DNA from: an uncultured Collinsella sp.
Lineage (GTDB): Bacteria > Actinomycetota > Coriobacteriia > Coriobacteriales > Coriobacteriaceae
DNA: 64,000 bases
NCBI GenBank assembly: GCA_902475375.1
Contig: CABRZC010000002.1
Location: 3,024 to 67,023 of the forward strand
Direction of reading: 5' to 3'
In this document: one piece after another, positions 1 through 64,000 of the stretch
Position numbering within the stretch: position 1 is the first letter of the stretch
How the letters are laid out: every line of letters begins with the position of its first letter
Made by a program: the position numbers and the translations under genes
Notes under the pieces: generated by a model
What the model was told of the DNA's origin: nothing
What the model saw: only the letters and a program-made list of their open reading frames with translations
Databases searched by the model: none

Positions 1-1
1 T

Positions 2-673
2 CTCGACCCCGATATTGCTCGTCGAGTCTCCGCATCGATCGCGCGCAATCTGGGACAGGCAACCACGTATAAAACGATTCTTATGGATATGTTCGGTGCC
101 GAGGAGAAACCCGCAGCGTTTGCCGATGAGACCAAGGTGCGCAGGTACCTGGATGCCCTCAAAGGCATGTTTATTCTCGAGGAGGTTCCCGGTTGGGTTC
201 CCGCCGCGCGCGACAAACGGCGCTTTACCGTCAAGCCCAAGCGCTATCTGGCAGATCCGAGCCTTGCTTGCGCCTTGCTAGGTATGTCCTCGCAGGCGCT
301 GCTTGCCGACTGGCGGACATTCGGTCTGTTGTTTGAGAATTTGGTCATACGCGACCTTTCGGTCTACGCACGTTCGCTCGACCTGCTGGATAGCACGCCC
401 GTGCGCTATTATCGCGACGATTCGGGTCTTGAGTGCGATGCTATCGTGCAGCTAGCCGACGGACGGTGGGCCGCCTTTGAGATTAAGGTGAGTGAAGATA
501 AAGCGAACGCCGGCGTCGAGAGCCTCAAGCGCGTTCGCAAGAAGGTCTGTGGAAATCCTCGTTCACGCACACGCGAACCGGAGTTTATGGCCGTGATTGT
601 GGGGGTGGGTGAGTACGCCCGCGAGGTCGAGGACGGTATCTACGTGATACCCGTTCGCGCGTTGGGGTGTTAA
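2..673 (+). CDS. AAA-ATPase family protein, DUF4143-type C-terminal part (5' end lies outside the window)
   Basis: The frame is open from nt 2, with no stop before the first Met at 83. Segments such as RYLADPSLACALLG, ECDAIVQL and AAFEIKVS look like the C-terminal DUF4143 half of COG1373-type ATPases. This is recognised from memory, not searched. Confidence 0.6.
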   Translation, partial: LDPDIARRVSASIARNLGQATTYKTILMDMFGAEEKPAAFADETKVRRYLDALKGMFILEEVPGWVPAARDKRRFTVKPKRYLADPSLACALLGMSSQALLADWRTFGLLFENLVIRDLSVYARSLDLLDSTPVRYYRDDSGLECDAIVQLADGRWAAFEIKVSEDKANAGVESLKRVRKKVCGNPRSRTREPEFMAVIVGVGEYAREVEDGIYVIPVRALGC

Positions 674-712
674 GGGGCGGCACGCCGTGTGTCCGCTGCC
701 CGGTGCCACGGA

Positions 713-777
713 TTGGTGCAAGGGGGCCAGGTTTGTTTGCACCATGTTGGTGCGAAGTAACCTGCCCCTTGCACCAA
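713..777 (+). terminator. nested stem-loop downstream of the DUF4143 gene
   Basis: TTGGTGCAAGGGGGCCAGGTT (713-733) pairs with AACCTGCCCCTTGCACCAA (759-777), with one bulge. The loop contains a second hairpin, GCACCA-TGT-TGGTGC. A T-rich stretch follows (GGGTTTGACTTTT). Confidence 0.4.
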
Positions 778-956
778 GGGTTTGACTTTTAAGACATCAT
801 TAAGGCTTGCGTTGTGGAGCGAACCGCAGGTCAATGCTATTCTTTTACCTTATCGTATGGTGTTGTATTCTGCCTGAATTCTCTACCTGCGAACAACGGA
901 TAAACGCGACCGAGCGGAAAAGGATGGCACGCCCGCAAGCAGGGCAAACGTAAGCG

Positions 957-1994
957 ATGAGTGGCATGGACCGACATAGCGAGCTCCAGCAGCACAAGAC
1001 GGCGGCCGAGTACCGCCAAGCTGCCGACGAGCACGTGCGGACCCTCAAGGATTTCTGGAAGGATTTCCTGGTGAGCGGTCTGTTTGTGCTGGCCGCCATC
1101 GTTGCCATCTTTGCATGCCTGGCCTGGTTTGCCGCGAACAATCGAGTGAGCGCCACGGGGAGCACGATCGGGGCGAAGGCGGGGCGGTACACGCTGACCG
1201 CCGCGGGCGAGGGTGAGTCCGGCGCACACGTGGGCTATTACGAGCGCTCCGAGCGCACGCCCGAGGAAAAGGATGCCATCGATCGCCTGGATACGACCGA
1301 CGCCATGACGGTAACACTCGGCTCCAACCTGAACAACGAGACCGCAGGCTCTCTGTACCCGGGTGCTCGCGGCAAGATTACATTTACGGTGAAGCCGCTG
1401 GTGAGTGACCTGGACGGGGTCACGATCAATCTGTCGCGCTTGCTTAAGGTCACGAACATTGTTGGCGTTGTTGGGGACGGAGGAACGCTGGCGCCCGAGG
1501 CGGAGGCGCTCCTTGGCTTGATCAAAGGCCATGTACTGTTCTTTACGAGCTGCGACCAGAACGGGTATTACTCGGGCCGCGTGATTGATAGCAAGATCGG
1601 GATTCACAAGAGGGCATTTTGCGAAAACGGCGATGTGACCAGGCCAACGAACAAACCCGTCACCATCAATCTGTACTGGGTATGGCCGGAGTACTTTCAG
1701 AACTTCGTCCTTACCGGCAACACGAATTACTACAAGAATCTGTTTGCGGCGGCGGGCGACGCCAAGTCTGACTACGGCGCTCTGCAGGCGGACATGAACG
1801 CGCATAAAGCGAACTACTTCTATGGCGCGGCAAACGGCACAAGTGCTGCCAACGCTCCTGCGGTTTCGTCTAGCATGTCCTTCAACGACACCGCCATCTG
1901 CTCGGCGCTGTACAACAATGCCGACGAGCAGATCGGCAATAAGGTCAAATACATCCAACTTAGAATTAGCGCTCAGGAGGGCGTGAGCTCATGA
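957..1994 (+). CDS. exported/membrane-anchored protein, candidate TasA/SipW-type signal anchor (P1)
   Basis: 345 codons. A charged N-terminus is followed by a single hydrophobic helix (LVSGLFVLAAIVAIFACLAWFAANN). The remainder is beta-rich and N/T/G-rich, with a LYPGARGKITFTV segment. The stop codon overlaps the next start (ATGA at 1991-1994). Confidence 0.6.
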   Translation: MSGMDRHSELQQHKTAAEYRQAADEHVRTLKDFWKDFLVSGLFVLAAIVAIFACLAWFAANNRVSATGSTIGAKAGRYTLTAAGEGESGAHVGYYERSERTPEEKDAIDRLDTTDAMTVTLGSNLNNETAGSLYPGARGKITFTVKPLVSDLDGVTINLSRLLKVTNIVGVVGDGGTLAPEAEALLGLIKGHVLFFTSCDQNGYYSGRVIDSKIGIHKRAFCENGDVTRPTNKPVTINLYWVWPEYFQNFVLTGNTNYYKNLFAAAGDAKSDYGALQADMNAHKANYFYGAANGTSAANAPAVSSSMSFNDTAICSALYNNADEQIGNKVKYIQLRISAQEGVSS

Positions 1995-2782
1995 GCACCA
2001 TGCAAACGCGCCTCGGCGATGCCCGCAATTGGATAGAAAACCACCGCGCACAGGCCCTTGCGGTCCTGATATTGCTGGCGGCAATCGCTCTTATCATCGG
2101 CTTGTCGCTCTCGTGGTTTGTGGGCAGCAAAAGTCTGTCTACGGTGGGCAAGATCCAAACGCCCGCGCAGCTTAAGATCATGGGTCCCAACCAGACAAGC
2201 ATTGAGCCCGTCGAGATTTCGTATGACGAGTCGCGCGGCGATGTTAAAAACATAGACGGCACCGTGACCATTCGTCGCGCGTTTTGTGTGCAGAGCGACA
2301 ATGGCGATCCCGCTGCCGGCGGTCAAGCGTTTGAGCTGCAGGTTGCCAACACAACGAATATCACGGGGCTGACGATCAACGTATATCACGTGACGGTCAA
2401 TAATCCGAACGATAAAAACGGCACCGTGGTCGGCCTCGACGGGCTCAACAATCCGTATTCGTGGAGTAAGGGCAAACTAATTTCGTTCGACTTTATCAAT
2501 AGGGATGAGACAAACGGCCTGGCTAAAGAGCTCGCCAGCAATGATCCAACGTACGGTACTTATAAGGACGTCCAGAAAAACGCCCGTCCGCTGTATCGGT
2601 ACCACGTGTTCCAAAAAGACGATCTAGACGGTTGGAATGGCACGAAAGCCAACGATGCCACCAACTTTATTGTTGAGTGCACGTGGAACGCGGATGGCGT
2701 AACCGTGGGTGGTGCCAAGGTCTCAAACGTCAAAGAGACCGACATGGTCTACCTAATCGCTCGCGGCACGAGCGGCAACTAA
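1991..2782 (+). CDS. exported/membrane-anchored protein, candidate SipW-type signal anchor (P2)
   Basis: 263 codons. The SD sequence AGGAGGG lies about 10 nt upstream. One N-terminal helix ends in LSLSWFVGSKS. The start overlaps the P1 stop, suggesting translational coupling. Confidence 0.65.
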   Translation: MSTMQTRLGDARNWIENHRAQALAVLILLAAIALIIGLSLSWFVGSKSLSTVGKIQTPAQLKIMGPNQTSIEPVEISYDESRGDVKNIDGTVTIRRAFCVQSDNGDPAAGGQAFELQVANTTNITGLTINVYHVTVNNPNDKNGTVVGLDGLNNPYSWSKGKLISFDFINRDETNGLAKELASNDPTYGTYKDVQKNARPLYRYHVFQKDDLDGWNGTKANDATNFIVECTWNADGVTVGGAKVSNVKETDMVYLIARGTSGN

Positions 2783-2805
2783 TAGCAGGAAGGGAGGGGC
2801 GCCAG

Positions 2806-3780
2806 ATGAGGAAAGACAAGAACGCACAAAATGAAATCGCAAGGCCTGCCGGAAAGCACTTTGCACAGGTTGATGATCATGCGGCGAAGTCTGCCTTGGC
2901 GGAGCCTGCTGCCCCTAATTCCAAAGTGCGCAAGCGCCTATGGGCGGTTGCGGTGCTGCTATGCGCCGTCGCGATTGTGGCGGGTACCCACCTTACTTAC
3001 ACGGCCTTTTTGGCGGGCGACTTCCTTAAGTCGGTCGCTGTCTCGGGCACGTCACAGGCGCTGTTTGCCTCGGACATGCTTACGGGCTACACGAATGAGA
3101 CGCTGAATGACGAGGGTATTGCCGTCCGAAGCGTCATCGCCGACACGAGTGGGGAAAAGTGCTCTTTTACCTTTCGCATTTACAACCATCTGCTGGGCGA
3201 CAAGAACAAGGTCAACGACAAGGACGTTAACGCGACGCTGAGCGTGAAGGCGACGGGAACGACAGATTGGAGCATAAGCGGTTCGCCCGCGCTGACGGCG
3301 GGCGGCACGGTCGGCCTTTCCTTCCCTGCCAACAAGGCAACCATGTATACCTATAAGGTTACGTTTTCCAAGGCGGACCTCAACAAAGCATCTTTCACCG
3401 TTAAGGTCCAGGTCGGCTCCAATAGCCCTGGCACCAACCTTAAATGGCTCGCCGCCAAGATTGCGCCCGCCGAACGTGCAGAGGTGACGGCTTCGGGCGT
3501 TTCGGGCGAGTGGGTCGATAAGAACTCGGATATCAACGCTTTCGACGCTTACAACTATCGCGTGACCGTTACGGGCGCGCCAACAAAAATCAAGCTTACA
3601 TGGGGCGACAAGGTTGAGCTTGACCCATTTTTGACGACGAATCATTCCGACGCGACCCTTGATGGAAGGTCGGTTACGTTCACCATGGATCCCGGGTCGG
3701 AGATTATTACCTTTTACCGTGCGACGGATACCGCGCCCGGCAGCTGGGATGACATCGGTGTTACGTGCAGGGCTGCGTAG
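2806..3780 (+). CDS. exported/membrane-anchored protein, candidate SipW-type signal anchor (P3)
   Basis: I chose the ATG at 2806 because AAGGGAGGGG lies 6-15 nt upstream. The track ORF starts at 2677, inside P2. The N-terminus reads KRLWAVAVLLCAVAIVAGTHLTYTAFLAGD, close to the GT.AYF.D junction of SipW-cognate signals. Confidence 0.65.
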   Translation: MRKDKNAQNEIARPAGKHFAQVDDHAAKSALAEPAAPNSKVRKRLWAVAVLLCAVAIVAGTHLTYTAFLAGDFLKSVAVSGTSQALFASDMLTGYTNETLNDEGIAVRSVIADTSGEKCSFTFRIYNHLLGDKNKVNDKDVNATLSVKATGTTDWSISGSPALTAGGTVGLSFPANKATMYTYKVTFSKADLNKASFTVKVQVGSNSPGTNLKWLAAKIAPAERAEVTASGVSGEWVDKNSDINAFDAYNYRVTVTGAPTKIKLTWGDKVELDPFLTTNHSDATLDGRSVTFTMDPGSEIITFYRATDTAPGSWDDIGVTCRAA

Positions 3781-3844
3781 GCCAACCGCAATCGGTGATT
3801 TTGAGACCCCGCACGGGGCATGAGATAGAACGAGGTAGGACCAG

Positions 3845-6800
3845 ATGAGAACGGCAAAGCGCATAACAACCGCATGCCTGACTGCGATCATGATTTTCCA
3901 GGCGCTCGCGCCCTCCACGGAGGTGTTCGCGCAAGAGCTCGACGCCGTTATGGAGGCATCCGTCTCCGCCGCGCGCGCCGCGGGCAACACGGCGCGCTCC
4001 GTACAGGATGCTGTGGCCACCGCGCTGCAAGATGCTGACCAGGCTACATCTGATGATGTCGCAACGACTCCGGGCGCCGACGCTGGCGCCACCGAGGGCG
4101 GCGACGGTTCTACCAACGCTGGCGAATCGCAGGACTCCACGACCGATGGAACCACTAACGGCGATACCCCAACGGAGGGCGACGCGTCCCAAGACGATGC
4201 GGCTGCCGATGAGGGTGCTGCTGACGGAGAACAAGCGGATGACGCGGACGCGGATGCTGCTGATCAGGCAAACACCGCCCCCACCATCGCTACTGTCGAG
4301 GATCTCAGGCACGCGTTGGGTGACGGCAATGTCATCACTGACGACTTGGGCGCCGTCACGGCCATCACCTTCGGATCCAACGCCGACCTTATCGCCATCT
4401 CCAACACCGACCCCGCCATCTACCAGAACGCGAGCATCTACAAGACCGGCTTGAGCGGCGTCGACTTCGACGTGTGCAGCGCGCAGGCCGTGGGCGACCT
4501 GGGCAATCTCGCGTTCCAGGGGTTCGGCAGCGATGCCCACCCCTTCAAGGGTACGCTCGACCTGGGCGGCAGGTCCCTTACCGCCAACAAGACGCTCTTC
4601 AACAACATCGAGCTCAACGATAACAACGGCACCGTAAAGCTCACCTGGAAGGGCACCGATGCTCAGCCCATCGTGGCCGCAAAGGTCACGGGCGCGGGCA
4701 AGACGCTCAGCGCTGCCATTACCGTAGACAAGCCCGAGAGCGGCGATACGAGCGTCGTCAAGCTCACTTCGCCGCTCGTGGGTGAGGTTACGGGCGAGCT
4801 CACGCTTGACGCCACGTATTCGACAAGCGCGAATAGCCCCCTGGCGATTGGCATGCAATCGTCCACGGGCAATCTGGGCCTACTCGCGAACACCCTTACT
4901 GCAGGCGCATCTCTTACGATCGCGGGGCTGAATGGCCTGCCGAAGAGCTTCAACGGCACCCCCACCATCGATGCTACGGGCGCTGGTGCCAATGCCGGCG
5001 GCCTTATTGGCGAGGCAGGCGAGGGGGCTGCCGTCACCCTTGCTTCGAATGTCGATGTTTCGGCACTGAGCGTCGCGGGTAATAATGCGGCGGGCGGCCT
5101 TATCGGTAAGGCGACCAGGCTTACGCTTGCCGTAGATACGGACAACAGCGGAAAAGATGCCTCGGGCAAGGATATCAGTATCAAGCCAGCGCACTCGGTT
5201 GGGTCGTCATCAGCCGGTACGTATGCCGGCGGCCTTATCGGTGACGCCTCGTTTGCCAGCGATTTCACTATCGAGAATGGCACCTTCGATTTTGGCGAGG
5301 GCGTGGCGCTCAGTGTGGCCAACACGACCGCCGCCCCCTCTGTCGGTGGCCTGTTCGGCGTGCTCGACATCTCGAACGGCGATGTGACCGTAAACGGCGG
5401 ATTGTATAAAAGCACGCTGCAAAACGGCGCGGACAACAGCAACAACAACGGCGTGCGCGGGAACTACGGCGGCTTGGTGGGCAAGCTGTGGGGCCAGAAA
5501 TACGGCGACGCACTGCACGCGTTCACGGTGAAGGGTGGCGCTGAGGTGTCGTTTGGCGTGGGCTCTAACGGCAAGCTCGCGTATGCGGGCGGCCTGGTAG
5601 GCTACCTTGGTGAAGGCGGCGGGAGCGACAATGTGTCCGCCGTGGTCATCAGTGGCGCAGCGGTGACGTGTGCAACCTCGGGCTACGCCAGCAACAACGG
5701 CAAATACGGCGGCGCCGTGGGCGTCGTGGACACCAAAAACGTGCTGGAAGTGCGCGGCCTAACGGTCAAAACCGCCAGCGGCGCTACCATCGGCGGCACA
5801 AACGGCGGCTTTGCCGGAGTCGTTGGGTCGTCGTGGCTCGGCATCGTCAAGTTCAGCGGTATCACCGACCTGTCGGATGCCGCCTTCGTGGAAAATGATC
5901 ACACCGCGCAGCTGATTTATGAGAACTTCAATTCACTGATTTTTGCTGCCGGTAGCGGAAGCGACAGAGGTGCCACCGTAGGCGGTACCACGGAATGGCA
6001 ATACAAGCGTCCCTCTAAGCCGGTCAAGATCGATGACATCTACAGCTACGGCCAGGTTATTCGCCTGGGTGATAGTTTTATTACGCTGAACCCGACGACA
6101 CACGAGCTGACTCTACCGGCACCGTTGGAACTGACTAACGGCGTCTATGCTCTAGCCTCGCTTGAGGATTTCGCCAAGCTTGCGATTACCTGGCAAACCA
6201 ACGGCTACTACTCAATGGTCGAAGGCGTTACCGAAAACAATCTGAATGGTTTAAAGTCCTCGACCATTACGGTGAACGGCACAATTGACCTCAAGGGTAC
6301 AGGCCTGACGGGCTTCACTCAGGACCGCGCAAACGACTCGCAAGTTTTCTCGGGTACGTTGAACGGCGGCGGCACGATCAAGCTTGCTGTCGGTGAGCCT
6401 TACGGCATGCGCGGGAACGCCCCTCTGGGCGCCGACGACATCAGTGCCGGCAACGGAAAAATCTACCGTCACGGCCGCCTGGGCTTGTTCGCAGCAATCA
6501 ACGGCGCAGCCGCCAACAGCGAGACTGTCTCCAACGTCACCATCGCTGGCTCCATGAGGTTCGATAACGGCTCGGCAATCGAGGCTGGATCGCTTGCGGG
6601 CGCCATTGCGGGTGGTCTGACGCTGTCTGGCGCAACGTGCGAAACGAATATCGCATGCGATGATACGTTCACCAACGATGTGAACATTGGTGGTATTGCA
6701 GGCAGCGTGTCGGCAGCTTCTACGGTTACGTTTAGGGACAGTAGCAAGGCTCAAGCGAGCATCACTGCAACTAAAACGCTTAATGGCAACAGCCGTATTG

Positions 6801-9800
6801 GCGGCGCCATCGGCTATGTGGGCAATTATGTCTCGACATTCAACGTTACGGGCCTTGAGGTCAGCGGAAAAATCGAGACCGGCAATTGCACCAGCGGCAA
6901 GATTGCCCAGGTCGGCGGTCTTATCGGCTGCATCGCACAGAGCACCTATGGGGCTGATGGGGCAATAGCCAACTCGGCCAAAAAGGACGTTAACATTACG
7001 GGCCTTTCGTTCAACTCGTTCAAGATGGGAGTCGGAAAGAACGGCGATAAGCTCAATGGCGTGGGCGGTCTCTTGGGTTATAGCTGGGGCAACGCGGTCG
7101 TAACTATCGGAGATGACAACATTAACAAGAGTGAAAACTCCTATGCTTTGAAAACGACCAACGCTTCTATAATCGCGACTGTGGATGATTCCAAGGAGCT
7201 TGGCGGCCTTGTATACGCAGCCAGCGGTCACTGGATTATCAACAACTACGCCATCGATCTCTCGGGCACAAAGATTAATGCAGGCGCCGCTCAGACGCTC
7301 GGCGTTCTAGTTTGCCGCGGCTGCAAGGTGGATGATAAGACGACATATGGCGTCGAGAGCTACCTAGGCCTGTACTTGGAGGACAGGGCTTATTGGGATA
7401 CCGCCTATAGGGTGCCCACCGGCGAGGGGGCCATCGTTGCGTCGGGCGTAACGTCCTTCGATGAATGGGTTGGCAGCGGTGTAAAACCAAACAACGGCAG
7501 CAAGCTCATGGACGCCGACTGGAACACGGTCGTTTCGCTACACACACAGAAAAACAAGCTGGACATGGACGGCGATTCCACAAAAGACAACAGCTACCAT
7601 AATCGCTCGTCTTTCGGTCGAAGCCAGAATACGAACGGCAATACCCGCTACTTCTACAACCTCGACATAGCCTCTAAGAATTGTGAAGGCGGCTTTAGTG
7701 GCAGTCAAATCGATACAGCGGACAAGCTGCTCTTATGGTCTGCTTTCTGCTATGCTCCCGCCGGTATTCGTTCGACAATCGTTCCCGATGGTACGACAGG
7801 GCTCGATGATTCCATAACCATAACGGGCACAATCGATTTGGCCGGCTACAGCTACTATCCCACTCAACCGATCGGAGAGGTGACGGTTAATAATGCGGCC
7901 ATCACCTTCTACTACTCCAAGATCAAGGCCGAGCAGAATGGCAACAAGCTAAACTCCGATGCCACCCAGCACGAGAACATGCACTGCGGTCTTTTTCAAA
8001 CGGTGGCAGACGGCGATCTCACAGTAAGCAACGTCACTTTGGGTGGTACCGTTGGGCCCGTTATCAATGACGGAAAGAGCTCTACTGACGCTATTGGCGC
8101 GGGCGGAAGCTCATCGGGCGCGCTCGTGTGCCGCTACGTGTATGGGTCCAGCGACGGCAATGGCACCAAGATTAGAAAGATCTCAATTGATGATCTTACA
8201 CTCAACAATCTGATTGTCGACGGCGCCAACAGCGCCACGGACGCTAACGCCTATATGCCTCTGCTCATCAACGAGATGCAGAAGTACGTGAGCCTGAACG
8301 CGAAGAATATCAAGACTACTGGGTACACGAGTGGCACCAAGGCGGCTACGTCGCTGTTCGGAAAGCTTGGTGTAGGCAGTGAGGCCGATCAGGTGACGGC
8401 GAAGTTTGAGCAAATCAGCTTGCCCAGCCAAGAGAACAATACGATCTTCACCCATGCGAGCCTGCTGGAGAGTTTTGGCTACGGAAGCACGAGCACGGGC
8501 TCTGCGGACTACACCTTTACTAAGGCCGATGGCGATGCGGGCAAGGTGACCTACGGATCCGAGATTGATGGGAGTACGGAGTACCCGGGCAAGCAGCTTT
8601 GGTATTACGACGAAGCGACGTATGGTGCCGTGAGCGGCTATGTGACGGTTGATGGTAAGAAGGACGGTGACGTCAGGCCTTGGTTCGGTGACTACCTTCC
8701 TTATGTTTACAAGGGAAAAGCCGCCGAGGATGGCGTCCAGTATCACGAAATTAAAGTCAACCAGCGCATTCCAAAGCTGGTAATGGGATGTGGTACCTAC
8801 GGCGATCCTTATTCCGTCACAAACGCGGCGGAGATGAATGCCATTGCCAACTACATTAATAACATGACGGCGCTTGACGGCTGGGAGGTCACCATTGTCG
8901 CCGACCAGGGTAGGCTCTGCACTCGCCGCAGCAGCGATCACTCGACCGACAATGAGGTTACGTACGTCTACAAGCAGGCGAACGGTACCGATAATAAATG
9001 GGAGAAGAAGACCGGAGACGCGTCGACCAATTCCCCGCAGACGCTGAGCGACGAAACCATGCACCGCTATATGCAGAGCGCGTATTACAGCATCGAGCCT
9101 ACTGAGGGCAATACGATTACTCTCGACGGCGCATCGTTTGGCGGTTTTGGAAATAGGGCCAACCCGTTTAGGGGCGTCATCGTTGGCAACTTTGGCAGTG
9201 ATAATAAAAACGCAACCATCAAGATAGAGAATAACGAGGGTTCGCTTCGCGGCCTTATTCCCTATAGTTACGGCAGCGTGGTGCGCGATCTGAATATTCG
9301 CTATGTGAACGCGTCGGCGACTATTACTTATTCTGCCAAGGATGCCGACGGCGTTCCGACGGCGTTTTTCGGTGGCGTTGTCGGCTGCATCCTTGGTGGC
9401 GATAACATTATCGATGGCGTGGTCGTTAATGGGACGACGGCCGAAAACCCTACAACGGGATTTACCGTCACGGGCGGTGGCGACAAGCCGCATCTTGTTC
9501 CCATTGGTGGCTACGTCGGTGCCATTGCGGGTGGCGGCGTGATTTTCCGCAATATGGACAAAAGCGGAAAATCTTCCTGGCGTGCTGGAACTGGTGACAA
9601 ATCTCGTGGTCTGGGAAAGGGCAACTTTGATCTCTACAACAATCCCTACGTCGGTCGCGTGATTGATGGCTATGCCTTTAGCGAGGGCTGTAAGGTTGAA
9701 AACGGTAACGCTAACTACCAGATTAACGAGCTCACAAAAAAAAGAACCCCCTGTGTCACCACCACGGGCACCGACAACAAGTACCTCGGCACTAACGCCG

Positions 9801-12800
9801 AGGCTCCTGTGACCATGGTGAAAAACGCCCAGGGCCTTTTGGTGCTCTCGGCCATCATCAGCTCGGGTGCGGGTGCTGGCGCGGCACATACCAACTACTC
9901 CAATAATGGCGTGTTCCGCGGTTCCAAGGCTTACTGGGGCAGCGATTCGCAAGACCCGGCGATATGCGGCTACCTGTTTGGCAACAAGGAATATGGCAAG
10001 GTACGGAATGCTAACTACGCAAATGTGGGCAAGCCTGAGAGTGCTGCCGGCGATTTCGAAATCGCCAAAAACGACGACCAGAAGGCCCCCGGCAAGCAGG
10101 GGTGGCACGGCCCGCTCGACCATGATGACGATGTAAATTCGCCCTACCTGGTGGCGTCCTACGCTGCCGACTACCAAACGGGCTATGTGTGCGCGTCGAA
10201 ATCGATCGGCATGAGCTTGGAGTTCAAGCAGGGCGACACCTACGATATGACCGACTACGGCACGGGGTACGTGGGCCTAAACGGCCGCTACTATTCCAAT
10301 GCCTGCAATTCGAACCAGCCGGGCACCGACCGCGACCGTATTACGCCGCACGTAGCCACGATCGACGGTAACGGCGCCACCATCACGGTGGGTACCGAAG
10401 GCACCGTCTACGGCGTCGTCGAATACGCCGACGACGACTATAAGGTCTCGGGCGTGGGTGGTCTATTCAGCACCGTGATGTTCACCTCCACCAATGTGGG
10501 GCAGAGCGTCACCGCGAACGACGGCGCGCAGGTCAAAGACCTCACCTTTAGCAACTGCAACGTAGCGCTCACCTATATCGACACCAACGGCGAAGCCAAA
10601 CCAGGAGAGGCGCCGAACGACCTTACCGGTGCCGGCCTTTTGGCGGGTGCAACGGCCAACTACGACGACGGCACGTGCGGCATCTACCGCAACGTGCAGA
10701 TGAAGAACTGCACCGTGTCGGGCGCAAAGAGCGTAGGAGGGCTTCTTGGCAGCTCGGGCCGCGCCAGACGAACTACGAGCGAAGACAGAGCCTATATGGT
10801 CGAGTTCGGGGACGGGTGGGGCCCCGCGTATCTCTATGACTGCTCATACACTGGCCTTAACGTCACGGGCGAGAAGAATGTCGGTGGCTATGTGGGTACG
10901 GTCGCCTCGGCGTGCGGTGTGTGGACAACCGCAGGCACAGGGGTGAGCGAAAGGACTGTTGGCAAAAACTCGACCATAACTGCCACAGGGACAGTGCCCT
11001 ACGTGGGCGGCGTGCTCGGCTATGTCGAAAGAAGCGATATCTCGGTCAACACCAACATCGGCACCACCACAGCGGCCCAGTCGTCATGCACGGCGGTCAT
11101 CTCTGGGGTAAACGTGCTAGCCACCGGGTCGAACTCCGATGACCATATGGGCGCCGGCGGCGTGGTCGGACGCGCCCGTGGCGGCGTTATTTCTATGAGC
11201 AACGTGCGCATTGATGGCGGAAACGGCACCGAGAACGCCGTCATCGGCGATAAGGCCGGAACGAACAATAGCATCTACAATGCGGGCGGCCTGATTGGTG
11301 AGGTTACGAGTAGCGGTAGCCCCAACAAGTACTGGTTCGACGACTGCAGTGTCAAGAATGTCAGCATCGCCGGCACCGGCAAATGCTCGGGCGGGCTTAT
11401 CGGCTACTTCTTCAGCAATGTGAATATAGCCTGCAACAACATCGCGATCGAGAACGCTACGATTAAGGGTAACTGGAGCGGCGGTCTGCTGGGCGCGAAT
11501 AACGCGAGTAACAGCGGATCCGTCGTCATCGACGTTACCAACACAAAGGTATCCAACACCACGTTTAGCGAAAGGTCCAACGGCGGCATTATGGGCGACG
11601 GGCGCGGCCAGTTCCATCTGTTAAACGTGCTCATGGACAGCAATAGCTACAATGCGGGCAAAACCCAGGGCGTACTCTTGGGCGAGGTTGACACGGGGGA
11701 TGGTAAGTACAGCCTTTCCGCAGCGGGCGTGGAAGTAAAGCCCGGTAGTGGCAAGACCACGAGCGACCTGCCGCCGATGGTTTACACGACCAATACGAAT
11801 ACGGCTGCTGTTAACGAGAAAACTTATATTGCCTTCGGCGACTACAACGGCACGGCTGCCGCGCCCAACGAGAACAAAACGCTTTACGGCGCAGGCGATA
11901 CTGCTACCACGGCAACGAGTCCGTACGTGACCACGAGGCCCGTGAGCACGATGGCGGTGCGTGCCTCCGACGGCGACACCACCGACCGCTACCTGTTTGG
12001 CGACGGCGCCGCCATTGACACCGCGACGACCATCCAAAGCCAAGCGGGTGCCCGCGTTCCCGGCCGCTACACCTACACCAACATCGCCGGCATCAATGAT
12101 GCCGGCGCATACCAAAACACGAGCACCTATAGCGCGGACAGCTCGCGTAGCACCTATAACGCTAACAACATTACTTCGGACAAGAAGGCCAAAACTGACT
12201 TCCCCGTGCTCGTGATTCCGGGCAACGATACCACGACGGTGGAGAGCTACCTGAACATCGTGACCAATGGCGGCTTCTCCGATGCCTGCCGCCTCAACGG
12301 CAGCACCGCGCATGTGACCGCCACCGCCGAGGTCTTCTCGCTCGCCGATAACGGCACCTTCGTCAAGGACGTAGCCGCCTCGCAAGCGCCCACGCTCAAG
12401 GTGCTCAACAATGGCACGAGCTCTATGGCATTCCGCGCGAGCACCGACTGGGACAATGAGCAGGGGCGCTTCACGCTGCTTACGGTCACCTTTAGCGAGG
12501 CCGGCCAGAGCTATCGTGTACAGGTACCCATCATCGTCAAGCGCATGCTCGAGATCGACTTTACCGCCACCTACTCCGAAGGTGCGAACTTCAAGGCTGC
12601 CGACTATGCGACAAAATACGACAAGCACGTACTTGTGAGCAGCGGCGACACCATGACCGGCTACCTTACCTGGACCTATGGCAGCGCTCGGGGCAAGCCG
12701 GTCGATTACGGCTGGAACACGCTGCTCGAAGCCGGCGGCTCTATGGGTCCGCTCAACAAGAGCATTACCTTCGGTGCCACGCTGCCCGAGGGTACACAGC

Positions 12801-14557
12801 TCACACTCGTGGACACGGCCAACAACAGCCGCGAATATCACTACACGGTGGGCACGGGCGGCGCGACGTCAGTCAAGCTCACCGAGTTTGTGGACGCTGG
12901 CAACAAGGCTTACTACACCGAACCGTGGCTGAGCGAAATCGTGGGCGTGAAGGCCGATGAGGCCAAGGAGGACAAGGACGGCGCTTGGGTCAAGCTCGCC
13001 GATGACGAGGTCAAGGACAAGAGCCAGGCCGAACTCGCGAAGATGGCTGGCGCCAAGGTCGATGGCGCGTACTACCGCGCGCGCACTTCTTCCGACGCGA
13101 CGGGCACGTTCTATACCCTCTCCGTTGATAAGGAAGAGCCCAAGAGCGAAAACTTCTACTTGGTGGTGCGCACGCCGGCGGGGTCCGTGGGCGTCAACGG
13201 CTACACCGCCACCACGGTGGACACGAGCCTCAACGAGCACATCAACTACCTGCTGCGAGGCAAGAAAGCAGCCGACGGCAAGGCTGCCGAGGATGGGCAC
13301 CAGAATACGCCCTCGACCTATAGCGTGGCATCAAACTACACGCACAGCCTCGTTGACAACAAGCGTAACCTCGTCGACAACAGGGACAGCATCAACCGGA
13401 TGGAGCTCAAGGAAGCCACCTATTCGCTTTCCATGAACGTGAGCGACACCGTGACGTTTGACTCGAGCCAGCAATACACGAGCTCTGACGCGCTGTATTA
13501 TCAGCTCGATTCGTCGCTTGTCACCTATCACGACGGCGTCATCGCGGGCTCGGTAGGATACCCCACGGGCACGCAGGGCACGTATGAGTTCTACGTTAAG
13601 GTGGGTGATAACTACTACACCTGGGGCGGGTCGGGTTGGAATCTGGCCGGCACGAAGGAGACCCCAGTGGTGTCGGGCCTTAGTTGGACTGCGAACGGTG
13701 GCGACATGTCACTGGTGCTTGCCGATGCTGAGGGTAATCCCATCGACATGTCGGGCCTGCGCGAGATCGCCAAGAACCATGTCAACGCCTTCACCGTTAC
13801 CATGAGGGCCGCGCTCACCATGACGGAGCCTGCCTGCCAGGCGGGTATCGTGGCCTCGCAGAACAGCGGCACCGACCGCTACACCAAACCCAACTACCGC
13901 GCGTACCTTTCCACGCATGCCGACACGCTCAGCACCAGTAGCAACTCGGCATACAACGATGGCGGCGCCGGCTACTACCGTATGGATGTGGGCTCATCGA
14001 CCATCGCGCTCGAGGCGTCTAAGAAATCCCAGTTGGGCATCAACATCGATGACCTCAAGTCCGCTGACGGCGAGATCGCTCTGGTGGGTACCTACGACCT
14101 GAGCAAGCTCACGGGCGCCGAGGCCATGATCTCCAATGCCAGCACGGTGACCTATACGTTGAGCTTGCAGCGCCGGGGTAAAGACGACTATGCTCCGGTC
14201 GGCGATATCTCAAAGTACATTACGGTGTTCGGTAGCGACAAGCTGGGCGCGGGCTCGTTGAGTGGCAGCAGCTACGTTTTTACCGACACCAAGGCTGGCG
14301 ACACGTTTGCCACGCGTGACGGTAACAGCCTTGCCTTTAAGCATGCCTTCCGCGTTAAGGTGAACACCGATGTTGAGACGGCTGGTCAGACCTATGCCAA
14401 CTATCGTCTGGTGCTAACGGCCAATATGTCCGATAACGGTGTAATAAAGGACACGCCAGTCAATGTCAGCAACCTCGGAGGCTATAAGAACTCCGACTAC
14501 GTGACGTACACGCTGTCGCGCATCAACACCAAGGGCATTCCCCACGGGTCCAACTAG
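3845..14557 (+). CDS. giant secreted surface protein (3570 aa) with GLUG-like repeats
   Basis: Uninterrupted 10.7-kb ORF. It has a Sec signal (MRTAKRITTACLTAIMIFQALAPSTEVFA/QE) followed by an acidic D/A/T/G-rich tract. More than 20 GG[LIV][LIVA]G motifs (AGGLIGE, VGGLLGY, NVGGYVGT and similar) fall in two blocks at about nt 4990-7230 and 9360-11610. The C-terminal third is beta-rich and has no LPXTG motif or terminal TM helix. Confidence 0.9.
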   Translation: MRTAKRITTACLTAIMIFQALAPSTEVFAQELDAVMEASVSAARAAGNTARSVQDAVATALQDADQATSDDVATTPGADAGATEGGDGSTNAGESQDSTTDGTTNGDTPTEGDASQDDAAADEGAADGEQADDADADAADQANTAPTIATVEDLRHALGDGNVITDDLGAVTAITFGSNADLIAISNTDPAIYQNASIYKTGLSGVDFDVCSAQAVGDLGNLAFQGFGSDAHPFKGTLDLGGRSLTANKTLFNNIELNDNNGTVKLTWKGTDAQPIVAAKVTGAGKTLSAAITVDKPESGDTSVVKLTSPLVGEVTGELTLDATYSTSANSPLAIGMQSSTGNLGLLANTLTAGASLTIAGLNGLPKSFNGTPTIDATGAGANAGGLIGEAGEGAAVTLASNVDVSALSVAGNNAAGGLIGKATRLTLAVDTDNSGKDASGKDISIKPAHSVGSSSAGTYAGGLIGDASFASDFTIENGTFDFGEGVALSVANTTAAPSVGGLFGVLDISNGDVTVNGGLYKSTLQNGADNSNNNGVRGNYGGLVGKLWGQKYGDALHAFTVKGGAEVSFGVGSNGKLAYAGGLVGYLGEGGGSDNVSAVVISGAAVTCATSGYASNNGKYGGAVGVVDTKNVLEVRGLTVKTASGATIGGTNGGFAGVVGSSWLGIVKFSGITDLSDAAFVENDHTAQLIYENFNSLIFAAGSGSDRGATVGGTTEWQYKRPSKPVKIDDIYSYGQVIRLGDSFITLNPTTHELTLPAPLELTNGVYALASLEDFAKLAITWQTNGYYSMVEGVTENNLNGLKSSTITVNGTIDLKGTGLTGFTQDRANDSQVFSGTLNGGGTIKLAVGEPYGMRGNAPLGADDISAGNGKIYRHGRLGLFAAINGAAANSETVSNVTIAGSMRFDNGSAIEAGSLAGAIAGGLTLSGATCETNIACDDTFTNDVNIGGIAGSVSAASTVTFRDSSKAQASITATKTLNGNSRIGGAIGYVGNYVSTFNVTGLEVSGKIETGNCTSGKIAQVGGLIGCIAQSTYGADGAIANSAKKDVNITGLSFNSFKMGVGKNGDKLNGVGGLLGYSWGNAVVTIGDDNINKSENSYALKTTNASIIATVDDSKELGGLVYAASGHWIINNYAIDLSGTKINAGAAQTLGVLVCRGCKVDDKTTYGVESYLGLYLEDRAYWDTAYRVPTGEGAIVASGVTSFDEWVGSGVKPNNGSKLMDADWNTVVSLHTQKNKLDMDGDSTKDNSYHNRSSFGRSQNTNGNTRYFYNLDIASKNCEGGFSGSQIDTADKLLLWSAFCYAPAGIRSTIVPDGTTGLDDSITITGTIDLAGYSYYPTQPIGEVTVNNAAITFYYSKIKAEQNGNKLNSDATQHENMHCGLFQTVADGDLTVSNVTLGGTVGPVINDGKSSTDAIGAGGSSSGALVCRYVYGSSDGNGTKIRKISIDDLTLNNLIVDGANSATDANAYMPLLINEMQKYVSLNAKNIKTTGYTSGTKAATSLFGKLGVGSEADQVTAKFEQISLPSQENNTIFTHASLLESFGYGSTSTGSADYTFTKADGDAGKVTYGSEIDGSTEYPGKQLWYYDEATYGAVSGYVTVDGKKDGDVRPWFGDYLPYVYKGKAAEDGVQYHEIKVNQRIPKLVMGCGTYGDPYSVTNAAEMNAIANYINNMTALDGWEVTIVADQGRLCTRRSSDHSTDNEVTYVYKQANGTDNKWEKKTGDASTNSPQTLSDETMHRYMQSAYYSIEPTEGNTITLDGASFGGFGNRANPFRGVIVGNFGSDNKNATIKIENNEGSLRGLIPYSYGSVVRDLNIRYVNASATITYSAKDADGVPTAFFGGVVGCILGGDNIIDGVVVNGTTAENPTTGFTVTGGGDKPHLVPIGGYVGAIAGGGVIFRNMDKSGKSSWRAGTGDKSRGLGKGNFDLYNNPYVGRVIDGYAFSEGCKVENGNANYQINELTKKRTPCVTTTGTDNKYLGTNAEAPVTMVKNAQGLLVLSAIISSGAGAGAAHTNYSNNGVFRGSKAYWGSDSQDPAICGYLFGNKEYGKVRNANYANVGKPESAAGDFEIAKNDDQKAPGKQGWHGPLDHDDDVNSPYLVASYAADYQTGYVCASKSIGMSLEFKQGDTYDMTDYGTGYVGLNGRYYSNACNSNQPGTDRDRITPHVATIDGNGATITVGTEGTVYGVVEYADDDYKVSGVGGLFSTVMFTSTNVGQSVTANDGAQVKDLTFSNCNVALTYIDTNGEAKPGEAPNDLTGAGLLAGATANYDDGTCGIYRNVQMKNCTVSGAKSVGGLLGSSGRARRTTSEDRAYMVEFGDGWGPAYLYDCSYTGLNVTGEKNVGGYVGTVASACGVWTTAGTGVSERTVGKNSTITATGTVPYVGGVLGYVERSDISVNTNIGTTTAAQSSCTAVISGVNVLATGSNSDDHMGAGGVVGRARGGVISMSNVRIDGGNGTENAVIGDKAGTNNSIYNAGGLIGEVTSSGSPNKYWFDDCSVKNVSIAGTGKCSGGLIGYFFSNVNIACNNIAIENATIKGNWSGGLLGANNASNSGSVVIDVTNTKVSNTTFSERSNGGIMGDGRGQFHLLNVLMDSNSYNAGKTQGVLLGEVDTGDGKYSLSAAGVEVKPGSGKTTSDLPPMVYTTNTNTAAVNEKTYIAFGDYNGTAAAPNENKTLYGAGDTATTATSPYVTTRPVSTMAVRASDGDTTDRYLFGDGAAIDTATTIQSQAGARVPGRYTYTNIAGINDAGAYQNTSTYSADSSRSTYNANNITSDKKAKTDFPVLVIPGNDTTTVESYLNIVTNGGFSDACRLNGSTAHVTATAEVFSLADNGTFVKDVAASQAPTLKVLNNGTSSMAFRASTDWDNEQGRFTLLTVTFSEAGQSYRVQVPIIVKRMLEIDFTATYSEGANFKAADYATKYDKHVLVSSGDTMTGYLTWTYGSARGKPVDYGWNTLLEAGGSMGPLNKSITFGATLPEGTQLTLVDTANNSREYHYTVGTGGATSVKLTEFVDAGNKAYYTEPWLSEIVGVKADEAKEDKDGAWVKLADDEVKDKSQAELAKMAGAKVDGAYYRARTSSDATGTFYTLSVDKEEPKSENFYLVVRTPAGSVGVNGYTATTVDTSLNEHINYLLRGKKAADGKAAEDGHQNTPSTYSVASNYTHSLVDNKRNLVDNRDSINRMELKEATYSLSMNVSDTVTFDSSQQYTSSDALYYQLDSSLVTYHDGVIAGSVGYPTGTQGTYEFYVKVGDNYYTWGGSGWNLAGTKETPVVSGLSWTANGGDMSLVLADAEGNPIDMSGLREIAKNHVNAFTVTMRAALTMTEPACQAGIVASQNSGTDRYTKPNYRAYLSTHADTLSTSSNSAYNDGGAGYYRMDVGSSTIALEASKKSQLGINIDDLKSADGEIALVGTYDLSKLTGAEAMISNASTVTYTLSLQRRGKDDYAPVGDISKYITVFGSDKLGAGSLSGSSYVFTDTKAGDTFATRDGNSLAFKHAFRVKVNTDVETAGQTYANYRLVLTANMSDNGVIKDTPVNVSNLGGYKNSDYVTYTLSRINTKGIPHGSN

Positions 14558-14566
14558 CCACGCAAA

Positions 14567-14598
14567 GAGGCGGCAACCACCCAGTTGCCGCCTCTTTT
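14567..14598 (+). terminator. rho-independent terminator of the giant gene
   Basis: GAGGCGGCAAC-CACCCA-GTTGCCGCCTC gives a perfect 11-bp stem followed by TTTT, 10 nt after the stop codon. Confidence 0.85.
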
Positions 14599-14630
14599 CC
14601 TGCTCGCTCGGACTGCCGCTGCTTCAGCTT

Positions 14631-14742
14631 CCCAACCGTCTTTCCAACTTTCCACTTAACTTACCACCTAAGGTGGAAAGCTGGAAAGTTAAGTGGAAAG
14701 CTGGTAAGTTAGGTGGAAAGTTGGAAAGTTGGGAGGTTCGGC
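14631..14742. repeat. TGGAAAG-heptamer array and hairpin (upstream copy of the direct repeat)
   Basis: 14631-14700 is about 93% identical to 16240-16308. It holds two inverted CTTTCC(A) units, then five forward (T)GGAAAG units plus one degenerate unit at 8-12 nt spacing. A perfect 15-bp hairpin forms from CTTTCCACTTAACTT (14648-14662) and AAGTTAAGTGGAAAG (14686-14700), with an inner CCACC/GGTGG stem. The array runs up to the RBS and ATG at 14743. Confidence 0.85.
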
Positions 14743-16212
14743 ATGAATGAGGAGTGGTTGGCGCAGGTCATCCATCATCTGCGGACAATAGGAAACGACA
14801 CCCAGCAGTACGAAGTAAAAGAGGCCAAGGGCGCGCTCCCCAAAAGCATCGTCGAGACGCTTTCGGCATTTTCCAACGCGCAGGGCGGCTTTATCATCCT
14901 CGGCATTTCCGAAAAGAACGGGTTTATGCCCGTCGAGGGTTTTGATGCCCGCAAGATGCAAGACGCCCTCTCTTCTGCATGTGAAAAGCTGACGCCCGTT
15001 GTGAGGCCGGATATCCAAGTGCTCCCCTTCGAGGGTAAGCTGGTGCTTTGCGCGCGCATCAAAGAAATGCATCCACGCGATAAACCCTGCTATATTGCGG
15101 CACGCGGAATGTACGATTCGTCCTTTATCCGTACGGGCGACGGCGACCGGCGCATGACTCCCTACGAAATCGATCGCTTTATGGAGGAGCATGTTCAGCC
15201 TACATACGACGACGAGCCGGTCGAAGGTGCCACGCTCGATGACCTTGACGCCGATCTTTTGCAAGGGTTTATAAAACGCCAGCGCGAGCTACACCCTAGG
15301 CTTTTGGGCACCAGAAGCGACGATGAGATTCTCCTTGACCTGCATGTGACCAAAAGGGTGGACGACGCAATCGTGCCGACGCTTGCTGCAATTGTCGCGA
15401 TGGGACGGTTTCCGCAAAAGTTCTTCCCACGTCTCAATGTGACCTTTACGGCGTACCCCGGGACCACAAAAACGCAGCGAGTAAGTGATAACAAGCGTTT
15501 TGTGGATTCTCAGACCATTTTGGGTCCGATCCCTTTCATGATTGAGGACGTGCTTGCCGCCGTTGCGAGAAACACCCGAAACGCAGCGGTTATCGAGGGC
15601 GCGTTCCGGAAAGATGTGCCCGATTATCCGCCCGTGGCGCTGCGCGAGGCGGTGGCGAACGCGCTCATGCACCGCGACTACTCTTCCGCCGCGCGCGGCT
15701 CACAAGTGCAGGTCAACCTGTATATCGACCGCGTCGAGATTCTCAATCCCGGCGGGCTGTACGGCGACGTAACGATCGATTCGCTGGGAGTTTCTGGGGT
15801 TTCGTCATCCAGAAACCAGTTCCTTTCAAATATCCTCGAGACCACGCCGTACCCAGACGGTGGCTACGTGGTCGAAAATCGCGGCACTGGTTATCAGGAG
15901 ATAGGTGAGCAGCTCGAGCGGGCAAACATGTTGCCGCCCGAACCAAAGAACTCGACAGTTTCTTTTTCGTTGACGTTCGATAAGCGAAAGATAATGCGGG
16001 CGGAACAGGTGACGTCTGTGGGGCATGTGGACGAGGCAATCTTGGATTACCTGGCAACACATTCTTCGGCTTCGACCAAAGAGCTCACCGACGCTTCGGG
16101 TTTGAGCAGGAGCGCCGTTTCCAACCACATAAAAGGCTTGATTGGTGCGGGCAAGATTGAGGCGATGGAGCCTCCGCGCAGCCCGCGACAACGGTATCGA
16201 CTCGCGAAGTAG
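14743..16212 (+). CDS. Schlafen/AlbA_2 (divergent AAA) domain protein with RecG-C-like HATPase_c_4 region and C-terminal wHTH (COG2865-type)
   Basis: The ATG at 14743 is preceded by GGGAGG; the track start at GTG 14713 lies inside the repeat. The N-terminus (QQYEVKEAKGALPKSIVETLSAFSNAQGGFIILGI) is typical of AlbA_2. The middle contains REAVANALMHRDY. The C-terminal ILDYLATHSSASTKELTDASGLSRSAVSNHIKGLI is a winged HTH. Confidence 0.75.
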   Translation: MNEEWLAQVIHHLRTIGNDTQQYEVKEAKGALPKSIVETLSAFSNAQGGFIILGISEKNGFMPVEGFDARKMQDALSSACEKLTPVVRPDIQVLPFEGKLVLCARIKEMHPRDKPCYIAARGMYDSSFIRTGDGDRRMTPYEIDRFMEEHVQPTYDDEPVEGATLDDLDADLLQGFIKRQRELHPRLLGTRSDDEILLDLHVTKRVDDAIVPTLAAIVAMGRFPQKFFPRLNVTFTAYPGTTKTQRVSDNKRFVDSQTILGPIPFMIEDVLAAVARNTRNAAVIEGAFRKDVPDYPPVALREAVANALMHRDYSSAARGSQVQVNLYIDRVEILNPGGLYGDVTIDSLGVSGVSSSRNQFLSNILETTPYPDGGYVVENRGTGYQEIGEQLERANMLPPEPKNSTVSFSLTFDKRKIMRAEQVTSVGHVDEAILDYLATHSSASTKELTDASGLSRSAVSNHIKGLIGAGKIEAMEPPRSPRQRYRLAK

Positions 16213-16239
16213 GGCTGTCCGTCGCCCATGCTTCGGTCT

Positions 16240-16328
16240 CCCAACTTCTTTCCAGCTTTCCACTTAACTTACCACTTAAGGTGGAAAGCTGGAAAGTTAA
16301 GTGGAAAGTTGGGAAGCAAGTGGAAAGC
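16240..16328. repeat. TGGAAAG-heptamer array and hairpin (downstream copy of the direct repeat)
   Basis: Same organisation as 14631-14742: two inverted CTTTCC units, the same hairpin core (CTTTCCACTTAACTTACCACTTAAGGTGGAAAGCTGGAAAGTTAAGTGGAAAG), and four forward units plus one degenerate unit. It begins 28 nt after the stop codon. Confidence 0.85.
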
Positions 16329-16594
16329 TGACATGTTAGGTGCGGACTGACGAGGGGTTAATAATTGCACAAACCATACCAGCCAAACAAAAAGATACCA
16401 ATCTGGTTGGTAAAACACCGTCAATGAGCCGCGAGCCAACTAGCTGCGTAAATAAACCTAAAGAACTGTTGCAAATGAATGGCAAATACCCAGATGCCGC
16501 CGTTGCGATTTTCAATTAACTGTTACGCGGGAACAGCAAAATGCTACTATCTAACAAGCACGTAAGAAAGCAGATTAACGGTTAAGGCTAAGAA

Positions 16595-16999
16595 GTGGCA
16601 GGTATGTCGGAAGCAACTAGGACCCGCACGCATGCGCCCGAGGTTAGGCAGCGCGCCGTCGAGATCCTCCAAGAGGGGGTCGGTCACCGCGCCCTCGCTG
16701 CAAAGCTTGGCATTCCCCAGGCCACGGCTCGTCAGTGGGCCCGCGCATATGCCGTGGGCGGTGCCGACGCCGTGCTCAATGCGGGCGCTCGTCATCACAC
16801 CTATTCGTACGACGTAAAGCTCGCCGTGGTTAAGGACCGTCTGGAAAACGGCCTGACGGTTCGCGAGGCCATGATCAAGCACGGGATTCCCAGCGAGTCT
16901 TCGGTTAAGGCCTGGTGCCGCCAGTATCGCGAGAGCGGTGAGTCCGCGCTGGTCGATAAGCCGCGCGGTCGCAAGCCGCGCGTTAAAAAGGCGGAATAG
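16595..16999 (+). CDS. helix-turn-helix protein resembling IS3-family OrfA (orphan, no transposase OrfB follows)
   Basis: 134 codons from GTG 16595; an alternative ATG lies at 16604. Two HTH-like segments are present (GHRALAAKLGIPQATARQWARAY and LTVREAMIKHGIPSESSVKAWCRQY), and the C-terminus is basic. No DDE ORF lies downstream. Confidence 0.55.
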   Translation: MAGMSEATRTRTHAPEVRQRAVEILQEGVGHRALAAKLGIPQATARQWARAYAVGGADAVLNAGARHHTYSYDVKLAVVKDRLENGLTVREAMIKHGIPSESSVKAWCRQYRESGESALVDKPRGRKPRVKKAE

Positions 17000-17011
17000 C
17001 GAACGGGATGG

Positions 17012-17034
17012 TGCGCCCACAGGGGCGCATTTTT
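17012..17034 (+). terminator. rho-independent terminator after the HTH gene
   Basis: TGCGCCC-ACAG-GGGCGCA followed by TTTTT. Confidence 0.7.
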
Positions 17035-17180
17035 CTTGCCGCCCCTCTGCTCCAATGCGGACAGACTCCTTGCCCCGTACGCCTAAAACTCCCCAGTTGA
17101 CCGAAAACCCGCCGCCGCTACTCCTCAATTGAGCTATAACGTTAAACAATTGCAGCGTTTTTGCATGGGGGAGTGATGGT

Positions 17181-20063
17181 ATGACGCTACTGTATTTCCT
17201 TACCCTGTTTCCGCTGGTACCGGCGCTGGGCATGCTGCTCGCGCACGGTGACCGCGCCCGCGATGCGGTGGGGCTCATAGGTTCCGGCATCATTATGGTG
17301 GTGACAGTTGTAGTCGCCGTCATGTTTTTTGGCGCGGGCCCGCAGAGCTTTGAGGTTGCCTCCGACACCTCGCATGTGCTCTCGATCATCAGCTCCGCCA
17401 TCGATGTCATTCTGTGCGCCGTCATCCTGTACAACGCGTACAAATATAGGAACGTGCTCACCACGGTGCTCGGCATAGTCCAGCTGGTGGGCTCGCTCGC
17501 CTTTGCAGCCATGACGCTGCCCGCGGCCGAAGCCGTCACGGCGACGCCGCTCTACCTGGATTACATGAGCGTGATCATGGTCCTCGCCGTCGGCATTGTC
17601 GGCAGCCTAATCTGCGTGTATGCCCTGGGCTACATGAAGGACTTCCAGGCCCACGACGAGCACGAGGCCGCGCTGCGCGGGCAGACCGCGCCCGACCGTC
17701 GCCCGCAGTTCCTGGCGCTTATGTTCCTGTTCCTCTCGGCCATGTTCGTCATCGTGACGAGCGACAACCTTGAGTGGTTGTTCTGCGGCTGGGAAATCAC
17801 CACCGTGTGCTCGTTCCTTATGATTGGCTATACGCGCACGCCCGAGGCCATCAAGAACGCCTTCACCCAGATCATCCTCAACATGCTGGGCGGTATCGCG
17901 TTTTTGGCCGGCCTCATGTACCTGCACGTTAACGGTATGCCGCTGACCATCTCGGGTGTGATCGAGCTTTCCGGCGCCGGAACCGCGCAATCCGCGCTGC
18001 TGGTGATGCCGGTCATCCTGTTGTCGCTCGCCGCACTCACCAAGGCCGCACAGATGCCGTTCCACACTTGGCTGCTGGGTGCCATGGTTGCCCCCACGCC
18101 CACGAGCGCCCTGCTGCACTCGTCAACCATGGTCAAAGCCGGCGTGTTTCTGATGGTCAAGCTCAGCCCGCTCTATGCCATCTATCCCGTGACTGGCTTT
18201 ATGGTCACGAGCGTGGGCGCTATCACGTTTTTGCTCGCCGCCCTCATGGCCATCTCGCAGAGCAACGCCAAACGCGTGCTCGCGTACTCCACCATTTCCA
18301 ACTTGGGCCTCATCAGTGCCTGTTTGGGTGTCGGCGCGCCCGAGGCCGTATGGGCGGCCATCTTCCTGATCCTGTTCCACACGGTGGCAAAGTCGCTGCT
18401 GTTCCTGTGCGTGGGCACGGCCGAGCATCATATCGGCAGCCGCAATATCGAGGACATGGACGGTATGTTCAGCCGCATGCCGCACCTGACGCGCCTGATG
18501 ATGCTGGGCATCATGGGCATGTTTGTGGCGCCGTTTGGCATGCTCGTGTCCAAGTGGGGCGCCCTGGTGGCGTTCGCGCAGACCGGCAACGTGCTCATGA
18601 TCATGGTGTTGGCCTTTGGCTCGGCTGCGACGTTTTACTTCTGGGGCAAGTGGCTTGCCAAGCTTTCGGGCGTCGACCCCACGGCTCAAAACGTTGAGGT
18701 CAATGTCCATAAGACCGAATGGATGGCGCTCAACACCATCGCCGCGCTGCTGATTCTGTGCTGCGTGGCCTTCCCGCTCATCTCGAGCGGTCTGGTGTCG
18801 CCTTACCTGGCCATGGTGTTTGGTCGCGTGCCGTACGTTATTGGCAAGGACGCCATGTATCTGATGGTGGTTATCGTGGCGTTTATCGCCGTGGTGCTGC
18901 TGACTTCATTCCGCGTGAGCAACAAACCGCACGTCAACGTGTACCTTTCGGGCGTGGGAACCGACAAATATCGCCATTTCCGCGGCTCGATGGGTCACGA
19001 GGTAAAGGCCGAAAAGCGCAATTGGTACTCGGAGGACGCCCTTGGCGAGAAGCGTATTGGCCCCGCGGGTAGCGTCGTGTGCTGCAGTATTATTTTGTTT
19101 GCGCTGCTGTGTTGCGCGTGGATTGGGCCCGAGCGGCTTGCCATGAGCGCGCCCTCGGTGCTGCGTGGCAAGTATTTTGAAGGTTCGGGTGTCGTGGGCA
19201 TCTTTATTGGCACCGTGGCGTTTGCCCTGCTGGCGCCGCTTGTGGGCGGCCTGATCGACGGCGTTGACCGTAAGCTTTCGGCTCGCATGCAGGGCCGTGT
19301 GGGCCCGCGCCTGCTGCAACCGTTCTACGACGTTGCCAAGCTGCTGAGCAAGGCCCCTGCCAGCGTAAACACCATGGACGATACCTACATGGCGTGCGCG
19401 CTCATCTTTACCGTCGTGGGCGGCGGCATCTTTGTGTCGGGCTCCAACACGCTGCTGTGCGCCTTTATGGTGACGCTCGCCGCGATCTTTGTGGTGTTGG
19501 CGTCCGCCTCGACGCAAAGCCCGTTTGCCCAGGTTGGCGCCGACCGCGAGCTGCTGCAGGTTATGAGTTACGAGCCCGCCGTTCTGCTGATGAGCGTGGG
19601 CCTGTACCTTGCCACCGATAGCTTCGATTCCATCGCCGTGACGGGGCAGTCGGCCCCCATCATCGTGTACAGCGCGCCCATTTTCCTCGCGCTGCTCGCG
19701 GTGCTCACCATCAAGCTGCGCAAGTCGCCGTTTGACCTTTCGTACTCGCATCACGCGCATCAGGAGATCGTTCAGGGCGTCGCCACCGAGATGAGCGGCG
19801 GCACGCTGGCAAAGATGACCCTTATGCACTGGTGCGAGACCGTGCTGTTTTTGATGTGGGTGGGCATGTTCTTTGTCTGGGACAACCCGGTGAGCTGGGT
19901 CGTGGCCCTGGTCGTGATGGCCGCGACGTATTTTGTCGAGGTGCTTATCGACAACACCTTCGCACGCAGTACCTGGCGCAGCTGCTTTAAGCTCGGATGG
20001 GGCGTGGCGCTGGTGTTTGGCCTGCTCAACCTTATGCCCATCCTCGTCGACGTGTTTATTTAG
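17181..20063 (+). CDS. group 4 [NiFe]-hydrogenase membrane subunit, fused NuoL/HycC/EchA-like and NuoH/HycD/EchB-like modules
   Basis: 960 aa. The N-terminal ~640 aa is polytopic and carries the antiporter-like signature WEITTVCSFLMIGY. The C-terminal ~310 aa begins with LVGGLIDGVDRKLSARMQGRVGPRLLQPFYDVAKLL, the hallmark N-terminus of NuoH/HycD/EchB. SD GGGGGAG lies upstream. Confidence 0.85.
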   Translation: MTLLYFLTLFPLVPALGMLLAHGDRARDAVGLIGSGIIMVVTVVVAVMFFGAGPQSFEVASDTSHVLSIISSAIDVILCAVILYNAYKYRNVLTTVLGIVQLVGSLAFAAMTLPAAEAVTATPLYLDYMSVIMVLAVGIVGSLICVYALGYMKDFQAHDEHEAALRGQTAPDRRPQFLALMFLFLSAMFVIVTSDNLEWLFCGWEITTVCSFLMIGYTRTPEAIKNAFTQIILNMLGGIAFLAGLMYLHVNGMPLTISGVIELSGAGTAQSALLVMPVILLSLAALTKAAQMPFHTWLLGAMVAPTPTSALLHSSTMVKAGVFLMVKLSPLYAIYPVTGFMVTSVGAITFLLAALMAISQSNAKRVLAYSTISNLGLISACLGVGAPEAVWAAIFLILFHTVAKSLLFLCVGTAEHHIGSRNIEDMDGMFSRMPHLTRLMMLGIMGMFVAPFGMLVSKWGALVAFAQTGNVLMIMVLAFGSAATFYFWGKWLAKLSGVDPTAQNVEVNVHKTEWMALNTIAALLILCCVAFPLISSGLVSPYLAMVFGRVPYVIGKDAMYLMVVIVAFIAVVLLTSFRVSNKPHVNVYLSGVGTDKYRHFRGSMGHEVKAEKRNWYSEDALGEKRIGPAGSVVCCSIILFALLCCAWIGPERLAMSAPSVLRGKYFEGSGVVGIFIGTVAFALLAPLVGGLIDGVDRKLSARMQGRVGPRLLQPFYDVAKLLSKAPASVNTMDDTYMACALIFTVVGGGIFVSGSNTLLCAFMVTLAAIFVVLASASTQSPFAQVGADRELLQVMSYEPAVLLMSVGLYLATDSFDSIAVTGQSAPIIVYSAPIFLALLAVLTIKLRKSPFDLSYSHHAHQEIVQGVATEMSGGTLAKMTLMHWCETVLFLMWVGMFFVWDNPVSWVVALVVMAATYFVEVLIDNTFARSTWRSCFKLGWGVALVFGLLNLMPILVDVFI

Positions 20064-20075
20064 GAGGCGGCATCC

Positions 20076-20705
20076 ATGGATCATAAAATGTCGCGCTCGC
20101 CGTGGGTTATTCATTACGACGGCTCGAGCTGCAACGGATGCGATATCGAGGTGCTGGCCTCGCTCACGCCGCTGTTCGATGCGGAGCGCTTTGGCGTGGT
20201 CAACACCGGCAACCCCAAGCATGCGGACATCTTTTTGGTGACGGGGTCGGTCAATGCCCAGAACCTGCCCGTCGTGCGCCAGATCTACAACCAGATGCTC
20301 GAGCCCAAGTGCGTGGTGGCCTGCGGTATCTGTGCGTGTTCGGGCGGCGTGTTCCGCGATGCCTATAACGTGATCGGCGGCGTGGACCGCGCGATTCCCG
20401 TGGACGTGTACGCGCCCGGGTGCGCCATTCGCCCCGAGACCGTGATCGATGCCATCGTGGAGGCGTGCGGCATCCTGGACCAGAAGGAGGCCGTGATGCG
20501 CGCCGGCGGCGATCCGCTTACCGTGGGCGGCGCCGCGACCTGGGACGGTGGCGTTGAGCTGGGCGAGGACGGGTTTGTGGCTGCGGGGGCCGGGACTGAT
20601 GGTGCCGGTGACGGCGTCGAGGCCAACGTGTCCACCAGGTCCGCCGCACCCGCCGCTGGCGACGCGCCCGCTGAGACGCCCATCGCTGCAAAGGAGGCCG
20701 AGTAA
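20076..20705 (+). CDS. [NiFe]-hydrogenase small subunit (NuoB/HycG/EchC-like) with low-complexity C-terminal tail
   Basis: The cluster-binding cysteines are present: YDGSSCNGCDIEV, ACGICACSGGVF and PGCAIRPE. About 70 extra G/A/D/E-rich residues follow at the C-terminus. Confidence 0.85.
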   Translation: MDHKMSRSPWVIHYDGSSCNGCDIEVLASLTPLFDAERFGVVNTGNPKHADIFLVTGSVNAQNLPVVRQIYNQMLEPKCVVACGICACSGGVFRDAYNVIGGVDRAIPVDVYAPGCAIRPETVIDAIVEACGILDQKEAVMRAGGDPLTVGGAATWDGGVELGEDGFVAAGAGTDGAGDGVEANVSTRSAAPAAGDAPAETPIAAKEAE

Positions 20706-21421
20706 TGCAAAAGGCTATCTATACCACCGTCGGGATCGATGAGCTCCTGTCGCATGTCCAGGCGCTCAAGGGCGTCGGCGCGCGCTTTGTGCAAATGCAC
20801 GCCGAGCGCTGTGTGGACGACGGCACGTATCGCCTGGTCTATACGTTTATCAACGTCCGCGCTGCGCAAGAGCAGATCGCTCGGGATGGCAGCCATGCGA
20901 TCGAGAACCTGGTGGTCGAGGGCATCGACCAGTACCAGGAGATTCCGTCCATCAGCTCGTATTATCCGGCGGTATTCCCGTTTGAGAACGAGGCGCACGA
21001 CCTGTTTGGGCTTGCCATCACCGACATGCAGATCGACTTTAAGGGCTTTTTCTACCAGGTCTCGACTGCCGAGCCCATGAGCGTTATCACGCCCGAGGTG
21101 AAGGCCGCACGCGAGAAGGCCATGAAGGTCCGCGCGGCTGCCGAGGCCAAGGCGCGCAAGGCCGCGGCCGAGAAGGCCGCCGCGGCTGCGGCTGCTGCAG
21201 GGGAGGGCGCTGCGGGCGCCGGCGATGCCGCAGGCGCCGCTGCTCAGCCCGCTGCGGCTGCCGGCTCCGATACTCAACACGATGAAGCTGCTGCGAAGGC
21301 CGCGCTCAAGGCCGCCGAGCTGGAGGCAAAGCTCGCCGCCATGGATCCCGAGAAAGCGGCCAAGGTCCGCGCGGCGCTTGCCGCCAAGGCCGCCCGCGAC
21401 AAGCAGAAAAAGGAGGCGTAA
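20705..21421 (+). CDS. NuoC/EchD-like hydrogenase subunit with Ala/Lys-rich C-terminal tail
   Basis: The start overlaps the previous stop (TAATG). The first ~125 aa are NuoC-like (PAVFPFENEAHDLFGL). The last ~110 aa are A/K/E-rich low complexity. Confidence 0.7.
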   Translation: MQKAIYTTVGIDELLSHVQALKGVGARFVQMHAERCVDDGTYRLVYTFINVRAAQEQIARDGSHAIENLVVEGIDQYQEIPSISSYYPAVFPFENEAHDLFGLAITDMQIDFKGFFYQVSTAEPMSVITPEVKAAREKAMKVRAAAEAKARKAAAEKAAAAAAAAGEGAAGAGDAAGAAAQPAAAAGSDTQHDEAAAKAALKAAELEAKLAAMDPEKAAKVRAALAAKAARDKQKKEA

Positions 21422-21426
21422 GGTCC

Positions 21427-22515
21427 ATGGCACATCGCTCCGTTATTCCGTTTGGCCCGCAACACCCGGTGCTGCCCGAGCCGCTTCATCTGGACCTGGT
21501 GATCGAGGACGACCGCGTCATCGAGGCAATTCCGCAGATCGGCTTTGTGCACCGCGGACTCGAGAAGCTCACCGAAAAGCGCGACATGCACCAGTTTGGC
21601 TACATCGCCGAGCGCATCTGCGGCATCTGCGCCGTGGGCCACAGCTATGGCTATGCCAGCGCCTGCGAGCGCATGCTCGACATCGAGGTGCCCGGCCGCG
21701 CGCAGTATATCCGCACCATTTTGCACGAGCTTTCGCGCATCCACTCGCATCTGCTGTGGCTGGGCCTGCTCGCCGATGCCTTTGGCTTCGAGGCGCTGTT
21801 CTATCGTTCGTGGACGCTGCGCGAGCAGATTCTCAAGATCTTCGAGAGCACGTGCGGTGGCCGCGTGATTCTGTCGATTAACGAGATCGGCGGCCTTAAG
21901 CACGATATTGAGGATTCTGAGCTGGCGGGTATTGTCCAAACGCTCGACGCCATGCGCCCCGCCTACGAGGCCCTGGTGCATACGTTTTTGGACGACAATA
22001 GCTGCGGCGAGCGCCTGCATGGCGTGGGCGTGATCAGCAAGAAGGACGCGCTGAATCTGTCGATGGTCGGCCCGTTCGGTCGCGCCTCGGGCGTGGATTA
22101 CGACGTGCGCATGTTTGGCGACGGTGCCTATGCAGGCCTGGCAGCATTTGAGCCCATCGTTGCTACCGACGGCGACTGCTATGCCCGCTGCCAGGTGCGT
22201 TGTGCCGAGGTCACGCAGGCCATGGACATCATCAAGGAGCTTGTCAGCAAGATCCCGCACGACGGTATCGGCGGGCGCACCAAGCTTACGCCGGCCGACG
22301 GCGCGCGCGGCGAGGTTGTGATTGAGCAGCCGCGCGGCGAGGCGTACTACTATGTGCGCGGCAACGGCACCAAGAATCTGGACCGTTTTCGCGTGCGCAC
22401 GCCGACGTCGCAGAACCTGGCGGGTCTGACACATGCGCTGCAGGGCGTGCTCCTTGCCAACGTGCCCATGATTATCCTGACCATCGACCCCTGCATTAGC
22501 TGCACGGAAAGGTAG
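21427..22515 (+). CDS. group 4 [NiFe]-hydrogenase large subunit (EchE/HycE/NuoD-like)
   Basis: The N-terminal Ni-binding motif RICGICAVGHS and the C-terminal DPCISCTER are both present. The protein ends at that motif, with no C-terminal extension. Confidence 0.9.
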   Translation: MAHRSVIPFGPQHPVLPEPLHLDLVIEDDRVIEAIPQIGFVHRGLEKLTEKRDMHQFGYIAERICGICAVGHSYGYASACERMLDIEVPGRAQYIRTILHELSRIHSHLLWLGLLADAFGFEALFYRSWTLREQILKIFESTCGGRVILSINEIGGLKHDIEDSELAGIVQTLDAMRPAYEALVHTFLDDNSCGERLHGVGVISKKDALNLSMVGPFGRASGVDYDVRMFGDGAYAGLAAFEPIVATDGDCYARCQVRCAEVTQAMDIIKELVSKIPHDGIGGRTKLTPADGARGEVVIEQPRGEAYYYVRGNGTKNLDRFRVRTPTSQNLAGLTHALQGVLLANVPMIILTIDPCISCTER

Positions 22516-22522
22516 GCGCGGC

Positions 22523-22864
22523 ATGAGTTTACTGACATTTGCCAAGACGGCCTTGGGCTCTATGGTCAAGCAGCCGGTAACGGTGTGCTATCCGCAGGAG
22601 AAGCTGACGGCGCCCGAGCGCTTGCGCGGGCACATCGTTAACGACATGGACGTGTGCATTTGCTGCGGGATGTGCGCGCGTCGCTGCCCGGCGGGCGCAC
22701 TCGCGGTCGATCGCAAGGGCGGAACGTGGTCGATCGACCCGTATGCCTGCGTGGTGTGCGGCGAGTGCATCGAAAGCTGCCCCAAGCGCTGCCTGACTAT
22801 GGACACCGCCCGTACTCCAGTTGCGGCGGATAAGACTCCCACGGTAGAAACCAAGCCGGAATAG
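22523..22864 (+). CDS. 2x[4Fe-4S] ferredoxin subunit (EchF/HycF/NuoI-like)
   Basis: Two CxxCxxCxxxCP motifs: CICCGMCARRCP and CVVCGECIESCP. Confidence 0.85.
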   Translation: MSLLTFAKTALGSMVKQPVTVCYPQEKLTAPERLRGHIVNDMDVCICCGMCARRCPAGALAVDRKGGTWSIDPYACVVCGECIESCPKRCLTMDTARTPVAADKTPTVETKPE

Positions 22865-22885
22865 AACTGGAATAGAACTGGAATA

Positions 22886-22919
22886 GGGGCCGGTGGGGCA
22901 AAAATGCCCCGCCGGCCCC
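22886..22919 (+). terminator. GC-rich stem-loop ending the hydrogenase operon
   Basis: GGGGCCGGTGGGGC-AAAAAT-GCCCCGCCGGCCCC forms 14 bp with one G-U pair. There is no U tract, consistent with an actinobacterial-style terminator. Confidence 0.6.
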
Positions 22920-22952
22920 GCGCGTGAGCGCGCGGCTAAGCCTCTGCGAACA

Positions 22953-23104
22953 AAAACTATGCCGGATTACGGGGCTGGATAGCGAACCTCCGACCATACA
23001 GAAAATCGCAAAAACAAAACCGCAGGTAGACGAGCTGTCATCTTGCAGAAAACGCGGGTATGGATGGGGATCCTGAGTTTGGCCCCGTAATCCGGCATAG
23101 TTTT
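22953..23104. repeat. hairpin element A (23-bp terminal inverted repeat, 106-bp core)
   Basis: AAAACTATGCCGGATTACGGGGC (22953-22975) is the perfect reverse complement of 23082-23104. The core contains AAAACCGCAGGTAGA (23016-23030) and GCGGGTATGG (23054-23063). Confidence 0.85.
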
Positions 23105-23209
23105 GAAATGCCTCCATATCCGTAACATCCCTTGATCTCCCACGGACAGAGGGAAACGGATCATTTTGGCCTTGCGAGGGCTGCCACGTGACCCGTCTGC
23201 CATGAAATG

Positions 23210-23347
23210 GGCCCATCTACTACGTTTAAGCCGCTATCCTCAACCATGGCAAGTAATGCGAAATAAAAACCGCAGGTAGAACGCCTGCGATTTTTTATGA
23301 AAAGCGGGTATGGTCGGGGGTATCGAGTCAAACGTAGTAGATGGGCC
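23210..23347. repeat. hairpin element B (18-bp terminal inverted repeat, 102-bp core)
   Basis: GGCCCATCTACTACGTTT (23210-23227) is the perfect reverse complement of 23330-23347. The core is homologous to element A, with AAAACCGCAGGTAGA at 23266-23280 and GCGGGTATGG at 23304-23313. Confidence 0.85.
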
Positions 23348-23449
23348 GATTTCGTGGCGGGCGCTGTCAGCCGGTTTCCGCGGGTGGAAGAAAATGGATC
23401 ATTTTGGTCCCGCGAGTCTTGCGGAGGCACTCGTGCAGGGCCGCCCGAA

Positions 23450-23603
23450 CAAAACTATGTCGGTTTACTACGAAGAATTCGACATTCCCGACCATGACTG
23501 CATTTTTCTAAATACTGCAAGCGTTCTACCTGCGGTTTTGCAAACGCGCAATTTACCGTGGTCGAAGGCGGGCGATTCGTCGTAGTAAACCGACATAGTT
23601 TTG
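23450..23603. repeat. hairpin element C (24-bp terminal inverted repeat, 106-bp core inverted relative to A and B)
   Basis: CAAAACTATGTCGGTTTACTACGA (23450-23473) is the perfect reverse complement of 23580-23603. The core carries the shared motif on the other strand (TCTACCTGCGGTTTT, 23525-23539). Confidence 0.85.
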
Positions 23604-23663
23604 AAATGGTATTAAATCGGTGGCAGCCATTTTGCTATGCCGGGGTGGTCGGTCGTTGGGTAA

Positions 23664-24293
23664 TTACCCTCGCAGGTAGGCGATGGCGATTTGCGTGCGG
23701 TTGCGCAGGCCCATCTTTGCCAGGATCGAGCTGATGTGGTTGCGCACGGTGCCTTCGCCCATGTAGGCGGTGGCGGCGATCTCCTTGTTGTCGAGGCCAC
23801 GAGCGATGAGCTCGGCGACTTCGAACTCGCGGTCGGTCAGGCTGGCGAAGGCCGCGGGCCGGCGGAGCGTGTCCGCCTCGACGCCCGTTCCGTCAAAATC
23901 GATATCCTCGATCGCCTTACCCTCGAGTACGCGCTTGCCGTCCATGACTTGCACCAACGCTGGCGGAATGGCGGCGACATCGGTCTTGATCAGGTAGCCG
24001 CGGGCGCCCAGTTTGAGCGCCGACACAATGTACTCGTCATCCGAGAATGTCGTCAGAAACACCACGCGCGCCGCAGGGTCGCGCTCAAGGATTTCGCGTG
24101 CTGCCGAAAGTCCGTCACGCCCCGGCATCTGAATGTCGAGCAGCGCGATGTCGGGCGCGTGCTCGGCGTAGAGCGCGACCGCGTCGTCGCCATTGGCGCC
24201 GGTGCCCACTACCTCGATTTGCGGCTGGGCGCCCAGGATAATCTTGAGCGAATCGACCACCAAGCGGTCGTCGTCGACAACGATGAGCCTCAT
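23664..24293 (-). CDS. LuxR/NarL-family response regulator
   Basis: Receiver domain (MRLIVVDDD..., ALLDIQMPGRDG) followed by a C-terminal LuxR HTH (LTDREFEVAELIARGLDNKEIA). Confidence 0.9.
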   Translation of the reverse strand: MRLIVVDDDRLVVDSLKIILGAQPQIEVVGTGANGDDAVALYAEHAPDIALLDIQMPGRDGLSAAREILERDPAARVVFLTTFSDDEYIVSALKLGARGYLIKTDVAAIPPALVQVMDGKRVLEGKAIEDIDFDGTGVEADTLRRPAAFASLTDREFEVAELIARGLDNKEIAATAYMGEGTVRNHISSILAKMGLRNRTQIAIAYLRG

Positions 24294-25435
24294 CGGCCCT
24301 CATCTCCTTGCTGTTTGGGAACGGTGGCAAACACGCGCCAGCCGCCGGCGCTGGCATGCGGACCGGCGGTGAAGGTGCCGCCAAGCGCCTCGATGCGCTC
24401 GCGCATGGAGGCGAGCCCCATGCCCTCCGCGGCGCCGCGGCTGCTTGCTTGGACCCCGCCCGTGCCATCGTCGGTAACGATGAGCTGGTAAAACGACGGA
24501 TGCTCCATGCATCGTACAGTGACAGCATGGGCGCAAGCGTGGCGCATGGTGTTGGAGAGCGCCTCGCGCAGGACCGCCGCAAAGCAGTTGGCGACGTTTG
24601 CGGGTGCATGCTCGGCCATAACTTCAAGCTCAATCTGCGGACCGCCGTCCGAGCGCGCGCCTTCGACAATGCGTTCGAGCTGCACGGAAAGGTCGACGGC
24701 GTTGTCGTTGAGCGCGTGGACGCTGGCGCGCACAAGCTGGAGCGCCTCGTCAACCGTGCGTTTGACGTCGGCGAAATCGGCGGCGACGCCGGGCTCGTCG
24801 GCATGGACTACGCGCAAGGCTTCGGCTTGCAGTGAGGCGCGCGTGAGCTGGTGGCCGACGTTATCGTGGATCTCGCGCGCGATGCGGGCGCGTTCGGCGA
24901 GCGTCGCGAGCTCGACTTCGTAGTCCTGGCGGTCGGCAAGATCGCGGTTGCGTGCTTCGAGCGCCAGAGCACGTTCCTGCAGCTCGTCGCGGGTGCGGTG
25001 CATGCGCCGCTGCTCGCGCTCCAACTGGGCGGTACGTAGCGATAGCAAGGTGGCGGCAACCGAAAGGATGGCGGTCAGCAGGAGCGTTCGGGCGGTGGGC
25101 TCGTCGGCGCGAAGGTCCGCGACGAGCGCAAAGGTAAAGACGGAGCCAATGCTCAGTGCGATCCAGGCACGCTCACGGTGCACGCGTCGTGCGATGTCAT
25201 AGAGGGCGAGAGGTGCAAACGGCACAAACGGCGGCACGAAGACGGCCGCGATGATGTAAGCGCAGCTCGCGGCCTCGCTTGTGCGGCGCGTGCGTTCCTT
25301 CTGCGCGAGCTCGGCCAGCGAGGTGGCAATAACGCCAAGGCAAAACGCCGCGACCAGGCGAGCGTCCACAGCAAGGCCCGTGGCGGCCGCAATACAGCAC
25401 GCCAGCACAATCGATTTGTCGAAAAGCCTGTTCAT
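24290..25435 (-). CDS. HisKA_3-type sensor histidine kinase (DesK/LiaS/NarX class)
   Basis: I chose the start at ATG 25435 (MNRLFDKS...). The protein has 4-5 TM helices, an H-box (ERARIAREIHDNVGHQL), and N and G boxes (REALSNTMRHA, DDGTG, GMGLASMRERIEALGG). Its stop overlaps the regulator start. Confidence 0.85.
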   Translation of the reverse strand: MNRLFDKSIVLACCIAAATGLAVDARLVAAFCLGVIATSLAELAQKERTRRTSEAASCAYIIAAVFVPPFVPFAPLALYDIARRVHRERAWIALSIGSVFTFALVADLRADEPTARTLLLTAILSVAATLLSLRTAQLEREQRRMHRTRDELQERALALEARNRDLADRQDYEVELATLAERARIAREIHDNVGHQLTRASLQAEALRVVHADEPGVAADFADVKRTVDEALQLVRASVHALNDNAVDLSVQLERIVEGARSDGGPQIELEVMAEHAPANVANCFAAVLREALSNTMRHACAHAVTVRCMEHPSFYQLIVTDDGTGGVQASSRGAAEGMGLASMRERIEALGGTFTAGPHASAGGWRVFATVPKQQGDEGR

Positions 25436-25632
25436 ACGGGTATTGTACGCGAAGCCGCGCGTGGTGGAGGGGCCGCCTGCGCAACCGTGACATTCCTCCC
25501 GTACAGCAAATTGGGGGCGCCGGCGGGTCACGCGGCCAAGCCTCGCACTCGTGACAAAGCTCACTGGTGCGCGCCGGCGGCTCCTGCGATGATGCAATCG
25601 TACCGGGCCGCAATCAACAGGAGGGCCGCCTC

Positions 25633-26571
25633 ATGACAGACATCGTCCACGTCGAAAACCTCGTCAAGCGCTATGACGACCTTATCGCGCTTGACCACTT
25701 TAACCTGAGCATCGCCCGCGGCGAGATCTTTGGCCTGCTGGGCCCCAACGGCTCGGGCAAGACCACGTCCATCAACTGCATTTTGCAGCTGCTCGCCTAC
25801 GACAAAGGCACCATCGAGCTGTTCGGCGAGCCCATGACGCCCGCCCGCTACGACCTCAAGCGCCGCATCGGCGTGGTGCCGCAGCAGGTGGCGGTATTCG
25901 ACGAGCTCACGGTGCGCGAGAACATCGACTATTTCTGTAGTCTCTACGTTAGCGATCGCAAGCGCCGCCGTGCGCTGGTGGACGAGGCGATCGACTTTGT
26001 TGGCCTGGGCGACTTTACCAAGTTCCGCCCCGGCAAGCTCTCGGGCGGCCTGGCGCGTCGCCTCAACATCGCCTGCGGTATCGCGCACAAGCCCGAGCTC
26101 ATCTTCTTTGACGAGCCCACGGTGGCGGTCGATCCGCAGAGCCGCAACGCCATCCTGGAGGGCATCTGCCGCCTGCGCGACGAGGGCGCCACGGTGGTGT
26201 ATACCAGCCATTACATGGAGGAAGTCGAGCAGATCTGCAGCCGCATCATGATCATGGACGGCGGCCGCGTGCTGGCGCAGGGCACCAACGACGAGCTCAA
26301 GCGCATGATTCAGATGGGCGAGCGCGTGACCGTCGAGGTCGGCGCCGTCGAGCCCGCCACGGTCGAGCGGCTGCGCGCTCTGGAGCACGTGCTTTCGGTT
26401 GAGCTGTCCGGCGGCGAGCTCGTCTGCACCTGCGAGGCGAGCCCGCATAATCTGGTGGACATCCTCGACACGCTGCGCGCCGCCGATGTGGCGCTCGGCC
26501 GCGTGTGGAGCGAACCTCCCACCCTCAATGACGTATTCCTCGAGATCACCGGCCGCGAGCTGCGCGACTAG
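25633..26571 (+). CDS. ABC transporter ATP-binding protein (ABC-2 type)
   Basis: Walker A GPNGSGKTT, signature LSGGLARR, Walker B LIFFDEP. ATG 25633 follows CAGGAGGG. Confidence 0.9.
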   Translation: MTDIVHVENLVKRYDDLIALDHFNLSIARGEIFGLLGPNGSGKTTSINCILQLLAYDKGTIELFGEPMTPARYDLKRRIGVVPQQVAVFDELTVRENIDYFCSLYVSDRKRRRALVDEAIDFVGLGDFTKFRPGKLSGGLARRLNIACGIAHKPELIFFDEPTVAVDPQSRNAILEGICRLRDEGATVVYTSHYMEEVEQICSRIMIMDGGRVLAQGTNDELKRMIQMGERVTVEVGAVEPATVERLRALEHVLSVELSGGELVCTCEASPHNLVDILDTLRAADVALGRVWSEPPTLNDVFLEITGRELRD

Positions 26572-26580
26572 GGGGTGGCC

Positions 26581-27768
26581 ATGTTCAACACCATCACCAC
26601 CACGCTCAAGACGCTATTGCGTCGACCGAGCACGTGGGTCTGGGGTGCTCTCTTTCCCATTGCGCTTTCCACGATGTTCATGTTTATGTTTGCGAATCTG
26701 AGCTCCGACGGCACGGTCGATCCGGTGCCGGTTGCCGTCGTGGCGGACGAGGCCTGGGACGCTTCGACCTTTAAGAGCGTGGCGACGTCGCTCGACGAGG
26801 AGGGCGACGATCAGCTGCTCGAGATCCACGAGTGCGACGACGCAGCCGCCGCGAACCGTGCGCTTAAGGCTGGCGAGGTCGCGGGCATCTATACGGTCGA
26901 CGATGCGGGCGCACCCAAGCTCACGCTGCTATCGAGCTACGACAGCTCGCGTGCCTCGTCGGTGCTCACCGACCGCAGCATTTTGGAGACGGTGGCAAGC
27001 TCGTATACGCAAAATACCGAGCTTATGCGCCAGATTGCCCAAGACAACCCGGCGGCGCTCGCCGACCCGGAGGCGGTTGCGCGCGCCCTGTCGCTCGAGG
27101 GCGGCACCCGTCGCGTGAGCCTGACACGCACCACGCCCGATGGCACGGTCATCTACTATTACGCGCTTTTTGGCCTGGTCGCGATGATGTCTGCCGAGTT
27201 TGCCGCCTTGAGCGTCGTCGATTTGCAACCCAATCTGTCTGGCCTCGGCGCGCGTCACTGCGTGGGCGGTCTTTCCAAGACGGCGTCGCTGGCTGGCATC
27301 TTTGTCGGCTCGTGGCTGGTCTCCTTTGCCTCGATGGCGATCGCGATCGGCTACGTGCGCCTAGTCGTGGGCATCGACTTTGGCGGGCGCGAGGGACTGT
27401 GTTTGGTGGGCGGCGCCGCTTCCGCGCTTGCCGCCACGGGCTTGGGACTCTTTGTGGGCACGCTTCCCGTTAAGGGCGGCAAGGCGTCCAAGTCGGGCAT
27501 CCTCACGGGCTTTGCCACCACGTGCGCCCTGTTCGCAGGCCTCTACGGCGAGCCGGCGATGGCGCTTGCCGACGACGTCGCTCGCGCCTGTCCGGCCGAG
27601 TGCTGGCTCAATCCCGTCAAGCTCATCTGCGACATGTTCAATCGCCTGTATTTCTTTGAGGACCTGGGCCCCTTTGCCGTTCGCGCCGGCGCGCTCGTCC
27701 TGATGGCGTTGCTGTTCGTTGCCGCCGCCACGCTGATCTTTGGAAGGAGCCGCTATGAGCACCTTTAA
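26581..27768 (+). CDS. ABC-2 family permease
   Basis: One N-terminal TM helix, a ~150-aa extracytoplasmic domain, then 5 C-terminal TM helices. It lies directly downstream of the ATPase gene. Confidence 0.7.
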   Translation: MFNTITTTLKTLLRRPSTWVWGALFPIALSTMFMFMFANLSSDGTVDPVPVAVVADEAWDASTFKSVATSLDEEGDDQLLEIHECDDAAAANRALKAGEVAGIYTVDDAGAPKLTLLSSYDSSRASSVLTDRSILETVASSYTQNTELMRQIAQDNPAALADPEAVARALSLEGGTRRVSLTRTTPDGTVIYYYALFGLVAMMSAEFAALSVVDLQPNLSGLGARHCVGGLSKTASLAGIFVGSWLVSFASMAIAIGYVRLVVGIDFGGREGLCLVGGAASALAATGLGLFVGTLPVKGGKASKSGILTGFATTCALFAGLYGEPAMALADDVARACPAECWLNPVKLICDMFNRLYFFEDLGPFAVRAGALVLMALLFVAAATLIFGRSRYEHL

Positions 27769-28960
27769 GACTGCGCTTCGCATGGCGCTCGCGCACCCGC
27801 TCTATCTGCTTATCTACACGGTGTTTATTTCGCTGTTGGGCGTGTTTATCGCGGCGTCGGTGAGCTGGAACTCGTCGCAGCTCACCGAGTACAAGCCCTA
27901 CGATGCCAATGTGATCGTGGTCGACCGCGACGACAGTGACCTTTCGCGCGCGCTTACCAAGCATCTGGGTTCGCGCTTTGAGCTGGTCACGGGCGTCGGT
28001 GACGACACGTACGACCTTGCGGATGCGCTCGCCAAGAGCAATAGCGCCAAGGGCAGCGCCGATTGCGTGTTCTTTATCCCGGAGGAGTTTGAGGACGACC
28101 TGATCGCGGCCGCCCGTGCGGGGGAGGCCCTGCCCAAACTCGACGTGACCTACGGCTCCGGCACCATGGCGGCGGCGCTTTCGTCTGCCGAGGCCTCGCG
28201 GTGGGTCTCGCTCGCGGGCGCTGCGGCGGCGCTTGAACCCGCTGCCTCCAACGGTGGCGTCGCAAGGGCCGCCGAGCACGCGGCCGCCAAGCGCGCGGAA
28301 GTCGAGATCGAGCAGGTCAAGGTCGACTCGACTGCCGCTGCCACGCTCGAGTCGTATTTCAACTTTGGTGCATACGCGATCATCTCGTCGGTCATCGTGT
28401 CGGTGGGACTGGTGTTCTCGGGCATGAACGAGCCCGAGCGCGTGCGCCGCATGGAGGCCGGCCCGGTCTCCGAGCGCCAGCGTTCGCTTGCCGTGTTCGC
28501 GGCCGCTGCCGTGCTCACCGTCTGCATTTGGCTCGTGTCGAGCATGATGGGCATCGTGGGCTTTGCCGGCGCGGTCGCCGAGGTCGGCGTGGGGCGTGTG
28601 TGCTTGGCACTGGCGGCGACGTTTGCCCTGGCGTGCACGCCGCTGGCCGTTGGCTTTGCGCTTTCGAGCCTGGGTGCGCGCGAGGAGCTGCTCAACGGTG
28701 TGGGTAACCTGCTTGGCATGCTCATGACGTTTTTGGGCGGCGCTTGGATGCCGCTGTCGCTGATGGGCCCGGCCGTGCAGACGGTGGCGCACTTTGTGCC
28801 GACATATTGGGTGAACGACGCGATCAGCAAGGCGCTTGCCTCGGATTTGACGTCTGCCATGCTGGGCGACATCGCCTGCGACCTGGGCGTAACGGCACTC
28901 TTTGCCGTGGCCATTGCCGCCGTAGGCCTAGCCCTCTCGAGCACCAAATCCCACGCCTAG
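27755..28960 (+). CDS. ABC-2 family permease (second subunit)
   Basis: Same topology as the previous gene. ATG 27755 follows GGAAGGAG and overlaps the upstream stop. Confidence 0.7.
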   Translation: MSTFKTALRMALAHPLYLLIYTVFISLLGVFIAASVSWNSSQLTEYKPYDANVIVVDRDDSDLSRALTKHLGSRFELVTGVGDDTYDLADALAKSNSAKGSADCVFFIPEEFEDDLIAAARAGEALPKLDVTYGSGTMAAALSSAEASRWVSLAGAAAALEPAASNGGVARAAEHAAAKRAEVEIEQVKVDSTAAATLESYFNFGAYAIISSVIVSVGLVFSGMNEPERVRRMEAGPVSERQRSLAVFAAAAVLTVCIWLVSSMMGIVGFAGAVAEVGVGRVCLALAATFALACTPLAVGFALSSLGAREELLNGVGNLLGMLMTFLGGAWMPLSLMGPAVQTVAHFVPTYWVNDAISKALASDLTSAMLGDIACDLGVTALFAVAIAAVGLALSSTKSHA

Positions 28961-28970
28961 CCACAACCCG

Positions 28971-29152
28971 TCACTTGGGGACGTTCCTTTTCTGCCGGCA
29001 GATAGGGACACTCCTTTCCGCCTAGTCATTGGGGACAGTCTTTGCCGATTCGCCGGCTCGCCGGCCGGGCTGGCAAGAGCTGTCCCTGGCGGCACTCATG
29101 GGGGACAGACTTAAATGAGTGAAATCGCTCATTTAAGTCTGTCCCCAATGAG
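28971..29152. repeat. GGGGAC-box composite repeat (copy 1, upstream of the MacB-type ABC operon)
   Basis: The 77-nt core at 29023-29099 matches 32651-32727 at about 69 of 77 positions. A perfect 19-bp hairpin follows: GGGGACAGACTTAAATGAG (29101-29119) pairs with CTCATTTAAGTCTGTCCCC (29128-29146). Confidence 0.85.
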
Positions 29153-29214
29153 TAGGTTGGAAAATAGTTCGCCCGGGTTTACTATTACCCTATTAAAGTA
29201 GCAACAGGCTAACA

Positions 29215-29940
<726 letters not shown>

Positions 29941-29948
29941 GCGGCGCC

Positions 29949-32615
29949 ATGACACCTCTCGCAAAACGTCTCCCGCGCGAGCTGCGTCGCAATATCGGCA
30001 AGTACCTGGGCATCTTTTTGCTTATGTGTGGAAGCATCGCCCTTACCTCGGGCTTTTTGCTCGCGGCCCACTCCATCGGCCACCTCATTGACGGCATGCG
30101 CGACGAGTACACGATTGAGGACGGCCGTGTGACCACCTCCTTCGAGGCTACCGACGATCAACTCAAGGCCGCCGAGGACGCGGCCGACGACGTCGGCGGC
30201 GTCACGCTCTACAAGAATTTCTCCATCGACGCCATCATCAAAAAGACCGCCGGCGACGATGGCACCAAACGCACGATGCGCACCTATGCGCATCGCACCA
30301 AGGCCGACATTGCGTCCTACTGCGAAGGCGAACAGCCCAAGACGGACGATGAGGTGGCAATCGACCGTGTCTTCGCCACCAACAACGACCTCGCCGTGGG
30401 CGATAAGGTTGAGCTTGAGGGCCGAACCTACACCATCTGCGGCATCATGACCCAGCCCGATAGCCAGGCGCTGTTCCTCAACAATTCAGACTTTACGGTG
30501 AACACCATCACGTACGGCGTGGCCGAGGTCACCGACGCCGGCTTTGCCGCGCTTGAGGACGCCGGTGGCGCACCCGCCTACACCTACTCCTTTACCTTTG
30601 CCGATCGCGATCTCTCCACTGCAGACCGCATCGACGCCGAGCAAGATATGGTCGAGGCGCTGACCGACGCCGATGCGCGCGTGGACGATCTTGTCGACGC
30701 CGATTCCAACCAGGGCATTGGCTATGCGCGCGACGACGTGGACGGCGACTCTATGATGTGGATGACGCTGCTCGACATCATCATCGTGATCATGGCGTTC
30801 GTCTTTGTGGTCCTTACCGACGCCACCATCGAGGAGGAGAGCGCCATCATCGGCACGCTGCTCGCCAGCGGCTATCGCCGCCGCGAGATCGTGCTGCACT
30901 ACCTGGCACTTCCCGTCATCGTGGGCGTGGTCGCGGCGCTTTTGGGCACTGCGCTCGGCGTTGTGTTCTTTACCGAGCCCATGCGCAGTCTCTACTACGG
31001 CTCGTACAGTCTGCCTCCCTTCCAGGTGTACTGGAGCTGGGAGATCTTTGTGAAGTGCGCCGTGGTTCCCGCCGCCGCGCTCATCCTCATCACGCTGGTG
31101 GGCCTGCTTCGCAAAATGGGCAAGACGCCGTTGCAATTCCTTCGTCACGAGGCGAGCGGCAGGTCGGGCACCAAACGCGGCCTGCAGCTGCCGGAGCGCA
31201 TGGATTTTGTTTCCCGCTTCCGCTTGCGTATCTTCCTGCGCAATCTGGGCAACTTTGCCACGCTCTTCGTGGGCATTGCATTTGCGTCGCTGCTGATGCT
31301 TTTTGGCCTGGCGATTTTGCCCACGATGACGCACTACGCCGACAACCTCGAGACAAGCCTGGTCGCCGAGCACCAGTACACGCTCAAGGCGCCGCTGGAG
31401 CTCGAGGGCACTGCCGAGGAGCGCGAGCAGTGGTCGGCACTCGAGCGCTTGCAATCGGTTGACGGCGCGCTGCTTTCCGCCGCCCAGGATGCAGATGACG
31501 AGCTCGATGACGCGTTCGATGCTGCACAGACGGCGACCGATGCCGCGACCGCATCTCCGTCTGCCGAGAGCCTGACCGCAGCGCAGGACGCGCTTGCCAA
31601 GGTTCAGGACAAGAAGGATGCGCTTTATGCGCGCCTCGATGACCTTGCCGATGCCCTCGGCTGCAACCGCGATGAGGCCATCGACCTGATCGACAAGGCC
31701 TCTAAGATTGACACTGACAACGACGATATCCACCCGGTCAATACGACCGACAACGGCGCGGGCGCAATCGCGCAGACCGAGAAATACGCCATTTACCAGC
31801 TGCAATACGACCGAGGCGATGGAAATGGCGAGGGGACGATTTCCGTCTACGGCATTTCATCCGATTCGCGCTATTGGAAAGACCTCAACGTCGGCGATGG
31901 GCGCGTCGTCTTTGGCGGCGGTCTGCTCGATAAGTTTGGCTGGAGCGAGGGTCAGAAGGTCATGCTCGGCGACAAGTACGAGGGCGAGCATTATTCCCTT
32001 GAGTACGCAGGCAAGGACTGTGCCTGGGGCTCCAAGTCGGACATGAATATCTATATGAGTATCGAAGACTTTAATGAGCTGTTCGACAACGATGCGTCCT
32101 ACTTTAACGGCTATGTGAGCGATGAGAAGCTCGACCTTGATTCGCGCTACTTTGCCGGCGACACCACACCCGACGACATGCGCGCCGTGGGCGACCAGTT
32201 CATCGGCATGATGAGCAAAATGATCGGCATGATGGTTGGGCTTGCGGTGTTCATCTTCCTGCTGTTTATGTACCTGCTGACCAAGGCTGTGATCGACCAC
32301 AGCGCCCGTTCGATTAGTTACATGAAGGTCTTTGGCTATCGCGATAGCGAGATCTCGCATCTGTACATCCGCTCGATCACGCTGTGCGTGGTGGCGTCGC
32401 TCGTGCTGAGCCTGCCGGTCATTATTGGCTCGCTCACGGCCATCTTCCGCTCGATGCTGCTCGCCTACAACGGCAATATCGAGATCTACGTACCCGCTTG
32501 GTCCATGGCTGCATGCGTCGGCATTGGCTTTGCGACCTACCTGGTCGTGGCACTGCTACACACGCGCTCTATCAAGCACGTCAGCCTAGCCGAGGCCCTC
32601 AAGGTGCAGGAGTAG
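29949..32615 (+). CDS. FtsX-family ABC permease with two FtsX modules and large extracytoplasmic domains
   Basis: About 888 aa. The N-terminus RELRRNIGKYLGIFLLM is typical of this family. There are two 4-TM blocks, and an acidic coiled region separates the halves. Confidence 0.8.
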   Translation: MTPLAKRLPRELRRNIGKYLGIFLLMCGSIALTSGFLLAAHSIGHLIDGMRDEYTIEDGRVTTSFEATDDQLKAAEDAADDVGGVTLYKNFSIDAIIKKTAGDDGTKRTMRTYAHRTKADIASYCEGEQPKTDDEVAIDRVFATNNDLAVGDKVELEGRTYTICGIMTQPDSQALFLNNSDFTVNTITYGVAEVTDAGFAALEDAGGAPAYTYSFTFADRDLSTADRIDAEQDMVEALTDADARVDDLVDADSNQGIGYARDDVDGDSMMWMTLLDIIIVIMAFVFVVLTDATIEEESAIIGTLLASGYRRREIVLHYLALPVIVGVVAALLGTALGVVFFTEPMRSLYYGSYSLPPFQVYWSWEIFVKCAVVPAAALILITLVGLLRKMGKTPLQFLRHEASGRSGTKRGLQLPERMDFVSRFRLRIFLRNLGNFATLFVGIAFASLLMLFGLAILPTMTHYADNLETSLVAEHQYTLKAPLELEGTAEEREQWSALERLQSVDGALLSAAQDADDELDDAFDAAQTATDAATASPSAESLTAAQDALAKVQDKKDALYARLDDLADALGCNRDEAIDLIDKASKIDTDNDDIHPVNTTDNGAGAIAQTEKYAIYQLQYDRGDGNGEGTISVYGISSDSRYWKDLNVGDGRVVFGGGLLDKFGWSEGQKVMLGDKYEGEHYSLEYAGKDCAWGSKSDMNIYMSIEDFNELFDNDASYFNGYVSDEKLDLDSRYFAGDTTPDDMRAVGDQFIGMMSKMIGMMVGLAVFIFLLFMYLLTKAVIDHSARSISYMKVFGYRDSEISHLYIRSITLCVVASLVLSLPVIIGSLTAIFRSMLLAYNGNIEIYVPAWSMAACVGIGFATYLVVALLHTRSIKHVSLAEALKVQE

Positions 32616-32623
32616 CCCCTTAT

Positions 32624-32782
32624 TAGTCGTTGGGGACGTTCTTAAACGACTAGTCATCGGGGACGGTCTTTGCCGATTCGCCGGCTCGCTGGCCGGGCTG
32701 GCGGGGACTGTCCCTGGCGGTACTCATTTAAGTCTGTCCCCAATGAGTGGTTTCAGTCATTTAAGTCTGTCCCCAACGACTA
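32624..32782. repeat. GGGGAC-box composite repeat (copy 2, downstream of the MacB-type ABC operon)
   Basis: A hairpin unit TAGTCGT-TGGGGACGTTCTTAA-ACGACTA sits at 32624-32652. The core at 32651-32727 matches copy 1. Two tandem copies of TCATTTAAGTCTGTCCCCAA follow. Confidence 0.85.
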
Positions 32783-32865
32783 GGTTTCGCGCTTGACTTC
32801 GACCCTACTTTAGCGGGTACCATCCTCTATGTCTGTAACGCCATATAGACCGAGGGGATATATCT

Positions 32866-34071
32866 ATGACCGCAACTGCACCCGCAGCACCCGCTAAGGT
32901 GTACTTCACCAACCCGCGCACGCATGCTCGCGAGAGCCAGCTCGACAAGCTCAAGCGCCTCATCCGTCACGCCGGTATTGAGCAGATCGACTTTGAGAAC
33001 AAGTTCGTCGCTATCAAGATTCACTTTGGCGAGCTGGGCAATCTGAGCTTTTTGCGCCCCAACTACGCTCGCGCCGTCGCGGATGTCGTGAAGGAGCTGG
33101 GCGGCAAGCCCTTCCTCACCGACTGCAACACGCTCTATGTGGGTAGCCGCAAAAACGCGCTCGAGCACATCGATACCGCGTATCAGAACGGCTTTACCCC
33201 GTATGCCACGGGTTGCCAGATCATCATCGCCGACGGCCTCAAGGGTACCGACGAGGCGCTCGTCCCGGTCGAGGGCGGCGAGTACGTGCGCGAGGCCAAG
33301 ATCGGTCAGGCTCTCATGGACGCCGATATCGTGATCAGCCTCACCCACTTTAAGGGCCATGAGCAGGCCGGTTTTGGCGGTGCCATGAAGAACCTGGGCA
33401 TGGGAGGCGGCAGCCGTGCCGGCAAGATGGAGCAGCATGCCGCCGGCAAGCCGAGCGTCGATACCACCAACTGCGTAGGTTGCCGTGCCTGCGAGAAGAT
33501 TTGCGCGCACGGCGCCATCACGTTTGACGGTACGCGTGAGCGCGAGCTTGCCAACGGCAACACCCGCACGGTTCACGTGGCTGCCATCGACCACGATCGC
33601 TGCGTGGGCTGCGGACGCTGCATTGCGGCGTGCAACCAGGACTGCATCAAGCCCGACTATGATGCCGCGGCCGACGTGCTCAACTGTAAGATCGCCGAGT
33701 ACACCAAGGCCGTCGTCGACGGCCGTCCGAGCTTCCACATCTCGCTCGCCATGGATATCAGCCCCAACTGCGATTGCCATCCCGAAAACGACACGCCTAT
33801 CGTCAACGACATCGGCATGTTCGCGAGCTTCGACCCGGTCGCCATCGACCAGGCCTGCGCCGATGCCGTCATGGCATCCGAGCCGCTGCCCAACACCGAG
33901 CTCACCGACAGCGCCGCCAAGATGGAGCATAACCACGAGCATCTGGAGGGCGAGCAGGCCAAGGATCCCTTCTGCATCACGCATCCCGACACCGACTGGC
34001 GCGCGTGCATCGCGCATGCCGAGAAGATCGGCCTAGGCACGAGCAAGTACGAGCTCATCGAGGTCAAATAG
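32866..34071 (+). CDS. DUF362 domain protein with inserted 2x[4Fe-4S] ferredoxin module
   Basis: The N-terminus (KVYF...FVAIKIHFGELGN...LTDCNTLY) is typical of DUF362. Two cysteine motifs are present: CVGCRACEKIC and CVGCGRCIAAC. Confidence 0.75.
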   Translation: MTATAPAAPAKVYFTNPRTHARESQLDKLKRLIRHAGIEQIDFENKFVAIKIHFGELGNLSFLRPNYARAVADVVKELGGKPFLTDCNTLYVGSRKNALEHIDTAYQNGFTPYATGCQIIIADGLKGTDEALVPVEGGEYVREAKIGQALMDADIVISLTHFKGHEQAGFGGAMKNLGMGGGSRAGKMEQHAAGKPSVDTTNCVGCRACEKICAHGAITFDGTRERELANGNTRTVHVAAIDHDRCVGCGRCIAACNQDCIKPDYDAAADVLNCKIAEYTKAVVDGRPSFHISLAMDISPNCDCHPENDTPIVNDIGMFASFDPVAIDQACADAVMASEPLPNTELTDSAAKMEHNHEHLEGEQAKDPFCITHPDTDWRACIAHAEKIGLGTSKYELIEVK

Positions 34072-34118
34072 CGCCTGACTATTGGACATATCAAGCGCTT
34101 TTGTAGCGCGACGTTAGC

Positions 34119-34157
34119 AAAAACCGCCCGTGAGCACAGTGCCCACGGGCGGTTTTT
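34119..34157. terminator. bidirectional rho-independent terminator
   Basis: AAAAACCGCCCGTG-11 nt-CACGGGCGGTTTTT forms a perfect 14-bp stem including the A/T tracts. It lies between convergent genes. Confidence 0.85.
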
Positions 34158-34281
34158 CGGAAGTATGCGGCAAATTTCGAGACCGCCGAGCACACGACGT
34201 TTTTTGGCGACAAAACCCCTGATAAATTGGTGGTAAAACTGCGGTCTGGTCGGCAGTTCCAGATTTTGCCGCATACTTCCG
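34158..34281. repeat. 124-bp element with 17-bp terminal inverted repeats
   Basis: CGGAAGTATGCGGCAAA (34158-34174) is the perfect reverse complement of 34265-34281. There is no ORF inside. Confidence 0.75.
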
Positions 34282-34322
34282 AAAATAGGGGGTCAGATAA
34301 AGCCCCAGACGTTGCTTTTTAC

Positions 34323-35288
34323 CTAAAAATACTCGTCGAGGAAATCGTTGACTGTGTTCCAGTAGAGCTCGGGGTCAACTTGCGCACTCTTGGCGTGGGT
34401 GGCGCCATGGATGGTGAGCTTTTGCTTGACCTTGCTGGCGCACGCGTCGTAGTTTTGGTCGAGCATGTCGTACGGCACAAAGGTGTCCTGGTCGCCGTGG
34501 ATAAACAGCATGGGAATCGTCGCGTGTTTGAGTTGCTCCACGCTGCTCGCCTTATGAAAGTCGTAGCCCGCGCGCACGTTGCACACCAAGTTTGCTACAT
34601 CGAGCAAGGGAAAGCTGGGCAGGCCGAACACGTCCTTGAGCTGCAGAGAAAACTCGTCCCAAACACTCGTATAACCACAGTCCTCGATAATGCATTTTAC
34701 GTTTGCGGGTAGAGATTCCCCCGCGACGTTCATGGCAGTTGCTGCACCCATCGACTCGCCAAAGACCAAGATGCGCGCCTCGGGGTCAGCCGCAACGATC
34801 CGCCCAATCCATGCAACGACATCGAGCCGCTCGGGCCAGCCCATGCCGATATAGTCGCCGCCGGAGCGCTCGTGGGCGCGGGCGGCAGGCGCGAGCACGT
34901 TCATGCCGCGGTCGTGGAAGCGCTTGGCGTATCGGGCCATGCCGATGGGCTCGTTGGTATATCCATGCAGGCAGACGGCGTAATCGTGGGTGTTCTCCGA
35001 GGCGGCAAAATACCAAGCGGCAAGTTCGGTTCCGTCATCTGCGGTGAGGCTGCTGCTCTTGCGGTTTTCTTTAAACCATGCCCGCGCCTCGGTGTCCTCG
35101 GCATCCGGCTGCTCACCGTCTTTGTCGTTCTTGCTATCCTGCATCATCTTCATGGTGTACGGCGCGCGGGGATTCAGCGCGAAGTCAAACAGAAAGTTGC
35201 CGGCAAATCCGAGCAGCGCAACGACAACCACCAGTGCAACGATGCCGGCTATCTTGAGCTTTCGATGGGAACGTGCGTTTTGAGCCAT
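34323..35288 (-). CDS. membrane-anchored alpha/beta hydrolase
   Basis: An N-terminal TM helix (IAGIVALVVVVALLGFAG), the nucleophile elbow GESMG, and a C-terminal HGDQD...H segment. Confidence 0.8.
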   Translation of the reverse strand: MAQNARSHRKLKIAGIVALVVVVALLGFAGNFLFDFALNPRAPYTMKMMQDSKNDKDGEQPDAEDTEARAWFKENRKSSSLTADDGTELAAWYFAASENTHDYAVCLHGYTNEPIGMARYAKRFHDRGMNVLAPAARAHERSGGDYIGMGWPERLDVVAWIGRIVAADPEARILVFGESMGAATAMNVAGESLPANVKCIIEDCGYTSVWDEFSLQLKDVFGLPSFPLLDVANLVCNVRAGYDFHKASSVEQLKHATIPMLFIHGDQDTFVPYDMLDQNYDACASKVKQKLTIHGATHAKSAQVDPELYWNTVNDFLDEYF

Positions 35289-35409
35289 GCGGTATTCTCC
35301 TATAAGATGTTAATACATCAACATTTAATGCAAGCGCATTATGGACGTTCGCCGTTGATGCGTCAACAAGCAAAGAATGGGTAAACAAAGGGTCACATAT
35401 GGTGCAAAT

Positions 35410-35439
35410 TTCGCACGTACCTAGACGCTTTGATATAGT
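35410..35439 (+). promoter_or_regulatory. candidate sigma-70-type promoter for the hemolysin III gene
   Basis: TTCGCA - 18 nt - TATAGT, about 35 nt upstream of ATG 35475. Pattern match only. Confidence 0.3.
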
Positions 35440-35474
35440 GTTGAGAACTCTTTACGTTGGAGGATGTAACCGGC

Positions 35475-36158
35475 ATGTCCGATTCGAGCGACAGTTCCAA
35501 GCCGCGACCCAAGACCGCGGCCGTTCCGCACTACACGGTGGGCGAGGAGATCATGAACTCCGTCACCCATGGTGTCGGCTGCCTGCTGGGTATCGCGGGC
35601 CTGGTGCTCCTGATCGTATTCGCTGCCCTGCGCGGCGGAGGCCCGGCCCACATGGCCGCGGCGATTGTCTATGGCGTCAGCATTATCCTCGAATACCTAG
35701 CCTCCACGCTCTACCACGCGATTCAGCCCGCGCGCGCCAAGCGCGTGTTTCGCATCATCGACCACAGCTGCATCTACCTGCTCATAGCCGGCAGCTATAC
35801 GCCGTTTTGCCTCATCACGCTCGCAAACGACGGCGGCGCCGTACTGTTCTTTGCCGTATGGGCCATCGCCATTATCGGCATCGCCCTCGAGTGCTTTATG
35901 CGCGAGCGTCAACCGCATTGGGTAAGTGGCTTGGTCTACCTGCTGATGGGCTGGCTCGTTGTCTTTAAGCTGCCCGAGCTCGTGTCGTTGCTCAGCCCCG
36001 TGGCACTTGCCCTGCTCGCCGTCGGCGGCGTGTGCTACACCGCGGGCGTGCCGTTCTATATCGCCAAAAACGTGCGCTATCTGCACAGCGTGTTTCACCT
36101 GTGGGTGCTTGCCGGCAGCATCTTTCAGTTCATGGCGGTGATCCTCTTCGTAATCTAG
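35475..36158 (+). CDS. hemolysin III / PAQR family membrane protein
   Basis: ATG 35475 follows GGAGGA. The family motifs are present (EEIMNSVTHGVG, DHSCIYLLIAGSYTP, HLWVLAGS) along with 7 TM helices. Confidence 0.85.
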   Translation: MSDSSDSSKPRPKTAAVPHYTVGEEIMNSVTHGVGCLLGIAGLVLLIVFAALRGGGPAHMAAAIVYGVSIILEYLASTLYHAIQPARAKRVFRIIDHSCIYLLIAGSYTPFCLITLANDGGAVLFFAVWAIAIIGIALECFMRERQPHWVSGLVYLLMGWLVVFKLPELVSLLSPVALALLAVGGVCYTAGVPFYIAKNVRYLHSVFHLWVLAGSIFQFMAVILFVI

Positions 36159-36267
36159 CGACCATGCCTGCGCGCCCGCGTCCTCGTTTGGGCGCCGGCG
36201 CAATTGCCGTATCCGTCATCAACGTTTTACCCTGACGCCCGAATCTTGGAGGTTCGAGAAACTCCCG

Positions 36268-37641
36268 ATGGACATAACCATCTCCCTTATCACCACCCTC
36301 GTTTTGACCCTCATCAACGGCTACTTCTCTATGTCCGAGATGGCGCTCACCACGGCTAAGCGCGCCGTGTTGGAGCACGATGCCGAGGAAGGCGACAAGC
36401 GCGCCGAGCGCGCCATTAAGCTGGCCGCCGACTCCGACCAGCTGCTCGCCACCATCCAGGTCGCCATCACGCTCGTGGGCTTCGCCTCGTCCGCCGTCGC
36501 CTCGACGAGCCTGTCCGACCCGCTTGCCACGTGGCTCATGAGCTTTGGCATCGCGCCGCTTTCCGCCATCGCGCGCGGCCTGGCGCCGGTCATCATCACC
36601 GTCGCCGTCGCCTTTGTGTCCATCGTGGTTGGCGAGCTTGTGCCCAAGCGCATCGGCCTGGCTAACGCCGAAGGCGTATCCAAGCAGGTCGTGGGACCGC
36701 TCTCCGTGTTCCAAAAGATCGCCCGCCCGCTCGTGTGGCTGACCGGTGCCTGCTCCGACGGCCTGGCCCGTATCCTGCGCATCAAGAGCGCCGACGACCG
36801 CCAAAACGTCTCGGAGGAAGAGATCAAATACATGGTCTCGGAGCAGGACGATTTGCTCGACGAGGAAAAGCGCATGATACACGAGATCTTCGACCTGGGA
36901 GACACCGTTGCCCGCGAGGTCATGGTGCCGCGCGTGGACACCACCATGTGCGAGGACGACGAGACGGTCGCCGACGTGCTGTCCGCCATGCGCCAGACCG
37001 GCTTTAGCCGCATCCCCGTCTATCACGAGGATCCCGACAACGTCGCCGGCATCGCGCACATCAAGGACCTGATTCAGCCTTCGCTCGACGGCAAGGGCGA
37101 CCAGCCCATCGCCGACTTTTTGCGCGACGCCACCTTTGTGCCCGACACCAAGGACATCCTGCCGCTGCTGTCCGAGATGCAGACCTCGCACGACCAGATC
37201 GTAGTGGTCGTGGACGAGTACGGTGGCACGGCCGGCATCATCACCATCGAGGACATCGTCGAGGAGATCGTGGGCGAGATCGAGGACGAGTTCGACCCCG
37301 ACAACAAGTACCTCACGCGCCTTTCGCGCCGCGAGTGGCTCGTCGATGGGCGTTTTTCGTGCGATGACGCGATTGAGCTTGGTTGGCCGCTCGAGGAAAG
37401 CGATGATTATGAGACCATCGCCGGCTGGATTTTGGAGCTTTGCGACTCGGTGCCCGACATCGGAGAGGTGTTTGAGGTTGCGGGGTACAAGTTTAAGGTG
37501 CAGTCGATGCGTGGCCAGCGCATCTCGCTCATTCGCGTGATTGCTCCGGCCGAAACCGATAAGAAGGATTCCGAGCCCTCGGCAGACGAGCCGACGGCGT
37601 CTGGTGCGGGCTCTGCGGACCCGCACGACGGCGACGAGTAG
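36268..37641 (+). CDS. CNNM/CorC/TlyC-family protein (DUF21-CBS pair-CorC_HlyC)
   Basis: An N-terminal 4-TM DUF21 domain (NGYFSMSEMAL), a CBS pair, a C-terminal CorC_HlyC domain (ETIAGWILE...GYKFKVQSMRGQRI), and an acidic tail. Confidence 0.85.
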   Translation: MDITISLITTLVLTLINGYFSMSEMALTTAKRAVLEHDAEEGDKRAERAIKLAADSDQLLATIQVAITLVGFASSAVASTSLSDPLATWLMSFGIAPLSAIARGLAPVIITVAVAFVSIVVGELVPKRIGLANAEGVSKQVVGPLSVFQKIARPLVWLTGACSDGLARILRIKSADDRQNVSEEEIKYMVSEQDDLLDEEKRMIHEIFDLGDTVAREVMVPRVDTTMCEDDETVADVLSAMRQTGFSRIPVYHEDPDNVAGIAHIKDLIQPSLDGKGDQPIADFLRDATFVPDTKDILPLLSEMQTSHDQIVVVVDEYGGTAGIITIEDIVEEIVGEIEDEFDPDNKYLTRLSRREWLVDGRFSCDDAIELGWPLEESDDYETIAGWILELCDSVPDIGEVFEVAGYKFKVQSMRGQRISLIRVIAPAETDKKDSEPSADEPTASGAGSADPHDGDE

Positions 37642-37665
37642 GGTAAGGAAGAGTAGGGGAGAGTT

Positions 37666-38511
37666 ATGGCAGGCCTGTTCAACATCCTTAAGGTCACCGT
37701 CAGCGAGGACAAGATCTGCGCGCACGTGCTGGTGAACCCCGGCATGCCGCTCATGACCTCGGAGGACATCGAGGCCACGGCGCGCGTGTACTACCTGGTA
37801 CCCGCAATTGCCAAGCACCTGTGCCTGGGCGATTCCGGTCGCGAGTTCCAGGACTGCATGGGCCAGACCGAGCTTTGCCATCTGCTGGAGCACGTGACGG
37901 TCGAGCTCATGAACGAGACCGGTCTCGCTGACAGCATTTCGTGCGGCCGCACCCGCGTAAGCGAGCACGATGAGCGCGTCTTTGAGGTCGAGCTTTCGTG
38001 TCCCGACGACGCCCTGGCCATCGGCGCGCTGTCTTCGGCGACCTTTATGATGGATTGGGCCTATCTGCATGCCGACCAGCCCGCTCCCGATGTGGACGGT
38101 ACGGTTGCGGGTTTGCGCAACCTGGTGCTGGGCATGCGCGCCGAGGCCGAGGGTAAAGATCCGCACGAGGCCGTCGCCGCCGCGAACGCCGAGGGTGAGG
38201 CCGGGGGTGCGACCGAGGGCGAGGCGCCTGCCGAGCCTGCCGCCGAGCCTGTCGACGAGGCCCCTGCCGAGGAGACCGTCGAGCCCGAGCCCGCGGAGCC
38301 CCGGGGCGTCCCGAGCTTTGACGCCGAGCCGCAGGAGGTAATCGATACCGAGGGCGCGACCGCCGAGAGCCACGAGGCCCCCGCTGCCGTCTACGGTGGC
38401 GCGGCGACGGCTCCGGTGGCCCCCGCGCGCGAGGGAGCGCTGCCGCTCGTTGACGGCGCCGGCGAGGACCCGGGCGCTACAGTGGCCATGCCTGCCATGC
38501 CGCAGGAGTAG
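37666..38511 (+). CDS. hypothetical protein: Cys/His-containing N-domain plus acidic A/E/P-rich tail
   Basis: 281 codons, tightly spaced after the CNNM gene. I recognise no family. The C-terminal ~120 aa are low complexity. Confidence 0.5.
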   Translation: MAGLFNILKVTVSEDKICAHVLVNPGMPLMTSEDIEATARVYYLVPAIAKHLCLGDSGREFQDCMGQTELCHLLEHVTVELMNETGLADSISCGRTRVSEHDERVFEVELSCPDDALAIGALSSATFMMDWAYLHADQPAPDVDGTVAGLRNLVLGMRAEAEGKDPHEAVAAANAEGEAGGATEGEAPAEPAAEPVDEAPAEETVEPEPAEPRGVPSFDAEPQEVIDTEGATAESHEAPAAVYGGAATAPVAPAREGALPLVDGAGEDPGATVAMPAMPQE

Positions 38512-38590
38512 GCTCACCCGCTTATCACCATCATGTACCTGCGCCTTTACCGTACGCAGATGAGCAAGACGGCAAGCGCTGTGCTGCGGG

Positions 38591-38596
38591 TATAAT
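38591..38596 (+). promoter_or_regulatory. possible -10 box (TATAAT) upstream of the YtxH gene
   Basis: A perfect TATAAT lies 45 nt upstream of ATG 38642. There is no convincing -35. Confidence 0.25.
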
Positions 38597-38641
38597 GGAC
38601 AGCATTCAAACGGTGGGCGCCGAGGTGCCCGCAGGAGAGGA

Positions 38642-39037
38642 ATGAACATGGGTAAGACTTTCAACTTTATCTCGGGTGCGCTCTTCGGTGCTGCCGCCGG
38701 CGCCATCATCGGCGTTGCCCTGGCTCCGCGCTCGGGCGCCGAGACCCGCGCCATGGCTGCCGATATCGCCAATGACGCCTGGGATAACATGCGCGACACC
38801 TACGAGCACGGTGCCGAGGAGGCCCGCGCCGCGGTCAACGATTTTGGCCCGATGGTCGACGCCAAGACCGATGACCTGCGTGCCAAGGTTGACCTTGCCC
38901 GCGAGCGCATGGACCAGCTGCGCGAGCAGCTCAACGACGCCATCTCGGGCGGTAACGTGACGCCCGCCGCCGATGTCGTGGTTGAGAACGCCGTCGAGGC
39001 CGACACCGAGGCCGCGGAGCCTTCGACCGAGGCATAA
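38642..39037 (+). CDS. YtxH-domain protein
   Basis: The N-terminal helix (FISGALFGAAAGAIIGVALAPRSGAETR) is typical of YtxH. The rest is helical and charged. Confidence 0.7.
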   Translation: MNMGKTFNFISGALFGAAAGAIIGVALAPRSGAETRAMAADIANDAWDNMRDTYEHGAEEARAAVNDFGPMVDAKTDDLRAKVDLARERMDQLREQLNDAISGGNVTPAADVVVENAVEADTEAAEPSTEA

Positions 39038-39792
39038 TGCGCGCCGGGGATTTTGTCGGCGCCAAGATCTATCGCAAGCCTACCGAGGATAAGCGCACCA
39101 AAAAAGACGGCACGCCGCGCAGTCCTAAAAAGCTCGGCAAGATTCACTTTCCGGTCTTTACCCCGGGCGGCACGCGCGTGGTGGGCTTTATGGTTCGCCA
39201 GTCCGATATCGCGGGTATGATCGAGCGTCCCGACCGATTTGTGGCGCTCGATGCCATTGGCGTCTACGAGGGCGCCATCGCGGTTGACGACGTCAAGGGC
39301 ACCTACGATACCGCTGCGGCCAAGCGCCTCGACATCAACCTGGATGATTGCATTATCTGGGTTGGCATGGACGTGCGCACGGAGTCGGGCGATGTCGTGG
39401 GCTATTGCTCGGATGTGGAGTTCAAGCCGCGTTCGGGTGTCGTGCAGACGTTCTACGTGACCGCCGGCACTGCCTCGAGTGTGCTGGTGGGCGATACGCA
39501 GATGCCGCCCACGATGCTGCGCGGCTATGCGGACGGCGCGATGATCGTTTCGGACGAGGTCAAGTCGCTCGGGTATTCGGGCGGCGCCGCTGCAAAGGTT
39601 GCCGAGGCAAGCGTCGTGGTGGGCGATAAGGTCAAGAAGGGCGCCAAAGTGCTCGATGACAAGGGATCGGTCGCCGTGGACAAGGGCAGCCGCGCGCTGG
39701 GCAAGCAGCTCGGCAAGACGCGCGGTATGTTCAAGGCCTTTAAGGACGAATACCAAAAGGCGAGCGGGGGCTCGTCGAAAGCTAGCAAATAG
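39037..39792 (+). CDS. PRC-barrel-like protein
   Basis: The start overlaps the previous stop (TAATG). The N-terminus shows a PRC-barrel-like pattern (GDFVGAKIY...GKIHFPVF...VVGFMV). Assignment is tentative. Confidence 0.45.
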   Translation: MRAGDFVGAKIYRKPTEDKRTKKDGTPRSPKKLGKIHFPVFTPGGTRVVGFMVRQSDIAGMIERPDRFVALDAIGVYEGAIAVDDVKGTYDTAAAKRLDINLDDCIIWVGMDVRTESGDVVGYCSDVEFKPRSGVVQTFYVTAGTASSVLVGDTQMPPTMLRGYADGAMIVSDEVKSLGYSGGAAAKVAEASVVVGDKVKKGAKVLDDKGSVAVDKGSRALGKQLGKTRGMFKAFKDEYQKASGGSSKASK

Positions 39793-39864
39793 CGACGTAC
39801 CAAATGATGGGAGGCAAGCCGGAGACCTGTTGCTCCGGCTTGCTGCGTTTATGGGGGAGGGCAC

Positions 39865-41271
39865 ATGCGCCAAAACGGATCATATTCACACGGACGTCCG
39901 GGCGCGCGTCCGACGGCGCGCCGCGATCTGGGGCAGCTGCCCGGCGGTCAGCGCAAGCGTCACCGTAAGCCCGGCGCGATGTATCTCAACCATAGCCGCG
40001 GCTTTAGCGACCGCAGCGCTCGCATCGGCAACAGCCGCACGCCCCGTCGTTCGTCTCGCCTGCCCTATGCGCTCATCGCCGTGGGTTGCGCGCTTGTGTT
40101 GTTTATCGCTGCCGTCGTGGGCTACGTCAACCGCAGCGTGGATGTCGTCCTCAACGGCCAGGAGACTGCGGTGCGCGTCGGCTCTACGCTGCAAAATCTC
40201 ATCGACGACCAGGAACTGACCGATACCTACGACGCCGGGGACCTGCTGGCTGTTGACGACAGCGTGCTGACTCGCCATGGCGGCGAAAAGCTGTCGGTAA
40301 AAGTGGACGGCAAGCGCATAAAACAGGGCAAGTGGAAAAGCCGCGAGCTTACGGGCGGCGAGAAGGTGACGGTCAAAGACGGCCGCGACACGTATGAGAA
40401 GCATGAGGTCCAGGCGACGGTTATCGAGCCCAAGCTCAAGGTCGAGGGCACGGGTGCCATCGAGTACGTTAAGACGTGGGGTATCCAGGGTCGCTCCGAG
40501 GTGTGGGTCGGCGAGCAGTCGGGCAAGACGCAGGACCGCGGCGAGGTCGTGCCCGCCACCGATTGCGTGGTCGAGTGCGCGAGCGTGGCGCCCAAGGGCA
40601 ACGAAAAGTACGTGGCGCTGACGTTTGATGAGGGCCCGAGCGGAGCGACCAAGCAGATCTTGCAGGTGCTCAAGGAAAAGGGCGTCACCGCGACGTTCTT
40701 CCTGTCGGGCGATGCGGCCGAGGCCTCGCCCGCCACGGCCAAGGCGATTGTCGATGCCGGCTGCGAGGTCGGCTCCAACAGTTACAGCGACGAATCGCTC
40801 AAGGGCAAGGATCGCGATGCGGTGCGCGAACAGGTTTCGAAGGGCACCGAGGCGATCAAGTCCGCGACCGGAACGTCGACGATGCTTTTGCGTGCTCCCT
40901 ACGCAGCCTTTGACGAGCAAAACTGGATTGATGCGATGGACCTGGTGTCTGCCGTGGTCTCGTGGAATATCGATTCGGGCGACTGGCTGCTCAACGGTGC
41001 CGACGAGCAGGTCTCGACGGTGCTCGATTCGGTGACGCCGGGCAACATTGTGTTGCTGACCGATAACGATGAATGCGCCGAGCAGACGCTCGAGGCGCTG
41101 CCGCAGATTATCGACGGGCTTATTGCCGACGGCTACAAAATCGTGACATTGAGTGATCTGGTCAAGACGGATACATCGCTGAGCAAAAAGCTCACCTCGC
41201 TGACGAAGGCCGCCATGCCCAAAAACGCCGTGTTCCCCCAGCTCGCCGAAGATGACGACACCACAGAATAG
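39865..41271 (+). CDS. membrane-anchored polysaccharide deacetylase (NodB domain)
   Basis: An Arg-rich N-terminus, one TM helix (LPYALIAVGCALVLFIAAVV), a DUF348-like segment, and a NodB motif region (YVALTFDEGPSG, ATFFLSGD). The start is uncertain; an alternative Met lies at 39979. Confidence 0.75.
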   Translation: MRQNGSYSHGRPGARPTARRDLGQLPGGQRKRHRKPGAMYLNHSRGFSDRSARIGNSRTPRRSSRLPYALIAVGCALVLFIAAVVGYVNRSVDVVLNGQETAVRVGSTLQNLIDDQELTDTYDAGDLLAVDDSVLTRHGGEKLSVKVDGKRIKQGKWKSRELTGGEKVTVKDGRDTYEKHEVQATVIEPKLKVEGTGAIEYVKTWGIQGRSEVWVGEQSGKTQDRGEVVPATDCVVECASVAPKGNEKYVALTFDEGPSGATKQILQVLKEKGVTATFFLSGDAAEASPATAKAIVDAGCEVGSNSYSDESLKGKDRDAVREQVSKGTEAIKSATGTSTMLLRAPYAAFDEQNWIDAMDLVSAVVSWNIDSGDWLLNGADEQVSTVLDSVTPGNIVLLTDNDECAEQTLEALPQIIDGLIADGYKIVTLSDLVKTDTSLSKKLTSLTKAAMPKNAVFPQLAEDDDTTE

Positions 41272-41297
41272 TCATGTAAGAACGTCCCCAATGACTA
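41269..41297. repeat. GGGGAC-box hairpin unit (inverted orientation), overlapping the deacetylase stop codon
   Basis: TAGTCAT-GTAAGAACGTCCCCA-ATGACTA. Its reverse complement is about 90% identical to the unit at 32624-32652. Confidence 0.75.
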
Positions 41298-41591
41298 TGT
41301 CACGGATGCGTCAGCGTTTGGTATGCCTGCGATGTGCGGCGCATAAATTTGGCGCCACGGCGCGATGCTGATGCTATAGTTACTGCGGATAACAAGGGTC
41401 AAGAGAAAGGTTGCAGGTGAAATCCAAACCTCGACCATACAGTCGATGACCCCATGCAAGTGCTTCTTGCGCATGCACGGGGTGTGAGCGCCGAGCGGTG
41501 TGCCGCCCGCGCATGCGTATACATATCTAAAAGTCCACGGATGGCGTGCCGGCATGGCCGCAGTCCGAAGGGATAATGATGGGGAGCACCA

Positions 41592-43436
41592 GTGAATTAT
41601 CTGAGTGAGATGCTCAAGCTGCCGGTCTTGGACGTCGATGGCGAAAAGCTCGGCGTTGTGAACGATTTTGGCATTGCTACCGGCGAAGTTTTTCCGCACG
41701 TGACGTCGCTCGCGTTCCGCGGACCCGGCAAGACGCCATTTATGATCAGCTGGCGCAAATGGGTCGACCGTATCGACGAGACGGGCGTGCACCTTAAGTC
41801 GCCGGCCACCGAAATCCGTTTTTCGTACCTGCAGCCGACCGAACTTTTGCTCGCGCGCGACGTGCTCAACAAGCAGATTGTCGACACGCAGGGCATGAAG
41901 GTCGTGCGCGTCAACGACATCAAGTTTTCCATGTCGGGCGAAAATCAGCTGCGTCTGCTGGGTGCCGAAGTTGGCGCCCGTGGTCTGCTGCGCGCGATCA
42001 GCCCCGCACTCGAACATGTCGTCGAGAGCTTTATGAAGCACCTGGGCAAACCGCTCGGTGAGGACATCATCGCCTGGTCCTACATGGACCTGCTCGACCG
42101 TTCGACTAAAAACATCCAGCTTTCGGTGTCGCACAAGACGCTTGGCGAGCTGCACCCTGCTGACATCGCCGACATTATCGAGCAGCTCGACCCGCGCCTG
42201 CGTGCGCAGGTGTTCGCGCAGCTCGACACCGCCCAGGCCGCCGAGGCCATCTCGGAGTTCGACGACGACGAGCTTATGACCGAGATGCTCGAGGGCCTGT
42301 CCGATACGGACGCATCGTCGATGCTGGCCATGATGGACCCGGACGACGCCGCCGACCTGATCGATGAGCTCGATTACGAGAAGGCCGAGAAGCTGTTGCG
42401 CCTGATGGGCGTTCAGGAGGAGAAGGCGATTCGTAACCTGCTGGGCTATGAGGACAACACTGCCGGTCGCATCATGACCTCGGAGTTTGTCTCCCTGCCC
42501 GCCACGGCGACGGTCGGTGACGCTATCGAGGCGATCCGCAAGCTCGATGAGGACTTCGAGAGCGTCTACTATGTCTATACCGAGGACCCGAGCGGCATGC
42601 TCACCGGCGTCCTTTCGCTGCGCACGCTCATCGTGGCCGACCGCGATGCCACGCTGGGCCAGCTGGCCTATCGCGACCTGGTGTATGTGTCGCCCGACGA
42701 TGACCAGGAAGACGTAACGGACGAGATGACCAAGTACGACCTGGTCGCCATCCCCGTTTGCGACGAGAACCGTCACATCTTGGGTATCGTGACCTTTGAC
42801 GACGCCATGGACGTTATCGCCGAGGAGCACCAGGAGGACCTGCAGATCGCAGGCGTCGGTTCGGGCGATAGCGCGTCCGACGACTCGACGAATGTGCTCA
42901 GCTGGTTTGTGCATCGCCAGTACTGGGTTGTCGTGTGGGGTATTGCCTCGTGCATCATGGCAACAGTGCTGGGAACGGCGCTGGGCTCTGCGCATCTGGT
43001 GGTGTTCCCCATGTGCGCCATGCCGCTCGTGCTGCTGGCTGCCTCGCGTATGGTGTCGTTCGTCAAGAACTACTTTCTGGAGTACGACGGCCATGACGAT
43101 GAGCCCAAGCCGTATCTGGGGTTCTTCTTCCAGAGCACGGGCATGGGCCTGATCCTGTCGCTCGTGACCTACCTGTGCGCCCAGCTGGTGCGCACGGCCG
43201 CATTCCCCGACGCATCCATGTTTGAGGAACAGCTCTTTACCGGCTGCTTTAACATTGCGGCCATCGTTTGTCTGATTGGCAACATGAGCGCCGTGATTTA
43301 CCTGATGGTGCTGTTCTGGCGTGACGAGCACGACCTCAATACGTCGGGTACCGCCATGAACGTCATTGCCGTCATGATCTCGTGCGTGGCGTACTGCATC
43401 GCCGCGGTGCTGCTCACCATGTCGGTCATGGGGTAG
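41592..43436 (+). CDS. MgtE-N/CBS-pair protein with N-terminal PRC-barrel-like domain and non-canonical C-terminal membrane domain
   Basis: GTG start after GGGGAG. The MgtE_N region (LHPADIADIIEQLD, DPDDAADLIDELD) and a CBS pair are clear. The last ~170 aa have 4-5 TM helices, but I cannot find the MgtE pore motifs (PWL..., GGN.G.Q). Confidence 0.75.
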   Translation: MNYLSEMLKLPVLDVDGEKLGVVNDFGIATGEVFPHVTSLAFRGPGKTPFMISWRKWVDRIDETGVHLKSPATEIRFSYLQPTELLLARDVLNKQIVDTQGMKVVRVNDIKFSMSGENQLRLLGAEVGARGLLRAISPALEHVVESFMKHLGKPLGEDIIAWSYMDLLDRSTKNIQLSVSHKTLGELHPADIADIIEQLDPRLRAQVFAQLDTAQAAEAISEFDDDELMTEMLEGLSDTDASSMLAMMDPDDAADLIDELDYEKAEKLLRLMGVQEEKAIRNLLGYEDNTAGRIMTSEFVSLPATATVGDAIEAIRKLDEDFESVYYVYTEDPSGMLTGVLSLRTLIVADRDATLGQLAYRDLVYVSPDDDQEDVTDEMTKYDLVAIPVCDENRHILGIVTFDDAMDVIAEEHQEDLQIAGVGSGDSASDDSTNVLSWFVHRQYWVVVWGIASCIMATVLGTALGSAHLVVFPMCAMPLVLLAASRMVSFVKNYFLEYDGHDDEPKPYLGFFFQSTGMGLILSLVTYLCAQLVRTAAFPDASMFEEQLFTGCFNIAAIVCLIGNMSAVIYLMVLFWRDEHDLNTSGTAMNVIAVMISCVAYCIAAVLLTMSVMG

Positions 43437-43444
43437 GTGGTCGC

Positions 43445-44707
43445 GTGCAAAACACGAAGCAAAAGGCGAGCACCAAGCAAAAGCTGACCATCGCGGCCAT
43501 CTTTGGCGCCATGGGCCCTGGCCTTCTGGCGGCGCTTTCGGGTAATGACGCCGGCGGCATCGCCACGTATTCCAGCGCCGGTGCCAGCTATGGCTACAAG
43601 ATGCTGTGGATGCTTCCCGTCATGACCGTGCTGCTTATCGTGACGCAGGAGACTGCGGCGCGTTGCGGCTGCGTCACAGGCAAGGGCCTGGCGTCGCTCA
43701 TCCGCGAGCGCTTTGGCGTGCGCAGGAGCGTGCTGGCCATGGCGGCGCTGCTGATCGCCAACACGGCCGTTACCATCTCGGAGTTTGCGGGTATCGCGAG
43801 CGGCCTTGCCCTCTTTGGCGTGCCGGCGAGCATCTCGGTGCCGCTGGTGGCACTGCTGGTTTGGATGCTTACCATGTCGGGTAGCTTCCAGCGCATCGAG
43901 AAGATTCTGCTGCTGGTGAGCTGCGTGTTTGTGACCTACATTGTCGCTGCATTTATGGCTGGTCCCAGCTGGGGCGAGGTGGCGGTCGACTTGGTTGTGC
44001 CCAACATCCAAAATGACCCCAGCTACGTGTCGCTTGTGGTCGCAACGATCGGTACCACCATTGCGCCGTGGATGATCTTCTTGGCGCAGAACAACGTGGT
44101 CGATAAGAACGCGGGCGAGGACGATATCGTGCTGCAGCGTATCGACACCGTGAGCGGCTCGATCGCCGCCGATGTCATCGCCGGTTTTATTATCATCACG
44201 ACCGGTACGGTACTGTTCCCCGCGGGCATTCAGATCAGCGATGCTGCCGACGCCGCCCGCGCGTTGGAGCCCATCGCGGGCCAGTGGTCCACGGTGCTGT
44301 TTGCCTCGGGCCTGGTCGCGGCGAGCTTCTTGGCCGCCTGCGTGCTGCCGGGTGTTACATCCAGCGCTATCTGCGAGGCATTTGGCTGGGAGCGCGGCGC
44401 CGATCGCAGCTGGGACGAGGCCCCGGTCTACCGCGGCATCATTACGGCCATCATTGGCATCTCTGCCGTGCTGGTGCTCATGCCCGGTGTCGACCTGTTC
44501 CAGATTATGATGACCTCGCAGGTCATCAACGGCGTGCTTTTGCCCGTGGTTCTGGTGTTCCAGGTGCTTATTGCCGCCGATCGACACATTATGGGCGCCA
44601 ACCGCAACGGCCGCGTGTGGAATGTGCTCACTTGGGCGACTATCGGTGTAATTACGGTGCTGACGGTCGTTATGTTTGTGCTGCAAGCGATGGGCTACAG
44701 CGCGTAG
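43445..44707 (+). CDS. NRAMP/SLC11-family transporter with NRMT-like (Mg2+-type) site substitutions
   Basis: GTG 43445 lies 9 nt after the upstream stop. The TM1 motif reads GNDAGGIAT (canonical DPGN), with DAGG at 43547-43558. The TM6 motif reads GTTIAPWMIF (canonical A..MPH), with A-P-W at 44063-44071. Confidence 0.8.
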   Translation: MQNTKQKASTKQKLTIAAIFGAMGPGLLAALSGNDAGGIATYSSAGASYGYKMLWMLPVMTVLLIVTQETAARCGCVTGKGLASLIRERFGVRRSVLAMAALLIANTAVTISEFAGIASGLALFGVPASISVPLVALLVWMLTMSGSFQRIEKILLLVSCVFVTYIVAAFMAGPSWGEVAVDLVVPNIQNDPSYVSLVVATIGTTIAPWMIFLAQNNVVDKNAGEDDIVLQRIDTVSGSIAADVIAGFIIITTGTVLFPAGIQISDAADAARALEPIAGQWSTVLFASGLVAASFLAACVLPGVTSSAICEAFGWERGADRSWDEAPVYRGIITAIIGISAVLVLMPGVDLFQIMMTSQVINGVLLPVVLVFQVLIAADRHIMGANRNGRVWNVLTWATIGVITVLTVVMFVLQAMGYSA

Positions 44708-44724
44708 CGCCTCTTTTGGATTCT

Positions 44725-44760
44725 AAACAGGCCGTCGCCATGGGCTGCGGCCTGTTTTTT
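44725..44760. terminator. bidirectional rho-independent terminator
   Basis: AAACAGGCCG-13 nt-CGGCCTGTTT followed by further T residues. It lies between convergent genes. Confidence 0.8.
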
Positions 44761-44895
44761 GCCCACGGCCTCTCGGAATCGGTTCGAAAAGAGCAACCTT
44801 GGGGCGTTTGCTGCGGGTGTGGGGCATGGAAACGACGCTCGGGGCGGCGAGGAACTCAGAATTCGGCCGCGGGAGGGCATTCATCGGCCGCGTCA

Positions 44896-44936
44896 GGAGT
44901 GTCCCTGGGTGCCGGCACATAAGGAACGTCCCTAGC
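44896..44936. repeat. GGGGAC-box repeat fragment (inverted)
   Basis: The reverse complement (GGCAGCTAGGGACGTTCCTTATGTGCCGGCACCCAGGGACACTCCT) aligns with 28975-29017 at roughly 33 of 41 positions. Confidence 0.6.
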
Positions 44937-44999
44937 TGCCGGAGGGGGCGTCGGTTGTGGCCGACGCTCCCTCCGGGTGCAAGCTGATTTGACGGTGCG

Positions 45000-47216
45000 T
45001 TACTTGTCGCCGCCGAGCTTGTGCGGTTTGTAGGCGAGCGCGTTGACGAGTGCGTCGGCGGCGGACTTGACGGCCGCCGGCTGCGGATCGTTAACGTGGT
45101 CCTCGGGATGCACGGGCAGGTCCTTCTTGACGGCATCGTGGATGAGCTTAAGGTACTCGGCCACGCCCGCGTTTGAAAGGTGCGTGCCGTCGCCGTCGAA
45201 CAGATCGTTGCGGTTGGCGCTATATCCGTACCAGTCGATAACGCGAACGTTTTTATAGCGCGAGGCGGCGTTGGCAATGGCCTGATTGGTGGCGCCGACC
45301 CATGGCTGCGGGCTGCGCGTGTTTACAAATACGACGATGCGCTGATCGCCGGCATCGGCCATGATGGCGTCAATCTGGGCGTCGGTCACCAGGCCGTTGG
45401 TGCCCAGCGCAAAGACCACGATCTTGCCGGCGAGATTCTGCTGGATATATCCCTCAAATGTCGCGCGGCCCGCATCAAACTGGCGGCCCTTTTCGGCATC
45501 GATGTGACTGTGGGGGAACACGCCGTCAAAGGAATCGACGGCGCGCAGCGACACGGAGTCGCCGATCATCAGCAGGTCGTAGGATCCGTCGGGGAAGCCG
45601 TCGTTGTCCTTGTCGGTGTCATCGGCCGCCTGCTGGTCCTGGGGTTTTGCATTTTTGGCTTCCTTGTTTAGGATTTCGGCGCCCTCGCCGCTCAGCGCGG
45701 ATGTGTCGGGCACAAAGACCAGACCACCCAGCGCCACGACAAGCACGACGCCACAAACGGCGCACACGGGAATATGCGCGCGCACCCAGCTTGCGGGCGT
45801 GGTGGTGCCTTCGCGGAGCTCGGAAACGGTGCGCCCAAAGGCGCCCTTCCTAAACGGCGTTTCGATAAAGCGATAGGAGCACTCGGCTACGGCGACCACC
45901 ACAAGTACCTGCAGGATGTACTGCCACCAGGGCGTATCGCTGATGTTGGCGACCGGGTTCATGAGCAGCAGCAGTGGATAGTGCCACAGGTAGATGCTGT
46001 ACGAGCGCTTGCCAACCCACACGAGCGGCTCGGCGGACAGCGCGCGGGCAACCATTCCCTGGGGCTGCACGCAGGCCGCGATGACCATGAGCGTGAGGAT
46101 GGAGCATAACAGCGTGCCGCCGCGATACTGGAACGCGGTGTAGCCGTTGGTGAGCGCGACCATGGCGGCAAGGCCAACCAGACCCACGACGCCCAAGACA
46201 TCGATGGATGCGGGCGAGGACCAAAAGCGCACGAGGACGCTCGGCTGTGCCAGGGCGGTATCGGCTGATTCGTCGGCCTTCTTGCCAGGCTTGTTCTCGG
46301 CGTTCTTGCCGTGCTTGGCGGCGCTAGCCAGGCGATTGAGCCCCAAACGATGAGCGAGGCGCACCGGCGCCAGGTCGCAATCGGGGATAAAGGCCATCCA
46401 GGCACCCAGCAGCAGCGAGAACACGCGGGTGTCGGTGCCGTAGTACACGCGGCTGGGGTCGGCGGCAGGGTTGTAAAGCACCATCATGGCGAGGGCGGAT
46501 ACCGCGGCAAGGCCCAGAACCACGCGGCGCGTGTTGGGCTTGCTCACATGCATGGATACCATGGCAAACAGCAGTGGCGGCCAAATCAGGTAGAACTGTT
46601 CCTCGATGGCAAGCGACCAAAAGTGCGTGAGCGGCGAGGGGTCGCCCAGAGCATTGAAGTACGAGACGTTTTGGGCAATCTGCCACCAGTTGTTGAAGAA
46701 CAACAGCGACGGCAGGATGTCGGGGCGCATCTTGGTGAGCATCACGTGGTTAAAGATGGTGCACAGCGCGCAGGTCACCACCACGACGGTCACCACGGCG
46801 GGGACCAGGCGACGGATGCGGCGAATCCAGAAGTTCTTAAGGTCGATGCGGCCGGTCTTAGCGACTTCATTGAGCAGCAAACGCGTGATCAGATAGCCCG
46901 AAAGCACAAAGAAGATCGTGACGCCGAGCAGGCCGCCCTGTGCCCATGTGAGGTTGAGGTGATAGAGCACCACCGCGACGACGGCGAGCGTGCGCAGGCC
47001 GTCGAGGGCGGGGATATAGCGAGATTTGGGGCGCGTGGGCGCCTGTTCCTCTGCGGCGCTGTTGGTGCGGTCACCCTTGTTGGCGGGCACGCGATGAGAG
47101 TCTGCGGCGCGGCGCGGCTCGGTGGCTTGTCGGTTAGCGCGCGAACGTTCGTGCGGCGCTCGTTGATCGCTCGCGTGGCGTGAGCTGCGTGAGCTCGATC
47201 GCGGGAGTTGTTCCAT
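45000..47216 (-). CDS. OafA/YrhL-type acyltransferase (acyltransferase_3 membrane domain plus C-terminal SGNH domain)
   Basis: LDGLRTLAVVAVVLYHL...GVTIFFVLSGYLIT, about 10 TM helices, a C-terminal MIGDSVS (GDS motif), and DGTHLS. Confidence 0.85.
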   Translation of the reverse strand: MEQLPRSSSRSSRHASDQRAPHERSRANRQATEPRRAADSHRVPANKGDRTNSAAEEQAPTRPKSRYIPALDGLRTLAVVAVVLYHLNLTWAQGGLLGVTIFFVLSGYLITRLLLNEVAKTGRIDLKNFWIRRIRRLVPAVVTVVVVTCALCTIFNHVMLTKMRPDILPSLLFFNNWWQIAQNVSYFNALGDPSPLTHFWSLAIEEQFYLIWPPLLFAMVSMHVSKPNTRRVVLGLAAVSALAMMVLYNPAADPSRVYYGTDTRVFSLLLGAWMAFIPDCDLAPVRLAHRLGLNRLASAAKHGKNAENKPGKKADESADTALAQPSVLVRFWSSPASIDVLGVVGLVGLAAMVALTNGYTAFQYRGGTLLCSILTLMVIAACVQPQGMVARALSAEPLVWVGKRSYSIYLWHYPLLLLMNPVANISDTPWWQYILQVLVVVAVAECSYRFIETPFRKGAFGRTVSELREGTTTPASWVRAHIPVCAVCGVVLVVALGGLVFVPDTSALSGEGAEILNKEAKNAKPQDQQAADDTDKDNDGFPDGSYDLLMIGDSVSLRAVDSFDGVFPHSHIDAEKGRQFDAGRATFEGYIQQNLAGKIVVFALGTNGLVTDAQIDAIMADAGDQRIVVFVNTRSPQPWVGATNQAIANAASRYKNVRVIDWYGYSANRNDLFDGDGTHLSNAGVAEYLKLIHDAVKKDLPVHPEDHVNDPQPAAVKSAADALVNALAYKPHKLGGDK

Positions 47217-47402
47217 AAAACTTCATCCAATGACGAGAATAATCAGCACGCCTTCATTGTAGCCGCCTGCTCCTGTGAATGCTTGCTGCCGGTGCAAGCT
47301 CAAGCGCGCGTTCACATCAAAGTGAACTAAAGTTATAGAGGCGCGAGAGCGCACGATTGACGGCCAACAGCGGGTGCAGAGCTCGCGGACGAGGAGGTTT
47401 CC

Positions 47403-48398
47403 ATGGCAGATTGCGGCATCGTTGCGGTGTTCGGCAGCATGAACATGGACCTTTCGGTGGCGTGCGAGCGCATGCCGCGTGCGGGCGAGACCGTCGGCGG
47501 CAGCGGATTTATCAGCAATGCCGGCGGTAAGGGCGCCAACCAGGCCGTGGCAGCTGCACGCATGGGCGCGCGCACGTGCATGATCGGCGCGGTCGGGCGC
47601 GATGCGTTTGGCACGTCGCTCGTGGCGGGGCTCCAAGATGCTGGCGTGGACTGTGACTTTGTGGCGCGTCGCGATGATGTGGAGACGGGAACGGCGACCA
47701 TCATTCGCTGCGAGGGCGACAACCGCATCGTGCTGTCACCGGGTGCCAACCATGCGCTTGCGGGCGAGGACGTTGCCTGCGCGCTGAGACGTCTGGTGGC
47801 CGACGAGCTCGACGGCGACGCCAGCGATATTGCCCCGGCTGCCGGAAGCGTCTTTATTGCCCAGGGCGAATGTGACCTTGCAGCGACGGCCGAGGCACTT
47901 GTTTACGCTCACGTGCTGGGGTTCTATACGATCTTTAATCCAGCGCCTGCCTGTGAGTTGCCTGCGGAGGCCTGGCCTGCGGTCGACTTGGTCTGCCCCA
48001 ACGAGACCGAGTGCCAGGTGCTGACGGGTATCCTGCCCAAGGACGATGAGAGCTGCGCTGCTGCGCTCAACGCCCTGCTCGCCAAGGGTGCCGGCGCCGC
48101 GGTCATCACGCTGGGTGGCGCCGGCTCGGTTACGCTTGGCGATGACGGCGAGCAGCTGCGCATGCCGGCACTTTCGTGCGCGGTGGTCGATACGACGGCC
48201 GCGGGCGATACGTTTATCGGCGCACTTGCAGCTGCCCGTCTGGAAGGCCTGCCGCTCTTTGAGTGCATGGCGGCGGGCGCACGCGCCTCGGCGGTGACGG
48301 TGTCGCGCTTGGGTGCTCAGCAATCGATTCCCACGCGTGCCGAAGTTGAGCGCGTGTTTGATTTAGACGATTTAGTACAAGACGGAGAAGCGGAGTAG
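47403..48398 (+). CDS. rbsK: ribokinase
   Basis: GSMNMDL...GGKGANQAVAAARMG at the N-terminus and DTTAAGDTFIGAL near the C-terminus. Confidence 0.8.
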   Translation: MADCGIVAVFGSMNMDLSVACERMPRAGETVGGSGFISNAGGKGANQAVAAARMGARTCMIGAVGRDAFGTSLVAGLQDAGVDCDFVARRDDVETGTATIIRCEGDNRIVLSPGANHALAGEDVACALRRLVADELDGDASDIAPAAGSVFIAQGECDLAATAEALVYAHVLGFYTIFNPAPACELPAEAWPAVDLVCPNETECQVLTGILPKDDESCAAALNALLAKGAGAAVITLGGAGSVTLGDDGEQLRMPALSCAVVDTTAAGDTFIGALAAARLEGLPLFECMAAGARASAVTVSRLGAQQSIPTRAEVERVFDLDDLVQDGEAE

Positions 48399-48402
48399 AA
48401 CA

Positions 48403-49377
48403 ATGGCAATTAAGAAGCTGATCCTTGATCTGGATATGGGCGTGGACGACGCGATGGCGCTTGCCTACGCCATTGCGAGCCCCGAGGTGGAGCTCGTCGG
48501 CATTACCACGTGCTTTGGCAACGTGCGCGTCGACCAGTCGGCGCATAACTGCTTGGCGGTGCTCGACCTGTTGGGTCGTCCCGAGGTGCCGGTGTACCTG
48601 GGCGCCGATCGTCCCATTAAGGCGACTGAGCCCTATACACCGCCGGCGTCCACCACGCTCATCCACGGTAAGAACGGCATCGGCGGCGCGAGCGTGCCCG
48701 CGTCGCCGTATGAGCCGGTGGGGGCGACGTCGGCTGATGGCAACGCGGCGGTCGATTATCTGATTGATGCCGCGCGCACCTATGGCCCCGATCTGGTCTA
48801 CGTAGCGACCGGCCCGCTCTCCAACCTGGCGCTTGCCCTGGAGCGCGATGCGACAGCGGTGATGTCTATCGGTCGCGTGGTGGTTATGGGCGGCGCCCTG
48901 ACCGTGCCCGGCAACGTGAGCGCGGGTGCCGAGGCCAACATGGCAAGTGATCCCGAGGCGGCCGACGCCGTGCTGCGTTCGGGCCGCAAGCTCACTATGG
49001 TGGGTTTGGATGTGACGCATCGCGTGGTGCTCACGCGTCGCGACATTGCCGGCTGGACGGGCTCGGGCACCATGGCGGGCTGCGCATTTGCGAGCATGGT
49101 CGAGCACTACATTGGCTCGTACGAGATGAACGCACCCTACCTGGTTGGTTGTGCGCTGCACGATCCACTGGCCGTTGCCGTGGCGATCGACCCCACGCTC
49201 GTGGGCGCGCTCGGCTGTAACCTGCGCGTCGACCTGCTCGGCGAGTATCGCGGCCGCACCATCTGCGATGAGCGCCGTGTGGCCGACCCCGACAAGAGCG
49301 CACTCGTGGCGCTGACTGTTGACGCTCCGCGCTTCCTGTCCGAGTTCAAGACGCGCATGGCTCGTGTCCTTGGCTAA
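48403..49377 (+). CDS. nucleoside hydrolase (IUNH family)
   Basis: The N-terminal LDLDMGVDDAMAL fits the DxDxxxDD fingerprint. Length of 324 aa is typical for the family. Confidence 0.85.
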   Translation: MAIKKLILDLDMGVDDAMALAYAIASPEVELVGITTCFGNVRVDQSAHNCLAVLDLLGRPEVPVYLGADRPIKATEPYTPPASTTLIHGKNGIGGASVPASPYEPVGATSADGNAAVDYLIDAARTYGPDLVYVATGPLSNLALALERDATAVMSIGRVVVMGGALTVPGNVSAGAEANMASDPEAADAVLRSGRKLTMVGLDVTHRVVLTRRDIAGWTGSGTMAGCAFASMVEHYIGSYEMNAPYLVGCALHDPLAVAVAIDPTLVGALGCNLRVDLLGEYRGRTICDERRVADPDKSALVALTVDAPRFLSEFKTRMARVLG

Positions 49378-49479
49378 GTTGTCTTTTTGGATGGGGCTTT
49401 TTTGACTGGTATGATTGGTGCGACCATTCGAACCAGCTAAAAGAGCCCCGTCCCAATTTGACTATCGAGAGGATCTGCC

Positions 49480-49968
49480 ATGGAGCGCATCGCGAGTTTT
49501 TCCGTTGACCATCTGCTGCTTGAGCCCGGCGTGTATGTGAGCCGCATCGACCGCGATCCGGCGACCGGCGCTGTCGTCACCACCTTTGATCTGCGCTTGA
49601 CCACGCCCAACAAGGAGCCGGTCATGAACACGGCTGAGTGCCACACCATCGAGCACCTGGGCGCGACGTTCCTTCGCAATCATGCCGAGTGGTCGAGCCG
49701 CATTGTCTACTTTGGCCCCATGGGCTGCCGCACGGGCTTTTACCTGGTTGTCTTTGGCGAGCTGACGAGTGAGAAGATCTTGCCGCTCGTCCGCGAGCTG
49801 TTTGAGTTTGTCGCCGGCTTCGAGGGCGATGTCCCCGGTGCCGCTCCCGAGGAGTGCGGTAACTACCTGGACCAGAACCTTCCTATGGCTAACTGGCTCG
49901 CACGCCGTTACCTCGACCGCGACTTGGCCGATATCGACGAGAAGCACCTGCACTATCAGCAGGCATAA
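49480..49968 (+). CDS. luxS: S-ribosylhomocysteine lyase
   Basis: FSVDH, the metal motif HTIEHL, and GCRTGFY. Length 162 aa. Confidence 0.9.
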   Translation: MERIASFSVDHLLLEPGVYVSRIDRDPATGAVVTTFDLRLTTPNKEPVMNTAECHTIEHLGATFLRNHAEWSSRIVYFGPMGCRTGFYLVVFGELTSEKILPLVRELFEFVAGFEGDVPGAAPEECGNYLDQNLPMANWLARRYLDRDLADIDEKHLHYQQA

Positions 49969-50049
49969 GAGCTTTATCGCCCAAAACGAGCGCATTGGGC
50001 GCCTTCGCTTATGCGGGGGCGCCTTTTTGTTGATTGGTCGGGACGAGCG

Positions 50050-50102
50050 TTCAAAATCGCTCATGTTTGTTCTAGAATGTTCGTATAGTCACATTTACGA
50101 AC
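50050..50102 (+). promoter_or_regulatory. candidate promoter with adjacent palindromic operator
   Basis: TTCAAA (50050-50055) - 17 nt - TAGAAT (50073-50078). It is followed immediately by GTTCGTA-N10-TACGAAC (50079-50102), then AGGAGC and ATG 50113. Confidence 0.4.
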
Positions 50103-50112
50103 AGGAGCGAAC

Positions 50113-50757
50113 ATGCATATCTATTCTGTTGAGGATTCCGAGTTCAAGTCCTATGGCAACGTTTGGGATAACGTTCCGTCCGAGCTCACGTCGCCCGTGC
50201 TCGAGGCGCTTTCTGCCACGCCCATTCCCGAGGGCAGCAAGTACGTAGCAAGTGCGCCGGAGCTTGAGGGCGTCAAGGATGCCGATAAGCTGGGCTTTCT
50301 CATGTTTGGTGGCCGTCCCTTCCAGTTCGGCTGGTGCAACGGCCACAACACGCGTCTCAACTGCCTAGAGTATCACCGTGCCAGCGAGTTCAACCTGGGC
50401 GCGCGCGACTTTATCCTGCTCGTGGCGCATCGTTGGGAGATCGAGGACGGCATGCTCGATACCGCTCAGGTCAAGGCGTTCCGCGTGCCGGCGGGCAAGG
50501 TTGTCGAGGTTTTCAACACCACGCTGCACTACACGCCCTGCATGGTCGACGACGGCGGCTTCCAGGTGATGGTGGCGCTGCCGGCAGGTACCAATGGCCC
50601 GCGCCCCGAGGCTGCAGCTGACATGCCCGCGGCCGGCGACAGCTACTGCTACTGGAAGGCTGACAAGTGGGTTCTCTGCCACGCCGACAGCCCCAAGGCT
50701 GCCGAAGGCGGCTACGTAGGCCTCGTCGGCAAAAACCTCGACATCACCGTGGACTAG
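50113..50757 (+). CDS. DUF4867-like protein
   Basis: 214 codons with a good SD. The family assignment is from memory of the N-terminal pattern (IYSVEDSEFKSYG) and is tentative. Confidence 0.45.
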   Translation: MHIYSVEDSEFKSYGNVWDNVPSELTSPVLEALSATPIPEGSKYVASAPELEGVKDADKLGFLMFGGRPFQFGWCNGHNTRLNCLEYHRASEFNLGARDFILLVAHRWEIEDGMLDTAQVKAFRVPAGKVVEVFNTTLHYTPCMVDDGGFQVMVALPAGTNGPRPEAAADMPAAGDSYCYWKADKWVLCHADSPKAAEGGYVGLVGKNLDITVD

Positions 50758-50766
50758 AATCTTCCA

Positions 50767-50821
50767 TCTCGATCTGTAACACCTAGCGGGCAAAATCGCC
50801 TCTACCTGTTACAGATCGAGA
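50767..50821 (+). promoter_or_regulatory. leader hairpin 1 with RAT-like sequence in its 5' arm and loop
   Basis: TCTCGATCTGTAACA (50767-50781) pairs with TGTTACAGATCGAGA (50807-50821). The stretch 50771-50800 (GATCTGTAACACCTAGCGGGCAAAATCGCC) resembles BglG/LicT RAT sites. Confidence 0.45.
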
Positions 50822-50847
50822 CAAATTGCAGGGGATAGAACGAACAA

Positions 50848-50903
50848 TCTCGATCTGTAACACCAGGCCCGGTTTTGGCGGCCTACCTGTTACAGATCAA
50901 GAC
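50848..50903 (+). repeat. leader hairpin 2 (second copy of the same stem, different loop)
   Basis: TCTCGATCTGTAACA (50848-50862) pairs with TGTTACAGATCAAGA (50889-50903), with one mismatch. It lies 81 nt after copy 1. Confidence 0.7.
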
Positions 50904-51046
50904 AAACCTGCCCAAACCACCACAAAGGTGCCTGTCCCCTTTGTGGCGGCTTGGGCGGGAAGGTATCAAAAAGTATCAGACGGGGGCGGCTGCCGAGCGC
51001 CTGCGCGCGAAAAGAAGTGTCGACCTGCGCCGTTGCCGTTGAGTAG

Positions 51047-52534
<1,488 letters not shown>

Positions 52535-52570
52535 GGAAGCTGAGACACTCGACTTCAGAGTCTCCTGACC

Positions 52571-52609
52571 AAGGCGCCCGGCGAGCAGCTAATGCTCGCC
52601 GGGCGCCTT
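52571..52609 (+). terminator. stem-loop after the GH1 gene
   Basis: AAGGCGCCCGGCGAGC-AGCTAAT-GCTCGCCGGGCGCCTT forms a perfect 16-bp stem with no U tract. Confidence 0.65.
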
Positions 52610-52760
52610 GCCGTCTGCGGATTTTGGGACATGCGGCCCGCTTTTTCGACCCATCTGTCGGTACACTAAAAGCACTATGGGTACCCGCGAGCGACATATC
52701 GGCCACGCGGCCGCCCGATCCGCTCCCGTGGCGGATCCCAGGGGCGGCAGGCTCTTCGCC

Positions 52761-54560
52761 ATGCCGCGATTCCTTGTTGGCATAACACATCAGGTGTACC
52801 GCCACCGCGTCTTTGCTATCGCCGGTGTCATCACCGCGCTGTTCCTCATGCTTTTGGCAGTCTTGCCGGCGCTGTTCGCCTTCGACCCCAAACTTTCTAA
52901 CGCCGTGCCCGCCTATAGCGAGGTGTCCGAAGAGGTCGTGGATGCGCTCGTCCATTCGAGCTCTCTCCCGCTGCTTGTCGCCGCAATTATATTTTCGATC
53001 TGGGGCGTATCGGTCTATCTGCGCTGTTTGGACTATGTGTTGCGCCGCCGCCTTGTTGCCATCGCCTCCATCTGCGCCCTGTGGATGATCGAAGTCATTC
53101 TCAAGTACAAGTCGTTCACGCCGTTCTATGCCACCGTGCTGTGGTACCTGTACTACGTGCCCATGACGCTCATTCCGCTGATCTACCAGTTGTGTGGTCT
53201 GCGCCTTGCGGGCCTGGAGCAACACCGCCTGGGTCGCCGCTACTGCGCTGCGCTGTGGATTGTGGCCATCCTGCTTATCGGATTTGTGCTCACCAACGAT
53301 TTTCACCAGCAGGTCTTCCGCTTTGACCGTACAAGCGACACCTGGAGCAACGATTACACGTACGGCTGGGGTTATTTCGCTGTCCTCGTGTGGACGGCCT
53401 TTGACTTCGTGGCCTTTTTTATCCTGGTTGGTCGGTCCTCGTCCTTTCGCATCCAGCGATTCTCGGGCACGGCGGCGCTCGTGCTGCTGGGTGGCGCATT
53501 CTTTGCCATCTCGTATGCGTTGCGCGTGCCCTGGGCATGGAGGCTCAACTTTTCGCTCGTCTATTGCGTCCTGTGCGTGGTGGCGATGGAAATCTGTCTC
53601 GATTGCGGTGTCATTCCGTCGTATCACGACATCGCCGGCATCTTCGACACCTTGCCGCTCGACCTCAAAGTTCTAACGCGCGATCTGCAGGAGGTCTATG
53701 CCACGCCGGTGTCAAAGCCAATGCCGGTAGGCGTGCGCGAGGAGCTGCGGACCCAGGAGCACGGCCACGCCCATGCCTTTGCCGTGGCGTCCGATCCCGA
53801 TGTGATGTACCGTGCCTTTCCACTGCTGGGCGGATCGGCCCTGCTTGCCCAAGACGTGTCGGAGCTCAACGAGCTTAACCGTGAGCTGGCACATCGTCGC
53901 ATGGAGCTGCAACGTCAAAACGAGCTGCTCGCCGCCGACTACGACCTTAAGACGCATTTGGCAGATCAAGAGGCCGAGACCTTGCTGGTCCAAGACGTGG
54001 ACCAGGCGATTGCCCGCGCGCTCGAAGGGATGTACGACCTGCTGAGCTCGCTGCCGCCGTTGACCGACGAGGCGTCTTCGCACGAGCGTTACCGCATGCT
54101 GCAGCGCGCCAAGATGCTCGTCGCCTATTGCAAGCGCAAGGGGTCGCTCACGTTGGCACAGCATGGGGAGAGCGGTTTTGATCGCGACCGCATTCAGCTC
54201 ATTGCCAACGAGCTCGCGAGCGACCTGCGCACCATCGATATCGATTGCGCCTCGATTATCGCCATACGGCGCCCGATGCGCGCCAGTACGGTAAGCGCCC
54301 TGTACGACTGCGTGTATGACTTTGCGTTTTTTGCCTACACCACCGACCATCCGGCGCTTATGTATCACTTGGGCGACCATGACCGATGCAGTGTCGAGCT
54401 GCGCGCCACGCTTTTTTCCAACGATGATGCAGATCTTTCGCAGACGCCCGCTGCGCAAGAGCTCGAAAGCGCTTTGCAAGGGCGCAACGTGGCATATCGC
54501 CTTGAGGGCGAGCCCGGCCAGCTGCGCATGATCGTCTTGATGCCGAGGGCAGGTGAGTGA
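52761..54560 (+). CDS. 7TM-receptor protein with degenerate histidine-kinase-like C-terminus (pseudo-kinase)
   Basis: I chose the start at ATG 52761; the track start at 52608 overlaps the terminator. There are about 7 TM helices and then a coiled coil. The H-box-like segment AETLLVQDVDQAIARAL has Gln (53991-53993) where His is expected. No N or G boxes are visible in the C-terminal domain. Confidence 0.6.
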   Translation: MPRFLVGITHQVYRHRVFAIAGVITALFLMLLAVLPALFAFDPKLSNAVPAYSEVSEEVVDALVHSSSLPLLVAAIIFSIWGVSVYLRCLDYVLRRRLVAIASICALWMIEVILKYKSFTPFYATVLWYLYYVPMTLIPLIYQLCGLRLAGLEQHRLGRRYCAALWIVAILLIGFVLTNDFHQQVFRFDRTSDTWSNDYTYGWGYFAVLVWTAFDFVAFFILVGRSSSFRIQRFSGTAALVLLGGAFFAISYALRVPWAWRLNFSLVYCVLCVVAMEICLDCGVIPSYHDIAGIFDTLPLDLKVLTRDLQEVYATPVSKPMPVGVREELRTQEHGHAHAFAVASDPDVMYRAFPLLGGSALLAQDVSELNELNRELAHRRMELQRQNELLAADYDLKTHLADQEAETLLVQDVDQAIARALEGMYDLLSSLPPLTDEASSHERYRMLQRAKMLVAYCKRKGSLTLAQHGESGFDRDRIQLIANELASDLRTIDIDCASIIAIRRPMRASTVSALYDCVYDFAFFAYTTDHPALMYHLGDHDRCSVELRATLFSNDDADLSQTPAAQELESALQGRNVAYRLEGEPGQLRMIVLMPRAGE

Positions 54561-56055
54561 CGATGCAGATTTCGCTCATCCTTCCCCAAATCGTTGCGCT
54601 CGATGTTGTCTTTGCCCTGGCTGCGTGTCTGCAGACGATCCACGTCCCGCTCATCGCATCGCGCCGCTCGTCCTATAACCGTAAGGTGATTTGCGCCTAC
54701 GAGGCGAGCCTTGTGCTTCACCTGATGATTTCGGCGCTCATCTTATTCGCGTCGTCTGGCTCGTATCTGGTGGCGCCGCTTGACGTTTGCGCCAGGGCAA
54801 TGGGCGGAGTGCTGTGGCTCAATGCCGCGATCTTTGCCTATGGCGTGACGCTTATGGTGCACTATCGTCGCCCCGTCATGCTGCCCGAACTGTTGCTCGT
54901 TGCCGCCGTGACACCGCCGGTGGTTTTTGCCATGGGCTCGGCGTGGACCGTTGTCCTTATCGCAGAGGGAGCGTTCTTCCTGTTCCGCTCCATCGCGGCG
55001 CTCTTGATGGATATCCGCAACCGCCAGGAGGATATCACCGCGTTTTCGACGATCGAAACCATCAACGTGATCCCCGTGGGCATCCTGTATCTAGACCCGA
55101 GGGGCCGTCCACTGCTCATGAACCGTGCATGCGCAAAAACCTGGTGGAGTTTCATATGCCCACCGACCTAGACGATATGAGCGGTACATGGAACGACCTG
55201 CGTAAACTCAGCATGCAAATGCCAGAAAGCAGCCAGAACCGCGTGCGCATTAATCTGGACCGCTTTGGTGAGGTGCGCGTTGTGGTCGAGGTTTCTCCCG
55301 CCGAGATTCGCTTGTTTGTGCACGATGACGTTATGGTTTCGGGCCGCCTCTTCGAGCGCATTATCGGTCTGGATGTAACAGAGTATGCGCATGCTCACGA
55401 TCGCCTGGCGCAGGCCAACCACCTGCTTGAGCTTGCGGGCCAAGAGCTCCAGGCCCAGATCGAAGAAGTAAAAAAGGTTGCCGACAATGCGGCCTATCTG
55501 CGTATGCGCGCTCGCGTGCACGACGTGATCGGCCAGCGCCTGTCCATCCTCCATCGCTATTTGGAGGAGGGGCGCCTGGACGACGAGTCGCTCGAGCAGA
55601 TCGATCCGTTGCTGCGCTCGATCGCTGCCGATCTGCGCAGCGGGGGCGACACCGAACCGGCAGAGCAACTGGGCGATATCGTCCATGCCTTTGGCCTGGT
55701 GAGCGTGCAGATCGATGTGGAGGGCGAGCTGCCAAGCGACGCGCGTGTCGCCGCAGCCTTTCTGCAGATTATCCGCGAGGCCTCGACCAATGCCACCAAG
55801 CATGCACAGGCCCATCAGGTCCATGTGCGCCTGCGGCAGGAGACGTCGGAAGACGGCGCTGTTGCGCGGATGACCGTTTCTAACGACGGCGCGCCTGCAC
55901 CCGTATCGTATCGCGAGGGAACGGGTATCCCTGGTATGAGGCATGTCGCACAGAATCTGGGCGGCAGCCTGGAAGTCCACGCCGCCCCGTCCTTTACGCT
56001 TGCAGTGTCCATCCCGCTCGTCTCCAACGCCACGGTCCAAAGGAGAAGCTCATGA
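54557..56055 (+). pseudogene. HisKA_3 sensor histidine kinase interrupted by a 1-nt frameshift near 55127-55131
   Basis: The membrane/PAS-like part is in frame 2 (54557-55171, ...GILYLDPRGRPLLMNRA). The catalytic part is in frame 1 (MRKNLVEF..., H-box RARVHDVIGQRL, N-box REASTNATKHA, G-box GTGIPGMRHV) and runs to 56055. The sequences join sensibly only if one base is added after GC at 55127-55128. Alternatively, a soluble kinase could start at ATG 55156. Confidence 0.55.
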
Positions 56056-56675
56056 TCCGCGTGTTAATCGTCGAAGACCAGGCTATCTTGCGCGAGAGTC
56101 TGGCGCGTTCCGTGGGCGACCAGCCCGACATGACCGTTGTCGCCGCGATCGCCGACGCCTCGGATGCCTTGGACGTTGTGCTCAAGGAGCGTCCGGACAT
56201 GATACTGATGGATGTGTGCACCGAGCACGATTCCAACGGCATCGTGGCGGCGGCGCGCATCAAAGAACAACTGCCCGAGTGTCGCGTCATTATCATGACG
56301 GGTATGCCCGAGATCACCTTTGTGGACCAGGCACGCGAGGCGGGCGTCGACAGCTTTGTGTACAAGAACGTCGGTATCGATGAACTGTTCGCCGTGATGC
56401 GTTCCACGCTGGCGGGTTACTGCACGTTTCCCAAGCCTCCCGAGAGCATCTTCTCGGGTACGGCGGCCCTCGACGATGTCGAGCTGTCGATTTTGCGCCT
56501 TGCCTGCGAGGGCAAGAGCCGCCGCGAGATTGCGGCCGAGCTGTTTATGAGCGAGGGCACCATCAAGCGTCGCATCTCGGAGATCCTGAGCAAGACCGGC
56601 TACGACAACATCATGCGTCTTGCCGTGCATGCGGTGACCGAAGGCAGCATCGTCCCCAATATGGAGCGCCCGTAG
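56052..56675 (+). CDS. LuxR/NarL-family response regulator
   Basis: MIRVLIVEDQ..., ILMDVCT, and a C-terminal LuxR HTH (LSILRLACEGKSRREIAAELFMSEGTIKRRI). The start overlaps the kinase stop (ATGA). Confidence 0.85.
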   Translation: MIRVLIVEDQAILRESLARSVGDQPDMTVVAAIADASDALDVVLKERPDMILMDVCTEHDSNGIVAAARIKEQLPECRVIIMTGMPEITFVDQAREAGVDSFVYKNVGIDELFAVMRSTLAGYCTFPKPPESIFSGTAALDDVELSILRLACEGKSRREIAAELFMSEGTIKRRISEILSKTGYDNIMRLAVHAVTEGSIVPNMERP

Positions 56676-56700
56676 TCGGTACGCCGCCCATGCTCCGGCG

Positions 56701-56761
56701 CCACACAAGCAGGCCGCCCGCCGTTTTGCATCAGAAAACGGCGGGCGATCTGCTTGTGTGG
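56701..56761 (+). terminator. long compound hairpin after the response regulator gene
   Basis: The outer stem is CCACACAAGCAG / CTGCTTGTGTGG. The inner stem is CGCCCGCCGTTTT / AAAACGGCGGGCG. Confidence 0.7.
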
Positions 56762-56785
56762 GCGGTGCTGTTGGCGCAAGACGGC

Positions 56786-56814
56786 GGGGCCGCAGGATTA
56801 GTTCCTGCGGCCCC
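56786..56814 (-). terminator. stem-loop downstream of the lipoprotein gene (minus strand)
   Basis: GGGGCCGCAGGA-TTAGT-TCCTGCGGCCCC forms a perfect 12-bp stem, 54 nt past the minus-strand stop codon. Confidence 0.55.
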
Positions 56815-56867
56815 GTCTGGAACGCGCGCGGGTTTGTCCGCCAATCCGCGGCTGTCGATGTCCGTCG

Positions 56868-57707
56868 CTACTCGATGGTTGCGCTGTAGGAAGCGACGTC
56901 CTCGTAGGAATCGGTCAGGTAGGCGTCGATACCGATGGTCGTGTTGACCAGGCTGTCGAAGCTGTCAAGCGTGCCCTTCGAGAAGGTGAACTCTTCGGTG
57001 GCGTTGGTGCCGGGCATCAGGTGGGCCGAGAACCAGGCTTCCTTCATGGTGCCGTTGACGTTTGTCTTGCCGGTGGGGGCGTAGAAGGTCAGGTCCTTGT
57101 CGCTCTTGTTGACGATGTTGACGACAAAGCCGATGTCGCCCCAGTCGTCCTGGAACTTCTCGGTGATGGTGATAGTGCACAGGTCATCATCGGCGACAGT
57201 GACGGCGGGGGAGATTTCGACGCTCTGGACATCGCCGTCTTCGACGGCCTCCTCGACTTCCTCTTCCTTCTCGGCGGCCTCGCGATCCTTCTTCACGGTA
57301 CCGGATAGGTCCTTATCGGACTTGCTAAAGATGAGCTTGTCCTCGCCGTCCTCAAGGACAAGCTTGCCGTCCTCAAGCTTCACGTCGGTCGTCTCCTTGT
57401 CGACGGTGATGCTCGCGGTGGTGGCGTCCTTGGCTTCCCACTTTAGGTCGGAGACTTCGGAGAACAAATCGAGGCTGCCGGTGCCGTCTTCGTCCAGGAC
57501 CAAGATGCAGCTGATGCCCCATTCCTCGAACATATCCATATACTCATCGGTCAGCTCTTCGCCCTCCGTGGTTCCACCCGAGAGCTTCCAGCTGCCGACA
57601 AAGTTGGCCTTGGGGTCTTTGCCGCCGCTGCAGCCCGTGAGGGCAAAGGCGAGCGCCAAGACGCATGTCAGAAATGCGAGTGCGGACTTTTTGAACGTTG
57701 TCTTCAT
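56868..57707 (-). CDS. lipoprotein
   Basis: The start at 57707 follows AAAGGAGGAC. The signal carries a lipobox (MKTTFKKSALAFLTCVLALAFALTGC). The mature part is acidic. The longer track ORF (to 57944) overlaps the upstream gene. Confidence 0.8.
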   Translation of the reverse strand: MKTTFKKSALAFLTCVLALAFALTGCSGGKDPKANFVGSWKLSGGTTEGEELTDEYMDMFEEWGISCILVLDEDGTGSLDLFSEVSDLKWEAKDATTASITVDKETTDVKLEDGKLVLEDGEDKLIFSKSDKDLSGTVKKDREAAEKEEEVEEAVEDGDVQSVEISPAVTVADDDLCTITITEKFQDDWGDIGFVVNIVNKSDKDLTFYAPTGKTNVNGTMKEAWFSAHLMPGTNATEEFTFSKGTLDSFDSLVNTTIGIDAYLTDSYEDVASYSATIE

Positions 57708-57787
57708 GGTGTCCTCCTTTATCGAACGAAACCCATAGAAGCAAATGCGGGGGTGGCGGATCCCCCGCCAATTACCAGATAGAGGGG

Positions 57788-59029
57788 CTAGGGCCTGGGC
57801 GTTCCGCAGTTGCTGCAGAACTTGCCGCCGTTTTCGCTGCCGCAGTTGGGGCAGAACCACTTGGCCGGTGCCGGGGCGGGTGCGGGACTGCCACACTCGG
57901 AGCAGAACTTGCCGGTGTTGGTGGCGCCGCAGCTGCAGGTCCATGTGCCGGCCGCGGGAGCAGCGGCAGGAGCCGGTGCGGGAGCGGGTGCCGGAGCCGG
58001 CTGCGGGGCGGCCTGCTGCTGTGCCTGGCCGGCGGCGAACAGCTGGCTGGCGTTCATGCCGCCCATGCCACCTGCCATGCCCATGCCCATAAAGCCTGCC
58101 ATCGCGCCGTTGGGATTGGCGGCTGCCGCGCGCATTGCGTCGCTCTGGGCGCTGGCAATGTTGGCTGCCGCCATGGTGGGATCGCGCATGACTGCGGCCT
58201 TCTGCAGGTCCTTGATCATCTGCTCGTCTTCTTGCGAGGCGGCGATGGAGTTGACGCCAAAGCTCACGATCTCGACGCCACGCAGGTCGCGCCAGTCGGC
58301 AGAGAGGACCTCGTTGAGCGCGCGGGCGAGCTCGGTGGTGTGGCCGGGGATGGCGCTGTAGCGGATGCCCATCTCCGAGATCTTGGCAAAGGCGGGCTGC
58401 AGGGCGGTGAGCAGCTCGGACTTAAGCTGGCTGTCGATCTTGTCGCGCGTATAGCTATCGGTCACGTTGCCGCACACATTGGTGTAGAACAGCAGCGGGT
58501 TGGTGATGCGGTACGAATACTCGCCGTTGCAGCGCACAGAGATGTCGACGTCCAGACCAATGTTGTTGTCGACCACGCGGAAGGGCACGGGCGAGGCGGT
58601 GCCGTACTTGTTGCCGATAATCTCCTTGGTGTTGATGAAGTAGACGCGCTGGTCCTTGCCCGCGTCGCCGCCAAAGGTAAAACGGCTGCCGATATTGGCG
58701 AAGGTCTCCTTGATGGAATCGCCCAGGTTGCCGCTAAAGACGCTTGGCTCGCTGCCGGTATCGAAGACGAACTCGCCGGGCTCCAGCGCGACTTCGATGA
58801 TCTTGCCGTTTTGCACCACGAGCATGCCCTGACCATCGTTAACGGCAATGACGGAGCCGTTTGAGATTACGTTGTCCTCGCCACGCGTGTTGGAGCTGCG
58901 GCCGCCGGTGCGCTTGCTGCCCTTGCAGGCCAAGACGTCAGCGGGCATCGATTCGCAGTAGATAAATTCCTTCCACTGGTCGGCCATGACGCCGCCGGCA
59001 GCACCCAATCCAGCTTTCAAGAGTCCCAT
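57788..59029 (-). CDS. SPFH/band-7-like protein with C-terminal double zinc ribbon (COG4260 / YdjI-like)
   Basis: The N-terminus (MGLLKAGLG...QWKEFIYC) and body resemble the 'virion core protein-like' SPFH family. An A/P-rich linker precedes CSCG...CSECG and CPNCG...CSNCG. Confidence 0.65.
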   Translation of the reverse strand: MGLLKAGLGAAGGVMADQWKEFIYCESMPADVLACKGSKRTGGRSSNTRGEDNVISNGSVIAVNDGQGMLVVQNGKIIEVALEPGEFVFDTGSEPSVFSGNLGDSIKETFANIGSRFTFGGDAGKDQRVYFINTKEIIGNKYGTASPVPFRVVDNNIGLDVDISVRCNGEYSYRITNPLLFYTNVCGNVTDSYTRDKIDSQLKSELLTALQPAFAKISEMGIRYSAIPGHTTELARALNEVLSADWRDLRGVEIVSFGVNSIAASQEDEQMIKDLQKAAVMRDPTMAAANIASAQSDAMRAAAANPNGAMAGFMGMGMAGGMGGMNASQLFAAGQAQQQAAPQPAPAPAPAPAPAAAPAAGTWTCSCGATNTGKFCSECGSPAPAPAPAKWFCPNCGSENGGKFCSNCGTPRP

Positions 59030-59077
59030 GGTGATCTTCCTTTCTCGTCAAAGGCCGGGTGGTATTGGTCGGATTGC

Positions 59078-60400
59078 TTAGTCGTCCTTGTCGTCTTTCA
59101 TGACAACGGTGGTCTCGGTGTGGCTGAAGGTGTCGTGCTTCTCGGTCAGGTCGAGCTCGCCGCAGTACTCGTCGGCGTGGGTGGCCTCGTTGGCCGTCTT
59201 GAGCTGGCCTACCAGTAGCACGTCTCCGATAATCACGATGATCAGCGGCGCGATGATGTTGATGAGGATGCCCTCGATATCAAAGGCGAGGTAATCCGGA
59301 TCGAAGGCGTTCTCGCCCATAAAGAGAATCTGGGAGAGGACAAATCCGATCACAAAGAACAGCACCGAGGCAATAGCGAGCTTGGGCTTGGAGCAGGGGA
59401 GCTCGCCGACCAAGCGGCCGGTCTGGCCGTTCATGGCAAACAGGTAGCTCTTGCCGTTCCACGAGGTGGAGAGCATCCAGACGGGGAACAGGGCGTAGTC
59501 GCTGTCTTCCCAGGTGTAGTCGAGCTGCTTGCTTTCGACCGTGGCATCGTCGTATTCGTCGACGACGGTCTCGCGCAGGGCCGAGACTGTGCTCTCCTCC
59601 ATGCGGCGCTCGGCGCGCGCCTTGCACGTCTCGCAATCCTCATCGTAACGGTTGGCGATGTAGCCGGGCATATATGCGACCGAGAACGGGCGCAGCGCGT
59701 CGTAGTCAAACGGCTCGATGGCATCCATGTGACCGTCGGGCATCTTGGACGATCCGTCGACGGGCACGCGCTTAAACGAGATATTGCCCTTGCGATAGGC
59801 ATCGTAGTGGTCGGTGGTCGTGACGGTGCGGTCGGATTCCTCGGTCACGGTCTCGTTGGTCGCGTCAAAGTACACTTCGCCGTCAACGCGGGCGCCGTAG
59901 AGCCAAAACGGCACGTAGACACCTTGGACCTCGTCGATGTGGTTGCCGGTGACAAAGTTCTTGGGCAGCAAGATCTTGCCCTTGTAGTGTTCCTTGAGTG
60001 CGGCCGTGACATCGTCGCGCCCGAGCTTAAACGGAATCACCAGGTCGGGCGAGAAGTCGCCAGAGAGCTGGCCGGGCGCCACGGCGGAGTTACCGCAGTA
60101 CGGGCAGGTGGTGACGGCGACGGTGCCGTCCGAGACCAGCTCGGCACCGCACGACGAGCAGATGTAGCCGGCGTTTTGGGCCAGCTCCTGCACGGCGTCG
60201 TCGGCAGCAGGTTTGGGAGCCGCGGCTGCGGCATCAGCTTTGGCATCTGCCTTGTCCTGGCGCTCGCGATAGAGGGCCTCGACTTCTTCGACTTCAAAAC
60301 GCGAATCGCAGTAGTCGCAGACGAGCTTTTGCTCGGCGCTGGCAAAGTGAAGGGGGCCGCCACACGCGGGGCACTGATAGTTGACGCTCTCGAAGGCCAT
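59078..60400 (-). CDS. zinc-ribbon protein with C-terminal membrane helices
   Basis: Two zinc ribbons are present: CPACG...CDYC and CSSCG...CPYCG. Two C-terminal TM helices follow (LAIASVLFFVIGFVLSQILF and IIAPLIIVIIGDVLLVG). Confidence 0.6.
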   Translation of the reverse strand: MAFESVNYQCPACGGPLHFASAEQKLVCDYCDSRFEVEEVEALYRERQDKADAKADAAAAAPKPAADDAVQELAQNAGYICSSCGAELVSDGTVAVTTCPYCGNSAVAPGQLSGDFSPDLVIPFKLGRDDVTAALKEHYKGKILLPKNFVTGNHIDEVQGVYVPFWLYGARVDGEVYFDATNETVTEESDRTVTTTDHYDAYRKGNISFKRVPVDGSSKMPDGHMDAIEPFDYDALRPFSVAYMPGYIANRYDEDCETCKARAERRMEESTVSALRETVVDEYDDATVESKQLDYTWEDSDYALFPVWMLSTSWNGKSYLFAMNGQTGRLVGELPCSKPKLAIASVLFFVIGFVLSQILFMGENAFDPDYLAFDIEGILINIIAPLIIVIIGDVLLVGQLKTANEATHADEYCGELDLTEKHDTFSHTETTVVMKDDKDD

Positions 60401-60424
60401 GATCGGTCCTTTCCGTGCCGGGGG

Positions 60425-61162
60425 CTATGCGCCGATTGCGCCGCCGCAGTATTCGCAGCGCCCACTGGCATCGGGAATGGTGGTGGCTCCGCAGAAGGGG
60501 CAGGTGACCGCGGTCTTGGGAGCCTTGGCGGCCACGACACTGTCGCGCGTTTCCTGACGCAGCTGTACCAGCGCGTCGCGGACCTCGGTTGCCTGGCGCT
60601 TGGCCTCGCGGTATTCGATGGAACCGCGCTGATCGATGGTGGAGTCGTTCACGCGCAGGTTGATCTCGGTAAAGTACGGCGTGTTGACGTGGATGGTCAG
60701 ATTAAAGTCGTAATCCAGGTCGTAGCGCGGCGGGTTGTAGCTCTCGCGCTCGCCATCTTTGGTCTCGCGATAGATCTCGGTGCGATGCTCGTCGATATCC
60801 ATATCGCAGCCGAGCACCTGTGAGAACTCGATGATGTCGGGATTGGCGTCGCGCCAGCGGCTCTGCGAGGTAATGATCAGCAGACCCGCGTCTTCGTCGA
60901 GCATGATGTTGGTGCGCCCAGCAGACAGCGTGCGCGTGGGGTTGAACGAGGCCAGGCGCTCGGCATTGGCCTCGCGGTAGGCGAGTTGCTCGCGGATATC
61001 GTCCGCGGTGCTGGAGCGATAGCCGTGGAAGTAGGGGGAGAGCTTACCGGCGCACTCTTTGCACAGGTAGCCTTCGCTAATCTTGGTCTTTCCCAAAAGT
61101 CCCAGCTCAGTACCGCAAATCGCGCACTCTTTCTTCTCGAACATCTTGTCAAAGAAGCCCAT
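60425..61162 (-). CDS. DUF4428-like zinc-ribbon protein
   Basis: The N-terminus MGFFDKMFEKKECAICGTELGLLGKTKISEGYLCKECAGKLSP matches my memory of DUF4428. A second ribbon lies at the C-terminus (CPFCG...CEYCG). Confidence 0.6.
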   Translation of the reverse strand: MGFFDKMFEKKECAICGTELGLLGKTKISEGYLCKECAGKLSPYFHGYRSSTADDIREQLAYREANAERLASFNPTRTLSAGRTNIMLDEDAGLLIITSQSRWRDANPDIIEFSQVLGCDMDIDEHRTEIYRETKDGERESYNPPRYDLDYDFNLTIHVNTPYFTEINLRVNDSTIDQRGSIEYREAKRQATEVRDALVQLRQETRDSVVAAKAPKTAVTCPFCGATTIPDASGRCEYCGGAIGA

Positions 61163-61289
61163 AGCTGCCTCCCATCAACTGGTAGCGTGTGTCACTTTTG
61201 ATGATGGGGGAGTGCGCGATCTTTCACGATACCCAGACGGCTCAAGGAGTCTCCACAACTGGGACACATGGCCCATTTTTGACCAGTCG

Positions 61290-61347
61290 CCGGGGACACT
61301 CTTCGGCCACTCACTGGGGACGTACGCTACTGGGGCAATTGGGGCGA
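61290..61347. repeat. GGGGAC-box repeat fragment
   Basis: CGGGGACACTCTTCGG...CTGGGGACGTACG...TGGGGC uses the same words as 28975-29017. It is intergenic. Confidence 0.5.
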
Positions 61348-61544
61348 CGAGCCGATGATGTCGTGATGCGGGATGGACTGGCACTTGCTGCCGACGATCT
61401 TGGTGGGGATTTTGCACCCGTATGTTCCGATTTCGCGCCCAACGCTCTATCGTCACATTTCCTCAATCAATAAGAAGACCGATACCGCCTCGCGTGTGGC
61501 CCTTATCAACTTCTTCTGGTTCTGGACACCAAATGACTAGCTAA

Positions 61545-61632
61545 TCCCCTAATAGGTTGCGGTGGAATAGTCCCTTAAATTAAAGTCATGGGGCTTTAAA
61601 CAGGAACTATTCCACCGCAACTGCTGAGGGGA
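61545..61632. repeat. 88-nt compound hairpin downstream of the mgtA-type gene
   Basis: GTTGCGGTGGAATAGT (61556-61571) is the perfect reverse complement of 61606-61621. An outer TCCCCT/AGGGGA pair sits at 61545-61550 and 61627-61632. An inner TTAAAG/CTTTAA stem is also present. Confidence 0.7.
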
Positions 61633-61722
61633 TAGACTGCGGCGGTGGCAGGGGCAACGGCAACGGCGTCGGCAGCTGCGGTAGCGGTAACGGCAGCTGG
61701 CAGGGTGTTTTCCACCTGCTTG

Positions 61723-64000
61723 CTACAGCAGCTCGCCGTGGCGGACGATGTAGCGGCGCTTTGCCAGCTGGGTGAGCGCGATATAGGCGGTAACGATGCC
61801 GATGAGCAGCGCGAAAAAGCTCGCGGGTAGCGTCATGAGGCCGAGTGCATCGGCGATGGGGCTTGCCGGCAGCCAGGTGACGAGCGCCAGGCCCAGCACG
61901 GTGAGAGCGCACAGCGCGGGCGCGGCGTGGTCACGCGGGCTCGGCAGGCGCGGGGAGCGCAGCATGTGGATCACGAGCGTCTGCGACCACATGGACTCGA
62001 CAAACCAGCCGCTCTGGAAGAGCGCCGCAAAGGCCGCCATGCCCGCGGCGTCGCTCGCTGCGGCAAGCTCGGACCAGCTCGCGCCTACGGCGGCGGGGCA
62101 CACCACAAAGTAGAGCGCGGCGAAGGTCACGATATCAAACAGCGAGCTCACGGGGCCCAGCTCGAGCATAAAGCCCTTGATGGACGCGGCGTCCCAGGCA
62201 CGCGGACGGGCGGTCCAGGCGTCATCGACGGTGTCCCACGGTAGCGCGATGCACACGATCTCGTAGACGATCGACAGCAGCACCAGCTGCAGGGCACTCA
62301 TGGGCAAAAACGGCAAGAACAGGCTCGCGACGGTCACGGACAGCACGTTGCCAAAGTTGGAGCTCACTGTGGTCTTGAGGTACTTGAGCAGGTTGCCGTA
62401 GGTGCGGCGGCCTTCGATGATGCCGCGCTCGAGCACGCCCAGGTCCTTCTGAAGCAAGATGATATCGGCGGATTCCTTGGCAATGTCGACGGCCGAATCG
62501 ACCGAGATGCCGCAATCGCTCGCACGCATGGCGGCGGCGTCGTTGATGCCGTCGCCCATAAAGCCCACGGTGTGGCCGAGCAGCTCGCGCATGACGCGCA
62601 CCAGGCGCGCCTTCTGCAGCGGCGAGAGCTTGGCGAAGAGGTGGGTTTTCTCGGCGCGCTCGGCAAGCTCGGCGTCGTCGAGCGCATCGATCTCGGAGCC
62701 GAGCAAGACGTTGCTCGCATCGATGCCGATCTGCGCGCAGACGGTGGCGGCGACGCGGTCGTTGTCGCCGGTCAGGACCTTGACCGCCACGCCTTTGGCC
62801 TCGAGCGTGGCGACGGCGCCCGCGGCACTTGCTTTGGGCGGATCGAGGAAGGCCAAAAAGCCCATCAGCACCATGTCGCATTCGTCGGCGATGCCAAACT
62901 CGCCCACGCAGCGCGGATCGGTCTTCTGTGCCACGGCAATCACGCGCAGGCCCTCGGCGTTAAGATCGGCGACCTGCTTGCGAATCTGGGCGAGCTTGTC
63001 TTCGGCGAGCGGCCGGGCGATGCCATCGACCTCGACAAAGGAGCAGATCTCGAGCATCTCCTCGGCAGCTCCCTTGGTAACCATCTGGGTTTTGCCTTGG
63101 GCGTCGGAGACAACTACGCTCAGGCGACGGCGCGAGAAATCGAAGGGAACCTCGTCGACCTTGGTGTAGCGGTCGCGCAGGCTCTGGCCCAGCATGGAAT
63201 CGGGTGCGACGGTCGAGGGTGTCACATCGGCACGGTCGATTACGGCCAGGTCGATAAGATTTTTGAGGCCGGTCTGGAAGAAGCTGTTCAAAAACGCATG
63301 GCGCAGCACGCGCGCGTCCTCGTTGCCATCGGTGTTGAGGTAGCGCTCGAGCACGATGCGGTCTTCGGTGAGGGTGCCGGTCTTGTCGCAGCACAGGACG
63401 TCCATGGCGCCCAGGTTTTGAATCGCCGGCAGCTCCTTGACGATAACCTGGCGACGGGCGAGGTCCTTGGCGCCCTGCGACAGGCTTGTGGTCACGATGA
63501 CGGGAAGCATCTGCGGCGTGATGCCCACGCCCACGCTCGTGGCGAACAGCAGCGCGTCGATGACGTTGCCCTTGGTGGCGGCGTTGATGGCAAAGACGGC
63601 CGGCGCCATAACGAGCATGAGGCGTACGAGCAACATGGAGACGCTCGAGACGCCGCGGTCAAACGCGCTCTTTTCGCTGCGCCCGTTGAGTATCTTGGCG
63701 ATGCCGCCCAGGTAGGTGTCCGAGCCGGTGGCAACGACAAGCGCCATGGCGGTGCCGTTTTGCACGGAGGTGCCGGTAAAGACGATGTTCTTGCAGGCAG
63801 AGAGTGGCAGCGCGGAGCCGTCGGCGCCCTCGACGACGGTGGCGGCAGCGGTCTTCTCGACTGCCTCGCTCTCGCCGGTGAGTGCGGACTCGATGACAAA
63901 CAGGTCGCGCGCGGTGATGACGCGGGCATCTGCTGGCACCATATCGCCGGCAGAGAGGCGGATCACATCGCCGGGGACGAGCTCGTCGAAGAGGATCTCG
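61723..64000 (-). CDS. mgtA: magnesium-translocating P-type ATPase (MgtA/MgtB type), N-terminus outside the window
   Basis: The frame is open to the window edge. Motifs present: CCDKTGTLTEDRIVLE, LTGDN, GFMGDGINDAAAMRASDCGISV, and KYLKTTVSSNFGNVLSV...FLPFLPM, the last being typical of the MgtA clade. Confidence 0.9.
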   Translation of the reverse strand, partial: EILFDELVPGDVIRLSAGDMVPADARVITARDLFVIESALTGESEAVEKTAAATVVEGADGSALPLSACKNIVFTGTSVQNGTAMALVVATGSDTYLGGIAKILNGRSEKSAFDRGVSSVSMLLVRLMLVMAPAVFAINAATKGNVIDALLFATSVGVGITPQMLPVIVTTSLSQGAKDLARRQVIVKELPAIQNLGAMDVLCCDKTGTLTEDRIVLERYLNTDGNEDARVLRHAFLNSFFQTGLKNLIDLAVIDRADVTPSTVAPDSMLGQSLRDRYTKVDEVPFDFSRRRLSVVVSDAQGKTQMVTKGAAEEMLEICSFVEVDGIARPLAEDKLAQIRKQVADLNAEGLRVIAVAQKTDPRCVGEFGIADECDMVLMGFLAFLDPPKASAAGAVATLEAKGVAVKVLTGDNDRVAATVCAQIGIDASNVLLGSEIDALDDAELAERAEKTHLFAKLSPLQKARLVRVMRELLGHTVGFMGDGINDAAAMRASDCGISVDSAVDIAKESADIILLQKDLGVLERGIIEGRRTYGNLLKYLKTTVSSNFGNVLSVTVASLFLPFLPMSALQLVLLSIVYEIVCIALPWDTVDDAWTARPRAWDAASIKGFMLELGPVSSLFDIVTFAALYFVVCPAAVGASWSELAAASDAAGMAAFAALFQSGWFVESMWSQTLVIHMLRSPRLPSPRDHAAPALCALTVLGLALVTWLPASPIADALGLMTLPASFFALLIGIVTAYIALTQLAKRRYIVRHGELL

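Follow-up and report, generated by a model that had tools for sequence, protein, structure and literature searches.

The systems described so far that stand closest to the locus analysed here are TapA-SipW-TasA of Bacillus subtilis (CalY/camelysin in the B. cereus group) and SipW-BsaA-BsaB-BsaC of Clostridium perfringens, a matrix/pilus operon with a role in biofilm formation and adhesion. In the Bacillus system the peptidase gene lies beside its substrates, the secreted subunits are joined by a membrane-associated accessory protein of related fold (TapA), and the conserved segment past the cleavage site of TasA is a donor strand. SipW-cognate signal peptides are unusually conserved, and this is the basis of TIGR04088. 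Chaperone-usher and sortase pili follow a logic of one abundant subunit, few accessory proteins and a large adhesin. Ebh and the GLUG-motif proteins (streptococcal IgA1 protease/Zmp) are very large, with a Sec signal, GG[LIV]xG periodicity and allelic mosaicism.

Few Actinobacteria are as prevalent in the human gut as Collinsella, which has repeatedly been tied to metabolic and inflammatory conditions. To our knowledge, almost nothing is known of its surface. The window analysed here, 64 kb of DNA from an uncultured Collinsella sp., contains a cassette of four genes, for three small membrane proteins (P1, P2 and P3) and a giant secreted protein (G). In relatives there are further genes for PilZ, for a bitopic protein (TM331) and for small 'AWF' proteins.

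The cassette is like TapA-SipW-TasA in its basic n-region, conserved h-region and small-aromatic-A|aromatic-F-x-[ND] format. A peptidase gene is adjacent in three relatives, TM331 corresponds to TapA, and there is a conserved strand-like segment past the predicted cleavage site. There is no counterpart in the Bacillus system, however, for three distinct single-copy subunits with a partner of ~3500 residues, nor for the long conserved cytoplasmic tails of P1-P3 and the linkage to PilZ and GGDEF genes; additionally, the Collinsella locus has no SipW. The Bsa operon likewise brings together several different small proteins with SipW-type signals in an anaerobic Gram-positive organism, but the Bsa proteins belong to the TasA family, to which P1-P3 and the AWF proteins cannot be assigned, and their operon lacks a giant partner and always contains the peptidase. 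In terms of pili, the AWF proteins would be the abundant subunit, P1-P3 the accessories and G the large adhesin, but neither an usher, a chaperone nor a sortase is encoded in the cassette, LPXTG and pilin motifs are absent and the structural matches are non-significant; an outer membrane is absent from Gram-positive cells. G differs from Ebh and the GLUG giants in having a fixed, collinear length rather than a variable number of repeats, in always being accompanied by P1-P3, and in having no match to Pfam GLUG or another domain and no TM, LPXTG, SLH, LysM or CWB anchor. The preliminary description of this DNA knew of no characterised system of this kind, and the literature on SipW/PilZ, Collinsella giants and pRUMAL02 yielded no description either.

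Organisation of the operon

P1, P2, P3 and G are tightly linked on the same strand and read as one operon ending in a strong terminator.

957-1994, + strand: P1, 345 aa
1991-2782, + strand: P2, 263 aa
2806-3780, + strand: P3, 324 aa counted from the ATG
3845-14557, + strand: G, 3570 aa, a secreted giant in which no known domain or anchor was found
14564-14602, + strand: intrinsic terminator at the end of the operon, with a perfect 14-bp stem (14564-14577/14584-14597) followed by TTTT

The stop codon of P1 and the start codon of P2 overlap (ATGA, 1991-1994). There are Shine-Dalgarno-like sequences before P2 (AGGAGGG, 1975-1981), P3 (AGGAAGGGAGGGG, 2787-2799) and G (GAGGTAGG, 3832-3839); the mechanical ORF of P3 begins upstream of its ATG, at GTG 2677. 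The terminator folds with -27.9 kcal/mol (z = -6.55) and none of 200 shuffled sequences was equally stable. The overlap, the Shine-Dalgarno sequences, the terminator and the co-directional packing had been listed in the preliminary description and were found again in the sequence. A search of the window with Rfam for a riboswitch or leader RNA gave no match, and six related loci gave tRNA only.

The components of the cassette are all annotated as 'hypothetical protein' and have no Pfam family. There were no matches to P1, P2, P3 or G in Pfam, NCBIfam, PHROGs or the PDB sequences, at thresholds of E <= 1 in Pfam and NCBIfam for P1-P3 and of E <= 1 in Pfam for G.

The small proteins have a common N-terminal module

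P1, P2 and P3 each have exactly one hydrophobic segment (residues 33-62, 17-49 and 41-70, respectively), which ends in an aromatic junction: CLA|WFAANN in P1, SLS|WFVGSK in P2 and TYTA|FLAGD in P3. The single helix and the junctions reported earlier as CLAWFAANN, LSLSWFVGSK and TYTAFLAGD are present. In the AWF proteins of relatives the junction is SAT[FY]A|W[FY]..NN.

957-1994, + strand: P1, with a cytoplasmic tail (aa 1-35) and a TM helix (aa 36-58) ending in A56-W57-F58
1062-1202, + strand: AWF module of P1 (aa 36-82), with a cleavage site at A56|W57 predicted by analogy with TasA
2051-2200, + strand: AWF-type module of P2 (aa 21-70)

Beyond the TM helix, P1 has a conserved juxtamembrane segment that resembles a strand (59-82) and then a beta-sandwich/helix ectodomain. 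The helix of P2 ends in S41|W42-F43, and that of P3 in T-Y-T-A67|F68-L-A-G-D followed by a conserved K-x-V-A-V strand. P1 belongs to a family of 428 clusters at 50% identity. A56, W57 and F58 are invariant or almost so in 66 diverse homologues, and the invariant residues of P1 are W57, P135, G139, H192, F196, W241, W243, D323 and G327. The P2 junction is kept in 16 diverse orthologues. Because the P1 triad is near-invariant and the P2 and P3 junctions recur in orthologues from distant loci, these junctions are not due to chance.

A module consisting of a TM helix that ends in A-W-F..N and a strand-like segment is common to P1, P2 and, weakly, P3, and the small AWF proteins bear the same module at their N-termini. 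Probabilities from hhalign, which may be inflated on TM-rich segments, are 97.1% for P1 against the AWF family and 95.3% for P1 against P2 (over ~50-55 columns), 87.5% for P2 against the AWF family, and 13-48% for the P3 module against P1, P2 and the AWF proteins. BLASTP found no similarity between the ectodomains of P1, P2 and P3. We also considered whether the three are full-length paralogues and rejected this, because the N-terminal module alone is in common. Their n-regions are 35, 20 and 43 residues long, compared with 8-12 in the AWF proteins.

Within Coriobacteriia, conservation in P1 is higher in the tail (67%) and the TM helix (85%) than in the ectodomain (39%), which argues for a retained anchor. 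Such a pattern is no less in keeping with an anchor that stays in place than with a signal peptide that is removed. The best-conserved stretches of P1, picked in a genome scan, are the cytoplasmic motifs LK[DG]FWK[RD]F and [EQ]Y[RH][QR][AVT]AD[EA]H. An AF2 model of P1 (pLDDT 84.5) has residues 16-61 as a single continuous helix. Residues 62-73 are conserved, yet have low pLDDT in this monomer model; together with the C-terminal strand of G (see below) they are candidates for elements of interaction. Single-sequence AF2 of P2 gave a pLDDT of 42. There were no matches to P1 in 50,697 phage records, and a phage origin was rejected for this reason.

Relationship to TasA and other fibre proteins

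The preliminary description likened the junctions to those of SipW-cognate signal peptides (TasA, CalY, BsaA) and of the actinobacterial 'alternate-type' signal peptides. The motif small-aromatic-A|aromatic-F-x-[DN] is indeed found at the end of the h-region of P1-P3, by reading and not with a calibrated model, and there is linkage to SipW in relatives (see below). The matching HMMs, however, do not recognise these proteins. P1-P3 gave no match to TIGR04088, TIGR04089, TIGR04090 or the TasA/camelysin families (Peptidase_M73, NF046066) at E <= 1, and the best score with the three TIGR models was 12.2 bits (cutoff 19), for an AWF paralogue (L011:24440-25276). There was no match to HMM families for the 66 P1 homologues, nor to the Pfam/NCBIfam TasA and Peptidase_M73 families for ten AWF proteins.

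Homology to TasA, CalY or BsaA is unsupported by profile and structure comparisons as well. The TasA reference sequence used was identical to 8AUR/5OF1, with its site at GTWA|AFND and its mature end checked against 8AUR. Against it, hhalign gave probabilities of 0.1-3.9% for P1, P2, P3 and the AWF proteins and aligned the signal region only, and the P1 and AWF profiles did not find TasA among all PDB sequences. The P2 orthologue of L012 matched the N-terminus of the TasA HMM in the signal region with E = 0.019 (14 bits; cutoff 450). A Foldseek search of PDB and BFVD with the P1 model found nothing at E <= 0.001. The TasA fibre 8aur_A ranked second (E = 0.018, TM 0.21/0.30, rmsd 12 A), and the other weak neighbours, generic beta-sandwiches among them, included cohesins, pilins (FimG, CS20, type 1 pilus subunits) and macroglobulin domains. 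None of the structural neighbours is significant, so any likeness of the fold to pilins or TasA is hypothetical. The type IV pilin pattern G|F/M...E5 is absent from P1-P3 and the AWF proteins, and TIGR02537 gave E = 0.49 (10 bits; cutoff 20) on one AWF protein.

The giant protein G

The features of G are as follows.

3845-3934, + strand: ordinary Sec-type signal peptide, MRTAKRITTACLTAIMIFQALAPSTEVFA|QE, read from the sequence
4352-5944, + strand: first glycine-rich repeat block (aa ~170-700), with GG[LIV]xG every ~30-45 residues
5045-8344, + strand: mosaic hypervariable blocks (aa 401-1000 and 1001-1500)
8783-11794, + strand: central and third repeat region, from GCGTYGDPY (aa 1648-1656), with GG..G repeats at aa 1843-2584
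14495-14524, + strand: C-terminal strand motif D-x-x-x-Y-T-x-[AS]-[KR]-[VI], here DYVTYTLSRI

Public gene callers begin G 15 codons later, at M16, which would delete the n-region of the signal peptide. The start at 3845 has a Shine-Dalgarno sequence and a conserved signal peptide, closely similar to that of the orthologue in L106. There is no 19-mer above Kyte-Doolittle 1.6 in G and no C-terminal LPXTG or terminal TM helix, so that a sequence scan bears out the earlier reading of a Sec signal without these anchors. The C-termini of 13 homologues likewise have no LPXTG-like motif and no hydrophobic 19-mer.

There are 20 GG[LIVAFM]xG motifs in G, roughly 30-50 residues apart inside three blocks, and those of the first block are at positions 385-654. 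The GG..G columns are invariant across the 13 homologues. The periodicity suggests a beta-helix, which is the presumed fold of the first block. G had been called a GLUG-repeat protein. The GG[LIV]xG periodicity is real, but Pfam, including GLUG (PF07581), gave no match to G (E <= 1) or to the 13 homologues (E <= 0.01), so the name should be taken as a resemblance only.

A total of 1306 homologues of G were found at E <= 0.001, and the 120 matches listed were 3356-3708 aa long. The collinear architecture is kept in all relatives (3356-3750 residues), and 13 members of the family can be aligned over their full length with 28-33% identity. Among Collinsella loci with 97-100% identity in P1-P3 and the remainder of G, that of the hypervariable blocks is only 44-65%. 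Near the C-terminus, the 13 diverse giants all share D3551, Y3555 and T3556, and position 3558 hardly varies; the R. albus orthologue ends in ...DYLVYTNAKV.... On the strength of this conservation, the C-terminal strand may be a signal for sorting or attachment.

Pfam revealed neither a catalytic nor a toxin domain in G or the 13 homologues. G has an HEXXH sequence (HENMH, 1376-1380), but it is missing from the orthologues and a role as a metalloprotease was rejected. Taken together, the Sec signal, the lack of an enzyme domain, the glycine-rich repeats and the recombinational mosaic blocks suggest that G is an exposed surface protein. It is probably the largest surface protein of Collinsella.

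Distribution and gene neighbourhood of the cassette

The order P1-P2-P3-G is syntenic in at least 90 loci, and at least 219 species-level genomes carry the cassette. Of 94 loci, 92 have P2 beside P1, 88 have P3 and 86 the N-terminus of G; where one of these is missing the contig is truncated. The carriers are many Collinsella species, a Hespellia MAG, plasmid pRUMAL02 of Ruminococcus albus 7 and other low-GC contigs, and the cassette is also found in Lachnospiraceae. Collinsella carriers include Collinsella sp. i06-0019-1H4 (NZ_BAABYB010000001), C. aerofaciens LMAG:13 (NAKE01000001) and the C. aerofaciens type strain; in R. albus 7 the genes are RUMAL_RS20000-RS19985. The distant loci are L006/7, L008, L009-11 (the Hespellia MAG), L012, L013, L014, L095, L105, L106 and pRUMAL02. 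Synteny, which had been named earlier as a check on the four genes, is therefore strongly kept in relatives from two phyla. There are integrases near the cassette in L004 and L008, and Transposase_31 and IS66 adjoin G in L011 and R. albus.

There is a PilZ gene upstream of the cassette in L008, L013, L014, L106, L109 and L110. In L010 and L011 the gene immediately adjoining P1 encodes an HD-GYP/GGDEF protein. The gene order of the cassette with PilZ, TM331 and AWF is kept over a large evolutionary distance. The ectodomain of TM331 matches the C-terminal domain of the AWF proteins at 90%. AWF proteins are multi-copy in relatives and there are none in the window; in the window's lineage the PilZ, TM331 and AWF genes are absent from this locus. 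L109 and L110 hint at their presence elsewhere in the same genome. L110 (contig ERZ27282162:k141_79117, from a Collinsella-like genome of 60% GC) runs into AWF paralogues, a series of which also lies ahead of SipW in L011.

An archaeal-type (SipW-type, TIGR02228) signal peptidase is encoded next to the cassette in L005, L011 and L012, three of the approximately ten independent loci from outside Collinsella for which the locus DNA was examined. These peptidases score 101-105 bits with TIGR02228 (cutoff 51.85). In L005 and L012 the gene is immediately upstream of P1, and in L012 (5805-6809, 101 bits) it overlaps the start of P1, which implies translational coupling. A second copy in L012 (1101-1922) lies beside AWF paralogues, as does the SipW gene of L011 (27064-27792). 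A McrBC-like AAA_5+DUF2357 pair adjoins SipW in L011 and L012.

No SipW homologue was detectable in the window by tblastn and there was no convincing sortase or S26 signature motif, which agrees with the earlier statement that the window encodes neither a SipW-type peptidase nor a sortase. The TLxTC-like sortase pattern [TS][LIV].TC has one match in the window, SLSTC, which falls within a minus-strand ORF of 184 aa at 40676. In 80 Collinsella loci the 10 kb on either side of P1 contain no SipW. A search of plasmids for SipW found unrelated archaeal, Arthrobacter and other matches only, and none on R. albus plasmids.

Proposed role of the cassette and alternatives

Our preferred reading, to which we give a probability of about 45%, is that the cassette belongs to a new surface apparatus, a fibre or an adhesin, which is linked to SipW and probably controlled by c-di-GMP and in which P1-P3 would be base or adaptor subunits for G. 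Within a more extensive surface system of Gram-positive gut anaerobes, P1-P3-G would form the distal, conserved module; the other genes of that system seen in relatives are for a PilZ c-di-GMP receptor, TM331 with its ectodomain of AWF-protein fold, one or more small AWF proteins and sometimes a dedicated SipW. P1, P2 and probably P3 would enter the membrane N-in/C-out through their SipW-cognate-type N-terminal module and may then be cleaved by SipW. The AWF proteins are probably the major fibre subunits, and P1-P3 would form a membrane-proximal base or adaptor, equivalent to minor subunits, that couples G to the cell or to the AWF-protein fibre. The means of coupling may be beta-strand complementation, in which the strands next to the membrane and the invariant strand at the C-terminus of G would take part. 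G itself would be an exposed, antigenically variable element with an adhesive or shielding function, and c-di-GMP probably controls expression or assembly. It is reasonable to suppose that P1-P3 display or retain G, as the preliminary description suggested; its interpretation as a whole is supported in part. A narrower version, which would make the apparatus a new class of Gram-positive surface organelle, is rather unlikely to hold in all its parts: a c-di-GMP-gated, SipW-processed heteropolymer fibre of AWF-fold proteins, unrelated to TasA, to which P1-P3 attach a beta-helical G via complementation by its C-terminal strand.

A somewhat doubtful alternative is that P1-P3 are never cleaved but are bitopic anchors that together form a heteromeric receptor holding G non-covalently, with SipW serving the AWF proteins only. 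P1 is best conserved in its N-terminal tail and TM helix, where residues 16-61 are modelled as one unbroken helix, the n-regions are longer than those of the AWF proteins, and none of the Collinsella loci has SipW near the cassette, all of which is consistent with such anchors. However, in L012 and L005 it is P1 and not an AWF gene that SipW directly precedes, with an overlap in L012. The small residues at -1/-3 and the aromatic residues at +1/+2 are kept exactly as in AWF proteins, TasA and CalY, and high conservation is in any case a property of SipW-cognate signal peptides themselves. P1-P3 could instead be homologues of TasA and BsaA that polymerise into a matrix which traps G. Consistent with this are the likeness of the junctions to TWA|AFND of TasA, the SipW-type peptidases that adjoin in three relatives, the second rank of 8aur_A with the P1 model and the weak N-terminal match of the L012 P2 orthologue to the TasA HMM. 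We nevertheless consider it improbable: no HMM, profile or profile-profile comparison shows likeness to TasA or Peptidase_M73, and the Foldseek match is non-significant and lies among cohesins, pilins and macroglobulin domains. Additionally, single copies of three unrelated ectodomains are more in keeping with adaptors or minor subunits than with a bulk polymer, for which the multi-copy AWF proteins, missing from the window, are better candidates.

Finally, G could be a secreted effector (a toxin, an enzyme or a phage-defence factor or decoy) and P1-P3 its maturation, export or immunity factors, with the link to SipW and PilZ being incidental. The cassette is often in variable or mobile surroundings (L004, L008, L011, L012, R. 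albus), and G has no assigned function, its Pfam and PDB-sequence searches being empty. This is very improbable in view of the lack of Pfam matches to a catalytic or toxin domain, the lone HEXXH that is not conserved, the lack of matches to P1 in phage records and the gene order with PilZ, TM331 and AWF that is kept across large distances. The glycine-rich repeats and mosaic variation of G are also typical of exposed structural adhesins.

Significance

The mosaic recombination of the locus from strain to strain is as expected for a target of IgA, phage or a host receptor. As the gene set is present in Ruminococcus albus 7, a cultivable and well-studied cellulolytic organism, experiments are feasible. 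If the proposed apparatus exists, it would explain how a giant protein without a recognisable wall anchor is retained on a Gram-positive cell, it would extend the substrates of SipW-type peptidases beyond TasA-like proteins, and it would tie PilZ/c-di-GMP signalling to a defined surface structure of Gram-positive anaerobes. If the fibre reading is true, Collinsella, Lachnospiraceae and Ruminococcus would display a giant mosaic adhesin independently of a wall anchor.

Organization of the operon and its surroundings

The cassette encodes three small membrane-targeted proteins (P1, P2 and P3) and a giant secreted protein (G). Its features are as follows:

957-1994, P1, 345 aa, co-directional with P2, P3 and G
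1991-2782, P2, 263 aa, co-directional with P1, P3 and G
2806-3780, P3, 324 aa, co-directional with P1, P2 and G
3845-14557, G, 3570 aa, co-directional with P1-P3
14564-14577/14584-14597, stem (perfect 14 bp) of the intrinsic terminator closing the operon, followed by a T-run

The P1 stop is overlapped by the P2 start (ATGA at 1991-1994) and Shine-Dalgarno-like sequences lie 5' of P2, P3 and G. The terminator is strong (-27.9 kcal/mol, z = -6.55). P1, P2 and P3 each have one hydrophobic segment, near the N-terminus. The four-gene operon of the preliminary description is thus confirmed in all these features. Several MAGs of uncultured Collinsella encode a P1 that is 100% identical to that of the window, and a C. 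aerofaciens isolate encodes one that is 96% identical; the source of the window is a human-gut Collinsella.

The cassette is flanked by an AAA_14/DUF4143-type (ATPase-like) gene (83-673) and a Schlafen-AlbA_2/HATPase_c_4/HTH-type gene (14713-16212). Between the terminator and the latter gene, just upstream of and partly inside its 5' end, are dense repeats of GGAAAG-type units (14625-14738), with five direct copies of the 20-nt unit AGGTGGAAAGCTGGAAAGTT and imperfect inverted repeats of 30-45 nt (78-93% complementary). The structure might serve as an array of operators or as a site of recombination. Further downstream (17181-22515) is an Ech/complex-I-like membrane-bound [NiFe] hydrogenase cluster encoding a fused Proton_antipo_M and NADHdh protein (960 aa), Oxidored_q6, Complex1_30kDa and Complex1_49kDa/NiFeSe.

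Conservation of the cassette

The P1 family comprises 428 clusters at 50% identity (E <= 0.001). When a single genome of each GTDB species was scanned for the best-conserved stretches of P1 (two cytoplasmic motifs), at least 219 genomes were found to encode a P1 relative. Nearly all of the best 80 are labelled Collinsella or Coriobacteriaceae; the rest are an Atopobium MAG, a bin labelled Treponemataceae and a few bins filed as 'uncultured bacterium'. The contig from the Treponemataceae bin (CAVCKO010000036.1) has a Collinsella-type P1 (70% identity) and is probably a binning contaminant.

Among 94 loci (L001-L094), P1 is followed by P2 in 92, by P3 in 88 and by the N-terminus of G in 86; the loci lacking one of these are truncated contigs. 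The order P1-P2-P3-G persists in loci of 39-49% GC whose P1 shares just 22-32% identity. Such distant loci are L006/L007, which adjoin spoIIGA and sigE and are therefore assigned to an endospore-forming Firmicute; L008; L009-L011, from a Hespellia sp. MAG (Lachnospiraceae); L095 and L105; and RUMAL_RS20000 to RS19985 on the Ruminococcus albus 7 megaplasmid pRUMAL02. Conservation of the cassette extends across phyla, and the synteny on which the earlier interpretation partly depended is very strong.

The N-terminal module of the small proteins

P1-P3 and G gave no match in Pfam, NCBIfam, PHROGs or PDB sequences, and HMM searches with TIGR04088/89/90, TasA, Peptidase_M73 and GLUG matched none of them. 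The same is true of known families and PDB sequences for 66 diverse P1 homologues and 13 diverse G homologues, and public annotation of family members reads 'hypothetical protein'. AF2, run from an alignment, gave a confident model of P1 (pLDDT 84.5) with a long helix (16-61), a low-confidence segment (62-73) and then a beta-sandwich with helices. Against PDB and BFVD the model has no match at E <= 0.001; second in rank is the TasA fibre (E = 0.018, TM 0.21/0.30, rmsd 12 A), which stands among cohesins, pilins and macroglobulin domains. TasA homology thus finds no support in HMMs, profiles or the structure search with P1, and P1-P3 do not appear to be TasA-family members. The sandwich and the conserved N-terminal strand, which is unplaced in the monomer model, would be compatible with donor-strand assembly.

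A56, W57 and F58 are fully or almost fully conserved in the 66 P1 homologues, with N61..V64 after them. The TM helix ends in [ST]-x-[AST]-W-[FL] in P2 orthologues and in A-[AIS]-[YF]-[TSL]..N/K..V in P3 orthologues. Related loci also encode proteins of ~250-360 residues whose TM helix ends A-W-F..N (AWF proteins). Their n-region is short and basic, and their signal, ...KALKKQ..AAIAMV..A..AL.SAT[FY]AW[FY]..NN.V, is strikingly conserved. Profile-profile comparison aligned a ~55-residue N-terminal module of P1, P2 and AWF (P1-AWF 97%, P1-P2 95%, P2-AWF 88%), to which that of P3 is only weakly similar; hhalign scores may be inflated on TM-rich segments, but here the alignment runs ~25 residues past the helix. 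The junction belongs to a real module, common to P1, P2 and AWF and weakly to P3; no relationship was found among the ectodomains of the four. By eye, its format parallels the TasA signal, KKKL...GGGTWA cleaved before AFND (mature end verified against PDB 8AUR). By analogy, cleavage would fall between A56 and W57 in P1, S41 and W42 in P2, and A67 and F68 in P3.

Linkage to SipW-type signal peptidase

In L012, a distant relative, a gene for an archaeal-type signal peptidase I (SipW) lies directly upstream of P1 and overlaps its start. The product scores 101 bits with TIGR02228 (cutoff 51.85) and 98.7 bits with the Bacillus SipW model, and retains the GSMEP, H and GD motifs. In L005, too, a P1 gene is immediately preceded by a SipW gene, 60% identical to this copy. 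L012 has another copy which, like its 60-67% identical orthologue in L011, lies beside AWF paralogues. Given how scarce genes of the SipW type are in genomes generally, their recurring immediate adjacency argues strongly for a functional link. In contrast, tblastn and a motif scan found no SipW in the 64 kb window, and 80 Collinsella genome loci and the remaining relatives likewise lack one within 10 kb of P1. The suggestion that P1-P3 carry SipW-type signals thus gains independent comparative support, although Collinsella has no local SipW. A McrBC-like pair, an AAA_5 ATPase with an N-terminal membrane segment and a DUF2357 protein, adjoins the peptidase and AWF paralogues in both L012 (1950-5808) and L011 (27785-30200). 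The pair is 62-67% identical between them, above the identity of the cassette proteins; it may belong to the system or represent an inserted defence element.

The main rival reading, that P1-P3 remain uncleaved in the membrane as a receptor complex for G, draws on the conservation of P1. Within Coriobacteriia, identity is 67% in the cytoplasmic tail, 85% in the TM helix and 62% in the juxtamembrane strand, against 39% in the ectodomain; in 120 close homologues the helix is 100% conserved and the ectodomain 88%. This favours a functional, possibly retained, N-terminus. However, SipW-cognate signals are also unusually conserved, and SipW lies directly upstream of P1 in two relatives. We consider the receptor complex somewhat less likely than the SipW-linked system favoured below.

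A larger system with c-di-GMP genes

L106 has seven contiguous genes: PilZ, TM331 (a bitopic protein), AWF, P1, P2, P3 and G. The upstream set recurs in L013, L014, L008 and L105, and the cassette appears from this gene order to make up one half of a larger whole. Homology links the ectodomain of TM331 to the C-terminal domain of AWF (90%; common motif ...V.[VI]W[LF][DE]G.D..C...); TM331 has no AWF junction and so looks like an anchored AWF-fold protein. In L010 and L011 a gene for an HD-GYP/GGDEF protein abuts P1. Together with the PilZ genes, this points to putative c-di-GMP control.

In L109-L111 (contigs of GC 58-60%), PilZ-TM331-AWF-AWF forms a separate locus without P1-G. With 2595 member sequences, its TM331 cluster is about as abundant as the window's P1 cluster, and the end of L110 carries further AWF paralogues like those preceding SipW in L011. 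This suggests that the window's lineage may carry PilZ/TM331/AWF modules elsewhere in the genome. An AAA_14/DUF4143 gene also adjoins the separate locus in L110 and L111.

The system is present in a cultivable model organism, R. albus 7 (pRUMAL02, NC_014825.1, 280435-296968; L108:17661-34194), where an AWF protein (363 aa) and a P1 paralogue that lacks the AWF junction (337 aa) precede P1, P2, P3 and G (3750 aa). Every gene is annotated hypothetical, and an IS66 element is directly downstream.

The giant protein

G has 1306 homologues at E <= 0.001, and the 120 listed span 3356-3708 residues. Thirteen diverse members align end to end with few gaps (28-33% identity). Length and alignment show G to be a fixed multi-domain protein and not a variable-repeat adhesin. 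An ordinary Sec signal is followed by an acidic low-complexity stretch and by three blocks with 20 GG[LIV]xG motifs at roughly 30-50-residue spacing; the glycine columns of these motifs do not vary within the family. Between the blocks are non-repeat regions and start-of-helix-like motifs (GFGS...PF.GT, GCGTYGDPY), and an invariant strand, D...YT.[AS][KR][VI], lies about 10-20 residues before the C-terminus. We found no TM, LPXTG or wall-binding module, and no hydrophobic segment beyond the signal peptide. Public calls begin G orthologues at the internal Met16 (3890 rather than 3845), by which the basic n-region of the signal is lost. The upstream ATG is preceded by a Shine-Dalgarno sequence and the signal is conserved in L106, so the start is probably mis-annotated in many assemblies.

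When the window was compared with L001-L004 and L015-L094, residues 401-1000 or 1001-1500 of G (5045-8344) were 44-65% identical between Collinsella strains in which P1-P3 and the rest of G were 97-100% identical. P2 and P3 vary independently of P1 (80% to 100%) among Collinsella loci. These patterns imply frequent recombination and diversifying selection, and the recombinational mosaic in G is typical of an exposed protein under such selection.

The earlier proposal, that small proteins with TasA/SipW-like signal anchors may form a fibre or matrix displaying or retaining G, is partly supported: the comparative evidence favours the SipW-type signal and the synteny stands, TasA-family membership is unsupported, and Collinsella has no local SipW. 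A categorically new organelle is rather improbable. We favour, at slightly less than even odds (about 0.45), a new surface fibre or adhesin system, linked to SipW and associated with c-di-GMP, whose base or adaptor subunits would be P1-P3 and whose giant, exposed protein would be G, served by those subunits.

Follow-up and report, generated by a model that had tools for sequence, protein, structure and literature searches.

In the iteron plasmids P1 and F the rep gene is flanked by iteron arrays (incC/incA and ori2/incC, respectively). It encodes a winged-helix protein with sites of about 20 bp; the upstream array lies over the promoter and leads to autoregulation, and the downstream array is a paired control element. 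Operator clusters which flank the regulated unit or lie inside it, and which are bound by an oligomeric repressor, are well known from lac (O1/O2), gal (OE/OI) and lambda (OL/OR). The cI gene of lambda lies between OL and OR, which are about 2.4 kb apart.

A helix-turn-helix (HTH) is found at the C-terminus of many Schlafen-type proteins. SLFN+GHKL+HTH is among the commonest architectures of prokaryotic Schlafens; such proteins make up 19.2% of the pSlfns (PMC13056530), and an HTH is present on more than 90% of the 'Schlatpase' C-terminal tails (bioRxiv 10.64898/2026.05.29.728809). The fused domain is viewed as a putative sensor; the HTH class was not tested in these studies, which mention neither a target of the HTH nor flanking arrays (PMC13056530; bioRxiv 10.64898/2026.05.29.728809). 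The same SLFN+GHKL module is part of SLFN-pAgo, where it assembles into tetramers on ATP and cuts tRNA (bioRxiv 10.64898/2026.05.29.728809).

Here we describe a gene of this type from an uncultured Collinsella sp., which is bracketed by two arrays of repeated units. It is located in a stretch of 64,000 nucleotides, called the window in the following. A literature search revealed no description of such an array-gene-array layout.

The gene and its product

The features of the locus are given in Table 1. The protein matches SLFN_AlbA_2 (PF04326, E 1.6e-15) and HATPase_c_4 (PF13749, E 5.6e-21), and its residues 430-480 match HTH_24, MarR, ArsR and IclR; a Rep domain was not found by profile search. 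The predicted fold of the N-terminal domain corresponds to the N-domains of SLFN13, SLFN5 and SLFN11 and to 2kyy, and that predicted for the wHTH to ArsR/SmtB/MarR repressors. The structure model of the GHKL domain is of low confidence (pLDDT 32-65). Its three motifs are invariant in the homologues compared, and D19-x4-E24-V-K26 and S41-A-F-S-N45 are invariant across 15 homologues. Like the pSlfn HisKinase-HTH or Schlatpase-HTH proteins, with which it shares the order of SLFN_AlbA_2 nuclease, GHKL ATPase and C-terminal HTH, the protein keeps the nuclease motif (E/D)x4(D/E)xK and a SAFAN-like box (SAFSN in this case), both as defined in bioRxiv 10.64898/2026.05.29.728809. Nuclease, GHKL and wHTH are each recognisable in the sequence, and the protein is assigned to that type as a putative member. 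A further likeness is that the gene stands alone. The initial annotation saw no obvious partner gene, and the neighbours indeed differ in every lineage which carries the gene. Recurring deletion and frameshift alleles suggest that the gene is dispensable; they are the sole and indirect signs of this.

Table 1. Features of the SLFN locus in the window and domains of the encoded protein.
Feature	Position	Strand	Remarks
SLFN gene	14743-16212	+	489-aa product; SLFN_AlbA_2, GHKL ATPase and C-terminal wHTH
SLFN_AlbA_2 nuclease domain	residues 20-139		motifs D19-x4-E24-x-K26 and S41-A-F-S-N45; then linker
GHKL-type HATPase_c_4	residues 319-412		motifs E302xxxN306, N335PGGLxG341, G381xG383
C-terminal wHTH	residues 430-475
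Upstream (L) array	14620-14736	.	quasi-palindrome of repeated units
L array, left arm	14625-14669		~2.5 inverted units
L array, centre			CCACCTAAGGTGG
L array, right arm	14673-14736		5-6 forward (G/C)TGGAAAG units, 20-bp period
L array, last unit			GTTGGGAGG; also serves as RBS
RBS GGGAGG	14731-14736	+	6 nt ahead of ATG (14743)
Possible promoter within forward units	14682-14710	+	TGGAAA, 17-nt spacer, TAAGTT
Downstream (R) array	16228-16330	.	direct orientation relative to L array; 2-3 inverted units, centre CCACTTAAGGTGG, 4 forward units

Two arrays of repeated units bracket the gene

Both arrays are roughly 90-110 bp long and consist of (G/C)TGGAAAG units. One lies 5' and one 3' of the gene, as had been noticed before. 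A direct repeat of 70 nt with 93% identity was initially annotated; the repeat is confirmed, but its identity is 91.4% (64/70, 14631-14700 versus 16239-16308). Over 77 nt (14632-14708 versus 16240-16316) the direct repeat is 91% identical, and as read from the sequence the likeness extends to the left as far as ~14620 and ~16228. Exact TGGAAAG is found in two inverted and five forward copies in the L array and in two inverted and four forward copies in the R array, which agrees with the two inverted and four to five forward units counted earlier. In the whole window this heptamer occurs 19 times (5.1 expected). The 16-mer GTGGAAAGCTGGAAAG has seven matches there with at most two mismatches, all seven within the two arrays (0.02 expected). 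TRF reports a 20-bp period (GTGGAAAGCTGGAAAGTTAA) with 2.8-2.9 copies in L and R arrays alike. When the two flanks of a gene were aligned with each other, 293 other ORFs of the same loci reached a median score of 20 and a maximum of 53, and the SLFN genes with arrays scored 64-184.

The arrays can form bulged hairpins with stems of ~25-35 base pairs, and their folding z-scores are -6.8 and -6.5. The R array contains perfect 16-nt arms (16248-16263/16281-16296). The arms of the L array are 30 nt long (14640-14669/14699-14728) with 93% complementarity, the first 16 nt being perfect; a perfect hairpin of 15 bp had earlier been described for each copy. Searched against Rfam, the palindromes gave only sub-threshold chance matches to miRNA hairpins.

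The upstream array runs up to the RBS and start codon; its last unit contains GGGAGG. In single-stranded folding the pairing partner of this RBS is CTTCCCAAC (14628-14636), the outermost part of the left arm. The R array has no RBS-like end and begins ~16 nt past the stop codon. A possible promoter is formed by the forward units themselves; the TGGTAAG variant, from which its TAnnnT box originates, is conserved in the upstream arrays and mostly missing from the downstream ones. A consensus sigma-70 scan reported no promoter in the L array, including the candidate at 14682-14710, and the overlap of operator and promoter is therefore read from position alone. The upstream surface-protein gene has a canonical terminator (14559-14602), and the terminator scan found none after the SLFN gene.

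Distribution of the arrays among relatives

A 28-mer from the arrays was found in 62 stretches from ~50 Collinsella genomes, always at this locus. The ~70 Collinsella copies are all located at one locus, a single one per genome, and the L array is orthologous in ~45 Collinsella loci, with 3-9 forward units. With the 16-mer and the 28-mer both confined to one locus, a dispersed repeat, which the initial annotation had named as a case against a link with the gene, was rejected for this clade. Relatives carrying the gene without the repeats had been named as well; the relatives do have repeats. All examined homologues of at least 55% identity, from other Collinsella, Senegalimassilia and Bifidobacterium, are bracketed in the same way in differing gene neighbourhoods. 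Examples are Bifidobacterium thermophilum (66 nt, 94%), Collinsella intestinalis (91 nt, 96%) and the loci L063, L064 and L066, of which the first two have pairs that are 98-99% identical. Among metagenomic homologues, flanking arrays were present in 10 of 10 at 55-75% identity and in 7 of 43 at 47-54%. A quasi-palindromic iterated array lies directly upstream in nearly every homologue down to 47% identity, and nearly all of the more distant homologues have this upstream array only. The downstream copy is therefore not essential to the family. Where present, it mostly starts 8-33 nt past the stop; in L091 and L163 the distance reaches 104-110 nt.

The L and R copies of one locus are mutually closest in 14 of 15 lineages. 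In each of the 16 loci tested, aligning them directly gave a higher score than aligning them inverted, though only narrowly so where the arrays are more symmetric. Within Collinsella, L and R copies behave mostly as orthologues. No clear polymorphisms shared between the two arrays of the same genome, which would indicate gene conversion, were found there; CCACGTAAC-type variants occur in the L arrays of some genomes and the R arrays of others, never in both of one genome.

Other kinds of flanking repeats and carriers were considered. On either side of the homologue from Acetoanaerobium (34% identity) lies a 107-nt element which recurs after many nearby genes, with at least nine copies in 20 kb; as a generic post-gene repeat it was not counted. 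The repeat around L128 is GC-rich, 63 nt long and not related to the promoter palindrome of that gene. Arrays on phages, as targets or decoys, were rejected: IMG/VR gave no match to an array 27-mer, and the homologues on phages and satellites are distant (at most 39.5% identity). A link to plasmids was dismissed as well, for these carry only homologues of at most 34% identity and the loci with arrays are chromosomal.

Array units vary with the recognition helix

The sequence of the unit is lineage-specific and tracks the recognition helix of the wHTH. Helices of the type ..NHIK.. are found together with the unit GTGGAAAG, ..NH(I/L)N.. with GTGGTAAG or GTGGGAAG, and ..SH(V/L)R.. with GCGAAG or TGTTAAG. 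The 7-mer similarity of the arrays follows the identity of the helices (rho 0.36, partial 0.29) more than that of the rest of the protein (rho 0.23, partial 0.07), both calculated from non-independent pairs. The comparison of GTGG[N]AAG with the residue after NH(I/L) provides a first hint of a recognition code. The near-universal upstream arrays and the covariation of unit and helix lend indirect support to the earlier suggestion that the arrays are sites of the protein's own wHTH, and we regard them as candidate sites on these grounds.

Empty sites and the host locus

About ten Collinsella genomes lack the gene and contain one solo array between the same flanks. These solo arrays are chimeras of L and R, and their crossover points and unit numbers differ among genomes; in a tree of the flanks the empty L050 lies nested between occupied genomes. 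In Senegalimassilia, both array-gene-array and a single chimeric array were seen on contigs that share the neighbouring Na+/H+ antiporter at 99-100% identity, and many contigs without the gene keep such a chimeric solo array. The varied crossover points fit homologous recombination between the flanking copies, so that the empty sites look like losses by this ordinary route and not like the product of a dedicated insertion mechanism. The alternative of the initial annotation, a cassette delimited by recombination or insertion repeats, receives divided support: the gene is present or absent between identical flanks, but the crossover varies and no recombinase or transposase was found among the ORFs tested nearby. 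Because of the flanking repeats, assemblies break the gene out as 1.6-kb contigs; the many contigs of this size are an assembly-graph effect, and we rejected them as circular excision products.

The coding sequence is slightly lower in GC than its neighbours (~0.53-0.58 versus ~0.60-0.62), as stated before. An AT-rich patch (16200-16599, GC 0.455) and an orphan IS3-like double-HTH gene downstream were also cited in favour of a cassette. However, both are found at the same distance in empty sites and thus belong to the host locus. The double-HTH protein, whose two HTH motifs might have matched two direct 8-mers, was rejected as the binder of the arrays as well, since it is absent from all other array-bearing lineages and its gene stays in empty sites. 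No recombinase, integrase or transposase was found among the ORFs tested at 83-3780 and 16604-25597. An IS256-like gene in L079 is a separate insertion and not part of the array-gene-array unit. With regard to a horizontal spread specific to the cassette, divergence averages 1.2% for the SLFN gene and 3.0% for the adjacent HTH+Nuo marker (r = 0.20). According to the sliding identity profile, however, the whole region is a recombination mosaic, with blocks of 99-100% identity also within the surface-protein gene.

What the arrays may be

The arrays are probably operator arrays of the protein itself, duplicated at both ends of its gene, and the gene would be deletion-prone as a by-product. Both arrays would then be cognate sites of the C-terminal winged helix. 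The upstream array would cover promoter as well as RBS, and through it the protein would repress its own synthesis, which would be sensible for a Schlafen-type nuclease with toxic tRNase relatives. In this clade a copy of the whole array would have been placed 3' of the gene, where it would most likely serve as an auxiliary operator. As relatives of the GHKL domain promote the assembly of dimers or tetramers in the presence of ATP, both arrays could be bound by one oligomer; this would loop out the 1.6-kb gene and could provide tighter repression as well as insulation from outside transcription. That the downstream copy keeps a constant position could be explained as well if it were a terminator or marked the boundary of a cassette. 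The colinear identity of the arrays (94-99%) includes spacers and central loop. Selection for binding explains the units only, and occasional gene conversion or re-duplication would be needed to keep the R copy near-identical to the L copy. Because the gene lies between direct repeats of 80-100 bp, recombination would repeatedly delete it and leave a chimeric solo array. Such twin operator arrays, apparently evolving in concert, would be an unusual gene architecture. They would explain why populations of Collinsella and Senegalimassilia, common Actinobacteria of the human gut, may carry or lack the gene, and also the solo-array scars and the 1.6-kb contigs. Lineage-specific arrays bracketing the gene are also a candidate answer to the question of what the HTH of the SLFN+GHKL+HTH proteins recognises.

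A dedicated mobile cassette is less likely than operator arrays and, taken by itself, improbable. The array would be an att- or attC-like site, and the gene with one array would be excised as a 1.6-kb circle and re-integrate at a solo array, catalysed by the encoded nuclease/ATPase/wHTH protein or a host recombinase; the solo arrays would be landing pads and not scars. The presence/absence polymorphism is bounded exactly by the repeats in two genera, the module occurs in different neighbourhoods of related genera, and the gene is packed between its arrays as tightly as in integron cassettes. The near-identical copies within a locus, as after recent integration, and a palindrome structure which is kept while the array sequence varies between lineages point in the same direction. 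Read by eye, the array of the window even holds ACTTAAC and GTTAAGT, fitting the attC R''/R' consensus. These heptamers are however missing from the arrays of relatives (L063, L102, L107 and others), and with R'' (RYYYAAC) and R' (GTTRRRY) boxes not conserved, no integrase among the tested ORFs and only two sites per locus, an attC/integron identity was rejected. The differing crossovers and unit numbers of the solo arrays point to homologous exchange or to slippage rather than to a crossover at one fixed position, and no integrase or transposase was found among the ORFs tested around the locus. All ~70 Collinsella copies occupy a single locus, the cargo is always one protein family, unlike in integron cassettes, and 1.6-kb contigs are the usual assembler output at flanking repeats and no evidence of circles. 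Finally, the mostly upstream-only arrays of distant homologues imply that the primary role of the array is regulation from the 5' side. That a generic intergenic repeat family (REP/MITE-like) flanks the gene by chance is very improbable and already refuted for this clade. Such a case does exist in the Acetoanaerobium homologue, and L128 with its GC-rich repeat is similar. The array of the window, in contrast, is absent elsewhere in the 64 kb and found only at this locus across Collinsella genomes, its unit is the promoter-proximal operator-like unit, and such a pattern, with differing sequences, was found in 15 lineages and at none of the 293 control ORFs.

The arrays might also act mainly as structured nucleic acid. 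In these Actinobacteria they would be long hairpins (I-shaped terminators) at either end of a toxic gene, where they would stop transcription or shield the gene from it and mask the RBS of read-through transcripts; the duplication would be the reuse of one insulator. The long stems with their low z-scores, the pairing of the RBS unit with the outer left arm, the start of the downstream copy a few nt past the stop in nearly all lineages and the lack of a canonical terminator 3' of the gene in the scan agree with this. Neither iterated units of 8-12 bp and extra forward units beyond the palindrome nor lineage-specific sequences that track the wHTH helix would be needed for it, the upstream surface-protein gene already has a canonical terminator, and Rfam yielded nothing above chance; we consider it a little less probable than the cassette. 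Unlikely, too, is that the twin arrays, beyond being operators, are a cis DNA cofactor of a Schlafen defence nuclease, or that the protein promotes recombination or conversion between its own arrays. As a cofactor, the arrays flanking the gene would tether ATP-dependent oligomers or filaments through the wHTH and lock the tRNase off, a "DNA antitoxin" with a parallel in SLFN-pAgo, whose guide-bound filament is inactive. Once the tether is lost through phage takeover, a change in supercoiling or competing DNA, active tetramers would be set free. The other version would be a self-maintaining gene/repeat pair similar to REPIN-RAYT, which could excise and recapture solo arrays.

Comparison with known systems

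Seen as operator arrays of the encoded protein, the locus shares with P1 and F the iterated sites of ~20 bp (a 20-bp period in this case) on both sides of a wHTH-protein gene. It differs in that there is no Rep initiator and no origin, the loci are chromosomal, and the arrays are colinear near-identical palindromes instead of independent iteron sets. Operators on both sides are also common to lac, gal and lambda; for the present locus looping is a proposal. In those systems only the single operators are alike, whereas here the likeness extends over entire arrays (80-100 bp, 91-99% identity) in direct orientation.

The empty sites resemble solo LTRs: the occupied site is repeat-gene-repeat, the empty one has one chimeric repeat, crossovers vary and an empty genome is nested among occupied ones. 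However, no retroelement is involved, and the repeats would be regulatory arrays and not the termini of an element. With attC cassettes and REPIN-RAYT systems the locus has in common structured palindromic sites around a tightly packed ORF, which match each other inside one locus and diverge from lineage to lineage, and like RAYTs it contains a single-copy gene that co-evolves with its flanking palindromes. In contrast to integrons and REPIN-RAYT it has neither IntI nor a HUH transposase among the ORFs tested, it lacks multi-cassette arrays and dispersed copies, and it is distinguished from IS elements, transposons, MITEs and REP-RAYT by its single locus per genome and by a unit without transposase.

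Organisation of the locus

The SLFN gene of the window is enclosed by two arrays of short repeated units, and the upstream array closes with a forward unit, GTTGGGAGG, that is the ribosome binding site of the gene. The initial annotation had described about 93% identical 70-bp repeats at this gene. The direct repeat is real (91% identity over 77 nt, 14632-14708 against 16240-16316), the identity of the 70-mer being somewhat lower than described (64 of 70 positions against its partner copy). The period of both arrays is 20 bp (GTGGAAAGCTGGAAAGTTAA) and comprises two 8-mers plus TTAA. About 2.5 inverted units are followed by four to six forward units, so that each array forms a long imperfect palindrome, and both fold well above shuffled sequence (z = -6.8 and -6.5). 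All seven occurrences of the 16-mer (up to two mismatches; expected 0.02) fall within the arrays.

Features of the SLFN locus and of split SLFN genes in other Collinsella contigs
Feature	Locus	Position	Remark
Surface-protein gene	window	ends 14557	3570 aa
Terminator hairpin of surface-protein gene	window	14559-14602	
Upstream array	window	14620-14736	
RBS	window	14731-14736	GGGAGG
SLFN ORF	window	14743-16212	489 aa, ATG start
Downstream array	window	16228-16330	
AT-rich spacer	window	directly after downstream array	~270 bp
Double-HTH gene	window	16604-16999	131 aa
Fused NuoL/NuoH-like membrane protein gene	window	starts 17181	
Split SLFN gene	L059	2395-3860	overlapping tblastn pieces
Split SLFN gene	L090	3001-4466	overlapping tblastn pieces
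Split SLFN gene	L082	3001-4466	overlapping tblastn pieces

The last ~500 bp of the surface-protein gene (14000-14600) are a mosaic block with 76-89% identity to most other Collinsella loci, while the sequence on either side is 99-100% identical, which suggests that the C-terminus of this protein was varied through recombination. Tandem repeats are also found at 32724-32788 (33-bp unit x1.9, TRF score 109) and 22858-22886 (perfect 11-bp unit x2.6, GGAATAGAACT).

The SLFN protein

Pfam assigns SLFN_AlbA_2, HATPase_c_4 and wHTH domains to the protein, and in PADLOC residues 18-424 align with the N-terminal portion of a model for pAgo. The nuclease/Schlafen motifs D19-x4-E24-x-K26 and S41-A-F-x-N45 are invariant in an alignment of 15 homologues, as are E302xxxN306, N335PGGLxG341 and G381xG383, which are consistent with a Bergerat-fold ATPase. 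The D19 and S41 motifs match the nuclease motif and Schlafen box of SLFN-pAgo (bioRxiv 10.64898/2026.05.29.728809), from which they differ by Asp in place of the first Glu and SAFSN in place of SAFAN. The AlphaFold2 model has a mean pLDDT of 77, with low values over the ATPase; its structural matches are DIP2311 (3lmm), the Schlafen N-domains of SLFN13, SLFN5 and SLFN11 and, for the C-terminal domain, ArsR/SmtB/MarR repressors. This architecture is among the commonest of prokaryotic Schlafens, described as 'HisKinase-HTH' (19.2% of pSlfns; PMC13056530) and as 'Schlatpase' with an HTH tail (bioRxiv 10.64898/2026.05.29.728809). In these two papers the class was not tested and repeats around the gene are not mentioned.

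Flanking arrays in homologous loci

Homologues of 69-75% identity lie in unrelated neighbourhoods, each still between direct repeats of roughly 70-100 bp, which are again palindromic arrays of short, lineage-specific units (e.g. TGGAATGTTGG, GTGGTAAGTTAA). The two copies are 98-99% identical in L063 and L064 and about 90% (61/68) in the Senegalimassilia locus L066; they measure 66 nt (94%) in Bifidobacterium thermophilum and 91 nt (96%) in Collinsella intestinalis. When the 350 bp preceding each gene were aligned with the 400 bp following it, flanking repeats appeared in all ten homologues of 55-75% identity and in 7 of 43 of 47-54%. Array-bearing SLFN genes score 64-184 in this test, against shuffle maxima of about 20-29 and a median of 20 (maximum 53) for 293 other ORFs of the same loci. 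The direct alignment outscores the inverted one in 16 of 16 loci tested, by a narrow margin in more symmetric arrays (114 vs 112 in L111, 64 vs 60 in L125). In 14 of 15 lineages the copies within a locus are closer to each other than to any other lineage's array, which indicates concerted evolution or periodic re-duplication.

Several homologue clusters (P0001, P0009, P0013, P0022 and others, dozens in all) are known only from contigs of 1.6-1.7 kb; P0001 has 1384 member sequences and a longest contig of 1636 bp. Such contigs are the expected assembly artefact of a gene between two near-identical repeats and could serve as a cheap signature for further loci of this kind. In L066 the interval from a tRNA gene to the upstream array contains, at 3640-3850, four copies of a ~26-nt repeat (TTTTGGCACGATTTCGAACTTTCCGA), direct and inverted; they also occur in solo-array contigs, which carry a single array and no SLFN gene. 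The 47%-identity homologue L128 has a promoter-proximal palindrome, AACTTCCCACTTA...TAAGTGGGAAGTT (2936-2998), and lies between a different, GC-rich and not operator-like 63-nt direct repeat (97% identical; 2845-2907 and 4464-4525).

That a generic repeat family came to lie on both sides of the gene by chance can be practically excluded for this clade. Bacterial and archaeal genomes, one for each species, were searched for an array 28-mer, and all 62 matching stretches belong to Collinsella or to bins carrying the same Collinsella locus, each with the surface-protein gene on one side and the HTH/Nuo genes on the other; the array is thus not a dispersed element. Metagenomic copies of the gene (95-100% identity) occupy the same locus as well, with L079 as the one exception, where an IS256-like (mutator-type) transposase gene is inserted separately, downstream, after the AT-rich spacer and displaces the HTH gene (4939-6219). 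In a single distant homologue, from a Firmicute, a generic repeat does explain the flanking copies, which are therefore not counted as support: in Acetoanaerobium noterae (L171, 18694-38726; NZ_CP154629.1, labelled plasmid, seemingly a 2.63-Mb chromosome) a ~107-nt element whose ends are inverted (GAGGGACGGTTCTTTTTGA...TCAAAAAGAACCGCCCCT) follows many genes, with at least nine copies in 20 kb, two of them around a 34%-identity SLFN homologue. The element resembles a generic terminator or a REP-like repeat.

Array units and the recognition helix

Nearly all 47-54% homologues that lack flanking repeats keep an iterated quasi-palindromic array just 5' of the start, with a weak downstream echo in a few (L103, L106, L123). 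Judged from these sequences, the upstream array is the general feature and the downstream copy an addition. The units vary with the recognition helix of the wHTH. Helices of the type ..S(N/S)H(I/V)K.. go with TGGAAAG or TGGAATG (window, L063, L064, L091, L165), ..NH(I/L)N.. with GTGGTAAG or GTGGGAAG (L066, L088), ..NHLR.. with GTGGCAAG or GTGGGAAG (L163), ..SH(V/L)R.. with GCGAAG or TGTTAAG (L086, L087), and AGIS.G.RR.. with GTGTTGAGTGTT-type units (L107, L108, L120). The more alike two helices are, the more similar their arrays tend to be in 7-mer content (rho 0.36); the corresponding relation to the remainder of the protein is weaker (rho 0.23), and partial correlations come to 0.29 for the helix and 0.07 for the remainder. 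Since the pairs are non-independent, these values support the relation and do not prove it. The prediction that the protein binds its own arrays, which we consider likely, rests chiefly on this covariation. The operator proposal of the initial annotation gains from it and from the family-wide upstream arrays, binding itself being inferred.

Empty sites and gene loss

About ten Collinsella genomes contain the surface-protein gene, one array, the AT-rich spacer, HTH and Nuo genes, and no SLFN gene. Their solo arrays are chimeras of the upstream (L) and downstream (R) types. Those of L050 and L014 combine an L-type left flank and the L-specific GCTGGTAAGTTAGGTGGAAAG with the R-specific GTTGGGAAGCAAGTGGAAAGCTG at the end; the others have different junctions and unit numbers (the count of forward units ranges from 3 to 9 among arrays in general). 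A tree of the adjacent HTH+Nuo DNA places the empty L050 as sister to the occupied L053 within an occupied clade, and the other empty genomes are part of a more divergent clade. Among Senegalimassilia contigs with a 99-100% identical neighbouring Na+/H+ antiporter, three states are found: array-gene-array, a single chimeric array, and no array. The last is represented by L153 (2540-2908) and L154 (3862-4503), whose tRNA-to-antiporter spacer is built otherwise; in L154 the tRNA gene and its terminator are duplicated ~330 bp apart. Such an arrangement hints at an earlier integration or excision event at this tRNA.

The varying crossovers and unit numbers are what homologous recombination or slippage between the copies would leave, similar to solo-LTR formation, and do not suggest a fixed-site recombinase; very probably the empty sites are products of such recombination. 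Frameshifted alleles (L059, L082, L090), with tblastn pieces covering e.g. residues 1-297 and 287-489, match the truncated cluster P0070 (342 aa), so the gene is lost by pseudogenisation too. Together with the deletions they indicate that it is dispensable and often lost.

The AT-rich patch and the IS3-like double-HTH gene had been taken as signs of mobility. Both persist in empty sites at the same distance from the array and are absent from all other array lineages, and are therefore features of the host locus. The 131-aa protein has two HTH_28/HTH_Tnp_1-type motifs, resembles IS3 OrfA without a transposase partner, and is 91-100% identical in all Collinsella loci, occupied or empty; it is probably a domesticated regulator.

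A model for the twin arrays

On balance we favour a picture that builds on the observed architecture, its conservation across lineages, the helix covariation, the concerted copies and the deletion alleles. The wHTH would bind the array units, and binding at the upstream array, which reaches into the start region and may contain a weak promoter (TGGAAA, 17-nt spacer, TAAGTT at 14682-14710; not detected by a consensus promoter scan), would autorepress a potentially toxic nuclease. The downstream copy would act as auxiliary operator and insulator, and recombination between the copies would delete the gene. The same SLFN+GHKL module tetramerises on ATP in SLFN-pAgo (bioRxiv 10.64898/2026.05.29.728809), and by analogy an oligomer could bridge both arrays; such looping is a tentative suggestion. 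The long hairpin may also stop transcription and mask the RBS in read-through transcripts. A purely structural, hairpin-only role is quite improbable, as it leaves the iterated units and the helix covariation unexplained. A dedicated cassette that excises and integrates, the other initial proposal, agrees with the presence or absence of the gene at the array boundaries. However, the solo-array junctions vary, the locus is fixed within Collinsella, the ORFs tested around it include no recombinase, and arrays confined to the 5' side of the gene occur across the family, so we regard a cassette as unlikely.

Comparison with known systems

The protein family is already known, and autoregulation by a fused HTH and deletion between direct repeats are ordinary ideas. 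As far as literature searches show, the widely conserved layout in which twin, presumably cognate arrays evolve in concert on the two sides of Schlatpase-HTH genes is new, as is the solo-array polymorphism that it produces in Actinobacteria of the gut; equally new is the naming of a probable target, the arrays, for the HTH of this common and uncharacterised class of Schlafens. The rep gene of the P1 and F plasmids is located between two iteron arrays, and this is the closest formal analogue of the array-gene-array layout described here.

Follow-up and report, generated by a model that had tools for sequence, protein, structure and literature searches.

A putative membrane-anchored Mg2+ sensor derived from MgtE is encoded with an NRMT-type importer in Collinsella

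What is the role of a protein that keeps the cytosolic Mg2+-sensing parts of the MgtE channel, lacks the motifs of its pore and is encoded directly before a different Mg2+ transporter? The question is raised by a two-gene operon on the + strand of the window analysed here, a stretch of 64,000 nucleotides from an uncultured Collinsella sp. of the Coriobacteriaceae (contig CABRZC010000002.1). Its coordinates and both open reading frames were verified. Gene 1 (41592-43436, + strand; 614 amino acids, GTG start, TAG stop) encodes an MgtE-derived partner protein and gene 2 (43445-44707, + strand; 420 amino acids, GTG start) an NRMT-type SLC11/NRAMP protein. A first-pass annotation had placed the start of gene 2 nine nucleotides after the stop of gene 1, and the ORF coordinates confirm this, with the GTG at 43445 lying 9 nt past the final base of the TAG. 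The SD-like GGGGTAGGTGG of gene 2 overlaps the stop codon of gene 1, which suggests that the two genes are translationally coupled. Directly 3' of gene 2 is a terminator-like stem-loop with a T-run (44734-44765, + strand). A convergent acyltransferase gene is found beyond this stem-loop, and a CNNM-type gene is present in the window 4 kb upstream of the operon.

Among 79 Collinsella loci, identity at codon positions 1, 2 and 3 is 0.978, 0.998 and 0.824 for gene 1 as a whole and 0.980, 0.996 and 0.803 for its membrane part. On sequence grounds, gene 1 and gene 2 are real genes under purifying selection, which acts on the membrane domain of gene 1 as well. The 90%-identity cluster of the gene 1 protein contains 20,892 sequences.

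Gene 2 matches the Pfam family Nramp (PF01566) with an E-value of 3.2e-88 over model positions 1-356 of 357. Over its full length it shares 57% identity with EleNRMT from Eggerthella lenta (PDB 7qia; Ramanadane et al. 2022, PMC8806188; E 1.1e-148), whose host also belongs to the class Coriobacteriia. The next entry follows at 1.3e-30 and DraNramp/MntH at about 1e-23. The earlier assignment to the NRMT type instead of the Mn2+ group thus stands (1e-148 against EleNRMT, at most 1e-30 strength against Mn2+/Fe2+ NRAMPs). The published NRMT consensus places DxxG in helix 1 and, in helix 6, TxxA/T, without Met (PMC8806188). Gene 2 satisfies it and shares the DxxG/TxxA motifs with EleNRMT: the TM1 metal-site motif N34-D-A-G-G38 (43544-43558, + strand; within G33-N-D-A-G-G38) has DxxG in place of DPGN, and the TM6 motif G-T-T-I-A-P-W (44051-44071, + strand; G203 to W209, including T204-T-I-A207-P-W) has TxxA and no Met. 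The altered DAGG and IAPW motifs had already been noticed in the first pass and are seen here. Gene 2 is a predicted Mg2+ importer of the NRMT type, and its product would import hydrated Mg2+ (and Mn2+) without proton coupling. Transport by NRMTs is H+-independent (PMC9606685), and the NRAMP of A. capsulatum, which belongs to the wider clade, acted as a transporter of Mn2+ (PMC4072509).

Gene 1 encodes, in this order, PRC barrels, MgtE_N, a CBS pair, a plug helix and a five-helix membrane domain. The N-terminal PRC-barrel region (41592-42101, + strand; aa 1-170) has one clear Pfam PRC match (aa 2-61, E 4e-9 to 9e-8) and a second, weaker one, and AlphaFold2 confidence is low across it. It is followed by MgtE_N (42150-42458, + strand; aa 187-289, Pfam E 2.4e-24) and by the CBS pair with the plug helix (42468-42848, + strand; aa 293-419), with the two CBS domains at about aa 295-410 (Pfam E 5.8e-18). 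Pfam thereby confirmed the domain set first proposed for gene 1. MgtE_N, the CBS pair, the plug helix and five transmembrane helices have the same order and spacing in MgtE of Thermus thermophilus (PDB 2yvx/2zy9; 4u9l), whereas the PRC-barrel N-terminus of about 170 aa is additional in gene 1, canonical MgtE being without PRC. Using phmmer, gene 1 was matched to structures of the MgtE cytosolic domain (5e-40 and 3e-38), and its best Foldseek match was full-length MgtE (2yvx, E 1e-20).

We mapped the Mg2+-site residues of MgtE, as defined in PMC5882242, onto gene 1 and found that all eight cytosolic TtMgtE positions are acidic. E218, D251 and D255 in MgtE_N correspond to E59, D91 and D95 of T. 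thermophilus MgtE, and D383, D404, D407, E415 and D416 in the CBS pair and plug helix to D226, D247, D250, E258 and D259. Of 36 five-helix family members, all 36 have the equivalents of D91, D247 and E258 and 35 have that of D259, so that D404, E415 and D416 (gene 1 numbering) are invariant or nearly so. Gene 1 thus keeps the Mg2+-sensing module of MgtE, and its product may bind Mg2+.

The membrane domain (42894-43433, + strand; aa 435-614) has helices at 435-464, 467-497, 508-537, 544-579 and 586-613, hydropathy and AlphaFold2 agreeing on five. Its cytoplasmic loops are conserved, with FLEYDxxDDExKPYLGF between TM2 and TM3 and LFWRDEHDLNTSG between TM4 and TM5. We detected no Pfam match to the MgtE membrane domain (PF01769) in the full-length protein, and the C-terminal 190 aa scanned alone still gave no MgtE match at E<=10. 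The NCBIfam model TIGR00400 (mgtE) scored 218.9 bits, under its cutoff of 232.75, and covered only model positions 19-322 of 450. Where T. thermophilus MgtE has GGNxGxQ (TM2) and the pore Asp432 (TM5), gene 1 has non-polar or other residues, namely AASRMVS and Val, and its TM5 is entirely hydrophobic. Several relatives have two acidic residues (ADD or AND) at the GGN position of TM2 and a hydrophobic residue in the Asp432 column. Given the missing pore motifs and the absent PF01769 match, gene 1 does not encode an ordinary MgtE, and the initial observation that its membrane region lacks the MgtE pore motifs is upheld.

In 80/80 Collinsella loci, the Nramp gene adjoins the partner gene and shares its strand. 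The pair is kept in 73/75 evaluable metagenome loci (five-helix partners 28/28, one-helix 35/35, soluble 10/12), and the two genes overlap or sit a few nucleotides apart in relatives. Conservation of the pair, proposed as a check in the first pass, therefore held, but the accompanying claim that such a pairing had not been described did not: Shin et al. 2014 (PMC4072509) had found most NrmT genes to adjoin a gene with homology to MgtE's N-terminal cytoplasmic domain, named these mgtE-nramp operons and speculated on cytoplasmic feedback regulation. The Collinsella operon resembles them in that an NRMT-clade gene adjoins and is co-transcribed with an MgtE N/CBS homologue, for which Mg2+ feedback was proposed (PMC4072509). 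Many of the published operons are under M-box control, as are several of the relatives found here, whereas the Collinsella operon has no M-box. The published partner is a small homologue of the cytoplasmic domain only, in contrast to the 614 aa and five helices of gene 1, and neither PRC barrels nor the one-helix form of Eggerthellaceae appear in that study (PMC4072509). What is new is the membrane-embedded form of the partner; the pairing itself has been known since 2014 (PMC4072509). Mg2+ rescue was unchanged when the NRAMP of A. capsulatum was co-expressed with its partner (Shin et al. 2014, PMC4072509). Both Clostridium NrmTs complemented without a partner (PMC4072509) and purified EleNRMT transports Mg2+ without one (PMC8806188), so the partner is not needed for transporter activity.

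The partner was found in three forms, with 0, 1 or 5 membrane helices, all of which have PRC barrels. Soluble partners (414-421 aa) with the PRC, MgtE_N and CBS layout are spread over several phyla and include Alicyclobacillus, Pseudarthrobacter and a Serratia plasmid; PRC was found in the Alicyclobacillus, Serratia and Eggerthellaceae partners. The one-helix form (450 aa, with a C-terminal helix) is encoded in Eggerthellaceae beside NRMT genes about 90% identical to the EleNRMT construct. EleNRMT was studied by itself, and these relatives differ from the Collinsella locus in that the gene preceding them encodes the one-helix and not the five-helix partner. Five-helix partners occur in Coriobacteriales, the Collinsella of the window included. 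Public annotation often labels proteins of the five-helix family 'magnesium transporter'. In one lineage, CorA is encoded downstream of the partner instead of NRAMP, and one relative has no adjacent transporter. CorA has a fold unrelated to NRAMP and its own Mg2+ sensor. The CorA pairing and the partner without a neighbouring transporter speak against a transporter-specific physical interface. Since the membrane part has 0, 1 or 5 helices depending on the lineage, the conserved role of the family cannot be ion conduction.

The intergenic stretch with the operon's leader and promoter (41275-41591, + strand) includes a conserved block at 41395-41454 with a perfect palindrome, TCGACCATACAGTCGA, at 41431-41446. 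Across 79 Collinsella loci, leader identity is 0.91 overall and 0.97-0.996 within this block, compared with 0.82 for the third positions of gene 1 codons. The predicted fold of the leader is -131 kcal/mol (z -3.2 against shuffles). M-box riboswitches upstream of NRMT genes are frequent, not universal. We detected them upstream of the partner operons of relatives (L082, L085, L098, L099, L105 and L081), which links those operons to Mg2+. In the Collinsella window, Rfam gave zero matches at the gathering threshold over the whole length, the Rfam Magnesium (M-box) model had no match at E<=10 in 41200-41700, and a custom M-box model found nothing in the whole window. With no M-box before the Collinsella operon, protein-level feedback would be the sole Mg2+-specific control visible at the locus.

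We consider it slightly better than an even bet that the product of gene 1 is a Mg2+ sensor anchored in the membrane, does not conduct and regulates the NRMT importer within a two-gene Mg2+-uptake operon. With the pore motifs absent and the sensor residues kept, a sensing or regulatory partner rather than a channel, as suggested in the first-pass annotation, is the most plausible reading. Gene 1 would have arisen from a full-length MgtE channel that gained N-terminal PRC barrels, kept the N, CBS and plug parts and lost the pore-forming motifs, and its product would lie beside the transporter in the membrane as a non-conducting sensor subunit. Rising cytosolic Mg2+ would bridge acidic sites on the plug helix and between the N domain and the CBS domains, compacting this module as in the closed state of MgtE. 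The PRC barrels, the membrane domain or both may relay the compaction to the transporter and slow import, and a fall in Mg2+ would lift the brake. Three steps of this scheme are ones that we infer: that the gene 1 product binds Mg2+, that it physically touches the transporter and which way the regulation runs.

In CorB/CNNM and CorC, a Mg2+- or nucleotide-responsive CBS pair controls a Mg2+ transporter. Their CBS module is fused in cis, whereas the sensor of gene 1 is a separate polypeptide and the transporter has an unrelated fold. More tentatively, the five-helix protein may be a 'fossil' intermediate, that is, an MgtE paralogue without a pore that forms an intramembrane complex and gates NRMT or CorA in trans according to cytosolic Mg2+, with the one-helix and soluble forms as later stages of reduction.

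It is rather improbable that the partner does no gating and acts instead as a Mg2+ (or Mn2+) buffer, a metallochaperone or an assembly factor for the co-made Mg2+ transporter. 'Metal chaperone activity' of the MgtE-like fragment was listed as an alternative by Shin et al. 2014 (PMC4072509), the pairing with two unrelated folds, NRMT and CorA, fits a transporter-independent role, and the many acidic sites together with the conserved acidic loops EYDxxDDE and WRDEHD could just bind cations. However, the MgtE module is an established conformational switch of millimolar affinity (PMC5882242), which would make a poor chaperone for an ion that is free at millimolar concentration. In MgtE, the Mg2+-induced change that the whole molecule undergoes depends on the plug-helix residues E258 and D259 (PMC5882242), and their retention in the five-helix form points to signalling rather than storage.

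A somewhat smaller chance is given to the idea that the five-helix domain is unrelated to MgtE, a lineage-specific anchor added to a soluble PRC-MgtE_N-CBS protein that resembles MgtE by chance or composition. The presence of soluble partners in several phyla fits this, as do the results for the domain taken by itself. Searched against 1.84 billion representative proteins, its profile retrieved no more than 81 clusters, of which none was canonical MgtE. The best full-coverage Foldseek match was the MgtE transmembrane domain 4u9l (probability 0.97), with a TM-score of only 0.51-0.54 and E 0.24, the E-values of 0.24-0.32 being non-significant. Using hhalign, the domain aligned colinearly with MgtE over 167 columns (P 9e-4) at a probability of only 22%, and the score of 28.3 exceeds the reversed controls and is nearly equalled by the best block-permuted control (27.9). 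Against an unrelated anchor, the canonical MgtE HMM aligned continuously and colinearly from the cytosolic domain to TM5 in less-diverged members; in P0167, its positions 10-435 of 442 cover aa 171-595 and all five helices. Family motifs match along this HMM (RxxW in TM1, MPLVL in TM2, RDxxVG versus KExxVG in TM3). On gene 1 itself the HMM alignment ends at TM1, so the proposed check by aligning MgtE TM1-5 succeeded for these relatives and not for gene 1. The TIGR00400 alignment extends into TM2 of gene 1, however, and the spacing from plug helix to TM1 is identical in gene 1 and MgtE. Only the partner form with the membrane domain has kept the Mg2/Mg3 residues of the plug helix, and one-helix forms nest among five-helix forms in a neighbour-joining (NJ) tree, with weak support. 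The domain is probably a degenerate MgtE membrane domain, which is clear in less-diverged members and weakly indicated for gene 1 alone. The earlier description of it as non-canonical is thus right as to the lost pore motifs and the missing PF01769 match; rather than a foreign domain, it is probably a membrane domain of MgtE that has diverged strongly.

Least probable is that gene 1 is a working channel or transporter, a divergent MgtE with other pore chemistry that provides an uptake route parallel to NRMT: the whole MgtE layout with five helices at MgtE-like spacing, the purifying selection on the membrane domain, the ADD or AND of several relatives in TM2, the relative without a neighbouring transporter and the frequent 'magnesium transporter' label agree with it, but GGNxGxQ and the selectivity Asp432 are gone, PF01769 is not matched at E<=10, TM5 is all hydrophobic, the family also occurs with one or zero helices while still tied to NRMT genes, and Mg2+ growth was not rescued by the A. 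capsulatum partner on its own according to the legend of Fig. S6 (PMC4072509).

The locus clearly illustrates how a channel has become what is likely a regulatory subunit, in a very abundant human-gut genus. NRMTs make up the fourth class of Mg2+ importers in bacteria and lack proton coupling, which raises the question of how cells avoid Mg2+ over-import through them. The series of partners from soluble through one-helix to five-helix pseudo-channel makes the function of the partner more testable, and the retained Mg2+-site residues, together with the membrane-anchored partner of the EleNRMT clade itself, offer concrete constructs and point mutants. If the five-helix protein is indeed such a fossil, the published structures and kinetics of EleNRMT would cover only half of the native regulated machine.

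Gene 1 (forward strand, 614 aa) starts with a GTG at 41592 and ends in a TAG at 43434-43436, and gene 2, an NRAMP gene on the same strand (43445-44707), begins with a GTG 9 nt past that stop, preceded by a Shine-Dalgarno-like GGGGTAGGTGG and followed by a terminator-like hairpin at 44734-44765. What the first-pass annotation observed of this pair holds in every detail. The pair is flanked by a polysaccharide-deacetylase gene upstream and a convergent acyltransferase gene downstream. Synteny of the operon extends across Coriobacteriia: one flank carries genes for a PRC-barrel protein and a polysaccharide deacetylase (39037-41271 in the window; also in the loci L081, L082 and L084), and in relatives the other flank carries a 5-formyltetrahydrofolate (5-FTHF) cyclo-ligase gene; the window ORF at 39037-39792 has no Pfam match at 1e-3. 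About 4 kb upstream of the operon we detected a CNNM/CorB-type gene (36154-37641, forward strand) with a CNNM transmembrane domain, a CBS pair and CorC_HlyC. Members of this family are in general associated with Mg2+ export, and a putative exporter and importer are therefore near neighbours in the window.

Both proteins have their nearest relatives in Collinsella (Coriobacteriaceae), and 20,892 sequences fall in the 98%-identical cluster of gene 1. Searching genome contigs with an alignment of NRAMP-related Mg2+ transporters (NRMTs) gave 80 loci, all from Collinsella/Coriobacteriaceae and with NRMTs 98-100% identical; these loci are near-identical since GTDB divides Collinsella finely, and the set is without taxonomic breadth. 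Across 79 of these 80 loci, identity at codon positions 1, 2 and 3 was 0.978, 0.998 and 0.824 for the whole of gene 1 and 0.980, 0.996 and 0.803 for its membrane domain alone, thus both halves of the protein are maintained by selection.

Gene 2 encodes a full-length NRAMP (Pfam, 3.2e-88) with the motifs N-D-A-G-G in helix 1 and G-T-T-I-A-P-W in helix 6. These match the definition of NRMTs, in which the binding-site motif DxxG-TxxA/T replaces DPGN-AxxM (Ramanadane et al. 2022, PMC8806188). In a search of all PDB sequences, the top match was the Eggerthella lenta NRMT (EleNRMT, 7qia; E 1.1e-148, 57% identity), with the second-best entry at 1.3e-30 and classical MntH proteins at ~1e-23. By these scores gene 2 stands far closer to EleNRMT than to Mn2+ transporters, and the NRMT-like identity proposed for it earlier holds. 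Transport by NRMTs has been described as H+-independent (PMC9606685). The gene 2 protein presumably transports Mg2+; the clade also includes an Acidobacterium capsulatum protein that was found to act as a Mn2+ transporter (Shin et al., PMC4072509).

Neither the gene pair nor the idea of regulation is new. The first-pass annotation took the pairing to be undescribed and proposed gene 1 as a regulatory partner, and both points were anticipated by Shin et al. 2014 (PMC4072509), who used the term "mgtE-nramp operons" (Figure S5 legend), reported that many of these are co-transcribed under M-box riboswitches, and speculated on "cytoplasmic feedback regulation of transport" or metal-chaperone activity for the MgtE-like fragment. 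Co-expression of the A. capsulatum partner left the Mg2+ rescue assay unchanged in that study, and our full-text searches brought up no later work on the MgtE-like partner. Shin et al. describe the partner as a small cytoplasmic-domain protein, whereas gene 1 has 614 residues and five membrane helices; we therefore gathered partners from other lineages.

Three partner forms were found (soluble, one-helix and five-helix), all with an N-terminal PRC region that canonical MgtE lacks. Soluble partners (414-421 aa; PRC, MgtE_N and CBS domains without a hydrophobic segment) adjoin NRMT-type NRAMPs on plasmids of Alicyclobacillus fastidiosus, Pseudarthrobacter defluvii and Serratia marcescens. The order is reversed, NRAMP first and partner second, on a Serratia IncHI2 plasmid (L100:3426-6138) and in Pseudarthrobacter (L099:2137-5571), where the M-box precedes the NRAMP gene given this order and the NRAMP is unusually long (562 aa). 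The one-helix partner of Eggerthellaceae (450 aa) is 56% identical to gene 1 and has a single strongly hydrophobic C-terminal helix. At two Eggerthellaceae loci (L102, 3145-5916; L103, 3144-5796), a partner gene with PRC, MgtE_N and CBS domains lies 3-4 nt upstream of an NRAMP ~90% identical to the crystallised EleNRMT construct, a transporter that was studied alone in published work (PMC8806188). Five-helix partners (~600-640 aa) occur in Coriobacteriales, in Collinsella, Enorma, Atopobium fossor, Atopobiaceae and further MAGs.

A metagenome scan yielded 80 further loci (31 five-helix, 36 one-helix and ~12 soluble). Linkage is tight and the pair is conserved: among the loci with enough downstream DNA, an NRAMP gene follows on the same strand in 28/28 five-helix, 35/35 one-helix and 10/12 soluble cases, and all NRAMPs of these loci carry the xDAGG motif. 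Of the two exceptions, one (L174) has a five-helix partner disrupted by frameshift, and an Nramp gene still lies ~0.5 kb downstream; here (4001-7221) partner and NRAMP are each broken into several ORF pieces, and the locus is pseudogenised or else poorly assembled. A profile of the five-helix domain, run against 1.84 billion representative proteins, reached 81 clusters only, with no canonical MgtE among them, and the five-helix form is therefore a narrow, lineage-restricted variant. Three single-contig predicted proteins (P0014, P0026 and P0028) fuse a partner to Nramp, MMPL/RND or MATE domains. For the one with Nramp at least (P0014, 967 aa), the join looks like a frameshift or assembly artefact and was not treated as a Rosetta-stone fusion, because the window genes lie in different frames, the ORFs overlap and it is one sequence from one contig. 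The 853-855-aa "Nramp" ORFs of L175 and L180 were also rejected as fusions, being the product of a first-start ORF rule in high-GC DNA.

Pfam assigns to gene 1 a PRC barrel (aa 2-61) with a weaker second stretch, MgtE_N (187-289) and two CBS domains (~295-410). The cytosolic Mg2+ sites of MgtE are Mg2 (E258), Mg3 (D259), Mg4 (D91/D247), Mg5 (D226/D250), Mg6 (D95) and Mg7 (E59) (Maruyama et al. 2018, PMC5882242), and their counterparts in gene 1 are all acidic (E415, D416, D251/D404, D383/D407, D255 and E218, respectively). All of 36 five-helix proteins have D91, D247 and E258, D259 is found in 35/36 and the remaining positions are mostly acidic; the sensor is retained, at least as well as in ten canonical MgtEs. 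E258 and D259 make up the plug-helix pair that MgtE requires if the molecule as a whole is to respond to Mg2+ with a change (PMC5882242); five-helix proteins keep this pair, and in soluble partners it is lost or absent. Two strongly conserved acidic cytoplasmic loops, FLEYDxxDDExKPYLGF and LFWRDEHDLNTSG, are found in the membrane domain. A chaperone, buffer or assembly role, in line with the metal-chaperone activity also raised in 2014, seems unlikely to us for a partner that keeps these sites.

The MgtE membrane domain (PF01769) is absent from the Pfam result for gene 1, and the last 190 residues alone gave no MgtE match at E<=10; the NCBIfam equivalog TIGR00400 aligns over model positions 19-322/450 only (218.9 bits against a cutoff of 232.75). 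Hydropathy and AlphaFold2 agree on five helices in residues 435-613; the pLDDT of this part is 83-94 within the model of the whole protein and 81 (pTM 0.79) in a model of the part by itself. Using Foldseek, the full model retrieved full-length MgtE first (whole 442-residue target aligned, E 1e-20). The isolated membrane domain had no significant match, and its best full-coverage matches, none significant, were the MgtE transmembrane-domain structures 4u9l/4u9n at ranks 2, 4 and 5 (TM-score 0.51-0.54, probability 0.95-0.97, E 0.24-0.32). With hhalign, the 36-sequence family alignment and ten canonical MgtE membrane domains from plasmid mgtE genes gave a colinear 167-column alignment over all five helices (P 9.4e-4, score 28.3; controls 13-14.5 when reversed, and mean 20.4, sd 2.6, maximum 27.9 for 33 block-permuted). 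In gene 1 itself, evidence for MgtE homology of the membrane domain is modest.

Less-diverged members align through the transmembrane region, yet without GGN and the pore Asp. The full-length canonical MgtE HMM runs through the membrane region of the partner P0167 as one domain (HMM 10-435/442 = aa 171-595) and extends to 406 in P0311 of Atopobium fossor and to 401 in P0204. Motifs agree on this alignment in TM1 (RxxW), TM2 ((L/I)MPLVL against F(I/M)P(L/I)(L/V)) and TM3 (RDxxVG against KExxVG). From these alignments and shared motifs, the five-helix domain is very probably a degenerate MgtE membrane domain. That it is an unrelated membrane anchor is improbable: the profile search that reached no canonical MgtE would alone argue against homology, but it is outweighed by the full-length HMM alignments. 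The term "non-canonical membrane domain" of the first-pass annotation is apt in the sense intended there, that of missing pore motifs; a foreign origin of the domain is improbable. The pore is lost, with A(D/N)Dxxx(Y/H) in the family and AASRMVS in Collinsella occupying the pore-lining GGNxGxQ columns, and the TM5 stretch of the selectivity Asp432 is hydrophobic in the family alignment. We consider it very unlikely that gene 1, selectively maintained as its membrane half is, remains a functional divergent channel with these motifs gone. A neighbour-joining tree of the cytosolic domains places one-helix among five-helix forms, a weak indication that five helices may be ancestral within Coriobacteriia; the tree was rejected as a fix for the order of events, its support being too weak (29/100 bootstraps for the favoured split, 1 and 3 for the alternatives, 3/100 for five-helix monophyly, and canonical MgtE not monophyletic).

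Partner operons are associated with Mg2+ riboswitches. Rfam M-boxes lie directly upstream at four loci (Alicyclobacillus L098, Pseudarthrobacter L099 and the five-helix lineages L082 and L085), another, truncated where the contig stops, lies ahead of the L081 operon, and a model built on the four complete M-boxes gave one further match (L105). Neither Rfam nor our model detected an M-box in the Collinsella window, and M-box regulation of the Collinsella operon was rejected on this basis. Structure is predicted for the 317-nt Collinsella leader, whose fold is more stable than that of shuffled sequences (z -3.2), and no Rfam family matches it. Across 79 Collinsella loci its block 41395-41454 is 97-99.6% conserved, compared with 82% for synonymous sites, and contains a perfect 5-6-5 palindrome, TCGACCATACAGTCGA (TCGAC-CATACA-GTCGA), at 41431-41446; the block may be an operator or a leader element not described before.

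Two partners are found without NRAMP. In L081 (1-3178; Logan contig, SRR21517852), the distant five-helix partner P0184 (361-2211) lies behind the partial M-box (1-158), and 23 nt after it a CorA-family gene bearing the GMN signature (2234-3178) takes the place of NRAMP; the neighbourhood of 5-FTHF cyclo-ligase and PRC protein is unchanged, and the locus looks like an in-situ swap of transporter type. In L087 (1907-4362), the 610-aa partner P0165 has no adjacent transporter gene, and the 5-FTHF cyclo-ligase gene, the usual neighbour after NRAMP, directly follows at its stop codon. Each case is a single contig and no CorA was found among the 80 metagenome loci; such cases are therefore rare. 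They show that what the partner does is linked to Mg2+ uptake as a whole and not strictly to the NRAMP fold, and they complicate a simple "NRMT gate" model.

For the window, we lean slightly towards gene 2 as a Mg2+ importer and gene 1 as a membrane-anchored, non-conducting MgtE descendant that senses cytosolic Mg2+ and feeds back on it. Gene 2 would bring in Mg2+; gene 1 would sense the cytosolic ion by binding it at the retained N, CBS and plug sites and, interacting physically with the importer, would feed back on it by inhibition. Within the literature open to searching, we found no description of the five-helix pseudo-channel form, of the one-helix form beside the EleNRMT clade, of the PRC barrels common to all forms or of the CorA swap. 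The main value of these findings is that they supply concrete, testable constructs for a question of partner function that dates from 2014.
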